A stretch of 60,789 nt of DNA, the filler included, from Globobulimina sp. (taxonomy: Eukaryota), in NCBI GenBank assembly GCA_003354225.1. It is 12 parts of 12 records of this genome, joined end to end, with 100 filler letters (N's around TTAATTAATTAA, not from the genome) between each part and the next. Parts side by side here need not be neighbours in the genome. Positions count along the whole stretch, not along the records: positions 50,758 to 55,723 come from PIVH01000805.1; positions 55,824 to 60,789 come from PIVH01000806.1; 10 more parts are not named here. One strand, written 5' to 3'. Position numbers and translations under genes: made by a program. The notes below the pieces were generated by a model, which saw only the letters and a list, made by a program, of their open reading frames with translations, was not told the origin of the DNA and did not search any database. This document shows positions 1 to 60,789 of the stretch, piece by piece (position 1 is the stretch's first letter; every line of letters starts with the position of its first letter).

Positions 1-886
1 ATTTGATAATAATAAAACATATACATGGATAAATCACATATACCAAATAAACCATATAAAATTCCAGATAAAATGCCAATGAATCCAATAAAGTATTACT
101 TACTGAATCTATTACACTTTCATAACAACGCCCTGACTGTCCTGATTTGAATGGTGGCGGTTTCTCACAAAAATCGAAATCAGTTCTGTGAAATTGATAT
201 AATTTTATGTATGGATAATAACATATCACTGTCACTATTATGTTTCCAATAAATAATTTCCCAGACAGTAACAATTTATATCGAAATGTTGTAATATATA
301 ATAAAGATAAATAAATGGCAACAAAACCAGAGGCAAAGAGACCATAATAAACGTAATATTTGGGTAAAAAATGTGCTGTTTTATAACTGAGTGTGCCTTT
401 TGAATGAGGAGTTTCTGTCGGTGTACAGTACTGTGTGCCATCAATATTACATATTTTATTCAAATTGTTTGCATTTAAATGCAATGTTGCATAGCACGGA
501 GACCATTCGATTCTTGTATCATAATGTTTGGAAACCCACATGCAATAACAACTGTATTTATCGATATATCAATATATATATACAAGATATTTGTATACAA
601 CTTAATGAACAGACCATTGTGCATTATCATAGAAATCATGCAAATTGAATTGTTTTTCCATCAATAATGGGATAGAAACAAGAGCGACAAACAACAAAAT
701 TAAACCATTGGTTATGAACCATATTTTTTGTTGGTCAATTGCTGAAGAAACAGATAACTCGACAGCTACGGACGGAGTTGGCGTGCGTGCAGATATTCCG
801 CCAGATAAACTGTTGGCTGCACTCTGCGTGAGACTTTCTTGGTATATCTGCAAGGAATTGTTGAGAGCATCATCTAGATGTGACAT
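1..886 (-). CDS. Multi-pass membrane protein of unknown function, 3'-truncated at window start; one intron (552-614)
   Basis: ATG at 886 (MSHLDD...). A 63-nt GT-AG intron removes the TAA at 602-604. The frame then stays open to base 1 (CCYCMWVSKHY...YYGLFASGFVAIYLSLLYI...LEFYMVYLVYVIYPCICFIIIK), with several hydrophobic segments. The second exon is absent from the ORF track. Confidence 0.75.
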
Positions 887-935
887 GATATTTACAACTA
901 ACAAAACGCACACTGATACACTGTCACTGATACAT

Positions 936-2096
936 TTAATCAATTAAAAAGTATCCATCTGCATCTTTACTTAGATTCCTCTTTAATATAGTTTTATGTG
1001 TTAATCTTTCACAAATATTCTCCATTGATTTATGACAAACATTACAAAATTTCCTATACCATTTCCTTGAAAAAACAAAATTCAAATAAACACTGGAAAT
1101 GGCTATCAATGAATCGGTGATTGATAAAGCAGCCAATGGAGCATCCAAATGATGATAAGATATTAAATTGCCATGAAATGAAATTAACAAAATATGTATT
1201 AATTGCAGCATAAAATAGATTTGTGTCAATATCATTGTCATAGAGCTCAACAATGTATACCTCGTAATGGTATATATCAATTTCGTATCTTCTTTAAGTA
1301 ATTTAATTTTATGCACATGCGTTATACTAAAATTAAAATCAGACGACAATTTCCTTACTGATTGATTTACATCCAACGCATTCATATCATGGTCACTCTC
1401 TGTACCCATATCATCCATATCCGTGTCGAATAATTGAACCATCGGTTTTATGTCAGCTCTGCTCTGTATTCCCATCACCAATAATTTGAATAATTTGGAC
1501 ACGAATAAATGAGTGATTATGTATGAAACAATTAAATCCGTAATGACTACAATGATTAGTAAACTAATAGCAAATGATGATTCAAATGGTTTTCCATAAT
1601 TGCCTTCATCGAAATCATCCTCAACTGTTAACGGTGAGTTTTCATTGACCTCTAATTGAATGACACCAGTTGAGAAATATAATAAGATGCATAATATTTC
1701 AGTTACAATAATGCCCCATAATGCAATATATATTGATTGATTGGATTGGAAGGCAGAGCCTGAAAATGTATAATGTAGACGCAATACATAATGTATTTGG
1801 GTCAGTGGTTTGCTTATAAATAGAAATAAAGCTGAAATGATTTGCCATATAGAGGCAGTGACATGCGTGATACTGCAGCTTGGACAATAAAATGGAATAT
1901 GGAGCATGAAGAGAGTGGTTAATCTGATAATGTATGCAATTAAACATATAATAGATGATGTTTGTATCGCTGCATAATATTGCATCTTGTTTGCTTTATT
2001 GCAATAGAAGTGTCGACAAAGAGAGGTTAGCATTAGTATAGCAATGATTGCTACCATGAGGGCAACCATCGAATGCACAAAAGACTCTATGTCCAT
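936..2096 (-). CDS. 7-transmembrane GPCR-like protein
   Basis: Intronless ORF from MDIESF. Seven hydrophobic segments, a long acidic third cytoplasmic loop, 'LRLHYTFSGSAF' after TM3 and a Cys-containing tail after TM7. Confidence 0.7.
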   Translation of the reverse strand: MDIESFVHSMVALMVAIIAILMLTSLCRHFYCNKANKMQYYAAIQTSSIICLIAYIIRLTTLFMLHIPFYCPSCSITHVTASIWQIISALFLFISKPLTQIHYVLRLHYTFSGSAFQSNQSIYIALWGIIVTEILCILLYFSTGVIQLEVNENSPLTVEDDFDEGNYGKPFESSFAISLLIIVVITDLIVSYIITHLFVSKLFKLLVMGIQSRADIKPMVQLFDTDMDDMGTESDHDMNALDVNQSVRKLSSDFNFSITHVHKIKLLKEDTKLIYTITRYTLLSSMTMILTQIYFMLQLIHILLISFHGNLISYHHLDAPLAALSITDSLIAISSVYLNFVFSRKWYRKFCNVCHKSMENICERLTHKTILKRNLSKDADGYFLID

Positions 2097-2168
2097 TGTT
2101 AGCGTTAATTTCAGCTTGCCATTAATTTGAAACACGAAATTTAAAAGATGTTTTTACTGCAAATCAAA

Positions 2169-2234
2169 CAGAAGAAACACTCACCAAATCAAACCAAAAC
2201 CATTCAGAAGAAACACTCAAAGGAGAAACACTCA
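2169..2234. promoter_or_regulatory. Triple direct repeat AGAAACACTCA in a divergent intergenic region
   Basis: CAGAAGAAACACTCA at 2169-2183 and 2205-2219, core AGAAACACTCA again at 2224-2234, between ATGs at 2096 (-) and 2266 (+). The repeat is seen; a regulatory role is inferred. Confidence 0.4.
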
Positions 2235-2265
2235 ACAATTTTATTTGTTATATTTATATATATTT

Positions 2266-3825
2266 ATGCATATGTTGTTGTTGGCTTGCACATTATTTTC
2301 AATTGGGGATAGTGTTAGCAATCCACTATCCATGGACCACCTATGTGCTGCACCGGCAACAAAACAGACGCCATTGTTCACAGAAGACATTCAATATGCA
2401 CCAGTGCAATATGAAAATGAGCATACTATTGACAGATATGATATTATCAATGAAGAAGATAGTAAATGGCCATTCGAACACAATATATGGGGATTTAAAG
2501 CCGCATCCATTTCCACGTCGGGAAGTACCAAAAGAGTGTTTACTGAAAATATATTAATCTCCGCAATTCCTATTTATGTACCAGTGCGTGGACGAGGTCT
2601 CCCGCCACTCGCTATTGCCCGGCCACAAGGCAAACATTTCTATGTATTTTCAGCAGCCCCATACACGGAATTCGTAGATGGTGGACCGCAGTCACCGTAC
2701 ACAGCCGTAGGCATTGTTTTTTTTAATGACAAATTTAAGCAAATTACAGATTTCAGAATACTGACAACACCATCATTTGGCTCATTTGTCGACGGATCCG
2801 GACAATTTTGCAACGAAAAAATCGGACCGGGAATATGTTTTGGTGAGGAGCGTTGTTGTGAGGCATTTGAAAGGATCCTAGCAATTAGAACCCACTCAAA
2901 ATGTAAAACAGTTAAATGTATACATTTTATTTAATTCCGATAATGCATATATACATTGCCAATTGTCATATGTATAGATTTTGTTGTGTCCAAAGGGAGT
3001 TATTAAAGTGGACTTATTTAGTTACGATGCATCAGCTGCCTCTAAAGGTTTGGTGAAGTTTGCCATCGAAGGCTTTGCGATTAAAGACACTGACAAAAAT
3101 ATGAACTGGTTAATTAGACCGCTGTTGGTGACAGAACCTGGCTATATTTGTCCAGATGGAAGTTATCACATTCGTTTGAGCTGTCCGATGATAGCCAGGG
3201 ATGTGGATGTAGACGAAAGCGAATTTCATGAATGTCCATTTTGTTCTCATCCAAACCATAAGTATCGAATTATAGTGCCAGAAGGTGGCGAGGTAAGAGG
3301 TAAATGCAGGGATAAAGATAAAAGGACAATGGTATCATTTGAATTTTTAAATGATGGAAAGGTGCTGCAGTGTTGCATTCAAAGCCATAGTTAGGTTGCA
3401 CAGCTAAACAATATATTTTATTAATTGATTGGTTCCATATTTCAGGTCTTGCTGAAAAACATATGAATGGCGCATATGCAAAACATCCAATCCGTAAAGA
3501 CATAAAGTTAAATAATGATAAGTTAAAGATATCAGAAGAATCGGATGAAGTTATTGAAGAACAACCAATCACAAGAAATAAAGGTAAAAAAAAAGTGTCA
3601 AAAGAATCAGGTAAAGTTACTGGAAAACAACCAATCACAAGAAACACAAGAAAATCAGGACAACCAATCAACGGTGAGCCAAATGAAAGAAATGGTGCAA
3701 AACATAAAAGAAATGGTTTGAATAAGAGCGGATTTGCTACATTTTCTGTAACACGTTCAATGATTTTCGGTGTGTTGATTGGCATTTTGATGCTGATTGC
3801 ATCGTTACATATTTATTTCAAATAA
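2266..3825 (+). CDS. Cys-containing type I membrane/surface protein of unknown function; introns 2911-2977 and 3390-3445
   Basis: Signal-like N-terminus MHMLLLACTLFSIG. Both GT-AG introns join the three ORF-track pieces in phase. Lys-rich stalk with QPITRN repeats; C-terminal TM (MIFGVLIGILMLIASLHIYFK). Confidence 0.75.
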
Positions 3826-3997
3826 TGTTTATGATTAATGGCTTGTTGAAGCATTTCCGCTTTCCAAGAATATGTGTGCTGATTAGTTTGTTAAACAATA
3901 TTTAAATTAATAGTGCGCTTGCAGTTCATTCCAAAAAAAAAAAATATATATTTGATATTATATTCTTTTTCAAAAACTTTAAAGTTGAGGCATCAGA

Positions 3998-4669
3998 ATG
4001 TTGAATGTGCGGCAAAAGAATACTGCAAATAATCGTGGTAAATTGGCTCAAGCGAGATTAGTGGGTCAGGTACAAACCCCTTCGTTGTCCACTTGTAAAA
4101 AATGTGGCTTACGTGAGTTATAATTATTTGATTAGATCATTTTTATGATTACTTAGTGATTAAATACTATTAAATAAGATGGACATTTCCAATTCCAATG
4201 CAGAAATGTTATTGCTTCGGATTTTAATATCGGTGAAATTACATCAACGTCATCATTATCGACAGATTCATCCAAAACTAATCAGGAAAAACATAAAAAT
4301 AAAAATAAAAAAAAAATGAATAAGAAAAAGTTCAAAGAAATGAGAAAGAAAAGAAAAAATAAAAGAAAACGCAAACACAAATATGAATCATCGGATATTG
4401 ATAGCGATTCTTCCTCCTCATCAGAGTCAGACTCATCATCTTCGTCATCCTCATCATCCTCATCATCCTCTACCTCATCATCGAGTGATTCAAGTGATGA
4501 TAAAAGGAGAAGAAGACGGAAATCAATACGAAAACATAAACATAAACATAAACACAGAGCAAAGAGAAAACATAAGCATAGGAACAATGATAGCAGTGAG
4601 GAGTCAACATCACGATCAAGATCACGGACAAGGTCACGAAAAAAGAAGAGGCATTCCAAATATAAATGA
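3998..4669 (+). CDS. SREK1IP1: SREK1IP1/CXIP4-like CCHC zinc-knuckle, Lys/Ser/Arg-rich protein; intron 4113-4178
   Basis: Splicing gives CKKCGLHGHFQFQCRN followed by EITSTSS, then K-rich, poly-Ser and RS tracts. This matches the p18SRP pattern CKKCGYPGHLTFECRN...VSSTSS. Confidence 0.8.
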
Positions 4670-4785
4670 ATAATTGAAATGGATCGTTTTGGTGCAAGGC
4701 AAGGCAGGCTGTTATTTACCCAAAAGTGTTAATATCATTCATTTTATGTTAAAGTTTTTCTTGTAGTGAGCTAGTCTGCAGAGCC

Positions 4786-4980
4786 ATGTCAACCGAGCAG
4801 CCAGATTTACGAGCTCTGAAATCAGCGAGCTCGAGTCTGAGCACTCCAGATGTACCCACATCAACTACATTGATGAAAAACAGTTCAACAATATCTGTTC
4901 GTTTGGACACGTATCGTGGTTTAAACGCATTCGAAAGACGGCCATTCTCATGTTATGAAAAAGCAAAAATGTTTATTATA
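4786..4980 (+). CDS. 5' fragment of a gene, truncated by contig end
   Basis: ATG-initiated frame open to the contig end (MSTEQPDLRALKS...YEKAKMFII). Too short to assign. Confidence 0.5.
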
Positions 4981-5080
4981 NNNNNNNNNNNNNNNNNNNN
5001 NNNNNNNNNNNNNNNNNNNNNNNNTTAATTAATTAANNNNNNNNNNNNNNNNNNNNNNNNNNNNNNNNNNNNNNNNNNNN
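4981..5080. other. Artificial contig linker (44 N + TTAATTAATTAA + 44 N). Identical linkers at 10060-10159, 15138-15237, 20214-20313, 25290-25389, 30366-30465, 35441-35540, 40516-40615, 45588-45687, 50658-50757, 55724-55823
   Basis: Identical 100-nt structure with stops in all six frames. Flanking segment lengths never increase (4980, 4979, 4978, 4976, 4976, 4976, 4975, 4975, 4972, 4970, 4966, 4966). Confidence 0.99.
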
Positions 5081-8000
5081 AATATGATTTAGAAAAAGTA
5101 GGAAATAACACTGTTCCCAAACAGTTAGAGGCGACATATCAAGGTCTATATATCTGTTTTTTTTTTTAATATACTTTGAAATCGCACATATTTTATGCAT
5201 AAATTGCAGGAGTATCCGAGGAGATATTTCCTTTGGATCAGTTCAAACGAGAAACGAAATCCGATGCCAAAGAGCGGACTTTTAACTGTGCCCAGTTACC
5301 AAATATGAGCCAGGCCCTCGTGAAGAAATTCGCGTCCTTCAAATGGAAGCCCTTTGTGCTACGCTTCACTTTCCACAAACATGGCGGTAAGATCATCAAC
5401 ATCGAGCAATTGGCTATTAACTCGTATTACGATCAGTTCCCCCGTAACGTCAAGCGAGTCTACAGCGGCAAGTCCGGTGTCATGATCAACGACGAAGAGC
5501 AACGCGTGTCCTCCTTAGGCGAAATGAACATATATCAGAGCAAAAAGACCATCGTAATCTGTTGGAAATTCCCGCAAAATGCCGAGTTAGGCATCACGTT
5601 AACGTACCATTACAAGGTCCAAATCCCGATGTTGCATGAGATCAAATTCAAGCGTTTATTGGACTGTTGGCGCACCAACACCTTATTCGACCAAACCATG
5701 AGCAATCGCAGCATGAAAATTGTGCAATCTCGCATGTGGAAGACCGATACGAAGATGCCGACCATCAAAGACATCACACGCTATGATGCCGTGGCGAATG
5801 AGGCAGAGTATGGCGGCATGGACAAACGGGACGAATCTGATGAGGAATATTCTGGTTCGGAGGATGAGGATGATGACAAAGACGAAGAGAAGCACAGCAA
5901 ACCCGCAGCTAAAAAGGAAGAATGTATCCCCTGTCAAATGATATCGAGCAACAACGAACGACGCAAAAAACACCAAAGCGACACCGACGAGGACAGTGAC
6001 AGCGGCGGTATCCCGCAACCGGACAAAGTGCGACGCGATCGGTCGCAAAGCACGACGCAATTGGCGCAGATTGATAAATATCAGCATCTAAAGACGAAAA
6101 TATCCGACGCGGAGTGGGATTTGATGGACAAATTGGACGACAAGCAGCGCGAAACGAGCAATTTGATCAAACAAAAGCCAGTGTATGCGGCCGTCGCGGA
6201 GGCGCAGAGTGTGTGGAGTTTGTGGGTACGGCGCCACGCCCCGCACAAATTCAGGAAGGAGCTGTACAAATTAGTGTCGTTGACATTTATTCAAAGCATA
6301 ATCTCTGTGATGAAGAACCATTTATATGAACGCTATCAGCGGCGCAAAGAGAACAAACCGCTAATCATTGTGATATCGGACGAACGTGAAATGTACCAAG
6401 AGATATTTGCGTTGAATCACAGCGAAGATTACATCTCCGCGAACAGCAAATCGTTGTCGTACTTATTTGACGCGATCGGCGACGTGAAACGTATCGACAG
6501 CAAAGGCAATATCTACAGTATACACATCAACAAGTTACAGAAAGAAATCATAGACAAAGGCTACTACCACGAGTTCATATCGATGACCAGCGCGAAATTC
6601 AAAGAGACCTTGGTTCTGTTCACCCGGCCCAACGACGAAAGGAATAGTTTGTACATCTCGCACAATGGCTATATCAGCAAGATCTCATTGAAACTGCACG
6701 ACGAAGATTTGCATTATTTCCTGCCGCTCTTCATCCCCTTAAAAGTGGGCGATTGCGTCAACATCGAAGCCTTTTCATCGCCGGATAACGGCACCATTGT
6801 GGCCTTATGGCGCAACCCCGAACGCAACAACATTGTGTACCGGATCCGGTCGACGGAGAATGTCTATTACATCATGAACTATTACAAGTTGGTGAATCGC
6901 GCGCAACCCAAGGAATATTGGTACAAAAACGGCATAAAAACGAACATTACAAAGCACAGCGCCGTGTGGGACGACGTTAAATTGTGGAAGACGGAGAAGC
7001 CGAACGGCGATCCCTCGGACCCCTCGCATCCGTTACACGGCGTTATATTGGCCTTAGTGGAGAGCAGCAAACAGGCCATAGCCAGCATAGAATCGCAGTT
7101 GAAAGTGATGGCGAGGAAGGATAAGGCGAATCAGCTGGAATTGAAGAAGTTGACCATTCAGCACAAGCTGCAGAACACCGGCGCGATCTTTTTGTTTTAT
7201 CGCACGGTGGAGATGGTGGACAAAGGGGAGGACATTGTGCTGTTTGAGCAGCAGGAGGCGGAGCGCAAAGAGAATGAGCGGGAGGAGGAGGAGGAAGGGC
7301 CGTATCGCGCGTATAATGATAGCGAGGCGTCGGACGATGACACGGAGAGTCTGCAAGCCAGCAACGAGCGAGGCCTGAGCCATTTGATTAAGTTTTTGAA
7401 GCGGAATAAGCTGATTTGCAATGTGCAGAAATATAAACGTCCGCAGACTACGTCGTACGACGATTTCTGTGAGAAGGCCAAGGACATCTTGCGGCAGAAT
7501 AGCAACAATAAGGTGTATTTGTGCCATATGACGGAGCGGAAGAAGTATACGTTGGAGGAGGTGGATGGCGGCCTTCCGGAGGAAGCCATTGATATCGATA
7601 GTTTGGGCCACGGCGGCGACGAATATGAGGACGGATCGGGTGGAGAGGAGGATGAATGGCTGACATTTGAGCCAGAGGAAGATGACAAGCCGCAGCTGAA
7701 AAAGGAGGAGGCGGAGAAAAGAGTGGTATTGAAATCGACGTTTGAGTGCCAAATGGTGTACGAATTTGAAATGTGTTCGGTGCACAGTCCCGTATTGACT
7801 GTGGAGGATATCATGATTATGCAAAATGAGAAACGAAACTGGACGACGGAGGACCATAAACTATTGACACAATTCCATAACAACAACATCTGGAACAAAT
7901 TTGATTTATTAGACAAACAATTGATAAATCGGTTGAAAACGCGCTTGTTTCAAAACCATACCAATGTCGGCGACACGAATAAACTGAAATTGTTGGAGAA

Positions 8001-9591
8001 GAAATTCATTAAATTCACGGAAGCGGTGCCAAAAACGTTGAAGGAAAACAACATTAACAGCCCATTGACGCAATTTGTGATCGCTGGCGTGGAGGTCACG
8101 AGAAACGCGAAATTATTGCAAGAGTACATTGAGAAGTTTCGGCGATACAAGAAATCTGACGATGAGCAGATGTTGGACTATGACGGCGACGCAGAGATCA
8201 TCGAGTCCAATAGCGATAGAACTATGATCGTGGCCTATAACCCGATCCAAACCGTGGTGGTCACCTCTACGATGATCAAAGATGTGACCCATCCGATCCA
8301 TCTATACCGCGCCGCCTATGACGAGAAGTTTTACCCAAAGGACCAGATCACGCAATTGAACGCGGAATGGATGCAGACGCAAACCAAAAACGCCAACATC
8401 ATCAACGCGTTGTCGACGCTGCTGCGCTACAACAAGAAATATGAGATAATCTTAGTGCCTTCGTCCATCCATTTGGACGCCGAAAACTTCCTCAAATCGC
8501 GCTGCGAGATGGTAGCGCCCGAACATGAGTCGATTGCAGATTACCGGATCACGTTCCTGTACAAAGGCCTCTTGTACCGCTACGACAAGAAAAAGGCCAA
8601 GAAGTTCAAACAACAGTCTTTGTCCATCATCAAACAACAGACCGTGCACCATTTGGACGACTTGGACGACGACGACGAGAAGATCTTCGTGGACGAGATC
8701 AAGTTTTTGCTGCGGTTGTTGCACGACAACATTTCCGAGGAACAGCCGGACGCCATGGACCCCGACGAAGCAGTGTTCGACAAATCGCCCCGAACGCGCG
8801 AAGAGTCGCTGTCCACCACATTGCCGATGATCATCAGCTCGTTGACGTCGCAGCCCTCCTTCAATAATTACCCCTCCTTTTCCGCCACCGCCATGGACGT
8901 CGCCCCGCGTCGGCCGAGCACGAGGCGCAGATTACGCGGCAGCATCAAACGGAAGCACACGGACCGCATCTTCAGATGGCTCAACGTGGGCTGCGGCAGC
9001 TGCTTCTTGCACGAATCGAGCGGCCGGGCCAAGGAGATCGGGCCCAAAAAAGGCGCGGATTACGACAAGGAGTTCCCCAAACAATTGCAGCGGGCCATGT
9101 TTTTGTATTACATCGATTGCCGGGTGCCGTTCAATGAGGACATCATATCGCAAGAGAGCCAATGTGCGATCTGCAAACAGCTCATGATCGATCCGGCAGA
9201 TATTGGCAATCCGCAATGCATCCACATTTTCTGTAAGCTGTGCATCCAGCAATGGTACTTTGTCAATTATGCGTCCAACGCCAACAACGACAATCCGATG
9301 GGCGGCAACCACGGCGCGCAAAGGAGCAGCTGTCCGATTTGCAGGAGAGCCATCCGCGAAATCACAGTGCAGCCGAAGGTTATACCCAATATGAAGCGGG
9401 GTATTCCCACCACCATTTATCAGCAGATTATGGAGGAGAACCAGTCGCGCTTTTTGCGGCAGTATTTGGTGGATACGTATATGGCGGAACGTGAACGTGT
9501 ATTACAGGCTGAGAATTCCGATCAGAATTTGGGTGCCGCGATGGAGAACGATCCTCGACTCGGACATCGGTTGGCGGGCTATCGGGGATAG
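5081..9591 (+). CDS. 3' part of a very large protein with a C-terminal C3HC4 RING finger (putative E3 ligase); intron 5144-5209
   Basis: Open frame of more than 1450 aa with CAICKQLMIDP...CIHIFCKLCIQQW...CPICR near the C-terminus. An upstream exon joins in phase through a GT-AG intron. Confidence 0.85.
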
Positions 9592-10343
9592 TAATTAATT
9601 TGCAAAATATTTCTTTTATTTTATTTTAGTGTGTCTTGTGTGTGTCGCCTTTGCTTTTCTGGTTTTTCTCTCCTTTTTCTAATCGTATTTTTAAATTTAG
9701 TTATTTTAATTTTAGTTATCTCGAATCTCATTTTATTTTCGGAGTTTGAGCAACCTTTTTTTTTACAATTGATTCTTAAATAATGGTTGATAAAACTGCG
9801 CCATATGCAATTTATAAACGAGATGTGGTGCACATTTATCATTAATTCACACCGTTACTTAACTATCCATTGTTTATTATTTGTTGTCTCATTTTTATTT
9901 TATTTTATTTCATTTCATTTTGTTTGGGATTATAACTGATCTGCCCCTTTTTTCCTTTTTATTTGTTTTTCTCATAAATTTCATACATTTGTTGTTTTAT
10001 TGTTGGGGATATACAAAATGATCGAGATTCAAGCTCTCGGGGGAGGAACAAATATAGCTNNNNNNNNNNNNNNNNNNNNNNNNNNNNNNNNNNNNNNNNN
10101 NNNTTAATTAATTAANNNNNNNNNNNNNNNNNNNNNNNNNNNNNNNNNNNNNNNNNNNNTTCAAAATTAAAAGTGATTAAAACTTATATATTTAGACTAA
10201 TAATTATATTTGTATTGCACTCATACAATACAAGCATCAAAATTCAAAACTAAAACATCATTCAATTCAACAGTACAACAAAAAATAAAAATTAATTATT
10301 ACGTTACATAATTATAAACCAAAACATTTTTAATCAAAATGTA

Positions 10344-11232
10344 TTAATTTCCACAACATATTCCAGAGGTTAATGCTCCTTGCTTCATATTGCCATATTC
10401 TTCATTATCACCAACTAAACTTTCCTTTTTCTCATCTTTACTTTTTTGAATAGTTTGCATTTCAGTGTACGAAGGCCCTTCACTCACCACATCACCTTCC
10501 AATTTTTTATTAATTTTTTCCATTTTCTTTTGTTCATTTTTCCAGAAACGCGTTACTTCAAAAATATTCCAATTATAACGCTCCAATAATTGCGTTGCTT
10601 CCTCCTCATTCAATTTACAATCATTCATAATTATGCGTCTTTTCTCCCATTTATCATCAACACGCCATACATTTAATGCTTTGCGAACATTCCAATTTGC
10701 TACACCTTTACACGTATAATATGTTATATGTTTTTGGATGCGATTTTGCGAAGAAAGTCAAACCTAAATAATAATCAGCGCGCAGTTCATCGAGTGCTGT
10801 TGCATGAAACATCAAAGCCTTTCTTAACTGATATTTTCCATTTTCATCAGGTTCTGTAAATTTTTCTTCAGCCATTGTTACATTCTCATCGTCCTCAAGA
10901 TATATTTTATTTAATTGTTCTCTTATTTCTGCGGTTAAATTGGCAGTTGAATCAATCGGAATTAATAATAATTTACCCACAATGTGAGTTAATCGATGAC
11001 CAAAACATACTTTATTATTATAACGACGTATTTTATTTTGCGAGATACCAAATCTAACAGATAATGATACTAAAGTATCACCAGAGAGGATTCTATAAAA
11101 TGTAAAACCATCCGGTGCTGTGGGCAAGGACCCATCCGATGGAATTTCGGGTGTTTCTTTGCTAACTTCTGTGGTTAGGTTTGCATAATCAATTTCTGAT
11201 CTGGTGTCTTGTTTTGGTTGTATGTGATACAT
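10344..11232 (-). CDS. LysM domain protein with two UBA-like helical repeats and a C-terminal CCGN; intron 10706-10763
   Basis: YRILSGDTLVSLSVRFGISQNKIRRYN...LLIP is a LysM motif. 'ADYYLGVANWNVRKAL' and 'ATQLLERYNWNIFEV' resemble UBA-like (DCN1/TAP-C type) motifs. The intron joins the two ORFs in phase. Confidence 0.8.
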
Positions 11233-11330
11233 TATATTGTTAATATTGTTATGATGTCACAATAAAAAAACTCTCAGTTCTAATTATGCAGTTTTTATAA
11301 TTATGACTGCAGCTGTACATTTAGTGTGAG

Positions 11331-14300
11331 ATGGCATCTCCTAAACAACTGAGAAAACATCACGACTTAACAGATGTAGCAGCAGAAGCACTGTTAATAG
11401 TCATCCAAGATGATGATAAAAAAGAACCATTCCAAAGAGCAACAACAAACCGGTCGTACGACGAAGACGAAGAAGAAAAATTTATAGGCAAGTCTCGCTC
11501 CAACACATTAACTTTCATATCTCCCTCTTTCGGTTCCGTCCAATCCTCAATGGAGCTATTCTCCGACGACGAAAACGAAGAAAGTCAAATCTTAGCTGGC
11601 GTAGAAGCACAAACTGGCATTGAATTTGACGAAATCGAGAATCCACCAATCTACACAGTCAATGGTGAGGGCATACTTGTTATCAACGACAGCATTGAAT
11701 GCAGATCTGGCCGCAGTAAAACCACCACGTTCCAGACCAATATCATCCCCCCCAAGGATGGCAAATATTATTTTGAAATCTTCGTCAATTCAGATCGCAA
11801 ATTAGGAATTGGAATCATTGATAAATCGCTCGCCGATGACAAAAATAAGGGAAATTGGGTCATTTATATCGATGAATTGATGTTAAACTCCAACGACCGC
11901 GAGAAACCCGATGGAAATGAGCAGAAAGAGATGGATAAACCGAATAATATCATCGGTGTCTCCATGGATATAAACGAGTTGACGTGCATTTACTATTTGA
12001 ATGGAGTGGCAATCAACGAAATTATATTCAATAACTCATTCAATCTGCAATCGTTGTCATATAATTTCCATCATTCATTTATTTTGCAGTCGCATGAAAG
12101 CATTCAAATTGTGGCACAATCACAGTTTATGCGATATTATACGCAGCAGTTTAAAGCCAAAGGCTATGATACATTGCAAATTAATAAATCCTACTTTCAA
12201 TACAAAAAACCAGTGATTGATAAAATAAAAATGGATGAAAAAGAATTGGAGGAACACAGTTTATATCCTATTTATGACCTAAATATTGACGGAAACGTAT
12301 GTTTTTATAGCAATTTACAAAATGGATTGAAATGCCGTGCGCCAAATGAGAACGACTGTACATTTGTGCCCAATTTTAAATTTCCCAGCGTTGGCAAATA
12401 TTATTTTGAAATTAAAATTGAGCAAATATCGGACATGGCATTTGGTTGGATATCCGTTGCCGATATAGATAACAATAACGAATCCGCGATAATGTATTAT
12501 CATAATACCGGTCCAGAGGTGAATAACGATGATATCATTAGTTGTGGTATGGATTTCGATAAACATAATGTGAAATATTGGTTAAATGGTAAAATAATTA
12601 TCAATAAGAATGATGAAAACTTATCAAATAAAACAGAATTAATACCCATCTTTCAGTTGTCAAATGGCGCGCAAATCACTATTAATTTTGTATGGCAAGG
12701 CATGAAATATTTGAATGAGTTTTGTTACAGATCGCTGCATGACATATTCACGCAATTTAACTGTATTTCGTATGACCCAACGATACAAATCATGGACCAG
12801 GCGTATCCAATCAAGGTCGCCGCCGGACGCTGTCATACTTTTCGCGAAAATAACCGAATAAATTGCATATCCGCCAGCGATAAAACTATAATTTGCTCTA
12901 ATTTCTATTTAAAAGCACAAAATAATGAGTTGGACAGTAACAATTCCATCTATTTTGAAGTACGCTTAGTAACTGCGAAAAAGATAAAAATTGGCTTGAT
13001 GCATATGGATGATATTATGTATGCCAACAACAACGTATCCAAAGAATCATTTATCGGCATCGATATAGGACAGTCATTGTATTATAATTCATTGAAACAG
13101 TGTACGTCCTATGAACTACACACGACTCAAAAACCAAATGATGTCCTTGGTGTATATATCAATTTAAACACAAAGCGGATACAATTCATTTTAAATGGCA
13201 TTCCTCCCATCGGCGGCGACACGGAAACACATTTATACATCAAACCAAACTATAACTTATACCCCGCATTTTTCATAGGCAAAAACGAAGAACTGTCCAT
13301 CATCTTCGATCGCGAAGAAATGACGTATTTAAATCAATTTATATGTACCGGTATCAATATCATCAACAACCAAAATGGATTATATTACGACCATATAATG
13401 AACAACAAACAGTATGAGATTGACAACACAGAATCCGATATCATCAAAACCATCGCCGGCGAAGTGATTAAAACCTGCAAAAAAAACAAAATAACCATCA
13501 AAAGTAAAAAAGAATCCATTGTTGTGAGCAGTTTCAAAATAAAATTACCCGCCGCTGCAGCAGATGATGTTGACAGTAAAGACAGCGATGATTATAAATT
13601 CTATTATGAATGCAAATTATTTGCAAATTATGTAAGTGGAATTCGCTTTGGATGGATGGACTGCAATGACGATTTGACGGGGAATACGAGTCGATTGGAA
13701 GGGAAACATTCGTGGTCGTGGTGTCCCAGCGGGCGTATCCATGGCAGGAATAAATGCCATCCTCTCATTTATCACGATTTTGGCGATGGTATCAACTGCC
13801 GGCGGTATCCTATACAGTTGGTAGATCGCCGCGAAAATAAACAATTGTCGCGGTTTGATGAGGTGGATAATGAGACGGACAGTGATAGTGATATTGATTT
13901 GGAAGAAAAGGAGCTCCGACAAGAGATTATTGTGCATAAAGATAAGAAATGGAGGTTTTTGAAAGGTGATGTGGTTGGCTGTGGCATAGATTTGAAGAAC
14001 GAGGAAATACGGTATTGGCTGAATGGCATTGATTTGGGTGCGGCGATTACAACGTTTGGTGGCAGTATCGAAGGTAATGCGATTAGAGCGGCGGTGTCGT
14101 TGTGTGAGAATCAAAGCATTGAGTTGCGGTTTGATAAAGATTGTATGGCGTATATTCCACACAATTATCAAGCCATTAATCTGTTGCAGACGTATTATGT
14201 TAAGGTAAATAATGCAATTTGTATATTTTCAGCGCTTGTACAATGTACATAATAATGCAGAAACAGAAACAAATTAATGCAATAAATGCGTGTTTTATGT

Positions 14301-15137
14301 GTTTTTGTTTCTGGATATTATGTACAAACATATATAAATTGTGTCAGAAATCTAATAAATTGTCGTGGATGGACATACTCGAAGATGAAATCTACGAAGC
14401 ACGCAATGCATTGTATGTGCATATTAAACATATTGACTTAAACCCATCGTTTGCCATCAACACAGTGGCTATGAATCAATATTATAATTTAAAATTACAA
14501 TTTGGTGAACAGCAAAAAGATGATACCAAAAATAAACGTATCCGCAAAAAAGATAATATTTCAAAATCAATTGTATTCAAAGAACACTATGTATTTGAAG
14601 ATGTGACTTATTTTAAATCCATTAAAGATTCAAAATATCCAAAAATTAAGGTATTATATGCACATAGTCAGAACTTGAATAATATTGAATCTAATTGATA
14701 TTATAACGTTTGTTCGATTTCTGACTATGGGCCAATTAATTAATATATCTGCATACCGTAAGTTTCGTCAATGTATAAATAATAAAATAAAAAACGGCGA
14801 AATTATTGGCATTTGCGATGTTAAAGATGGCCAATTCCCGTTAAAAATTTATGAAAAACGTTCCTTTACAGTGGGTATTATCAAACCGAAACAAGAACCA
14901 TCAGTCATCGAAGAAAGACAAACCACACTCTTTGAACAGGATGATTATCGCCATCGATATGACCATAATACAACAATTAATGCACAAAACAGTGATGAGA
15001 ATAAAGACGAAAGTGATGAGTATTCGGAAGAGGATGAAGCTGATTTTAAAATAGAACCAAATTATTTTCAAATAAAAAAAGACAGATACAACAAAAGAAA
15101 GGCATTTACAAATTTATTTGGCGAAGGCACAGCAAAC
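11331..15137 (+). CDS. Protein with four tandem SPRY domains followed by a C2-like domain, 3'-truncated; probable introns 14205-14347 (acceptor uncertain) and 14651-14762
   Basis: Four repeats of (K)YYFE...G(W/I)...D(I/V)(I/V)G(C/V).(M/I)D......Y.LNG. After splicing, LYVHIKHIDL...KLQFG...IVFKEHYVF...KIKF...EIIGICDV is C2-like. Confidence 0.75.
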
Positions 15138-15237
15138 NNNNNNNNNNNNNNNNNNNNNNNNNNNNNNNNNNNNNNNNNNNNTTAATTAATTAANNNNNNN
15201 NNNNNNNNNNNNNNNNNNNNNNNNNNNNNNNNNNNNN

Positions 15238-15586
15238 TAAAACAAAAATGTTTGAATGTATTAATGGCAAACTTCGATGGGGCTCTTTGAAAGATTTGAT
15301 AATCAATGATTGGATAATATCATTTGAAACTAATACTGTCGAATTTGATGATTTGCATGGATTTGATGAAGAAATGCCAGAAATGCCCGAAATGAAACCA
15401 TTGCGATTGGTTAATTACAGAGTTCAATGTAATTTAAATAGTGATAGAGCTGTAAAAGAAATGAGAAGATATCCAATCACAGAATCCATAAAAGAATGTG
15501 TAATGACTGCAATGAATATTGATTTTAACACTGGAATGTTTCTCACCATCAAAACGTTTCCAATCACCGGATATGATAATAGTTAA
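15238..15586 (+). CDS. Coding fragment of unknown function (possibly an upstream exon of the WSC gene)
   Basis: 112-aa ORF with protein-like composition at the contig start. I could not resolve its junction to the downstream exons. Confidence 0.4.
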
Positions 15587-15868
15587 TTACAATCTATATA
15601 TTTTTTAATAAAAGATGTCCTTTGCAAACATGTTCAAAAATATATTTAGCATCAAAACCAACACCATCGCCAAGTCCCAGAGTTACGTCAATTTGCAGCT
15701 CTTTTGTTGTGTCTTATCAGTGCAACACATAAATATATTCAATATATTGCGCTTATGGCTTTTGTCTGTTTCTATAAAGTAGTAAAATAATGATTGTGTC
15801 GGTTACATCCATAATATTAACAAGCACCATATATATAAACAAAACAGCCAACTTATTCAGATAAAGCA

Positions 15869-18800
15869 GTGATTTTCCAGGCAGAAATTGATAAATTTAA
15901 TGAATGGGATAATAGCATAAACTATCACCATTTCGACAATTTCAAAGAAGCATTGTTTCAATGTATAACTCAATGCGGTACAACCTCGCAATCCCATTCA
16001 TTGCAATTGCAAATAAAATTTGATACAAAATTTGACGAAACATCTGGCTTCACAGACTCATATTTATTGTCTCCACGAATCATAACACCAAACATTGTTA
16101 TTCAATCTTTGATTATCGGACAGTATAAAACAACAATGACGTCTGAAGAATGGAAGGAATTAGTTAAAATATCTCAGAATGCATTGCAAAATTCTGGCAG
16201 TAAACAATCCGAATGGAAAACCTGTGTTGATGAGCAATTAAAAGAAACCTCAAATACGGAAGAGATATATGTTGATTATAATGGTAAGTTAACAAAATAT
16301 AAATATAATCCACATAAATATGCAGATTTAGAATCTGGTGCAAGTTCCATTCGAATCGGACAATTTGAAGTCAAACAGCAATATGTTGATCTATCATTTA
16401 TTGGTTGTTTTAAAGCAATTTGTAACGGATTTATATTTGTTGCAATAAATAATGAATACAACAATCCACAACTTTGCAATGAAAAATGTGCAAAAGAGCA
16501 TTTCAAATATTTTGCATTGACTGGTAATCAATGTAAATGCAGTCATGCTTTGGATATGGATTCCTGTCCGAAATATGTGGAAGATACAGTTTGTAATATT
16601 CCCTGCAGCAAAATTGTGGATGAGTTTTGTGGCAATAATAATTATGTGGCAATATATAAATCATGGAATGGACCGGAATCAAAGGAATTAGCTTTAATAT
16701 TATCGTTTAAAATGTATCCATTGCTGAAACATCCACTATTATTTGATAAAAAAAAATATATGGATGCATTCAGACATTGTTCAGAGAATATTTTTTTGAA
16801 ATGGTATGTTGGCTCTGTGACAAGTAACTGTGATATTGAATTGGTGGAGGTTTCATTGCATGCTTTATGGTCAAGTTCTGATTCGAATTATGTTAAAATG
16901 TGCGCCATGCACAAAACACCGGAATCCGCTCAAGAAACACAACAAATAATCACTCAACAAAAATCAGCTCTGATTTCTCAATGCATTCATCAATTCACCA
17001 AATCGCACCCTCCGCAGGATACCATCATCCGACCTGAATTAAGACGATCACATTCTTCGTCAAAGCCAATGACCACAAAGTTTATAATCCAAACAGCAAA
17101 GTTGACTCAATTTTGTCCGGACACAAGTTACAAAATATTCTGTTTGTTGTCAAGATAATATGGTAATACCTTATAAACAGTGACACTGAAAATGAGTATG
17201 ATGACAGCATGGCAATTTCCAGACACATGGACTGTAAATCAAATGGACGAATGGAAAGCAAAACAACCATCTGACTTTCCAGATTTATTGGACAAATGTT
17301 CACTGCCAGTTACTCAGATCAGTTTTGTTGATGATTGGAAAATGTCCATTCAACGATGGTCATCATCCTATGTCCCATTCAAACAAATGGGTGAATCGCA
17401 AGGGTCTATCAATGCGTTACAGGACGGACAACAAATAACTGATCCTCAACTAAGTTTTGCTTTCTTTTATATTTTTTTTAATTTACATTGTGGTGATCGG
17501 AAATATACAAATAGTGAACATGCCAATTTCTGCACAGATTATTGACTTTGCATTACCATTAAATCCAAGCCAGTTGGATATATTATTGATATTACCAAAA
17601 GGATACAGACTCGAAACAGAACTAAAAATTATAAAATATAATGGTATGTTGGTTGTTTATGCCAAAAATGCAAAGGATGAAACAGTCGGATTTGCTTTTA
17701 CTGAGACATTATACCAATGGCTGTCATCATGGCAACCAATACATGAATGGGCTAAGGTTTATGGAGAGAGCCAATCAAATAAAGTATTTGTACAGAATGC
17801 AGACAATGTTGCTATAGCATACACATTGAACTATGCTCCAATGGACTCGATAAAACAACAAATATCAAATGAATTGGAAATGGGATGTTATAGCATCGAT
17901 AACATTGAAATATTTGAACAGTGGATCACCAAATCTCCGTATTACGATCCGTTGAGTCCGTCAAATGACAAAATGGGTTTAAATGGTTGGATGTTGTTAA
18001 AAAATGACGGATTTTATATCTCCGTAAAAACATGCAATGCATTATGTGGTGCTTACAATTTTCATTATTTCATATTAAATACTTATCAGTGTATCTGCAT
18101 AAAATCACTGCTGCCATTACAAGCATTATACACTGGAATACAAAGTAGCAATATTATTCATGTTAAGTATTTTCTTTCCCATAAATGATTTTCTTCATTG
18201 CATTATTACAAATGTTATTGTTTCACATGCTTTTTTGCTAATTATTTAAAGGTATATTTTTTTTGGATCCGAATATAAATTTGTCTAAGCTTATCCCATT
18301 TATTTTTGTATATAACAGTTACATCGAATCGATGAATGCAACTCTTTTTGCATTGGTGACTCATCAAAAAATTGTGGCGGACCGAGATCTTTGTTCTCTT
18401 TATATCGCCAGGAACCAACCTTAAAATTTGAACAATGGGCAACAAACATGATCAACATTCAGCAAATGGACTTATTAAATATTCACCAATTCCGTGAATA
18501 TCATTATTATAAACATAAAGATGTTGTAACAACACCTCATCAACAAAAAATATATAACATAGCATTGCAGTATCAATCATTGACTGTTAACGCATTTTTA
18601 ACACAAAACATTGATATTTACAAAACAGGAATATATTTAGATTTGTTCTGCAATTCAAATAAAGTATTTCTAAAATCATTTGATTTGTTCCCTTGGAGTT
18701 TTAAATCAATCTCATCATTTTTCCCACAATGTGACAGCTTAAATTTTAAATATTGTTCCATAAAATCTGTAACATCCACCACAATTAATATTGAATCTGA

Positions 18801-20213
18801 TGTTAAGTGGTCTTTTATTAAAATTATTGTCGAAATTATAATGAAAAAAGCAAGTTCCGCAGATATTCGTAAACAGATAACATTTAAAATAAACTATGAA
18901 ATGATATTTAACTCTCAATCCATCCGCTTATTTGATTCAATATGTTCAAATTCCAAATATCATTCATACATTGGATGCTTAGTGAATTCGAGAAAATTAA
19001 ATGAAAATTATTTCGGAAATTGGATCATGAACAAAGATTTTGAAATTCCTCAACAACAATTAAATAATAAAGTAAATTTCCATTTTTGTAACAAATTTTG
19101 TCAGTCATTCGATTTCGTTGGAATCAGTACAGAGTCAAATTCGTGCAGTTGTTGCAATGAATTATATGATGCAGAATCAATTAAGAATAATTTAAATGGA
19201 GTTATATCGATGCATCAATGTGATATGATAACTATTGAGGATAAATTAGTGATATTGCATCATGTGTATCGTGTTGAGAAATTATTGCCAGCCAATTTAG
19301 CAAAGAATAATCAACTCTCAACCATAACGGATGATCCTTTTATTGTTGTTCCGCCGTTAAATTATATCCGCACTCATCTACGAATTTATTTATTGTGGAA
19401 TGGTTTTCATTATTTTCTATTCAAACCATTACAGCCAATGTCATCTGACCATTTATTAATTGCTATTTATCGCAAGAATGGAATATTGATGAAAACAGTT
19501 CGAATAAGCGTATCGCAGCAATTTCTAACATTAATATCTTCTGACAATAATTGGAAAATGAAGCTGGATCCAAGCAATAATAAGTTACAAATATTGGATC
19601 CAAGCAACAGTGTGCAATCTTCTATAGATATTGGTCATATTTATGTGCCCGATATGGATGTTATTCGTTGGCATGTAATGTATGGAGCATTGTACCCGTA
19701 TTATCACGGCTGTTTTGTCAAAGGTTTAACTGCAAATACTCAAAATCTGCTCGTTGTAAAACTAAAGAAATTATATGACGGTACAACATATAATAACAAT
19801 TTTACAGGTTTTGCAAATGAATGCAATGTAAAATGCCAAGAGGGTACATTGAATAAATGGAAATATTTTGGGGTTGGCATAAATACACAGAATGAGATTA
19901 TATGCAAATGTGGTGAATTTAAACATAAATCAACAATGTTTGAAGAATCACATTGTTCAATTGGCAGTTTAGAAGTAACAACAAATGAAAATTATAAGTT
20001 TCCAGCATGTGGCACTGTTGATTCATTTGCAATTTATGCAGTGTACCCAGTGGAGACCGATAATCCGCAACAGAATGCATTTATAAATGCAGTGAATAAT
20101 AATGATGCCGGTAATGAATTATTAAAATCAAATATGAAAACGGTATGTGATGCATTGGGCTATTACGGAGGTGTCGATTGTATGGTATATTTAAACAATA
20201 ATAAAAATATGGA
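15869..20213 (+). CDS. Large multi-exon protein with at least four WSC (carbohydrate-binding) domains, probably extracellular; truncated. Introns 17127-17180 and 17454-17514, plus unresolved intron(s) near 18160-18390
   Basis: Repeated (Y/F/M).GC(F/Y/L)...C...C....(Y/F)F....C.C motifs near 16397, 17880, 18967 and 19702; copies 1 and 4 end in CG....AIY. Two introns verified in phase. Confidence 0.75.
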
Positions 20214-20429
20214 NNNNNNNNNNNNNNNNNNNNNNNNNNNNNNNNNNNNNNNNNNNNTTAATTAATTAANNNNNNNNNNNNNNNNNNNNNNNNNNNNNNN
20301 NNNNNNNNNNNNNATTTTTTTGTATATACGTATATATTACTAATAATATTAGTGTTTTTTCAGAAAATAAATTAAAAGAAAAAAAGTATGAATACTGTAT
20401 GTACAGGATAGTTAGACAATATTTAGGAA

Positions 20430-20613
20430 GGCCAAATTGCGGAAATTCTAGCACTTGGATATTCACGAAAATTTCACGAAAAGTATTTGTCACGAAAAGT
20501 ATATCTCCTATTAGTACTATACGAGTTGTATGCAAATTTCACTAAAAGTGGAATTATCACGAACACTACTTTTCGTGAATATCCAAGGGCTAGAATTTCA
20601 GCCAAATTGGGCC
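20430..20613. mobile_element. MITE-like element with terminal inverted repeats
   Basis: 20442-20471 GAAATTCTAGCACTTGGATATTCACGAAAA pairs with 20570-20599 at 29/30, and the match extends imperfectly to GGCC ends. Internal TCACGAAAA-like motifs at 20463, 20474, 20490, 20539 and 20557. Non-coding; no clear TSD. Confidence 0.7.
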
Positions 20614-20852
20614 CGTGAGGTAGAAATCTTATACTCCCAACGTTTTTTTTTGTTTTGAGAGTTTATTGTCACTGATTTGCCAGTTTCGCCACCTAAGCTT
20701 TAGCTCGATTTGATTTCATGTATTGTATGAATATAAGTTTTTAATTAAATTACAACAACTCTTGGTAGTAAGTCGAAAAAAAAAACTAAGTTTAAATTTA
20801 AACCAATATACAAAATCACTCCAAATCAATATACAAAAGTCTAGGAATTAAA

Positions 20853-22346
20853 TTAAATTAACTTTCCCATAGTTATGCCATAGACAACATCCACTAATAC
20901 TGTTTCTATATTTGTTTTATCCGTTGCTACAGTCACATGCACAGAAATACGTTTCCGTGCTTGTACATTTTGGATTTTTTCTAAATATTTGTTTGTAATA
21001 AACGTAACACATTCTTTATAACATAAATCAAACCATTCTTTTTTCTGCATTTCATTTTCAAATTGATTTTCATTTCGATCATTATAATTATTCCCATTAT
21101 ATTCAGGAAAACATTGTTTGATTGATATTTTATCCAATTTTAATCGATTAATAAATAAATCATTTTTATTTAAGAATAATATCCATTGGGTATCGCCACT
21201 CGAAAACCATTTTGAATTTACAGTCTCGTCAAATAATTTTATGGATTCATGCATTGCATTTACGGCTTCATCCTCAAATAAAACTGAACCTGGAATATAT
21301 ACAAAAACATGTGCAGTTTGTACTGGTTTGTACATATTGTAAAAAAAACAACAAATCTAAATAGAAACAGACAGTAATGATTGAGCGCAGCAACGAAAAT
21401 AACCACATTAACATTGTCAAACAAAGAAATCCATTTTCTTCTCTCATTTCGCTGTCCGCCAACATCGAACATATTAAAGTGAGTGTTTTGAATAAAATAA
21501 CTTCTTTCAACAATGCCCGTTGTCCGCATTCTGGCATTTAATATGTCGTCAAATGAGGGAACATAGCCATTACTATCACTGTCGTCCATTATTATTCTTA
21601 TTTTATCCAAAAAATAATTAATATTTTCCTCCAAACTAAAATATTGTCGATGATTAAAGGTTTCTTGAATTGCTTCCAATTCCCATAGTAACTGCATCGC
21701 TTTGCCTTTATTTTTGTATTTGTGTTGTGTCAATATTTCGTTTTTGATGGTGTTGTGTCAATATTCATCATGAAAAACACAATAAACAATAAAAAATACC
21801 TAAATTTTCCATGTCTTGCGCATTATAGTTATAATATGCCACCGTTCCATATTCAGAGATTTTATTTGTTTCAACTAACATTTTAACCGCATCATCAATG
21901 TCTGGATCTTTATCATCAACCATACATTTATTGATATTATAGGGCTCTTGGCATAATATTTGGGATTGTTTTAATAATTTAATTAATCCATTTATCGTAT
22001 TTAACCGTATAGTTTTTGTGATAGTGTCTGAATCAATAAAAAACCGCTCCATTCCATGAATAGTGCCATTCTCTTTCTCCTCACCATGAATATTTTCAAT
22101 TTGTCGAAATAATGTTGATTTCCCGCTGCTGCCTGCTCCCAATAATAGTGTTTTAATTATTGAACCTTGCTCTTTCTCGAGAGATTTCATCTGTTTTTCA
22201 ATTTCTTTGTTCGACGTCTTTTGCTGTCTGAGATCATGTGCTGATGATTCAGTTGTAATGCATATGTCACTAGCTGATTTATTTGAAACTTCAACTGCAA
22301 TATTAAGGCCATGCATATGCTTTGTTGTCACACAACAAGCACCCAT
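20853..22346 (-). CDS. Heterotrimeric G-protein alpha subunit; introns 21706-21799 and 21290-21372
   Basis: MGACC acylation start; G1 LLLGAGSSGKST, G2 RMRTTGI, G3 DVGGQRNERRKW, G4 FLNKND, G5 TVATD. Both introns are in phase. Confidence 0.97.
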
Positions 22347-22465
22347 TTTGATGATTTCAGTGACAAGGTTTCTGTGGCAGTGTGGCGTTATAATTAAAAA
22401 TTGCAGTGTGTCACACAACAAGCACCCATGTGTTCGATCAATTTGATTTATTATAATTAAAAATT

Positions 22466-24052
22466 TCAATACAAGTCAGGAGACAGTTGCCGCATATATT
22501 CATCCCTTGATTTATTGACAGAAGACACATCAAACAAATATTTATTATATATTTGAATCATATGAACCATAAAGCAATCCACATCATTTTCATTCAGATA
22601 TTCATCAATAAATTTACGACTATTTTGTGTTATTTGTTGCAACGACTGATATGTAAAGGAAGTCATTGAATGATTCAATAAATACGAATAATCCCTCGGT
22701 GAACTGCTTGTTTCATAATCATAATATCCGTCAACTTGGCGGGCCATATTCATTACAATGGATATCAAATGCTGCACATTTTCAAATATGACCCAATGAT
22801 ATCCATCCATGACATCAAAATACCACCACTCATAGTTCGTAGTCAGCTGTTTCAAAATGACTGATCCCATTTTCATTTGATACATTAATGAGTCGCGCAC
22901 CGAGACGCCATCACAAACGATAATGTATCGATATTTTAGTTGTTGCATCAGTGACAATGTAAGGTTCCTTTTGCTGTGCGGACCATCTCTTGCCGCCAAA
23001 GCATAAGCATTTGTAAAACAAATATCAAAGTATTTCCACGTCACTCTGTCATAAATGTATGTGTTGTTTATCAACATTGAATATAATTCATCCCTATATT
23101 TGCTATTAGCAGCGCCTCGGAACAGTGCTTTGTTGACATATTTGCCATTCCATGTCAGTAAATGCAGCTTATTGTTCACAGTCAGATTTTGCAATAAATC
23201 CAACCATTCAAAGTAGTCTGCTATGCGCCGATAATTCTCTGCGTTGACTAATCTTTGTATTTCTTTGTCTTGTTTTTCCTCTTTCTGATTGGCTTTGATT
23301 TTGGCTGCAAAGTATCTGTATTTTAGGTATGCTCTCGACACAGTGAATAATAACAGATTTGATTTGCTTTCCGGAGATGCAACATGTGCTAAATTATAAT
23401 CTGTGAAAAAATAGGGAATATTCCCGTTGATCTTCCAATTATATTTATGCAATGTTTTTTTTTTATAATCGTGATAATACCAAATAAAGTCCGTATTTTC
23501 CAGATATTTTGCATATTTTCGTTGCAGTTCGCATAAATAAAATAATAGTCCGGTTCTATAGCCTTCCTTATCATAGATATGTTTTTCCATTTCGTATTTG
23601 GTGCCGCTGACAAACATTTGATGATCGATTATTTGAATTCGCATTTTTTTATTCCAAAACCAGCACTTTCTATCACTCCAACATTCATTTTTCCATTTTA
23701 AATAATCAGATTCTATCTCATTTGATGTTGTTTTTATTTTATATTCCTTCAAATTGCTATCTTTGATGTCTTTCAATAACAGTTTGGTGTATTTATATTT
23801 CTTTGGATCACATATTATCCTTTTCCTCGTCACAGAATTTAACATTTCCTGAACTAACCATGACATATCATCCAATTCCAATTCCTCCAACCTATCAATT
23901 GCAACGTTAACATTTTGCTGCTCGACGACAATCATAATTGGATTGGACAGATAAAAGGTATGCGACATCAGTATGAAAGCAATGGATAAGATTACCAACG
24001 CAAAGACACTCAAAGTCCAGGGTTGTGAGGTAATGGAAAAGCTCTTGGCCAT
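22466..24052 (-). CDS. Glycosyltransferase family 90 (CAP10/POGLUT-KDELC-like), type II membrane protein
   Basis: N-terminal TM; KALFRGA...R, LSLMQQLKYRYIIVCDG, GSVILKQ...YEWWY and HWV motifs typical of GT90. Confidence 0.85.
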   Translation of the reverse strand: MAKSFSITSQPWTLSVFALVILSIAFILMSHTFYLSNPIMIVVEQQNVNVAIDRLEELELDDMSWLVQEMLNSVTRKRIICDPKKYKYTKLLLKDIKDSNLKEYKIKTTSNEIESDYLKWKNECWSDRKCWFWNKKMRIQIIDHQMFVSGTKYEMEKHIYDKEGYRTGLLFYLCELQRKYAKYLENTDFIWYYHDYKKKTLHKYNWKINGNIPYFFTDYNLAHVASPESKSNLLLFTVSRAYLKYRYFAAKIKANQKEEKQDKEIQRLVNAENYRRIADYFEWLDLLQNLTVNNKLHLLTWNGKYVNKALFRGAANSKYRDELYSMLINNTYIYDRVTWKYFDICFTNAYALAARDGPHSKRNLTLSLMQQLKYRYIIVCDGVSVRDSLMYQMKMGSVILKQLTTNYEWWYFDVMDGYHWVIFENVQHLISIVMNMARQVDGYYDYETSSSPRDYSYLLNHSMTSFTYQSLQQITQNSRKFIDEYLNENDVDCFMVHMIQIYNKYLFDVSSVNKSRDEYMRQLSPDLY

Positions 24053-24094
24053 TGTCAGCAAAGTAAGTTTTCAAAACAAAATTAACAAAAAAAG

Positions 24095-25289
24095 TCAAAC
24101 ATCCCAAATATCTCTAAAAAAGCGCAGAAATTCTTTAAACGTAACAGAGTCGGAATGATCTTTATCCATCGAATAAAAACTTTTTGTAACCACTTCCTGA
24201 GCGACACCAAAGCGCAAACCGGCAGATACAAATTCATCCAAATTAATCTCACCCGAATTATCTTCGTCATATTGCTCAAACAATAATTTTAAATCTTTGT
24301 TTTGTTTTTGTGTCAACTTTGTTGGAGATATCCATCTTAACATTGAAGGAACCAATTCGTGGGAATCCCGATCAAATAACATAATAATTAATTGTTGCAA
24401 TGTTATGTATCCGTTTCCATCCTCATTCGCCTCAAATATCTGACCATCATTAATATGTAAAGTGAATGGAAAGAATGACTGCGACACGCATAAAATGGCA
24501 AATATTTCAAGTTTTGGCACAATTGTTTTATCCTCGATTTTCAAGCAATTATTTAATGCCTCAAATATGCGCCGCAAAGACTCGATTTTCTCTTCATTGA
24601 TGATGCTATGTTTGAGCCAGCCAATGATTAATTTTTTATCCTTCTTAGATGCCAATGGATGCAAAACAGAGAGCAATTCGCTAAAATCTATATTTCCAGA
24701 TTTGTCCGTATCCATTACACGGAATATTCGCGTTGCGTGACCTCCGCCAAATTCGTCAGGAAAAGCCTCCACAAACTCGGCCAAATCGATGGAGCCATTA
24801 CCATCGGCATCGATTGCTTGGAACCTGCGCTTTAATGCAAATATCTCATCCACACAAAAGCCACTTAACCGCGTATTTAATGTCAGGCGTTTTGTTCCGC
24901 GCAGAATCTGCAGTCCATTGGCCAATATTCCCTCTAAATTTGATAATATCTCTGCGGTCTTAAATTGTTTGTTTCTTTCTGTTTTCTTATTTCTTTTTGT
25001 TTTGCGTTGTCGCTGTTTATGAGTCGATGTCAACGGCAGTTTGAAGTAAATGGAATAAGTTTCATTCTCGATTTCGCGCACTTTGTTTAAATGCATTTCG
25101 TGGCTCCTCTTCAAATGCAATGTGTTCCATCGCCTCAATATTTGATAGGTTTCATTGCAAAGATAGCAAAAATTAGTAACACATTCAACGTCAAATTGTT
25201 TGCTGAATAAAGAGAGGCAGTCCATTGCTTTGAATGTGTTTTTGAGGATAATTTGCATCGATTCTTGGTCCGCCAAATTGCAATCACAT
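24095..25289 (-). CDS. Multi-EF-hand calcium-binding protein, 5'-truncated
   Basis: EF loops DADGNGSIDLAE, DTDKSGNIDFSE, NEDGNGYITLQQ, DEDNSGEINLDE and DKDHSDSVTFKE. Confidence 0.9.
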
Positions 25290-25389
25290 NNNNNNNNNNN
25301 NNNNNNNNNNNNNNNNNNNNNNNNNNNNNNNNNTTAATTAATTAANNNNNNNNNNNNNNNNNNNNNNNNNNNNNNNNNNNNNNNNNNNN

Positions 25390-27583
25390 GCTCATACGAA
25401 TTCGTTATGATTTGATTTATTTTTTGTTCTACGTTGGGATTATTGTGCAATTTATGTCTTTTGCCGTATAAATCTATTCTATAATCCATGGCTCCTTCCA
25501 TTATATCAATATCTGATAAAAGTAATTTATTTTTGTGTTCTATAATATCATTTTTACTGTCAATTGTATTAAGATGATTAAATAATTTCTTTTCAAGTCC
25601 ATTACTGTTGTAATGATGTGCTGTATCTATAAATTTATTTTGTTTATTTCGGAGTAGTTTATTTGATTGTTTTTGTATATTTAATTCTAATGATTTGATT
25701 ATATTTGGATTTATATTGTTTTTATTAATTGTATTTTCATATAAATTTAATAGATTTAGTAATGTATCATTAATGTGTTTGTTATTTATTGTATTATTGT
25801 TGTGAATTCGTATAGTTTTAAGGCAATCTGTTTTAATCAGGGATTTGTTCAATAAAAATGTGTATCTGTTATAATAGTTATTTATCAATGTTTTCTTTTT
25901 ATTTTCATTCATATTCATGCTCTCTGTTGATTTAAATTTCATTTTGTAAATATTTTGTATTATTTTATCATTTTTCAGATTATATTCCAGCTCAATTATA
26001 GCATTATTAATTAATTTAATATCATTTTTTAATATATATTTGTATTTTGGGTATTTAATTGTGTGATTATTATGTGTTTGATATAAATTTATATAATTCA
26101 ATTTATTTTCGTTTAATTTTTGCATATTTATTATTATGGCAATTGATAATGGTTTATGGTCGCTACATTTTTGTTCCTTGCATAGAAATTTTATATTATG
26201 TATATTCATTTTAATTTTATAGATTTTATTCCAATCATTATGGTTATCTGTGATTACGTAATCGACTGTTGATGAACCGTTTGATTTGAAGCAAGTTTTA
26301 GTTCCAATGTGGTTTTCAAAATTAATAATTTTTAAATCATTTCTATTTATAAATGGGATGAATTTATCTTTTCCCATATAATTATCACCGTGATCGCCGA
26401 CAATATTTCCTATTCTCGCATTAAAGTCTCCATATAATATTATTCTGTAATTAAGTTGTTTTGCAAAAGTAATAATTGTGTCAATATCTCTGTATGTTTT
26501 ATCAATTAATTCCATTCTTTTTGGTTTTGATATATAATCATTATCATTCGAATAAGGCGGTATATAAACCGCAATTGTTATGAATTTATATTTGATATTT
26601 ATTTTTTTGAATATGTATTTGTTTGTAATTGTATTGAAAAATCGCTTAATGTATTTACATGTATTTTTATTTACGAGTGATATCATTCCATTTGATGAGT
26701 CTCTGATATTTATTATTTGTGATGGAAATGCATGTTTTTTGTAATTAATAATATCTTTAATATGTTTTAATGCATTTTTATTTAATTTAGTTTCTGATAA
26801 TTCTATCTGATTAAATTTATGTTTGTATACAAAGTGATTCCAAACAGGATTGTCTTGGCATCTTTGTATGTATTTTCCCCTTATGTTCTGATATAAAATA
26901 TTGTATTTTTCAAATGTTTCATTTTGTTTTAATTCATTATTTTCTATGTTCTTTATATTTGAATTTTCATTTTTTGATTTATTTATTTTTGTGAATTTAA
27001 TATTATTATTTAAAAATTGTATTTCCTTTTTATTTCTGGCTATTTTCAATTTTTTGTTACGCTTTTTTCTTTTTTGATTTTTGTTCTTTTTTTCTTTTTG
27101 TTTCTTTCCTTTTTCTTTCTTTCTATTTGATTTTTGTTTATTTGATTGATTGTTTTGTTTATTGACGCAAATTCGCATATTGTTATCTTTATAATTTGTA
27201 TGTTTATTTAGTTTGTTATAATTTGTGTATTTATTTAGTTTGTTATAATTTGTGTATTTATTTAGTTTGTTATAATGTTTGTTTTTATGGATTGGAAAGT
27301 TATGATTGATTTGAATCGGATTTATATGTTTCTTGCGTTTGTAAAAACAGTTTTTGTTACGGTAAATTTTTGATTTTTGACTAAAGTGTTTTTTCTGATA
27401 AGCACGACTGTTATGATTGGGATTGGAAAATTGATTAAGGTTTGAATTGTGATTAAAGGATAGATTGTGATAAAGAGATAGATTGTGATTAAGAGTTGCT
27501 TTTCGATTAAGACTTAAATTGTAAATATAAATCAAATATATATTATAATATAAAATACATAAATGTCTGTTTATTTTATACAT
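25390..27583 (-). CDS. LINE ORF2, apurinic-like (APE/EEP) endonuclease region, truncated; start at 27583 or 27178
   Basis: NILYQNIRG, LSETKL, IAVYIPP, LYGDFNARIG, STVDYVIT and SDHKPL motifs in canonical order. Confidence 0.9.
27190..27276. repeat. 27-bp tandem repeat, about 3.2 copies (encodes YNKLNKYTN on the minus strand)
   Basis: TATAATTTGTGTATTTATTTAGTTTGT at 27217 and 27244, with a variant copy at 27190. Confidence 0.95.
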
Positions 27584-27637
27584 AAAATATAAAAATAGGA
27601 AAAATAAATTTATTTTATTTGAGCGATATCCGTTTTT

Positions 27638-29311
27638 TCAGAAATTTCTGTTATTTTTGTAATATCCATTATTTTTGCCATAATATCTGTTTCCTCCGCG
27701 GTTTCCACCTCTTTGTGCATAATTTCCTCTGTTTCGACCTCTTCCTCCTTCACCACGGCCTCTTCCATAACCACCACGTCTTTCAAATTGCTGTTCCGCC
27801 GCAAACATCGCACTTTGCGTTGGATCATAATGTTGATACATTTGATTATTAACGTTTAAATGTGCTACGTTATCAATTTGCTGTCTTCTCTGTCTTTGAA
27901 TGATATTTTCGAGGCTCATTTCTTTGCTATTCCTCCAATATCCGGCTACACCGCCGACCGCTTGTAAACTTTCAATGGCTGTTTTAGTGCCAAATGAATC
28001 GCAAAAATATATTCTCGCCACTTTTCTTCCTCCGGACATCGAACAAATTTTAATTCTTAAATCGCCATCCTTTGATTCGATGTATTTATTACAATCGATT
28101 TCGGCCTGCACCAATTTGGCAATTATCGCCGTCTCATAATCGACCAATGAAAATTTTTCCGAGTCCACCAATGACAATTTGATGACTCTCGGTTTATCCT
28201 CCTCGGCAATGTCAAAAATTGTCAATAAATTCGAAGATGCATTATTTGCTGATGCTGCTAATAAGATTTTTTCCCGATTTTCGGTTAAATCCTTGTAAAT
28301 ATTTCTCATTTTATTCTCATGTCTTTCCATTTTCTTCTCGATCGATTTTAAATCATTTGCGTCATTAATAACGTTTCCATCGACGTCCATATCTATTTTC
28401 ATCTCATTCTCTCGTCTTTTTTCCTCATATTTCTCTTTTTCCGCTCTTAATTGGGCCGTCTCCAATTTTAATGCTTCAATTTCTCTTTGCTTCTTTTTTA
28501 ATTTTTGATCATATTCATTCATTTTATGATTATGAATAATGCTCAAATTATCCATTTGCTTTTTCAATTTCTCATTTTCTTTGCTTTGATGTGCAACGGA
28601 GCCCGACGTAAATTTCATTGCTTCACTGATTTTTAATTCGACTCTTTCCAAAGTGTTCTTATATTCATTTTGCATCGATAATAAATCTGTATTCATTTCT
28701 AATAATTTCGAGCGATTTAAATCCGCTCTTTGTGCATTTTTCTCCGTTCGTAATTTCGTCGGCGTTCGTCCAGTGTTTGTGTTTAAATCTGACGAATACT
28801 GTGAATTGTTATTGTTATTGTTGTTATTTCCGTTATTTCCGGAAAATTCTGACTGACTGTACGATGAGTCATTATTTGTTAATATCTCACTATTTTGTGA
28901 TTGATTTAAGAAATTAATTCGAGATAAATCACTTAAATTCATTGGCGGCAAATTCTTTAAATTTCCTTTTTGTTGATTTCTGATATTTGAATCATCCAAA
29001 TCCGCGTCCGTTTGTCTTTGATTTTTTTCGTATTCAATGTTAAAATCGATTAATAAATTTCTCATTGATATTGAATTAATTAAATCTGTCGGATTCTCTC
29101 TGTTATGATCTGCGGCCTTCGCCCTTATCCATCCCATCACCGACTCCTTGTTTTTCTTATCTTTGTTTGACATTTCATCATTGCATGTTTTGTTTGCGAC
29201 TATTGAACCAATTGCGATCCATTCCGGTTTGCTAAAATCTTCCTTTTTCATCAAATCTGCTTTTAATTCGAATACCTTTGGTATCTTTTTAAAGAATGTG
29301 TATTGCGACAT
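27638..29311 (-). CDS. LINE ORF1-like protein: coiled coil, putative RRM-like region, RGG-rich tail
   Basis: 557-aa intronless ORF directly upstream of the APE ORF. Long E/K/L heptad region; C-terminal RRGGYGRGRGEGGRGRNRGNY...RGGNRGGNRYYG. Confidence 0.75.
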   Translation of the reverse strand: MSQYTFFKKIPKVFELKADLMKKEDFSKPEWIAIGSIVANKTCNDEMSNKDKKNKESVMGWIRAKAADHNRENPTDLINSISMRNLLIDFNIEYEKNQRQTDADLDDSNIRNQQKGNLKNLPPMNLSDLSRINFLNQSQNSEILTNNDSSYSQSEFSGNNGNNNNNNNNSQYSSDLNTNTGRTPTKLRTEKNAQRADLNRSKLLEMNTDLLSMQNEYKNTLERVELKISEAMKFTSGSVAHQSKENEKLKKQMDNLSIIHNHKMNEYDQKLKKKQREIEALKLETAQLRAEKEKYEEKRRENEMKIDMDVDGNVINDANDLKSIEKKMERHENKMRNIYKDLTENREKILLAASANNASSNLLTIFDIAEEDKPRVIKLSLVDSEKFSLVDYETAIIAKLVQAEIDCNKYIESKDGDLRIKICSMSGGRKVARIYFCDSFGTKTAIESLQAVGGVAGYWRNSKEMSLENIIQRQRRQQIDNVAHLNVNNQMYQHYDPTQSAMFAAEQQFERRGGYGRGRGEGGRGRNRGNYAQRGGNRGGNRYYGKNNGYYKNNRNF

Positions 29312-29669
29312 TGCTTGCGATTTGCTTTTGACTTTGCTAATTTGTGTGGCTTTTGTCTTAGTTTGTCTTTGTTTCGCTTAGGTTGTGACTGACGTATTGA
29401 AGTTAGTGAAGTTAGTAACGGCCACAAATTAATTCACAATATCCTTAAAATAAATTCATAACAACCATTTCCTGCGGTTATTATATGTTTCAGTGTTAGT
29501 CATTTACAGATTATATATTCGTTTGAATCGCATAAGAGGGCGGAATCGAGACAGTTATCCGTGAATGACAGTGGATTATTTGGCAGATTTCATCAAAAAA
29601 AAAGTATGATCAATGTATGATTTTTTGATAAACGTATAAAATGTACATAATAAATAGCAAAAAAACTAT

Positions 29670-30365
29670 CTAAAAAAGTTCATGCAACAAAAAAGACACA
29701 AACAAACCATTCAAAAAAAGACACAAATTAACACAACAAAAAGTATAAAATTGCAAAAATAAAATCAAAATACCGAATAAAAAATTGATAACTGCACAAA
29801 AAATTAATAAATCATTTCTAAAACCACGACTATCACTTGTTTTTTGCATTGATATTTTAATTTTTGGATATTTAATATTTAATGATGATGAATATAAATA
29901 TAACCAACTTCGTCTATTTCCTCTCCCTTCGTCTATTTCCTCTCTACGCCATATAATGAACATTTTATTTTCTTTCTTTTTCTTGTTTCACTTAAAATAT
30001 CCAATAAACCACATAATGAAAATTGATATGAATAACGTCCATCACCACTCGTACATTGAATAACAATATGATCCAAATTTGGAAATAAATTTATCAAACT
30101 AATAATAATCTCTTTATATGACATATTATCTCTATCATAACCCACAGAATATGATGTTTCCACAATCAAATCTTGTAAAACTGAGGGATATTTTGAAAGT
30201 GAATGCAAATTTATATTTAATGTTTTTTTACTAAATCTGAACATATTAAATGTATCCTCAATATATAATGGGATCGATTTATCAGATTCAAATAATAAAC
30301 ACATTATCTCTGCAGCTTTCATACTAAATCCGCGGACTGCATCTTCATCACATCCATTGATAGCC
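29670..30365 (-). pseudogene. 3' fragment of an uncharacterised gene with an apparent frame break near 29908-29945
   Basis: Frame ...YIEDTF...LFPNL...YQFSLCGLL stops at 29933, inside an 18-bp tandem duplication. Protein-like sequence (RRSWLYLYSSSL...DLLIF) continues in another frame. Confidence 0.4.
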
Positions 30366-30465
30366 NNNNNNNNNNNNNNNNNNNNNNNNNNNNNNNNNNN
30401 NNNNNNNNNTTAATTAATTAANNNNNNNNNNNNNNNNNNNNNNNNNNNNNNNNNNNNNNNNNNNN

Positions 30466-31746
30466 AGTCTCTATAAAATCCCTCGCAAACTGTCCACCTC
30501 AATATCAAGTGTGCTAAACCCCTTTCGGTCCGGCCCCAAACACAAACAATCTTCCTCAGTCTCAGCCACTTCAATTTCCTTCGAAAAACAGCCTAAATTC
30601 AGAGCTCGGAACAACTGCGCCAACTACCAATCTTCCTCAGAATCAGAGATCAAAGAAAAGGATGCGTCCACTACCAAACCGTCCAAATCCAAAGCGTCCG
30701 GATCCAAATACAAAGGTAAAAAATTTGCAAGTTACAAAGGCTCCACCTCCGAGACCTCCACTATGGACATCAAAGACGAAGATTCCTCCTCTTCCCACGA
30801 CTTTGCATCCATCACCAAATTAACTAATATGTTATCTGAACATGACAACCTCAACAGTTCCGGCAACGAAACCGTCGTCGAAAACGATATGAAAGACGCA
30901 GCGGTCAATATAACCGATGCCGTGTCGCAGTTATCGAGTGCCATCAGCGCCAACTTCAAAAATAAAGCCTCCACCACCTGCACCGGCACCACGTCCCACG
31001 CATACATAAAAAATCCGTTTTATCACTCGGACGAAGACCCAGAAGGCGATGAGTGCACATTTGCAAGTGATGGCACTGCGGCTGGCACCGGCGATGAGGG
31101 CGATGACTCGCAGTCGTGTTTGAGCGACGTAACCAGTGACGACACGAGCTGCTATCAGTCGTATGGAGGGCGGACCAGTCGCACTTCGAGCAAACAGATC
31201 AGGGCCATCAAGCCAAATGCCGCTGGGGATAAGATCAAAATGGTCAAGTTTCGTGAACGTAATCTGTATGTGCAGGCACATGCATTTCGTGGCAGCATCC
31301 GGCTGGCAAAGAACAATCCGTTTCGATATGGGCCCAAATCCAAGGCTTCGTCGCGACGATCGCGTACTTCGTACAATTCTATCAAAGCGCATATAACATC
31401 GTCGATCATGGATCGCGACGACAGTGTGGGAACCGGGCGCTGTACGCATGACAGTGACGGGGAACCGCCGCCGTTGCCGCTGGAATGGTTTCAAAGTAAT
31501 TCCATGCCGTATCATGAATATATGGATGTTGCTCAGATGCAGGAAAGTGATTATTATTTCGATGAGTCTGCAGCTGAGGATCAGAAATGTCATCAGAGAC
31601 CGTTGCAAGGCTCGAGACCATGTCCGCCGCCGCATGTATTCAACCATTATCGTAGTTATATTAATACTGCGCATGAGGAGGTTTGCGAGGATATGGATGA
31701 AGAGGAAGAGGAAGAATGTTTAAGTGATGCTTCTACGCATATTTGA
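30466..31746 (+). CDS. 3' part of a Ser/Asp-rich disordered protein with three NPF motifs
   Basis: Frame open from the contig start; LNPFRSGPK, KNPFYHS and NNPFRYGPK; followed by a T-rich 3'UTR-like region. Confidence 0.75.
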   Translation, partial: SLYKIPRKLSTSISSVLNPFRSGPKHKQSSSVSATSISFEKQPKFRARNNCANYQSSSESEIKEKDASTTKPSKSKASGSKYKGKKFASYKGSTSETSTMDIKDEDSSSSHDFASITKLTNMLSEHDNLNSSGNETVVENDMKDAAVNITDAVSQLSSAISANFKNKASTTCTGTTSHAYIKNPFYHSDEDPEGDECTFASDGTAAGTGDEGDDSQSCLSDVTSDDTSCYQSYGGRTSRTSSKQIRAIKPNAAGDKIKMVKFRERNLYVQAHAFRGSIRLAKNNPFRYGPKSKASSRRSRTSYNSIKAHITSSIMDRDDSVGTGRCTHDSDGEPPPLPLEWFQSNSMPYHEYMDVAQMQESDYYFDESAAEDQKCHQRPLQGSRPCPPPHVFNHYRSYINTAHEEVCEDMDEEEEEECLSDASTHI

Positions 31747-32641
31747 TGCATGGATTCAAATTTGGTGTTCAACGTATTTTTATTTTGCTTTCTTTTTTTT
31801 TAAAGTTTTTACTTTCTTTCGTTTATGTGTTTTGAGTTAACGACTTTTATTATGTTGTGCGTATAATTTCTTTTTCTTTTGTGTTGGTTTAAACGATACG
31901 TTGGTGTATTGTTGGTCTGACAGTTATTTTTAAATGTTGTATATTTTTTATATATTTTTGTGATTTAAATTTAATACAATTTTCACAGAATCCATGTATT
32001 ACCTTTTTCGTTCACATTGCGTTATTGGGTGAAAGGATAAAACGTGTACAATTCAGAAAGTAAGTGTTATTATATGCTATTATATCAACTGTTTAGTGTT
32101 TGCAAAGAGATTGCAAGAAGATTACAAAAAGATTGCAAGATTACAAGAGTTATTAATTAGTTATTGATTAAAAGCAACTAATGTTTAATCGGCTCGAATA
32201 GCCCGATTACAGGGTGCATATATTCATGCAAAACGAAGAGTGTCTGGTTTTAAAATGCAACTATACTCTAAACACGTGATATTCTAAAGTACTCCAAGAC
32301 AAAGTTAAAAAAAGTATAACTGAACCAGCTAGATGTGGTTTATAAAATTTGTCTCAATCGCACATTCATTTCTACGTTGATTAATTTGCAGCAAATGATA
32401 GGAGCTCACACATTTGCTTATATTTCAGCTGGTTTTAATCAAAGCTCTAATTAATTAAATAGTATAACGCAACACGGAAAAACACAAAAAAAAGTCAATA
32501 CGTTTTGTCATTTCACCCAAACAAAGAGAAAAAAAAAGTAACTTAATTTTTAAAAAAAGTAAACAAAAAATATTTAGAAAAATTAAGTTAAATATAATGT
32601 TAATGTTAAATAAAGAAAATGGATGTGTCAAAACTTGAGTT

Positions 32642-34313
32642 TTACACACCATTTGAAGTAAGTTTGTCAATTAATTCATTTAATAATCTTGGCTTATTTT
32701 GCAATAAAAAGAAATAACCCTTTGAAGACTTTATTGATTTAATATTTTGGACAATAAATTCCAAAATAAACTCTTTGATATTTTTAATTTCATCCAAATG
32801 TGTATATTTATCTAAAAATATCAGAAATATGCAGCATGTTTCCATGTTAATATATGAACGCAATGCATGACAACACGCAACTAATAATTCAACGATTTCA
32901 TAACATTCCGCAATTTGAAATAATCCAAATAATTTCCGCGCCTTTTCGGGACAATGAAATTTTAATTCATTTATAATATCACTGTTCATTGAACTGCAAT
33001 TATGAACATCAATACCTTTTTGTTTATTTTTCAACAACGACGACAGTGAACATTTTGCTGACGGTACACGTTCTTCATAGGCGCCATGATCTTGTTCCGT
33101 CGATTTTGTTTCTTCTTCATCTGTCGATTTCGTCTCTTCTTCGATATCACGATCATATTCATCCGTTGTGTCTGTTAACGATCCATCAAAATCTAATCCA
33201 AGTTCTTCTTCTTCGTCTGGAGCAGCGCTAAAATCATCAGCTGCATCACACAGATCATTCGGTTCGTGATCTAATTCGATTTGACCTAAATATAAAAATT
33301 TCACCATCGACATAACAATATCTACGTTCCACTGATTCATAAAGATTGATGACGTGGCATTTTCTTTGGTTTTGTGTTTGAAAAATGCATGAAAAACAGG
33401 GGAAGCCGCTGTTAATACACATTTGTGCACTTTAATAAGTTTTGTCTTTTGATTATTGTATTTGGTTAAATAATTTAGGACAATCACTGCATCGCAATTT
33501 AATTTATTATAATACATTTTGGAAATTAATTTTGCTGCAATCGTCTGTGGACTTTGCTGATGGATAAATTTGGGTGGTTTTTTTATTGAAGATTCACACT
33601 CAAATATTTCGACATGAATTTTAAAAATTAATTCATTTTCATGCACTGCGTTTACCAAAGTTGCAATTTCTGTGAAATTTCTAGATACAAAATATAAAAT
33701 AAGGTACGGTACAAATATGCAAATGCAAATGTATGTGTATACTAAACGGAAAACCAACACCTAAATCAAAATCATTTCGAATGGAAGAGACTCGAGTTAA
33801 GACATTCTCGTTTTGGCCGAAGCAAATTGCATATCGAGCAACAAAATCATTATTACTGTCATTACTTTCTTTTTCTTCGTTTTCTGGACTTTCATTGTTC
33901 TCATCTTCGTCTTCATTATTCTCAGGGTCTGGATTTGAAGCTTTCTGAGGAACTGTTAAATAAAACGCAGAAAAGCCATCTTGCGACCTTCGCCAACCCG
34001 GAACACATAATTCTAAATTAAAAGTATGGCCGCTATATTCAACGGATGTTCCAATTACACCGTTTTTCTCCCCTTTGACGGCTAATTTGGCGATGTCGAT
34101 TGTTTGTTTGTTGATATTCCATTCAATGTCGATTTTTTTTGCTACTGTTCTTGTTTCAATTTTTATTGCTTCGTTTTCTGATTTTCTTTCTTTTCTGCTT
34201 GATGTATACGTTGATGATGGTGAGTTACATAACTCCTCGTTATTTCTGCGCTGTATAGACATATTGTACGGTTTTGAAAGATTTCCTCTGTTCAAAAGTT
34301 CAGCGACATTCAT
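32642..34313 (-). CDS. MATH-BTB-BACK (SPOP-like) cullin-3 adaptor; intron 33681-33747
   Basis: MATH-like IEWNI...GHTFNLEL...FSAFYL...GVGFPNF...LIFKIHVEI; BTB IKVHKCVLTAASPVFHAFF...MVKFLYLGQI; BACK-like AECYEIVELLVAC...FILEFIVQN. Confidence 0.85.
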
Positions 34314-34765
34314 GTAGTGAAGATAGAAAATAGTTTAATTAAAACCTTTGAGCACAACTCGAAACCTTTGAGACTACTTTCAATTCAATTGAGACACAGT
34401 ATTTTATTAATTAAATTTGGGAGCAGTGGATTGAGTGGAAAAGGATGTGTTACATTATGGACAATGATCGTTTTCAACAACATGTTTATGGTTAATTTTA
34501 TTGAATTATATCAATATGGAATTGTAATTTTAATGGAAAATTACAAATTATTTTCTTGGTTCAAATGCTAGGACATAAATAAACAATAATCTGGTAAATC
34601 CGTTTTGTTTTTTCAGATAATACTCATATTTTGTTTGCATGTTTGTTCGACTATAGGATAGTTAATAAAAATATATTTGTGCGCCAGTTATGAAAATTCG
34701 ACTATTTTCAAATGATATTCTTTGTTTACGAAAGAAAATGTCCGTCATTTTAAGATAAATGAAAC

Positions 34766-35389
34766 ATGCCATTGTCATCTCAATGTTTAATTGGTTCAAA
34801 CTGTACAAACACAAATGATTGCTGTCCGTACCATATTGGCGAGCATACCAATGGTGTACTATGTGAAGAATCATATAATCTCAGCAAAGAAGAAGAGAAA
34901 TATAACATATGTTGTATTGAAAAAGGATACAAATGTGTTATAAATGCGGATTGTTGTGGCCCAAAAACGGAATGTATCAGATATTTTTGTGTTGATTCTA
35001 AAACCCAAAACAATGATGGATTTACAGCGGATTTAATTCAAGAAACAGAAGAGTCGATATTTTCTGCAGCGACTAATGCAGCAAACATAGATATAATATG
35101 GCTATTAATTGCAATCTGTGGCATATGTTTTATAGCAATGCTTATTTCCTGTTATGTGAATATTGTTAGAAACACTCACAAAAATAAGAAGCAAATGGCA
35201 AATTCAATCAATAATCACAGTCATGACTCCAGATCATTGCACAATGCATCAGAAATAAGTGAGAATGGAATAGAACCAAAGGAATATAAAATCAAACTGA
35301 ATCAGAAAATAAGCAGCATGGGATCTGGAGGTGGTCCATTAATATTACATCAAAAACAATTTCGACAATATCATGTTCAATATTTCTGA
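34766..35389 (+). CDS. Small single-pass membrane protein with a Cys-rich (C-C-CC repeat) N-terminal domain
   Basis: Two C..C....DCC units, then TM IIWLLIAICGICFIAMLISCYV and a basic juxtamembrane segment. The true start is uncertain. Confidence 0.65.
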   Translation: MPLSSQCLIGSNCTNTNDCCPYHIGEHTNGVLCEESYNLSKEEEKYNICCIEKGYKCVINADCCGPKTECIRYFCVDSKTQNNDGFTADLIQETEESIFSAATNAANIDIIWLLIAICGICFIAMLISCYVNIVRNTHKNKKQMANSINNHSHDSRSLHNASEISENGIEPKEYKIKLNQKISSMGSGGGPLILHQKQFRQYHVQYF

Positions 35390-36008
35390 TTTATTTTTAG
35401 CTTTTTTCAGCTTTTTTCAGCTTTTTTTTTTTTTTCTCAGNNNNNNNNNNNNNNNNNNNNNNNNNNNNNNNNNNNNNNNNNNNNTTAATTAATTAANNNN
35501 NNNNNNNNNNNNNNNNNNNNNNNNNNNNNNNNNNNNNNNNATGTATCCTGGATATAATGAGACACGAATAATTATTGGTAAAAAATAATATAAAGTCATT
35601 TTACTTTTCAAAAACATTCAAATTTATGATTTGTTTAATATTCCTGCTTTGTGCTGTGTTTGTAGTACATATTTTAAAAAAAGGCAGATCACAAATTTAA
35701 TCGATCGCGATTCGAAAAATATTACTACAAAAGTAATGACTCCGCTAACATTGAGTGTACATTGAAATATCGCATTTTTAGAAACTTTATATACGATATT
35801 TTTAGAAATGTACATAGAAATTAATGAAGAAACTTTGTTGTGTAACAAATAGCATATAATTTATGGAACACTATTGCCATTTATGCAAGAATACTTAGTA
35901 TTCTTGATTTAGGTGCAAAACACTTTAAAAAACTTAGTCAATCACAAAAGAAGTGTGAACCTAAAAAATCAATAGATTTTGAATTCAAATTAAACAGAAT
36001 GATGTTAA

Positions 36009-38860
36009 TCAATTTTGATGAATATTTTTATTTTGAATAAGATTAAGATTTTTATCATATTTTAATTGCATCAAATCAGCAATGGGAAACAAAGTTGGTC
36101 TTCCATGAGCACATTGAAATGGTAATTTACATTTCGACAATGCTGATAACAAATTTCTCATTTCTTTCTCATTCAATGCGTCACCAAACTTTATGGCAGA
36201 TCGACATGCTTTTGATGCCAAAACACGACGGACACATTTTGGAATATACGACTGGATCACATCAACATCCATTATACTGATATTATGCAGCAATTCGCGC
36301 AATTCATCCACAGATATTTTTGAACCATAAATCAACGGTGTTTGAAAAACCTTTATTTTACAATTATTCTTTGCATCATTCGAAGTTAAAATTTCATATT
36401 GAAATCCCCATTTTTTTATCCATGCACAGTTTTTATTCAATGCCTCAAACTCTTGATATTCAACAAATATCTCATACGGATCTGATAACTTTGTTGTTTG
36501 TATACGAAATGAATTTGGTCCCTTATCGCCACATAAAAATGAAGTTAATCTCTCAACTCTCACCCTTTCGTCCGCAGCATGTTGGTCCACCAATATTATC
36601 ACACCAATTCCAGTCTGCTTCTTCTTCAATTTTGTGATAATCCATTTCTTATCAATTTGGCCAATGCCAAATAATTTTAATAAACATAAATCTTTCTTGG
36701 ATATGACAATATCATTAGTACCAATATTATGTATCGGGATTTCTTTTTTTTCACTGTTATTACAATGGAGGCATTTCTCTCTCCATTCTTTTAAAATTGA
36801 TGACAATTTTATTTCACCTTCGATGATATCCATTATATGTTTTGTGTCATGGCACTTATTATTTGTCTCTCCCATTGCAGTGCCAGTTGTATTTGCGTCC
36901 AATCCTTTAAAATCTGGTAAGTTAAAACCAAACAAATGCTCTCTATTTGCATTCAGCAACACAGCATCCATCAAATCATTACTTTGCTGATTTGCAATGA
37001 TGACACTCTGACTCTCTTTGCTTGTGATTTTGTTTACGTTTTGCGGAATTGCTGGGAAATAATCATTGAAAAATGTATTTGTATTTGTTGATATTAGTTC
37101 ATCCAAATCATCATCAAAATATTCTGACACTAACTTCTGTTTTTTATGTCTATTCTCGTTATTTATAATTATATCTCCATTATCAATCTCAGACAACTTT
37201 CTTTTTTTCTTTTTCTTCCGTTGTACTGACCATAAATGTAATTCTCTTTGCTTTCTCTTCGTAATTTGCCATGGCGGTGACGGCGATTCTGAGACTAATG
37301 CAGGGTCAGAGGGTGATGTTGATGGCGTGGAAAGAACACTGCATTCATGTAATGGCGCTGTGAGTTCGTGTTCTTGCTCAATATCGATATCATTTCCTTT
37401 TGTTATGTCTTCGCATACTAATTTTTCTTCATTTTCCTGCAGTTCATCTCTTATAATATCGCCGCATGTGTTATTACCATTTACTTCAATGTCAATTATT
37501 TGAGAAAATGCATCCTTCCATTCATTCATCTGTGTTTTGTCAGTACTTTGTATCTCAAATAAATAAAACAAACATATCACAAAATCAAACTAAACAAATT
37601 TCAATGAAGGATACAGTTTATACGCCACGCACAATAATGTATATTGCAACATCTTTAAAACTTCCTCTTCATTTTTTATCAAAACGTGCAATTTTTTCGT
37701 ATCATTTTCCATCTTTGAACATATGATTAATTAACATTTTATTGCAAGAAAATACAACAAAAAGGGTCGATGTAGTAACATACCACAATATTTCGAGGGT
37801 TTGTTTCAATGAAAATGGCAAAAATGGGATATTTATGATGTTTGTTTGCTTTATGAGAATACCATGGAACTCTCGAATTAATGTTTGTATTCGAGGAAGA
37901 GTTCATATTTAAATTCATAACATCATCATATTTAAAACATTTATTTATTTTCATTAACAAATCGATAATATTTTGATAAATTTTATTGTGTTGAATACAA
38001 CGTTTATTTAAGAATATAAATTGCCAATTTTTCTTATGATATAAGCGTTGAGCATCGCATATGACGCCCCATATTCTGACATTCTCATCAAAATTAATAT
38101 TATTTCTATTTTGAGAGAAGTCATCGCTGTCAAAAGTATAAAGATATTTAATTAAATGCGGATCGATGAGTGAGGACAGCACAAATTTCGGCGATGAATA
38201 TCCTTTTGATTTACATATAACTTTATTGACTTTTTTATCACAGTGATTTAAAATAAACTGTATATCGTAATGTGCGACTGCCCATTTTATCAAATTTGAT
38301 TGTAACGATATGGCTGTTTTTTTGAATGTTTTTTTATCATTTTTTGCGCCAAATATTTCTTTTCTGCGTATTTGAAGATTGAAAAATATATCTTTTACGA
38401 TAATAATAGTTCCATTCGTTTTATTTTCTAAATATGAATGACTTTTTACTGTTTTGATGTTGTTTTGTATTGAGATTAATTTTGAGCCACGCATCAATTT
38501 ACTGCATGTCTTATGATTATATCTGTTTTTTGAGATAATTTGTAACATTGATATTTGAGATAAGGAACATAATGCCTCGCCTTTATAACCTAAAGACGTG
38601 ATACCACGCATTGTATCATTCACTTGTTTTGATGTATGGTGTCGTTGACCAATGTTTTGCATATTTTCAAATGTTATGCCATCGCCGTTATCACAAATGG
38701 TTAAACAAAATGTGTCTAAATTGATGCTAATTTCAATGCTTGTGGCATGTGCATCTAATGCATTTGCTATTAATTCATCAACAATGCTGTTAAAATCAGT
38801 TAAAATAAATGATGATCGCATTAAAGATCGAGTTGATTCACAAAGCTTGTGGATTTGCAT
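36009..38860 (-). CDS. MLH3: MutL homologue MLH3; intron(s) between about 37560 and 37785
   Basis: GHKL ATPase ELIANALDAHAT...DNGDGI...TSK...GYKGEAL. C-terminal GQIDKKWII, DQHAADER, ACRSAIKFGD and FQCAHGRPT are MLH3-type signatures. Confidence 0.92.
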
Positions 38861-38953
38861 AACGTTTGTAAAGCCTCCGTTAAATGAACATCGTCTAAAA
38901 AGATAAAAAACTGGCACTTCAGAAATAAACATCATAAACCAAATTTTTAAAGC

Positions 38954-40270
38954 ATGTCAACAAGTTGGAATCTACAAACAAAAGTATCAGATTTAAAGTT
39001 CACAGTACCTCCTCATGTTAAACCAATCCGTGACAAAATATTAAAATTTGTGGAAGAAGAATGTTATCCAGTTGAAAAAAACAAAAAAACGCGACTTATG
39101 GCCATCGTTAAATTGCAGCAAAAAGCAAAGGAATTGGGGTTATGGGCACTAGGACATCCCAAAGAGATTGGCGGCCAAGGAATGCCATTTAGAGACTATA
39201 TTTATATCAATGAAGTTATAAAATCCCCCATATAGCTACCGAAATACACCACACACACAACCAACTTATAGGTACAGGGCCGTTGTGAATTGGCGCAAGT
39301 CGCACTTGGTACCCACAGCTTGCAGGATTCATTAATGCTACACAACCACGCTTCGCCTGCAATTAAACACAAGTACTTGACTGACATTGTGGCAGCTCGG
39401 ATATACCCATCCTTTGCCATGACTGAGCCAGGCATTGTGTCCTCCGATCCAACCGGCATCAAAACGAGAGCTGAGTTGAGCACAGACGGCACGGAATGGA
39501 TCATCAACGGACATAAATGGTGGACCAGCAATGCGGCTGTAGCGGCTTTTACAACTTGTATGTGTCGAACTGAATTTGATGCCAAACTATCCATATATTT
39601 GTCATTCAGTATCATATTGGTCCCAACGCACAGCAAAGGATACAAAATAGTGCGCTCCACATCGGTGTTAGGCACACATTATGTGCCGCACAATGAGGTT
39701 ATTTATGACAATGTGCGGGTGCCCTATGCCAACATTATCGGTAAACGAGGACATGGTTTCTTGATTGCGCAGGAACGGTTAGGTCCAGGTCGCATATTTC
39801 ATTGTATGCGGTGGTTGGGGCAAATGCAGAGAGCGTTTGATTTGATGTGTGGCCGTTTGGTGCAGCGGAAAGTGCGCGGCGGTAAGAAATTGTTGGGAGA
39901 TTTGCAGTTAATGCAAAAGCATGTGTTTGATAGTTACTGTGATATTTCAGCACATCGATTGATGACTATGTTTGCTGCGGAAAAAATGGATTCTGGCAGT
40001 TATGCGAGGATTGAATTGGCTGCGTGTAAAGCTAATGGCGCACTCGCTTTGTGCCGGGTTATGGACAGAGCTGTGCAGGTTTTTGGTGCCAAGGGCTTGA
40101 CGGACGATACTCCGTTGGGAGAGATGTACCGCCATGCACGAGCTGCGCGGTTTTATGATGGACCGGATGAGGTGCATATGGCCACTGTGGGGAGGTTAAT
40201 GAACAGGGAGTATAAAAAAGGGAATAGATATGATTTTAGTGCTGGCACATTTGTAAAATCAAAAATATAA
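38954..40270 (+). CDS. Acyl-CoA dehydrogenase (stand-alone ACAD10/11-like) with a PTS1-like SKI end; intron 39215-39271
   Basis: KAKELGLW, FAMTEP...SSDPT, WIINGHKWWTS, GFLIAQERLGPGRIFHCMRWLG and RFYDGPDEVH. The 57-nt phase-0 intron removes a TAG. Confidence 0.95.
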
Positions 40271-40641
40271 GTTGTAACATTCATGTTTGCAAGTTGCTCA
40301 CTCAAAACATGCACAGCCATTCAACAAAACTTTTTGTTCGGGTCTACAGTTTGTCGTTTGATATAACCAACAAAGGTTATATCTGATGGAATGATACAGC
40401 GATTTTACTTATCGGACTTTTTCTTCTTCTTCAAAACACTAAGAAATCAATTTGCGGATTATCAAGCTTGCATTCTGTGAAAAGTGGAAAATTTCAAGTA
40501 ATTCTACTCTCTAGTNNNNNNNNNNNNNNNNNNNNNNNNNNNNNNNNNNNNNNNNNNNNTTAATTAATTAANNNNNNNNNNNNNNNNNNNNNNNNNNNNN
40601 NNNNNNNNNNNNNNNACGCTGCGCATCAAGCCAATAAATCA

Positions 40642-43600
40642 ATGACTTCGCCGCAAATACACAATCAATTCATATCTTATATGCGGCGGCATAGCAAACA
40701 CAAACAAAGCAAACACAAACAAAGCAGTTCGATGTCGCATTTTGCCATTAAAAGAAAGCAGAAAATGAAAAGAAAGCATGTTTTGCCAGAATTGGACATT
40801 GATGCTTTGATGCGGCAAATTGAGAAAAATGCGAAACAGATCGATATGATCGGCAGCATTGTGCCGAAACTGTACGAGGCACAGCAACATTGCCACAGAT
40901 TTATGACTCAATTATCGAATCAGTGCATATCCACTTTTATCGCGCCCGCTGTGCTCGGCGACCAGTTCTCAAATCCGGACGACCCGTTTGCAGAGTTCCT
41001 GCATTGTATGGGATTGGAACTCCACAAATTCCAAAGCATTGAGAGCAAATATTTGCATGTCATGCAGCACAAATTTGTGCTAAATGTAGAAAAACTGAAT
41101 GTTGCGAGCTTTGACAAAGTGAGGAAATATTATTCAAACTACAGACAAAAAGCAAATGAGTGCGCCGACCGCGACAATGCAAAGAATGAGAGCTTGTTCT
41201 TTGAATTGAGGTATTTTTGTGATGTCTATATAGTATCAAATATAAAATATAAAATATACAGTTTGTTGAAACTCAAATTGCGAAATGAAATGAATGCGGT
41301 TCAGATGCAGACAAATGTGGCGTTGCTGACTGACATTGATTTGTATTGGAAATCTTACAGAAATTTATTGAAAGCCCAAGCAAACATTTTATTGCAAAGC
41401 AAAATGCGGACTCAAAGTATGGATGCATGGCATTCTGACGCCGACGAAGAGGATAATTACTTTTTTAATTCGCAATGGCAGAATGCGCAGCTTTTGAGCC
41501 TCGACATCGATGCAATTGACCAACAGGTTGGATTCAAGAATATTTATAACGACATCGTAAAATACCCCGTCAAACTGGGAAAGAATAAGCAGTGCAAACG
41601 GGTCATTTATGTGGATAAAACAAACAAAATCATCAAAATATTGACATTGAAAACGCAAATTCGAAGCTATGCGTTTCACGAAATCGACAAAATCGAGAAA
41701 GAGTACAATTTGAGTGACATGGACCGATTATCGCTGCGGTTCAACGACAACAAACAATATTTTTATCAGTTTGAGTCCGCGCGAAAAAGAGAGGAATTTA
41801 CCGGCGAATTGCTGGAATACGGCAAGAATAATCAAAAATTGCTGTCCATCTTTGTGGGTTCCTGGAATGTCGGCGACGGTGAGTTCGATGCGGCGAATAT
41901 TTCAAATTGGATTTCGAAAGCAAACAAACACGATTTGTATATCATCGGTTTACAGGAAGTTAAGTCCAAACTGAAAAGTAAATGGGTCCATGGCTTGTTG
42001 GCTTACATCGACGACGGCGACGAATACAAAATATTGAATAAGACCTTTTTGATGGGAATAGGTATGATTTCTAATCAATATTTCTATTAACAAAATGATG
42101 CGGTTTTACTTGCTTAATTTCTGCAGGGATCATCACCATTATTCACCAGAGCCATATCGCGAAAATCTCCCATTTGCAATGTCAAACCGTGGCGACGGGC
42201 AAAGGGAACATCATAGGAAATAAAGGCGCGACTTCGGTGTCGTTCCAGTTCATGGAATCGACCTTTTTGTTCGTGAATTGCCATTTGGCCGCAAGGGCTG
42301 AGCGGTTTGAAAAAAGAGCGCAGAATTTTACGCGCATTGTAAAGGAATTGAACTTAGGCATTTTGAACGACGTCGACGTGTTGCACCAGTTCAGCCATAT
42401 CATATGGTTCGGCGATTTGAATTATCGCATTGAAAAGGACTGGCATTCAGTGCTGAAGTTGGTGGCCGATGGGAATTGGGACGAATTGCTAAAATATGAT
42501 CAGTTGTATCATCAAATGAATTTTGAGGCGGTATTTAGTGGCTTTTGTGAGGGGAAAATAGCATTTTGTCCCACGTATCGATGGGAGCGGACAGAGAATG
42601 TGGTGTCGAATAAGAGAGAGCAGCCGCCGTCATATACGGACCGCATTTTGTACAAAACATTGGAGAACTCATTGGATTTATGGCAAGAAGAGTATGAGTC
42701 TGCGAGCAATTGTTTTGGCTCCGACCATCGACCGATTTTTTCGATTTTTAAGTTCAAGCCGCGGATTCCTTATTTTTCATATTCATTTAAAAGGAAATAT
42801 AGCAAAATAAAGATCAGTTTCGCTGAGTTGAGAGTTATTTTTACGAGCAAGGAAATCGCGAATAACATCGATGTTAAATATCCAATGGAGATAAAGTTTT
42901 ATTATTTGCATTCTTCGCCAAATCAACACATAGTGAAAAACGGACAATTTATGAAAACAGGTTTGATTTTATTTTATTTGGTTTTAGTTGGTGTTTTGAG
43001 ACATTTTGTTGTTGTGAAAGATAATTATTTTTGTTGGCGGAGTCTGGAATTGGACAATTTGAAAATTAATCCATTTGTAACCGATCCATCTTTCATTTGT
43101 AGCACGCACATTTTCTGTTCATTTGTGCAGAAAACAAACATCATCGGACATTGTGTCATTTCTTTGTTTGACACGTTTCCAAAAACGTTGTTAAACACTA
43201 CAAAGATGAAAAATAATTACTTTAATACCAATAAACACATTGAAACTATGAACAATTCGAAAATAAAAAAACTATTCAACAACGAGAACAATACAAATTG
43301 CAAAAAATTCAATATTAAGGTGTCCAAACATGGGGTAAATATTGGCACTGTTGAGGGGATGTTGTGTGTCGACGGCAAATTAATCCGGAAACATATGAGG
43401 TATTCGACGATGACCACAATGACCGCCATTAAGAAACAGTATGTTTTTGATAGCGATGACAGCGATGATGTTTACGACGATGACAGCGATGATATTTATG
43501 GCGATGATATGAAAGAAAATGAAAATAATTTGTTAGATCTGGACCAATGGTCATGTCAATACTGCACTTTTTTAAATATTAATGATGAGTCAAAGATATG

Positions 43601-43763
43601 TCAGGTTTGCGGCGGACATAAAGACAAATTTATTTATCAAATACAGTTGAATCAATTGAAAGATATGGGATTTAATGACGAGGTCAAAATTAAAGCACAT
43701 CTTATGGCGCAAGCTGGCAATGTTGATCGGGCCGCACATAACTTGTTATTAAATGAGAATTAA
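40642..43763 (+). CDS. Inositol polyphosphate 5-phosphatase (SHIP-like) with N-terminal BAR-like and PH-like regions, a C2-like region, a RanBP2/NZF zinc finger and a UBA domain; intron 42062-42126, probable in-frame introns 41211-41261 and 42961-43020
   Basis: GSWNVG, IIGLQEV, GNKGA, FVNCHLAA, WFGDLNYRI, PSYTDRIL and GSDHRP catalytic motifs; WSCQYCTFLN...CQVC; LKDMGF...NVDRAAHNLL. Confidence 0.92.
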
Positions 43764-45388
43764 ATTGTTTTATTCATTGTTTTGTATATAATTTATTCAT
43801 CGCACATTTATTTGATTGCTTGTGTTTTTTTTCCTTGCTGTCCATAATATGCAAAGAGAGACCAAATGTTTTCCACTCAGAAAGAATGGTTCCTGAAAAA
43901 TCTCAAATATATCCGCGTGATATTTGTCGGCTGCTTGTCTGTTGCTATAATATCTGGAATTTACGGTTTTATGAGTAATATTCAGTCAATTCAAGTGTGG
44001 CATAATCATAATGAATGGATACATGATGTAATGGTTGTTTTTGATGGAATTGAATGTGACGGAATATCCGGCTATAATAAAGAATGTGACATTATGGCAC
44101 AAAAAATGGCCAATTCAAGTTCAACTCATGATGAATGGAAATGCAATCTATATACAGATTATTCATCTAAAGCATTATTCGATGATATTGATTTTTGTAG
44201 AGATTGGTTCATTGTATTAATTAGTTTTACCTGCCTTTATGGTTTATTTTCAATCATTCATGATTGTTCATTAATTTATTATGATAATCTGAATGAAATA
44301 CAATTTTATCCTTCCACTGAAGAAGATTTTTATTTTTTTTACAAAGCAAAACATTATTTCGGAACCATTTTTTACAAAACAACACAGTTAGTAGACTCTA
44401 TTCAAATTTCGTGTTTGTTTTGTTTGTTTATACCAATTGTTATTTTCATGATGTTATTTATTTATATTGCGATAGCTACATCGGCATTGGGTGCTGTATT
44501 GGATATATTTTTGAATTTATTCATTTATTTATTTACAAGATGTTGTTGTGGTAAATATAAATGCAATTCATTCGCATATGTTTCCTCTTCATGGGTTGCT
44601 ATATCAAGATCAATGATAATAAGCTCAACATATTATGCAATCGGTAGAATAACATTGGGTTTCGGCAAATCAATCACTTCCATGGATCCAACACAGTGTG
44701 AATGTCAATGTGTTTATACTTTTAGACAAGAAGATTTCTACCAATTTATATTCGTAACATATACATTGATGCTGTTAAGTGGCTCATTTTTATGGTCATG
44801 GTTTAAAGAAAGTATTCATTTGAAAGATTATTATTATTTAATTCAATTTTCGCTGCCCGCTCAATTAACAAAACAAGTGAATCTGAAAGATTGTACTGGA
44901 AGTATGATGGAACAGCCTTCATTAAATCTGAATGATATCGATATGAATATTCGTTCGGTTGAGGAAAAAAATGATTTGGATCTCAAAGTAAGAAGAAAGG
45001 AGTTTAGCAAAATTAGTTTCTTTTGGAGAGCTCTTATTTTGACTATATCGATAATGTGTTTTGCTGGAGGAGTTGTGCTCAGTTTGCAGGGAATTGTATT
45101 TTGGAATATTTATGATTATTCGTTAGGAATTCGTTTACTTTTTGCTTTTATTTCATTTGTAATGTTTTTTATAGAAATTTATGGTGCAGTGTGGTTTTGC
45201 AGCTATGCAGACAGAGAATTAAAAAAAGCAATGGATCCTTTGGAACAGAAGTTGCAAAAAGCTGATGATTTATTGCAAGAAGTTTCCAAACTACACTATG
45301 TTATGGCACAAGCTGACAATAACTTATTATTAAATGAGAATTAAATTGTTTTGTATATAATTTATTCAGCGCACATTTATATTTGATT
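43702..45388 (+). repeat. Diverged direct-repeat pair, 43702-43817 and 45301-45388 (last codons, stop and 3'UTR of two adjacent genes)
   Basis: Both copies read TTATGGC.CAAGCTG.CAAT...ATAACTT.TTATTAAATGAGAATTAAATTGTTTT...GTATATAATTTATTCA.CGCACATTTAT. Confidence 0.92.
43866..45344 (+). CDS. Multi-pass membrane protein of unknown function
   Basis: Intronless 492-aa ORF with about 7-8 hydrophobic segments and Cys-containing loops. Confidence 0.8.
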   Translation: MFSTQKEWFLKNLKYIRVIFVGCLSVAIISGIYGFMSNIQSIQVWHNHNEWIHDVMVVFDGIECDGISGYNKECDIMAQKMANSSSTHDEWKCNLYTDYSSKALFDDIDFCRDWFIVLISFTCLYGLFSIIHDCSLIYYDNLNEIQFYPSTEEDFYFFYKAKHYFGTIFYKTTQLVDSIQISCLFCLFIPIVIFMMLFIYIAIATSALGAVLDIFLNLFIYLFTRCCCGKYKCNSFAYVSSSWVAISRSMIISSTYYAIGRITLGFGKSITSMDPTQCECQCVYTFRQEDFYQFIFVTYTLMLLSGSFLWSWFKESIHLKDYYYLIQFSLPAQLTKQVNLKDCTGSMMEQPSLNLNDIDMNIRSVEEKNDLDLKVRRKEFSKISFFWRALILTISIMCFAGGVVLSLQGIVFWNIYDYSLGIRLLFAFISFVMFFIEIYGAVWFCSYADRELKKAMDPLEQKLQKADDLLQEVSKLHYVMAQADNNLLLNEN

Positions 45389-45687
45389 TGTAAAGAAAGT
45401 TTTTTAGTGTCGAGCACGAGCCAAGTCAGCCAACAAGAATATGAAGACACAACAAAGTCTTTTTTTAAAGGAGATGGGAAAACAAGGCTTTGTAACTCGT
45501 GTTAATTAAAGTCGGGGGCTAGCATCTTTAATGGTCTGGAAAAATAAATAAACTGCACAAAAGAAGGTGCAGAGACCAAAAATCATANNNNNNNNNNNNN
45601 NNNNNNNNNNNNNNNNNNNNNNNNNNNNNNNTTAATTAATTAANNNNNNNNNNNNNNNNNNNNNNNNNNNNNNNNNNNNNNNNNNNN

Positions 45688-48600
45688 ATTCCTCATTGCC
45701 GTCACTATACTCATTCTCGTCCATCGCCAACGCCTTAAAATTTTCCTCCAACTCTCTCCATATCCATTTGGGTAACCATTTCGGTCGTTTCTTTGGACGA
45801 TTTCGCGCAAACTTTCTATACATTTTCCATGGAATATGCGCATGTCGATGCAAATGAAAATGTCGATGATGATGCGGATGGCCAAAGCGAAATCGATGTC
45901 GATTATGCGGCGGCGGCCTATGTAGTTTGTGCCGCATCATTTTCATTTTCATTTTCTTCCGCAATTTCTTAATCTTTCGCTTATATCGTTTCAACGCATT
46001 CTTCATCTTTTTATTCACTTTGTTCTCGCCGGTAATCACCGTCGTTTCCTTGTGAATTTTTTTCTTCTCTCTCTTGATCCGTTTCTTCTCCGCGCGGATC
46101 AATTTCTTCTTCATTTTATTCAATTTCTTCATCCGTTTCAATTTGGCTTTTTTGATCTTTTTCAGTTTCTTTTTCCGCCGTTTCTTCAACTCTTGCAATA
46201 TTTGTTTCCTTTTTTTGACCCGTCGCGCCTTACCAGGATGGCACACATGTTTCCGGTGCAACTTTGCACCGCCAACAAACTCTAAAAACTCACATAAACA
46301 CAATTTGCGGCCAAATATGTTCATGCATTTCTTTTTTAGTTTGCGTGAGGATAAGGTGACTACGGAAGAAATCTCGTCCCATTTACTATCATCTAACCAA
46401 TCCATATCATATTCATCCGTCACTTCGTTGGTCACCACCCACGAAGACTCACTGTCGTCAATGAATGAATCCATAGTATCATCCTCCTCCTCCTCCTCCG
46501 ACACTGCATCTTCGTCGTCGTCGTAATAATATTCATATTCCATATCGCCATCGTCATCATAATAATACTCACCATCATCTATTATATAATAATCGCCTTC
46601 TTCACCTACCACTGCACCAAATGTATCATCATCGTCAGATTCAGATTCATATTCATATTGATAGTCAGAATCATAATCATAATCATCAAAGTCCGCCAAA
46701 TCGTCACCAAATTCATCCTGTAATGCAGCATATTGCCCATGTAATATATCCGGGGTTAATCGGAAATGTTTATGTGCACCGACTTTGACATTCACTTTAA
46801 ATCCACCATCACCACTAAATGTAGCACAGACTTGTGACGATTGTAAGGTTCGGCATTTTTGTATTTTATCACCATCGTACACTTTAGAGGCATGGTACGG
46901 TGTTAATGCGTCATATTCATTGCGTACATCCTGCATCAAATCTAATCTATGAATCTCATCCCAATCACCATCATTCTTAAATTCTAGCACCATATCACTT
47001 AATTCATCATTGATAATCTCGCTAAAATCTGCCTCCTCGTAATAATGTTGATTGTAATATTGTTCGTAATCATCATAATCCTCATAATATCCATCATCCT
47101 CATCCTCATATTCATCATAGTCATCATAATCATAGTCATCATCGTACTCATCTTCGTAGTAATCATCATAGTCATAGTCATCGTTGTATTCATCGTTGTA
47201 TTCATCGTCATATTCATCGTCATATTCATCGTCATATTCATCGTCATATTCATTATATAGTTCCATATCAATCAACCTTCGTCGTTGATATTCATCCTCG
47301 TCATGGCGTCGATGTTTCCTTTTATGAAAAGTATGCTCCATTAACTTCATTTTAACACCTTCTTCGTTGGGTTCCTTGAGGAGAAAATCATTCATATCCT
47401 TCATTGTACGCATATCTCGCCCTTCATCATCATCATCATCCACACTATGTTTCAATGTTCCATCCCTATTAAAATCCGTATCCGTATCACTATCCATATC
47501 ATCATCATCGTCTCCATCACTGTCCCATTCGTCAAATCTATCCGCATCACCGTAATAATTCCCTTCCCGACTTCCTTCAGAATAGTCGCTATATTTCTCT
47601 TTTAAATGCCGCGCTTTTTCATCACTTTCATAATATCCATACTCGTCATCTAATCTTATCACATCATCATCGTACATGGCATTAAATGAACGCGATCGCG
47701 ATTCTATGTCTTGTATGGCCTGTTCTGCGGCATCCTCATCATCATAAGAGTCATAATCCGCATATCCGTCATTATTTTGCCCGTAATCGTAATATGTATC
47801 GTCTTCATCATCATCATCGCCGTCCATATTGTAATAATACTCATCGTAACCATATAAATCATAATATGCATTGTCAATCTCCTGCGTACTGGCGGCCTCA
47901 AAGGCGATGTGATAGCCACCATCGGTGGAAGAGACACATAATTTATGATCTAAGCCGGGAATGGCAACACTGCATTTGGTCGCAGCTTCGATCGAGTTCC
48001 AATCTTTATCATCATGGAAATTAAAGCCACGATCATCGAAATAATACACATAATCACCATAGGCATCGTAACCAATATCTAATATATCAGTGAATGCTTC
48101 TTGTTCGTCCGTGGTTAAACCATCCATTTCCATTACATCCTCGTCTTCGAGTCTGGCGGAGGCCTCTTTGGCATCGCAATTTAGACATTTAAAGCCAGCT
48201 AAATCCATCAATTCATTTTGATGCAATTTGAATCCCAATGCATCGCCGTAATCGACTGCGTATAATATTTTTTTTTTAAGTTTAATTTGACAAAAAAATA
48301 TCATTTCCAGTTTCAAACTGAAACACGGGACACAATTGGCGAGTAATTGCATGTGTTATAAATACAAAAAAATATAAAAAACTAAACATTTTTCAGCATC
48401 AAATACGTTGTTATTATCAAAATATTTATAGCCATAATTATAAGTCCACCATTCATCCAAACTGTCAATATTTGTATCCTCATCGTAATAATTTGAATAA
48501 AAATCATCATCTAAATAAATTTCGTTATAATAATCACCGTAATATTCAGCATCGTAATCACCAAAATAATCTTCATAATCTTCATCATAATCATCGAAAT

Positions 48601-49812
48601 CGCCAAAATAATCACCGTAATATTCATCATCATCCTCATAATCCTCATAATACTCATCGTCACCTTCATAATCTTCATAATCTTCATAATCTCCATACTC
48701 CTCCATGGCACTATTTATATCCTGCTCCTCTTCTTCACCCCGTTCTCGGCCATCAATTTGTTCATCAAAATCCATATCATCATAGAAAATATGCTCATCA
48801 TTATCCTCAAACATAGCATTAAAATTAGCCGGCACAGCTTCAGTATTTGCTTTTTGTCGCAAGAATCGTGAGTGAGGTAAGCCCATTTTAACTTGCATGG
48901 TATGGTGGTATGGATTGTATACAACACACATTCTCATATTTGTAGAATATCCACATTTTCGAACACCACGATTTGAGGCTGTATATGTATGGAGAAGTTG
49001 TATGGGATATGTTGCATCAACGCGCAAATTCGCAACAAATATATTATGTATACAGTACAAAACACACCATATTTATGATAAGTATGCATTAATTCATCAT
49101 ATAAATCGTCATTCTGCAACAGAGAATGCAAGAAATCTTGTACCAAATCAATATTATCCCAATCATAATCATTATTGAAATACAAGGCTTTATTAATTAA
49201 TGTATTGTACTTATTGTCAGCGGATTGCTTGGCTGCAAAGACGTTAGCCATATCGCCATAAAACCATTTTAAATCATCGTGATTGTCATTGTTGAAACTG
49301 AATTTGAAGCCATCATTGTGGTTCCAATCCACACACAATTTCTTGAATATGCCAGGTATGGTTTTGGTGCATGACCGAGCTGAGCCAGATAATGGATTGG
49401 CGACTGAGTTGGCCTCATAATACTCAGACTCGTAGGCATAGGCATTATTATCGTAATATTTGCTGAAATCTAATTCATTTAAGGATTGTTGTAACTCGTC
49501 ATCTAATAACTCGTCGTATACTTCATCTTCATCTAAGAGCGATCTTTTATGTTCATTGTTAAAATCATTATATTGGTGAGAAACCATATATTCTTCATTC
49601 CAATCTGCCTGGTTTTCTAAATTAAAATTGAAAATAAAGTCATTTAGATATAATATATCGTTGTTGGATAGGACTTGTTCTGCTGATGCTATTTTTATAT
49701 AGTGGTGTTTTGAAAATGTATATATAAAATGACAGGATTATTATATTTAACTGCTTGTAAACGAATAAAACAATGCAGCAACGCATGTCAAAAGGAGTGT
49801 GAAATCATTCAT
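45688..49812 (-). CDS. Giant secreted Asp/Tyr/Glu-rich protein with repeated two-Cys modules and a Lys/Arg/His-rich block, 3'-truncated; at least 4 introns
   Basis: ATG 49812 gives signal peptide MNDFTLLLTCVAALFYSFTS(TSA) via two short introns. Intron 48979-49067 is in phase; the junction near 48260-48390 is unresolved. Long YDDE/DYEDY tracts; the frame is open to the contig end. Confidence 0.85.
47175..47253. repeat. 12-bp tandem repeat encoding (Y-D/N-D-E)n
   Basis: TATTCATCGTCA / TATTCATCGTTG units in tandem. Confidence 0.9.
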
Positions 49813-49874
49813 TGTATAGTCAGTAGTTTATTACGTTTGGGTTGATATTTTTATTGCATCGCAAGTGATGCTCT

Positions 49875-50648
49875 CTAACTGATTGTCTCGCAGCAAAGAT
49901 GGTTGAATAGATAGAGTTTTTGTAACAGGTCATCCAATTTCCTCGTTTGAACCAGATTCTTCAAATTTTCCATTGGTTCTTTTTGGCATTTCAGGACTCC
50001 ATCGAGAATATTGTCCTTGGGTGAATATAGAGAGCAATGTTTAGTCTCATTGCTGAGTGCCACTGGAACAAGTTTAGCATTCAACTCATTCATACAGAGG
50101 GAGAGTGATATAGATTTTTGATTAATCCAGAAAGGTTCAAACATAGTCACGCTATAACCCAAAACAGACAGTAAGATACCATACGTGCCAATATTTGCCC
50201 CGATATCAAAAATTTGCACATCAGACCTACTCACTCCTAATTTATCCCGTTCCTTCTCAATGGCATTGATCAAATTCCTCAGGTAATTTTCCTCATAGAT
50301 TCATGATTTGCGAAAATTGGAGCTGACAATATCACCTCTGTTTAAGATATGCATATAATATCGTATCTCTGTGATACTAGATGACGGGTTGCTAAAGCGG
50401 GCCAATATTCTATCCAACACCGCATCACCCTCTTCTGCATGGATATTGATTTGCGGGGAAGGAAATTTTCTTTCAAAAGTTTCCCGCGCGAATTTCTTGC
50501 AGTCAACCTTCCATTCAACAGTCGTGTCTGCTCGGAATACATTTCTTTGAAACTTATACAGCAGAACAAAGACTAATATCACCCCAAGCAGAAATCTCAT
50601 GGAGCTTCCTTTCAAGCGAAACTTGTGCTTTGCGTACATTTGCCACAA
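49875..50648 (-). pseudogene. FkbM-family methyltransferase with an N-terminal TM; in-frame TGA at 50301-50303 and missing C-terminus
   Basis: The two ORF-track pieces share a frame: GDIVSSNFRKS*IYEE...IFDIGANIGTY...MFEP...VALS...RKLDDLL. The expected KxDxEG motif is absent before the next gene starts. Confidence 0.7.
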
Positions 50649-50757
50649 TCGAGGAAANNNNNNNNNNNNNNNNNNNNNNNNNNNNNNNNNNNNNNNNNNN
50701 NTTAATTAATTAANNNNNNNNNNNNNNNNNNNNNNNNNNNNNNNNNNNNNNNNNNNN

Positions 50758-51297
50758 GATTTGGAGCATGCAACTGACGGATATTTTAATTGGTGTTCAT
50801 GGCTCTGGATTGGTGAATGCTATATTTATGAACGAGAGAGCCAGCGTATTGGAGATAATACCGAGCCACGGACCGGATTATATTATGAATAAAAGGTCGA
50901 AAGGTGGCTCTATTATGACCTGGATTTTTAGGCGTGTCCCTCAGAGACATGCATGGTTCCCACTGTTGGATCATGAACAGGTTCATCAGTGGCTGAGGTA
51001 ACAGGGATTAAATAATGCAATTTTTATAATGTACTATAATATTATTATAAAAATGGCGTATTATTTAATTCCTGTTTGATGTTAAGGGATTGGCAGAAAC
51101 CATTTAATGTGACATGGGAAAGAGTGCAACCAGCAATTAAATATTTGTTGGAAGTGTCGCATGATTTCTGTCCCAAAATCGTACCACAAAACTTAAAAAA
51201 CATGGATTTTGGTGTAGGCGCTAAAGACTTTCCAATTAAATCTCCATTATACAAATACAGACCGACATGTAATTCCTATCAATACCTCACAATGTGA
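50758..51297 (+). CDS. Glycosyltransferase family 61 C-terminal fragment; intron 50998-51086
   Basis: DILIGVHGSGLVNAIFM...VLEIIP is the GT61 signature. The intron joins WLR|DWQKPFNV in phase. Confidence 0.8.
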
Positions 51298-51348
51298 TTA
51301 TACGCAAAAAAAGAATGACATATACACTTTTGTAATGCCTTTCGAGTT

Positions 51349-52368
51349 TCAAAATGTTGGCACAGTCCGTCGCAAGTATTCATATGTTTGTGACCCCAAA
51401 GCCATTCCTAATCCAACTCTCAATGTTCCCCAACCAAACTTAAATCGTATTTGCAGATAATCAAATTTGTGTTGATATCCTTTAGTGTTCTTATATCCAC
51501 TCACAATCTGTTTGGATAATTGTAAGATTGTTAATGGTTTCTCATTCGGCGGTGTTGCAAATTGTATGTTTCGAATATAGTTAAACGGTGAACTTGATGT
51601 TGTTGCAACCAGTGAACACAAACCATTCCATATAAATTCCTGTTGGTAATTGTGATCATGGCGTTGATGGTCAATGTATCCAAAAGCATTCCAATGTCGC
51701 GTTGACGCATAAACACCACCAAATACAACATCTCTTGACAATGTTGCTGTCAATCCTTTAACGAAGTTCTTTGGTCCTCTGCCATACCATAGGTTTGCCA
51801 CTTCTCTCTGGAATGTGGTGTGGTACAACCAACACTGAAACCTGATCACTGACATAGGATTTAATAATGTTGACATTGCAGCTCCTTTATATTGTGACTG
51901 ATGAAAATGTATAAACATTGCAATATTATACAATTTTAACCTGCTAGCATTCCTCCAATAAGGTTTGAGAAATTACTGTTTTTAAAATATTTCCGCGTCC
52001 ATTCTAAATGACAAAAATGCATTAAACTGTCAAGAATAAAATAAAAGTTTTTTAACGTTCGATGGGAAAATACAGTGCGTGCGAAGCTGCTCTGTAAAAT
52101 AAGGTTTGACCCATTGCATGATATGGTTTCCTCCAATTATCTGGGTGGAAAAAAGTGCGGTGATGTTTCATGCCTCTGTATAGTGCGTGTGTTGCATTGT
52201 ATGCTGCTTGCATTGACTTGTTGTTTTACTTTAACTTAACAGATATAATGCTTTATCCATTGGTTGCAGAACCATAGACGTTGATAGTCCGGATAAAAGA
52301 CCACATAACACATCACGTGACGGAGAGGATATAATCCCTGGACGTTGAACTTTAGAATCTGGTGCCAT
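51349..52368 (-). CDS. Mitochondrial carrier (SLC25) family protein, multi-exon
   Basis: Start MAPDSKVQ...LCGLLSGLSTSMVLQPMDKALYL. Later repeats GGMLA|GAAMSTLLNPMSVIRF, KGLTATLSRDVVFGGVY and ATTSSSPFNYIRNIQ. Internal intron boundaries are only partly resolved. Confidence 0.8.
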
Positions 52369-52495
52369 GCAAACACTTGACCCTCTAAAGTTTGCCGAAT
52401 TTGTAAGGAAATGGAATTATAATAATTGCTCATTGAATTGTATAATGATAAAGCTGAAATTTCCAAAAATAAAATAAAAAACGTATTAAAACAAA

Positions 52496-53605
52496 TTACT
52501 TTGCACACAAACTCCAAACCTCCATTCTAGCCACAGAGCTCGTATCACCTGTTTCAAAATTCTTGACTTGAAAATTCCCAGCATTTACATATCCACTGTT
52601 TGTATACTTAATTAAAATCGGATAACATCTGTTAAACAAACTATATACGTCATCATTCACTTTCTCCTCTTCCTCTGTTGCAAATCTCACCGTATAATAA
52701 TCAAATAAGCCATTGGGTTCTGAGCAGCGGAATGCAAATGATTCACCAAAATAAAAATAATCACTATCTCTTCTTTGAATGAATAATCCAATGATTGTGT
52801 TTCTGGTTTGAATCAAAAAAAGTGCGGTGCCAACAGATCCACATTCTTCTTTTACATTGAATAGAAACTTAGATTGCGGCTCAGAATCCATAGTTACACT
52901 TTGTTTAATATTTGTATAATCATAGTTATACACCAAATTCCATGCATATAATCCTTGCAAAAATGCTTTTTTACTTTTAATACCTAACACGGTCATCAAT
53001 TTATTACAGAGTTTAAGTTTTATGACAGGATTTTTCATCACGTTCGACTCAAATAATTTCAATAAAACAACGTCAGACAATGCATCAATGGCAAAATACT
53101 TGATTTCAAAGTAAAATCTCCAAATATCGTCTTTTTTCCAATGCTGTGGTAATAATAATTCACCGGTACGTAAATATTCTAAAATATATGCAAATAAATT
53201 ACCGTTTCTATCAATGAAATAACTGCCGTCTTTACTTGGTTTCATAGCGTACATTGACGAAAATCTTGCCTGTAACATGGATTTATAACCGGTTAATGTT
53301 TTCATTGAGGTAAAATAGCGAATACCACCAACATTTAATTCTATCGGCTCAGAATATTTATTATCATCATCTTCACTGTCAATCGGAAGCGGTGGTGGCG
53401 AGCCTGGTGATTCTAATCGTTGCTTCTTTTGTGGTGGTGGACGAAGCATGTCATTGTTAGTGTTCTTATTTTTGTTGTTATTTGAATTTAAAGCTTCCTC
53501 GTCTTCTTCTGCTTCCTCTTCTCTTTGCCTTTTACGTTTTTTATCCATGTTCAATTTGTTCATAAATAAAAACTCTTCGTCATCCGACAATAAAAAAAAC
53601 TCCAT
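52496..53605 (-). CDS. KCTD-type BTB/T1 domain protein with a divergent TLDc-like C-terminus
   Basis: IELNVGGIRYFTSMKTL...YFIDRNGNLFAYILEYLRTG; then WNLVY...LFLIQT...IIGLF...ESFAF...RMEVW. Confidence 0.85.
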   Translation of the reverse strand: MEFFLLSDDEEFLFMNKLNMDKKRKRQREEEAEEDEEALNSNNNKNKNTNNDMLRPPPQKKQRLESPGSPPPLPIDSEDDDNKYSEPIELNVGGIRYFTSMKTLTGYKSMLQARFSSMYAMKPSKDGSYFIDRNGNLFAYILEYLRTGELLLPQHWKKDDIWRFYFEIKYFAIDALSDVVLLKLFESNVMKNPVIKLKLCNKLMTVLGIKSKKAFLQGLYAWNLVYNYDYTNIKQSVTMDSEPQSKFLFNVKEECGSVGTALFLIQTRNTIIGLFIQRRDSDYFYFGESFAFRCSEPNGLFDYYTVRFATEEEEKVNDDVYSLFNRCYPILIKYTNSGYVNAGNFQVKNFETGDTSSVARMEVWSLCAK

Positions 53606-54032
53606 GTTCAGAACAAAAATGCGAGAATTATTAAAATACGGTCTCTGGTTGAATTATTTAACATATAATGATTATGAATATAGCACATTTGGTGAGAATA
53701 AATGTTAAATAATGCAACTAGACAGTATTGCCAGCGGCTAACAAAACAATTAGATCACAAACAAACAATATGACTCAAAAACATTGCGATCGACAAATAT
53801 CTAAATATAAATTGATAGTTTTACAGTCAACTTTATAATCCGATGCAAATTGGATCAGTGTTTCAAACAAAATTAATGGCAGATTTGTGCAGTTTCATTG
53901 TATGTTATTTTTTCGTGTCATATGAACCTTTGGATTAATATTTCCATTCTCATCATTTGTAATCACTGCGAATGAATCTGAAAACATAAAAAAAAAAAAG
54001 TATAAAATATTACATTAATTCAGTATACATAT

Positions 54033-54653
54033 TTAACTTAGATTTATTTGATTATTTTGTGTACCGGTACCATCACTTTGATTTTTGATAAACTTCAAAT
54101 AAATATTATGGTATCGAATGATTTTAAGGCCATAAATTAAGCCAAATAACAATAATATAAACATAAACGGAGAGACCGCCGCTGTGATAAAAAAAACAAT
54201 TTTTGGAATACAATGGTTTTTATCGTGAATAACATTGGAATGACAAAAGTGAGTGTAATCCATTATGAACCAATATATTAATATGGTGCCAATTAAAGAA
54301 AATATTAAACCAATGGATTGAATTAAAGTAAATATTTGTATGGCAATCACATTTCGTTTAAATATGCCATACAATCCAATAAATAAAGAAATAAAACCAA
54401 AGAACAATGCTGTAATCAAATACCACCGAGGATACAAAATCTCAATCACAGTAGCAATTATCAATAGAATTATTTGGTAGAATAGCACCCATTTCAGTCG
54501 ATGTGAATGTATGCTGATTAACTGTGTTACACGATTCCTCGTTATCCCTCCAAATTTTGATTTTGAGAGTTCTAAATATTGTTGAGAGTCAACGTGAGGT
54601 GGAAATCCATGTTCTTCTGTTACAGTATTTGAATTGACAAGTTTAGTTTCCAT
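54033..54653 (-). CDS. Small four-TM membrane protein
   Basis: 206-aa intronless ORF with four hydrophobic segments and a two-Cys loop between TM3 and TM4. Confidence 0.75.
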   Translation of the reverse strand: METKLVNSNTVTEEHGFPPHVDSQQYLELSKSKFGGITRNRVTQLISIHSHRLKWVLFYQIILLIIATVIEILYPRWYLITALFFGFISLFIGLYGIFKRNVIAIQIFTLIQSIGLIFSLIGTILIYWFIMDYTHFCHSNVIHDKNHCIPKIVFFITAAVSPFMFILLLFGLIYGLKIIRYHNIYLKFIKNQSDGTGTQNNQINLS

Positions 54654-54696
54654 TATAATAGTTACTAGATATAAAGTTAAAAACTTTTTAGATCTA

Positions 54697-55160
54697 AGGG
54701 GGCATTAAATTGATCCCGTTTACAGCTTCCATGTTTTGAAAGGTGGTTTTTTCCTATTTTTTTTGTGAAAAAAAAATGCAAAGGTGATTTTTTTTAGATT
54801 TTTCGACAAGAACATTTATCGAAGGTGGTTTTTTCAAGGAAGAAACAATAACATCTTTATCAATAATAATACCTACAATTTTGTCAAAAATTGCGGTCTC
54901 AAATCGCATATTAAATAACAAACAAAATTACAAATTATCTGTGACGATAGCGATGATAATAGTGATGTTTGATTTTTTTGTGTTTATTTATTTAAAATGA
55001 AGGTGGTTTTTTTCTATTTTTTGTGTGATAAAATAATGCAAAGGTGGTTTTTTTTAGATTTTTCTGGGATCAGTTTTATCGAAGGTGGTTTTTTCAAAAA
55101 GTTTTTGGTATTACCAAAAATTCATAGTAAGCTGTAAACGCGATCAATTTGATGCCCCCT
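54697..55160. mobile_element. 464-bp MITE with 32-bp TIRs and TA flanks
   Basis: AGGGGGCATTAAATTGATCCCGTTTACAGCTT (54697-54728) matches 55129-55160 inverted at 30/32. TA at 54695-96 and 55161-62. Two internal direct repeats of about 100 bp. Confidence 0.92.
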
Positions 55161-55162
55161 TA

Positions 55163-55536
55163 TCGTTGTCTTTGAATTTGTGGTTATACATAAAATTATT
55201 CAGTTCGATATGCCCTGAAATGAGGCGATTCATTATCGCTGCTTCATCTCTGTTGATATTCTTTATCAGTTTATATAATTTGTTATGTAGATTTTGATTA
55301 TTTTGATACATTTGGAAGCTATCCTGGTGACGTTGAGTGTTCCTATTTAGCCAGGATTGGCTCCATCTGTAATTTATTTGATTATGTAATTGCGTGGCCG
55401 TGGTGTTATACGATATTTCATTAAATAGATCTGGGTTATATTCAGTATGCTGCGCTGCAAAGTTTGCTAATCTATCGACCTCGTCATTGAAGATGTTATT
55501 ATTATGCGATTTGATTTTGATAAATGATATATGTAT
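55163..55536 (-). pseudogene. Remnant of an RNase H-containing LINE ORF2 C-terminus
   Basis: Manual translation of a start-less frame absent from the ORF track: ISFIKIKSHNNNIFNDEVDRLANFAA...RWSQSW...AAIMNRLISGHIELNNFMY. This matches the RNase H end (H....N..AD.LA..AA) and the downstream W...W / RL..GH..LN motifs of I-group LINEs. Confidence 0.75.
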
Positions 55537-55824
55537 ACAGAACTTTCCACTGTAAACCAGACGTCCTGTTTACCTTCTAAACTTTTACATTTGCGTTTGA
55601 ACCGATGTAGTACGGTTTACACTGACATTTTGTATCTCCATTTCCCAACAAAAATAAAAATACAATTACAAGAATTGTTGAATCAACTCATGTGGTCTGG
55701 TATACCCAGGAGAAATATTTGTCNNNNNNNNNNNNNNNNNNNNNNNNNNNNNNNNNNNNNNNNNNNNTTAATTAATTAANNNNNNNNNNNNNNNNNNNNN
55801 NNNNNNNNNNNNNNNNNNNNNNNC

Positions 55825-58800
55825 CATCGTGATTGGTTACAAAGAAATCGAGCCAGAAAATTAATGGAAGATGCTGGTTTGGCTAATCATCAGGGACCTT
55901 GCGGTATTGAAGAACTTGGAAAAATACAAGCTGTGCTTTCAAACTATCAAATCAAACTATATTCTAAAGACTCAATGAATGCAAAAGTTTTTTCAGGACC
56001 TGAGACAGATTCTACAAATGTATTAAACCTTTACCATTACTTCAACCATTATTGTGTGATTACCTCAATGGCAGCATTTGTTGGTCGTGCATTTTGGTGT
56101 GAAGCATGTGAAAAGGGTTACGAGCACAAAGAGAAGCATAAATGTGAAGCAAATTGTCGATGTTGTTTGAGAAAGGACGCCCCCTGTAAGTTTGTGGAAT
56201 GGATTGAATGTAAAGATTGTTCAAGATTGTTTGTCAGTCAGGAATGTTACGAAAATCACAAAAGAGAAGATAGACAGAACGGAACTAAAAGACAGAAAAT
56301 TAAAAGTGTGTGCAAGATCATGCAAAAATGCAAACAGTGTGGGAAAACAATTTATGACAGCAAAAAACATGTTTGTGGTCAAACTTATTGCAACAACTGC
56401 AAAGATTACGCGCAGGAAAATCATTTGTGTTACATCAAGAAAGTTGTTGAATCAGACAAGGAAAAGAAGAAAGATCCAAGTTTTATTTTCTTTGATTTCG
56501 AAACAACACAAGATACAGATATTGGTGAATCAGATTATGGTAAAATATTTCAACACAAAGTCAATTGCTGTGTCTCACTGAAAACATGCAGTAAGTGCAA
56601 AAAGGATATGGAAGCGCCATGTTCGAGTTGTGGAGACAGCAAACAAAAACATCAAACTTTTTTAGGGCAAAATTGTCTTGTGGAATTTTGTGAGTATTTG
56701 TTCAGTGAAAAAAATGTTGGTTGTACAGCGATCGCGCATAATGCGAAAGGATTCGATGCACAGTTTCTCCTTAAACATATGTATGATCAAGCTGTTGTAC
56801 CTCAAGTATTGCATCGCGGATTACAAATTATTCAACTTGAATTTGAAGGAATCAGAGTTATTGACAGTCTTAATTTTCTTCCTATGGCTTTGAGTGCCAT
56901 TCCAAAAGCGTTTGGTTTACAAGTGGCGAAAGGATACTTTCCACATAAATTCAACAAACAAGAAAATTGGAATTATGAAGGAGAACTTCCAGACGCTTAT
57001 TTCTATGGACCAGGAGATATGAAACCTGAGGATCGTGACATATTTTACAAATGGCACATTAACAAAGATAGAGAAATGAAAAAGTCTGGTTTACTGTTCA
57101 AACTTCAAACAGAACTTCCCAAGTATTGCAAAATGGATGTCAAAGTTTTGGCTGAAGGTAGCATGGAATTTCGTGACTCATTCATCAAAATTTCAGGAGT
57201 CGATCCTTTGAAATCCTGTACAACTATCGCATCAGCTTGCAGTTTAGTATTCAGAAGAAATTTTGTGATTCCTGAAACAATAGGTATTGTGCCTGACAAA
57301 GGATATCGCAAACATGAAAGACAAAGTATCAAAGCAATCAAGTTTCTGAAATGGTATACTCATATCCATGATTTATCATCTCAAGGGAAGTACATTCAAC
57401 ATGCTCGCAATCAAGGCGAGTTTTCTGTTGGAAAATACAAAGTTGATGGACTTTTGTGCACACTTGAAGGAGAAAATCTGAAGAAAATTTTTGAATTCAA
57501 TGGTTGCGCATTCCATGGATGTAAGAAATGTTTCAGAGATCCTCATACAGTATTACCTTCTGGATTACAAGCAAACGAAGCATACGAACGGACTGTGCAG
57601 AGGCGCATGTATCTGGAACGTCAAGGATACGAAGTAGAAGAAATATGGGAATGTCAAGCTGATGAGATGTTAAAACAAGATCCAGAAATGCAAGATTTCT
57701 TTCGTTCTGTGGATATTCAAGAACCAATGGATCCAAGAGAAGCATTTTATGGTGGAAGGACAAATGCCACAAGATTGTATTACAAAATTATGAGAGGAGA
57801 AAAACTTTCTTATATCGATATTTGCAGTCTCTATCCATGGGTTAGCAAGTGTGGCGAATTTCCCATTGGACATCCAATTATTATCACTGATAACTTCAAA
57901 CCAGTGACAAAAGAAAGTCAGCCATACAGAGGTCTCATCAAATGTCGTGTCAAACCACCAAGAGGTCTGTTACATCCTATTTTACCATTACGATCAGGAA
58001 ACAAACTATGTTTTCCTCTATGTCGAACATGCACAGATGAGCGCAGCTCTGAAACTTGTCAACATTCTGAAGAGGAAAGAGCATTTACAGGATCATGGTG
58101 CACTCTTGAATTATACAAAGCTCTTGAATTAGGATACGAAGTTTTGGAAATATTTGAAGTGTGGCATTACAGTAAATGGGCAAAGTATGATGGAGTGGAT
58201 CCAGAAAGTGGACTATTTACCCAATACATCAACACATTTCTGAAAATCAAACAAGAAGCTTCTGGTTGGCCATCATGGGCAAAATCGGACGAAGAAAAGG
58301 AAAAATATATCAAAGATTATTACCAAGCAGAAGGTATTACTTTGGATCCTGAAAAGATTGTGTTGAACAAAGGATTGAGGCAAATAGCTAAACTTTGTCT
58401 GAACAGTTTTTGGGGAAAATTTGGTCAGAGAAACAATTTGTCAAAAACAACTTTTTTCAATGATCCAGCTCCATACTTTGACACAGTTTGTGATCCAACA
58501 AACGAAATCGCTTCGGTGAAAATTCTCAACGATAAACTTGTGTCGGTGACTTATCAAAAAGCTGAGGAATTCATTGAATCATTGCCACACACCAGTCCTG
58601 TTATCGCTGCTTACACAACAGCTCAAGCAAGATTAAAGTTGTACACCTACATTGAAAAACTGCAAGATCGAGTTTGTTATTTTGACACTGATTCTGTCAT
58701 TTATGTTACAAGACCCAGTGACACATACAAACCATCAACAGGTGATTTCTTGGGTGAAATGACAGATGAATTGAAAGAGTATGGTGATGGAAGTTACATT

Positions 58801-59124
58801 ACTGAATTTGTATCTGGTGGTCCAAAACAATATGGAATGAGAATATGGTCCACAAAAGAGAGAAAAATCAAGGAAGTGGTGAAAATTCGAGGTTTCACAA
58901 TAAACAGTACAACAGCCAACAAATTGAACTTTCAGACACTCAGAAATATGGTCAAACTCTTTGTTGAAAATGGTGCGAAGGAATTGGTGAATGTTATAAT
59001 TGACAAAATTGAAAGAACACCAGAACGGAACATTGTGACAAGAACAATGAAGAAAACTTACAGAGTAGTTTATGATAAACGTGTAGTTTTGTCTGATGGA
59101 AATACTTTACCTTTTGGTTATTGA
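55825..59124 (+). CDS. polB: Protein-primed family B DNA polymerase (pPolB), 5'-truncated
   Basis: Exo I FFDFETTQ, Exo II AHNAKGFD, Exo III YCKMDV; Pol A YIDICSLYP, Pol B KLCLNSFWGKFGQ, Pol C YFDTDSVIY; N-terminal Cys clusters. Frame open from the contig start. Confidence 0.97.
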   Translation, partial: HRDWLQRNRARKLMEDAGLANHQGPCGIEELGKIQAVLSNYQIKLYSKDSMNAKVFSGPETDSTNVLNLYHYFNHYCVITSMAAFVGRAFWCEACEKGYEHKEKHKCEANCRCCLRKDAPCKFVEWIECKDCSRLFVSQECYENHKREDRQNGTKRQKIKSVCKIMQKCKQCGKTIYDSKKHVCGQTYCNNCKDYAQENHLCYIKKVVESDKEKKKDPSFIFFDFETTQDTDIGESDYGKIFQHKVNCCVSLKTCSKCKKDMEAPCSSCGDSKQKHQTFLGQNCLVEFCEYLFSEKNVGCTAIAHNAKGFDAQFLLKHMYDQAVVPQVLHRGLQIIQLEFEGIRVIDSLNFLPMALSAIPKAFGLQVAKGYFPHKFNKQENWNYEGELPDAYFYGPGDMKPEDRDIFYKWHINKDREMKKSGLLFKLQTELPKYCKMDVKVLAEGSMEFRDSFIKISGVDPLKSCTTIASACSLVFRRNFVIPETIGIVPDKGYRKHERQSIKAIKFLKWYTHIHDLSSQGKYIQHARNQGEFSVGKYKVDGLLCTLEGENLKKIFEFNGCAFHGCKKCFRDPHTVLPSGLQANEAYERTVQRRMYLERQGYEVEEIWECQADEMLKQDPEMQDFFRSVDIQEPMDPREAFYGGRTNATRLYYKIMRGEKLSYIDICSLYPWVSKCGEFPIGHPIIITDNFKPVTKESQPYRGLIKCRVKPPRGLLHPILPLRSGNKLCFPLCRTCTDERSSETCQHSEEERAFTGSWCTLELYKALELGYEVLEIFEVWHYSKWAKYDGVDPESGLFTQYINTFLKIKQEASGWPSWAKSDEEKEKYIKDYYQAEGITLDPEKIVLNKGLRQIAKLCLNSFWGKFGQRNNLSKTTFFNDPAPYFDTVCDPTNEIASVKILNDKLVSVTYQKAEEFIESLPHTSPVIAAYTTAQARLKLYTYIEKLQDRVCYFDTDSVIYVTRPSDTYKPSTGDFLGEMTDELKEYGDGSYITEFVSGGPKQYGMRIWSTKERKIKEVVKIRGFTINSTTANKLNFQTLRNMVKLFVENGAKELVNVIIDKIERTPERNIVTRTMKKTYRVVYDKRVVLSDGNTLPFGY

Positions 59125-59186
59125 TTGTTCAATAAAATGTAATATCTGTATAAGAATAAACAAAACATTTAAAAATTAAAATAATA

Positions 59187-59708
59187 ATGGAATCGATTAA
59201 AATTGCTCAAATATGCAAATCTGACCCTGTTATAAGAAAGGTCTTTTGCGGAGTTTTACCTAGCGATTGTCTTCCTAAACGTTCCGTCCTTCCTGCGGCA
59301 TACATATGCAATACAGATCCAAAACATAAGTCGGGAACTCATTGGATTTCTATCTATATAGATCATGAGGGTTGTGGCGACTATTTTGATTCTTATGGAA
59401 GGCCCCCATTAGAAATGTTTAAACGTTTTATGAACGATAATTGTATCGAATGGAATTACTCTGGGAAGAGACTGCAAGCCCCGTTAACCTCAGTATGTGG
59501 CCAATACTGTATCTGTTTTCTTAATAAAAGATGTCGCAATAACAAAATGCAAAACATTTTGAGCATGTTCAGCTCAAATTTGTTCCGGAATGATGAAACA
59601 GTTGTTAAATTTGTCAACGAACACTACGATGTCAACACTAAAATTATTGAAGTCGAATTCATCGTCAACCAAATATCGAAAGCGCTCAAAGAAGCGGAAA
59701 TAAAATGA
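59187..59708 (+). CDS. Adenain-like cysteine (capsid maturation) protease
   Basis: NTDPKHKSGTHW...YFDSYG...LQAPLTSVCGQYC, carrying the catalytic His, Asp, Gln and Cys. Confidence 0.93.
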   Translation: MESIKIAQICKSDPVIRKVFCGVLPSDCLPKRSVLPAAYICNTDPKHKSGTHWISIYIDHEGCGDYFDSYGRPPLEMFKRFMNDNCIEWNYSGKRLQAPLTSVCGQYCICFLNKRCRNNKMQNILSMFSSNLFRNDETVVKFVNEHYDVNTKIIEVEFIVNQISKALKEAEIK

Positions 59709-59836
59709 GAAGCTATGAGAAAACGTTTTGTGATACGATTTGTTTTAATCAATTTTATTTTTTGTAAAACATTTTTATATTATAAACATAAAAAACTTTT
59801 CATTGGATGTCCCTAATCACACTAACCACATATAAG

Positions 59837-60789
59837 TTATACACTGTAATCAAAAAATATGTTTCTATTCCTATCGATACTTACAAGATTATCGAATTCT
59901 GCATATACAATCATTTCTATACCACCAGCTGGCACATCGTCTCCAAATTGGATGTCGATCGATGTGCTACCTTCACGAAGCAACTCCCAATGTGACCCAT
60001 CTTGTTCATCTGGAGTAAGATCAAAAACAAACAGACAATGACTGTTCTTAAAATCTTTCATTGTTATGCAATTTCCTGTATCTTCTTTAGAATTACCCAA
60101 GCTTTCGAATAACTGGACATAGGGTCTGACATACTGATTTTGCCCAAAATTCATTTCTAATGGATTTCTTGGATAAACAACACCGCCAGCTGTTACTTTA
60201 GCATTGGTGACAGAGTAATTGCCAAAAACAAAAGGAGACTTTTTGTAATTACCATAGTAAGCATCGGAATCAACAAAACCGATAACCAAACGTCTAGGTA
60301 TTTGACCATTAAACATTGTGTTATTAGGTGTGGATCGTCGACCTGGTGCTACATGTGCCTTTCTCATTACAACACGCCGAATGGGATATTTAGCTGTATA
60401 TCGTTGAAGAGCAGTTTCCAATCCCATTTGTACAGATCTTAAAACTTCGACCTTACGAATATGCCAGGAAACATCCATAATTTCTAGTTTGTAGGCTTCA
60501 GGAGCATCCGCAAAACAGAGTAGAGCAAAGGGGTCAGGGTTCCTGTGCAATTCGAGTTGAATTTCTGTATTGTCCAACATGAGACGATCCGACATGAAGA
60601 GATCCCCATGAATAGGTGCCATCATTTCAACTTCATAATTAGTTGGATCTTTAAAAAACCGTTCCCGTCGTTTTACAAAACCCTGATTACCATTCACATT
60701 CACATTCTCACCATCAGCGACAGGTTTGTCTTTGTAATAGAGCGCAGCTCCGAGCTGTGACTGTTTTGCTCCCAAATCATAATTTAGCT
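59837..60789 (-). CDS. Polinton major capsid protein (double jelly-roll, PY), 5'-truncated
   Basis: LNY...K.SQL, PIHGDLF...L.L.RN...F.L, AKYPIRRV, GQIPRRLVIGFV...G...KSPF.F, LFVFDLTPD and IVYAEFDN...ID..RN motifs; adjacent to the protease and pPolB. Confidence 0.88.
   Translation of the reverse strand, partial: LNYDLGAKQSQLGAALYYKDKPVADGENVNVNGNQGFVKRRERFFKDPTNYEVEMMAPIHGDLFMSDRLMLDNTEIQLELHRNPDPFALLCFADAPEAYKLEIMDVSWHIRKVEVLRSVQMGLETALQRYTAKYPIRRVVMRKAHVAPGRRSTPNNTMFNGQIPRRLVIGFVDSDAYYGNYKKSPFVFGNYSVTNAKVTAGGVVYPRNPLEMNFGQNQYVRPYVQLFESLGNSKEDTGNCITMKDFKNSHCLFVFDLTPDEQDGSHWELLREGSTSIDIQFGDDVPAGGIEMIVYAEFDNLVSIDRNRNIFFDYSV

Follow-up and report, generated by a model that had tools for sequence, protein, structure and literature searches.

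The last contig of the window (the whole 60,789-nt stretch of DNA analyzed here) very probably represents part of a virus-like dsDNA element of the Maverick/Polinton type (class Polintoviricetes; alias adintoviruses). The fragment spans the entire 4966-nt contig (55824..60789, no strand assigned), is about 96% coding, and carries three genes characteristic of Polintons: a protein-primed PolB (pPolB), a double-jelly-roll capsid protein (the C-terminal 316 of ~442 aa), and an adenain-like protease. Genes for an integrase, an A32/FtsK-type ATPase, and a minor (penton) capsid protein were absent from this contig, which is cut at both ends, and a search of the whole window (E<0.01) gave no further Polinton gene. 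Likewise, inverted repeats of at least 30 nt were found neither in the contig, which includes neither end of the element, nor in the contigs of its relatives. The contig does not reach into any DNA flanking the element either. Polintons are flanked by a 6-bp target-site duplication. Because this duplication, the TIRs, the integrase, the ATPase, and the minor capsid are not on the contig, Polinton membership rests on three genes together with the gene content of relatives; by the definition in the accessible text of PMC5499653, Polintons encode a retrovirus-like (rve) integrase.

The original prediction of an intact-looking core held insofar as three ORFs without internal stops lie at this place; it did not extend to completeness, because two of the three genes, pPolB and capsid, are truncated by the contig ends. 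Nonetheless, 1588 stop-free codons in DNA of 36% GC argue for a copy that was recently active or exogenous rather than an old, decaying insertion.

The pPolB gene (55825..59124, + strand) is an open frame of 1099 codons that matches PF03175 at E 1.2e-47; its first ATG, at 55864, is internal. Because the frame stays open to the very start of the contig and the alignment to the best relative (P0001; 47% identity over 1093 residues) begins at residue 202 and extends to residue 1291 of that protein, about 200 N-terminal amino acids are missing. Every conserved (catalytic) position of the alignment is kept in the window sequence, and we take these positions to be Exo I-III, Pol A-C, and KxY. Within the polymerase lies a Vsr-like (very-short-patch-repair) nuclease domain (57292..57744, + strand). 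A 25-sequence profile (A3) matches three structures of E. coli Vsr (1VSR, 1CW0, and 1ODG) with an E-value of 1.7e-5, and three relatives are annotated as Vsr endonuclease by JGI; Pfam alone returned only PF18741 at E 0.09. An OTU domain was not detected by Pfam (E<=0.1) in the N-termini of six of six full-length relatives, the window pPolB itself lacking the N-terminal ~200 aa. The alignment may show some resemblance to a Cys/His motif.

Between pPolB and the protease, an AT-rich spacer of 62 nt (59125..59186, + strand) carries AATAAA at 59131-59136 and 59155-59160, exactly where two such hexamers had been placed (at about 59131 and 59155, after polB). The spacer may possibly hold poly(A) signals of pPolB and/or a promoter of the protease, the two copies being weak evidence of such signals because the hexamer is common in the window (244 occurrences on both strands, versus 162 expected from shuffles). 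The complete 173-aa adenain-like clan-CE cysteine protease (59187..59708, + strand) matches PF00770 at E 7.9e-5, with 22.8 bits against a cut-off of 21.3. As a single sequence it matched ASFV S273R at E 0.008, and a 9-sequence profile matched S273R and adenain at E 5e-9 to 5e-8; residues H52, D68, Q97, and C104 are invariant in all nine sequences. The protease and capsid genes converge, with a second AT-rich spacer of 128 nt (59709..59836, no strand assigned) between their 3' ends; its inverted matches to the spacer that precedes the protease are weak and reflect AT content.

The major capsid protein is represented by its C-terminal 316 aa (59837..60787, - strand), a double jelly roll whose frame runs off the contig end; compared with a 442-aa relative (P0241) to which it is 89% identical, the N-terminal ~126 aa lie beyond that end. 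Its score against PF21738 (25.4 bits) is under the Pfam gathering cut-off of 27. The AlphaFold model (pLDDT 83, pTM 0.79) matched PBCV-1 Vp54, SGIV MCP, Sputnik and mavirus MCP, ASFV p72, and adenovirus hexon with a Foldseek probability of 1.00. In BFVD, the best match was a Cotesia bracovirus (wasp) protein (31% identity, E 2e-12), and adintovirus/MELD capsids were also matched. The best 120 capsid relatives listed, at up to 89% identity, are metagenome proteins; none carries a eukaryote name and two carry the names of bacterial MAGs. Identity is only 25-31% to the capsids of relatives L056, L045, L034, L025, and L028.

The polymerase, whose exonuclease and polymerase motifs are conserved and which contains a Vsr-type nuclease, would use protein priming to replicate a linear genome; an icosahedral capsid would be formed by the double-jelly-roll protein and matured by the adenain-like protease. 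Every longer relative encodes an rve integrase, an A32-type packaging ATPase, and a minor capsid protein, and these are expected on the missing parts of the element, where they would permit integration into the host chromosome.

Phylogenies of pPolB, rooted on two giant-virus-bin polymerases, were built with FastTree (136 rows) and as a quick IQ-TREE tree (41 rows that we picked from those 136). In both, the window pPolB falls with support of 100 in a 12-row clade of environmental sequences without organism names. Its sister clade (support 92-96) includes insects, and both are nested in a larger group (98) where echinoderm, mollusc, and cnidarian names occur. Among the 120 pPolB matches listed, all 22 that carry an organism name are animals (38-42% identity), and the seven best (42-48%) carry none. 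The Atlas clusters that come closest are those of arthropods and molluscs. By tblastn, the window capsid matches (E 2e-37) the capsid encoded at a locus that has a pPolB sister to one from a hoverfly. As judged from these trees, the element's clade is so far known solely from environmental contigs and is nested in animal-associated diversity. The phylogenetic check thus agreed with the prediction that the proteins would resemble the animal Maverick type more than algal Polinton-like viruses. The particular resemblance to nematode elements fared less evenly: no nematode is among the 120 pPolB matches listed, but a Vsr insert is reported for one marine nematode Polinton in the available portion of PMC10748475. 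The assignment to a Polinton/Maverick gene set was borne out by the relatives, four of which (L056, L034, L008, and L085) are complete, with pPolB, A32 ATPase, rve(+chromo) integrase, capsid, and protease. The best 120 capsid relatives listed and the entire pPolB clade sit on contigs of at most ~45 kb from metagenomes or unnamed assemblies.

The element was also described as lying in a protist-like assembly, and it is indeed co-assembled with protist-like contigs but physically unlinked to them, because the window consists of separate contigs joined by artificial spacers. The spacer, N44-TTAATTAATTAA-N44, occurs in 11 copies, so that the window comprises 12 unrelated contigs ranging from 4980 down to 4966 nt, and contigs that adjoin in it are not genome neighbors. 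One copy (55724..55823, no strand) divides the Polinton-type contig from the preceding unrelated contig, and position 55824 is merely the first base past it. The other 11 contigs are AT-rich with long, intron-poor ORFs; one was checked by homology and is rhizarian/foraminifer-like, the best named matches of its tested gene being Reticulomyxa (41%), Amorphochlora, and Plasmodiophora. Below, these 11 are termed host contigs. The Polinton contig is a mild compositional outlier of the 12. Its raw tetranucleotide correlation to the host contigs is the lowest (0.79-0.89, versus ~0.90-0.97 among host contigs), its mean z-score correlation is 0.24 versus 0.31-0.44 for each host contig, and its CpG (0.67), TpA (0.56), and GpC (0.91, versus 1.06-1.39) ratios are the lowest of all. 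Its GC content is within the 27-37% of the host contigs, its RSCU correlation (0.68) inside their leave-one-out range (0.60-0.95), and its NCG-codon use (8.4%) inside the host ORF range (6.5-37%). Run X1 contains 0.79 of the element's words and 28 of 30 bins of one host contig at a word depth of ~5; element and host thus appear roughly equally represented in X1, a weak comparison with one host contig, and the run data did not tell the two apart.

What carries the element is a question on which no reading reaches an even chance. Somewhat plausibly, it would be a multi-copy endogenous Maverick of a co-sampled small animal, whether prey, epibiont, or laboratory carry-over. Repeats of this kind would assemble even where the rest of the animal genome was too thinly covered, and the nesting of pPolB in animal-named sequences, the arthropod and mollusc Atlas clusters, the wasp bracovirus match, and the outlying composition all point this way, as does the Vsr insert, which the accessible part of PMC10748475 gives as a hallmark of Polinton polymerases from marine molluscs and a marine nematode. 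Against an animal, no named animal exceeds 42% among the pPolB matches listed and none appears in the best 120 listed capsid matches, and none of the 11 other contigs is animal-like, as judged by composition except for the one contig tested by homology. Intact ORFs on a host-sized contig would moreover demand many near-identical copies or much animal DNA.

Somewhat doubtfully, the carrier could instead be a foraminifer-like protist, with an animal-type Maverick integrated in or infecting the rhizarian that supplied most of the window contigs. Co-assembly with contigs of which the one gene tested is best matched, among named sequences, by rhizarians, the GC, RSCU, and NCG-codon values within host ranges, the roughly similar (if weak) representation in X1, and the lack of a named animal in the pPolB clade or the best 120 listed capsid matches are consistent with this carrier; protist-infecting Maverick relatives, the Gosseviruses, are described in the available text of bioRxiv 10.64898/2026.06.19.733378. 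Weighing against a foraminifer are the lack of a physical link to the protist contigs, the tetranucleotide and dinucleotide departures, and a literature that, in the portions available, limits capsids of this type almost wholly to animals: all carriers are metazoan save red-algal cases and one Discosea in Bellas 2023 (PMC10120064), and virion proteins are restricted to animals and their close unicellular relatives in Starrett 2021 (PMC8502044). In the accessible part of the Bellas supplement, three foraminiferal assemblies are listed, one with six capsid genes and two with blank entries, and one Reticulomyxa capsid sequence there seemed, by eye only, unlike the window capsid. It is a tentative suggestion that the environmental clade as a whole is made up of Mavericks of the animal type (with Vsr-pPolB, adenain, and a hexon-like capsid) living in or infecting foraminifera.

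It is rather unlikely that the carrier is neither of these and that the DNA belonged to free virions, to episomes, or to an element carried by some other protist in the sample. Such an origin would fit the metagenomic or unnamed source of the best 120 listed capsid relatives and of the entire pPolB clade, the three unbroken ORFs, and the mis-binning of relatives L085 and L086 in bacterial MAGs. However, a replicating virus is usually deep enough to assemble whole rather than as a 5-kb piece, IMG/VR relatives are few (seven pPolB loci, the best at 40%, and one capsid locus at 27%), and the L085 polymerase is frameshifted, like decaying integrated copies. Finally, because the protease lies on the strand opposite to the capsid gene whereas capsid then protease share a strand in eight of eight relatives with both (L025, L028, L029, L034, L045, L048, L056, and L085), the contig could hold an assembly error or a real inversion; a partial artefact of low-coverage assembly (host word depth ~5), with the protease segment misoriented or copies chimerically joined, would be compatible with any of the carriers above but is improbable given clean intergenic spacers at both junctions, ORFs all complete to their stops, 0.79 of the contig's words in Logan's independent contigs of X1, and a segment without a convincing flanking repeat.

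If the carrier is a foraminifer, the element would be among very few animal-type Maverick/adintovirus capsid modules outside animals and their closest unicellular kin, and a sizeable clade known only from metagenomes would gain an identified host. Should that clade's Mavericks live in foraminifera, the virus group would extend to Rhizaria, and the exchange of polymerases across phyla that has been proposed for Polintons of molluscs and nematodes would have a concrete route in the marine benthos. More generally, assigning hosts to Maverick fragments in fragmented, non-axenic protist assemblies calls for depth or junction evidence.

Among known systems, mavirus, other virophages, and adenoviruses share the capsid fold and protease clan with the element, and mavirus has a pPolB and an rve integrase; the match is at the structural level only (10-16% identity), and they belong to another family. 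Gosseviruses (GKS1-type, protist-infecting Polintoviricetes) and algal Polinton-like viruses are likewise small aquatic dsDNA viruses with a double-jelly-roll capsid and protease, some with pPolB and integrase, and are abundant in metagenomes, as are relatives of the window capsid; they differ in that the window pPolB and capsid find animal-type rather than algal relatives. Algal Polinton-like viruses have a PLV-type capsid and usually lack pPolB and integrase, according to the available portion of PMC5499653. An algal Polinton-like virus (Aquintoviricetes) was rejected because pPolB is present and the capsid's relatives adjoin pPolB and rve integrase genes.

Closer likenesses are found in two groups. 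The "pPolB2" Polintons of marine molluscs and the marine nematode Trissonchulus latispiculum carry a Vsr insert, as described in the accessible text of Jeong et al. 2023 (PMC10748475), and the window element shares with them a protein-primed PolB with a Vsr-type nuclease insert, molluscs among the named pPolB relatives, and relatives with capsid, protease, ATPase, and integrase. It differs in having only 40-42% identity to named mollusc polymerases and in forming a separate environmental clade, in trees that do not include that paper's sequences. Adintoviruses, or group 1 Maverick-Polintons, whose hosts are animals, carry an N-terminal OTU domain in PolB that non-adintovirus MELD viruses lack, in the available text of Starrett et al. 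2021 (PMC8502044), and no Pfam OTU was found in the six relatives examined here; the protist-like co-assembled contigs and the protease inverted relative to the capsid set the window element apart from them. Shared with this group, as portrayed in the accessible portions of PMC8502044 and bioRxiv 10.64898/2026.06.19.733378, are the adenain-like protease, pPolB, and hexon-like double-jelly-roll capsid, as well as relatives with rve integrase and FtsK/A32 ATPase and structural matches of the window capsid to the "Drosophila-associated adintovirus 3" capsid and a "MELD virus" protein.

The last contig of the window carries a fragment of a genuine Maverick/Polinton element with a Vsr-type polymerase, and its three genes look functional. 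An artificial spacer that recurs 11 times (44 N, TTAATTAATTAA, 44 N; 4981-5080, 10060-10159, and so on to 55724-55823) splits the window into 12 contigs ordered by length, from 4980 to 4966 nt, and the element occupies exactly the last of these (55824-60789, 4966 nt). Because the spacers are artificial, any apparent neighbourhood across them is non-biological. The original prediction of an intact-looking core in a protist-like assembly is thus to be read in two parts: the contig shares with the others only the data behind the assembly, and spacers part it from them; and the genes are real, but they lie on a fragment in which both pPolB and capsid are cut by the contig ends and from which integrase and ATPase are absent. 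Three ORFs fill ~96% of the contig. Neither this contig nor the rest of the window encodes an integrase, ATPase, or minor capsid protein, and the element contig has neither terminal repeats nor flank. Inverted repeats of 30 nt or more, terminal or internal, were absent from the element contig and from the 16 relatives' contigs searched, and neither Rfam nor a tRNA search matched anything in the window.

The protein-primed family-B polymerase, pPolB (55825-59124, plus strand; 1099 codons; PF03175, E 1.2e-47), is open up to the first base of the contig, and from its residue 7 it aligns with residues 202-1291 of its best relative, the protein P0001, at 47% identity. The protein therefore lacks some 200 residues at its N-terminus, and the ATG at 55864 is an internal one. 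All invariant or near-invariant positions of an 18-sequence alignment are kept in the window pPolB; we take these to be Exo I-III, Pol A, B, and C, and KxY. Between the exonuclease and polymerase halves lies a Vsr-like insert (57292-57744), and a 25-sequence profile of this insert matches Escherichia coli Vsr endonuclease structures (E 1.7e-5). A Pfam scan of the insert found no Vsr domain and only PF18741 at E 0.09; no OTU domain was found by Pfam in the six relatives scanned. In many of the mollusc-type relatives (P0010, P0014-P0016, P0021, P0023, and others), Pfam places C2H2 zinc fingers at the N-terminus, and the window's own pPolB clade is without them in precomputed Pfam annotation.

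Downstream, a complete clan-CE cysteine protease of 173 aa is encoded on the plus strand (59187-59708; PF00770, 22.8 bits, cut-off 21.3). The single sequence matches African swine fever virus (ASFV) S273R at E 0.008, and a profile of nine protease sequences matches both S273R and adenain (E 5e-9 to 5e-8); H52, D68, Q97, and C104 are invariant in 9/9 sequences. The AATAAA hexamer predicted after pPolB is found exactly where it had been placed, but the hexamer occurs 244 times in the window, which makes these copies weak evidence.

The third gene, on the minus strand, is that of a major capsid protein (59837-60787); its C-terminal 316 aa lie on the contig, and the frame continues past the contig end. 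Its relative P0241, a protein of 442 aa, is 89% identical. PF21738 scores slightly below its gathering score, and a capsid sequence profile compared with PDB sequences returned chance matches to XPA only. An AlphaFold model built from 39 sequences (pLDDT 83, pTM 0.79) matches double-jelly-roll capsids with probability 1.00, including PBCV-1 Vp54, iridovirus MCP, Sputnik MCP, mavirus MCP, ASFV p72, and adenovirus hexon; its matches in a viral structure library include a protein of Cotesia bracovirus (31% identical across 152 columns) as well as adintovirus/MELD capsids. Among the best 120 capsid matches listed (44-89% identity), none has a eukaryote name, two are named after bacterial MAGs, and no contig that carries one is longer than ~41 kb. 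The closest clusters in the Atlas consist of proteins from arthropods and molluscs, 10-17% of which carry PF21738, and the window capsid matches that of the metagenome locus L034 (tblastn E 2e-37), a locus whose polymerase has a hoverfly sequence as its sister. By this match and these clusters, the capsid groups with the animal type.

Scans of viral and metagenome contigs with single proteins found no relative, whereas alignment-based scans did. The longer metagenome relatives carry the complete Maverick/Polinton gene set: loci L056 and L034 each encode pPolB, an A32-type ATPase, an rve integrase that has a chromodomain, capsid, and protease, and an integrase and ATPase are also present in a third locus, L008. 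A 9.1-kb locus filed under a bacterial MAG, L085, carries a frameshifted pPolB, ATPase, integrase, two small ORFs, capsid, and protease, all in one direction; its polymerase is in four frame-shifted pieces, and its ATPase, integrase, capsid, and protease are intact. L085 (positions 1-9110) and a further Maverick-type contig, L086, sit in public bacterial bins, a Cytophagales MAG and a SUP05 assembly, and are mis-binned eukaryotic-virus DNA. In all eight relatives with both genes (L025, L028, L029, L034, L045, L048, L056, and L085), capsid is followed by protease on the same strand; in the element, the protease (59187-59708) is convergent with the capsid (59837-60787) and co-directional with the polymerase. 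Either ~0.6 kb has been inverted in the element itself, or the assembly is in error here. A search for repeats flanking the protease gene yielded inverted matches that are AT-driven, none of them convincing.

Resemblance to animal-type elements, as first proposed, is borne out by pPolB phylogeny, in which the window sequence is nested among animal-named sequences. Organism names are attached to 22 of the 120 pPolB matches listed, and all 22 are animals at 38-42% identity (echinoderms, bivalves, beetles, a hoverfly, and an octocoral); the seven best matches listed (42-48%) are without organism name. A FastTree phylogeny of 136 rows (the window, 120 matches, and 15 locus ORFs) places the window in a 12-row clade in which every row is without organism name (support 100), and the same clade appears in a quick IQ-TREE analysis of 41 rows picked to represent each clade, the other 95 being omitted. 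This clade is sister to an insect-containing clade (support 92-96), and both fall within a group with echinoderm, mollusc, and cnidarian names (98); two giant-virus-bin polymerases form the outgroup.

The remaining contigs encode ordinary eukaryotic proteins (SPRY, BTB, EF-hand, MutL, acyl-CoA dehydrogenase, and 5-phosphatase) in long, mostly uninterrupted ORFs of AT-rich DNA. For the 5-phosphatase, the best named matches come from Reticulomyxa filosa (41%), Amorphochlora, and Plasmodiophora, and matches without a name reach 59%, which points to a rhizarian, foraminifer-like source; the homology test covers this one contig, with which the others are grouped by composition only. Contig 2 (5081-10059) stands apart in base composition and codon usage (GC 46%, GC3 0.68, RSCU r 0.04 versus the other contigs), but an origin in another organism was not upheld, its tetranucleotide z-scores (mean r 0.36) resembling host-host values. 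It carries a 1462-aa ORF with a RING finger at the C-terminus, and an Atlas search with this GC-rich ORF gave no usable match. Another contig (45688-50657) encodes extremely acidic, D/E/Y-rich low-complexity proteins on the minus strand (ORFs 45632-48352, 48356-48937, and 48934-49587), one of which combines a long tail rich in K/R with a His-rich segment; none of them was assigned to a family. A MutL/PMS-type mismatch-repair gene lies in two minus-strand ORFs ~150 nt apart (36009-37589 and 37739-38956), probably split by a short intron, among the few intron signs in these contigs. At the end of one host contig (45430-45587), word depth in sequencing run X1 is ~270 versus ~5 elsewhere on the contig, and several loose ends occur at 45476-45529; the contig was probably cut short by a high-copy repeat.

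As to the carrier, the candidate sources lie close together: a co-sampled animal is slightly favoured, at less than even odds, and the foraminifer-like protist is somewhat less likely. Starrett et al. 2021 (PMC8502044) found adintovirus virion proteins only in animals and in unicellular organisms closely related to them. The element's GC content (36%) falls inside the host range, and its RSCU correlation (r 0.68 versus 0.60-0.95 for host contigs, leave-one-out) and NCG-codon use (8.4% versus 6.5-37% per host ORF) are compatible with this host, although neither measure discriminates between element and host contigs. Run X1 likewise contains both, with a word share of 0.79 for the element and 28/30 bins of the above host contig covered at word depth ~5. 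Against this, the element is the outlier among the 12 contigs, with the lowest raw tetranucleotide correlation to the host contigs (r 0.79-0.89; host-host ~0.90-0.97), the lowest mean z-score correlation (0.24; others 0.31-0.44), and the lowest CpG, TpA, and GpC ratios, although a mobile element or virus may deviate like this, integrated or otherwise. Runs X3 and X4, which share X1's sample label, have an element word share of 0.00, but this says nothing on host association because the host contig is nearly absent there too (1/30 bins each). X2, a marine metagenome, has an element share of 0.06, which is no evidence of habitat, and 2/30 host-contig bins in scraps of 18-19 nt; no RNA runs were listed as containing element words. 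The supplementary table of Bellas et al. (PMC10120064) has entries for three assemblies from foraminifera, giving 6 capsid genes for one and a blank for each of the other two; a literature search for Polinton and Foraminifera returned nothing relevant by title or abstract. Another protist, or free particles, would be about as likely a source as the foraminifer-like protist, or slightly less so. According to a 2026 preprint (10.64898/2026.06.19.733378), Gosseviruses are relatives inside Polintoviricetes that infect protists.

Whatever its carrier, the element belongs to a metagenome-only clade nested within animal-associated diversity, and it adds a member to an already known kind. According to Jeong et al. 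2023 (PMC10748475), a Vsr insert is the common mark of the "pPolB2" polymerase of Polintons from marine molluscs and one marine nematode, and a Vsr-type polymerase insert is common to those Polintons and the element described here.
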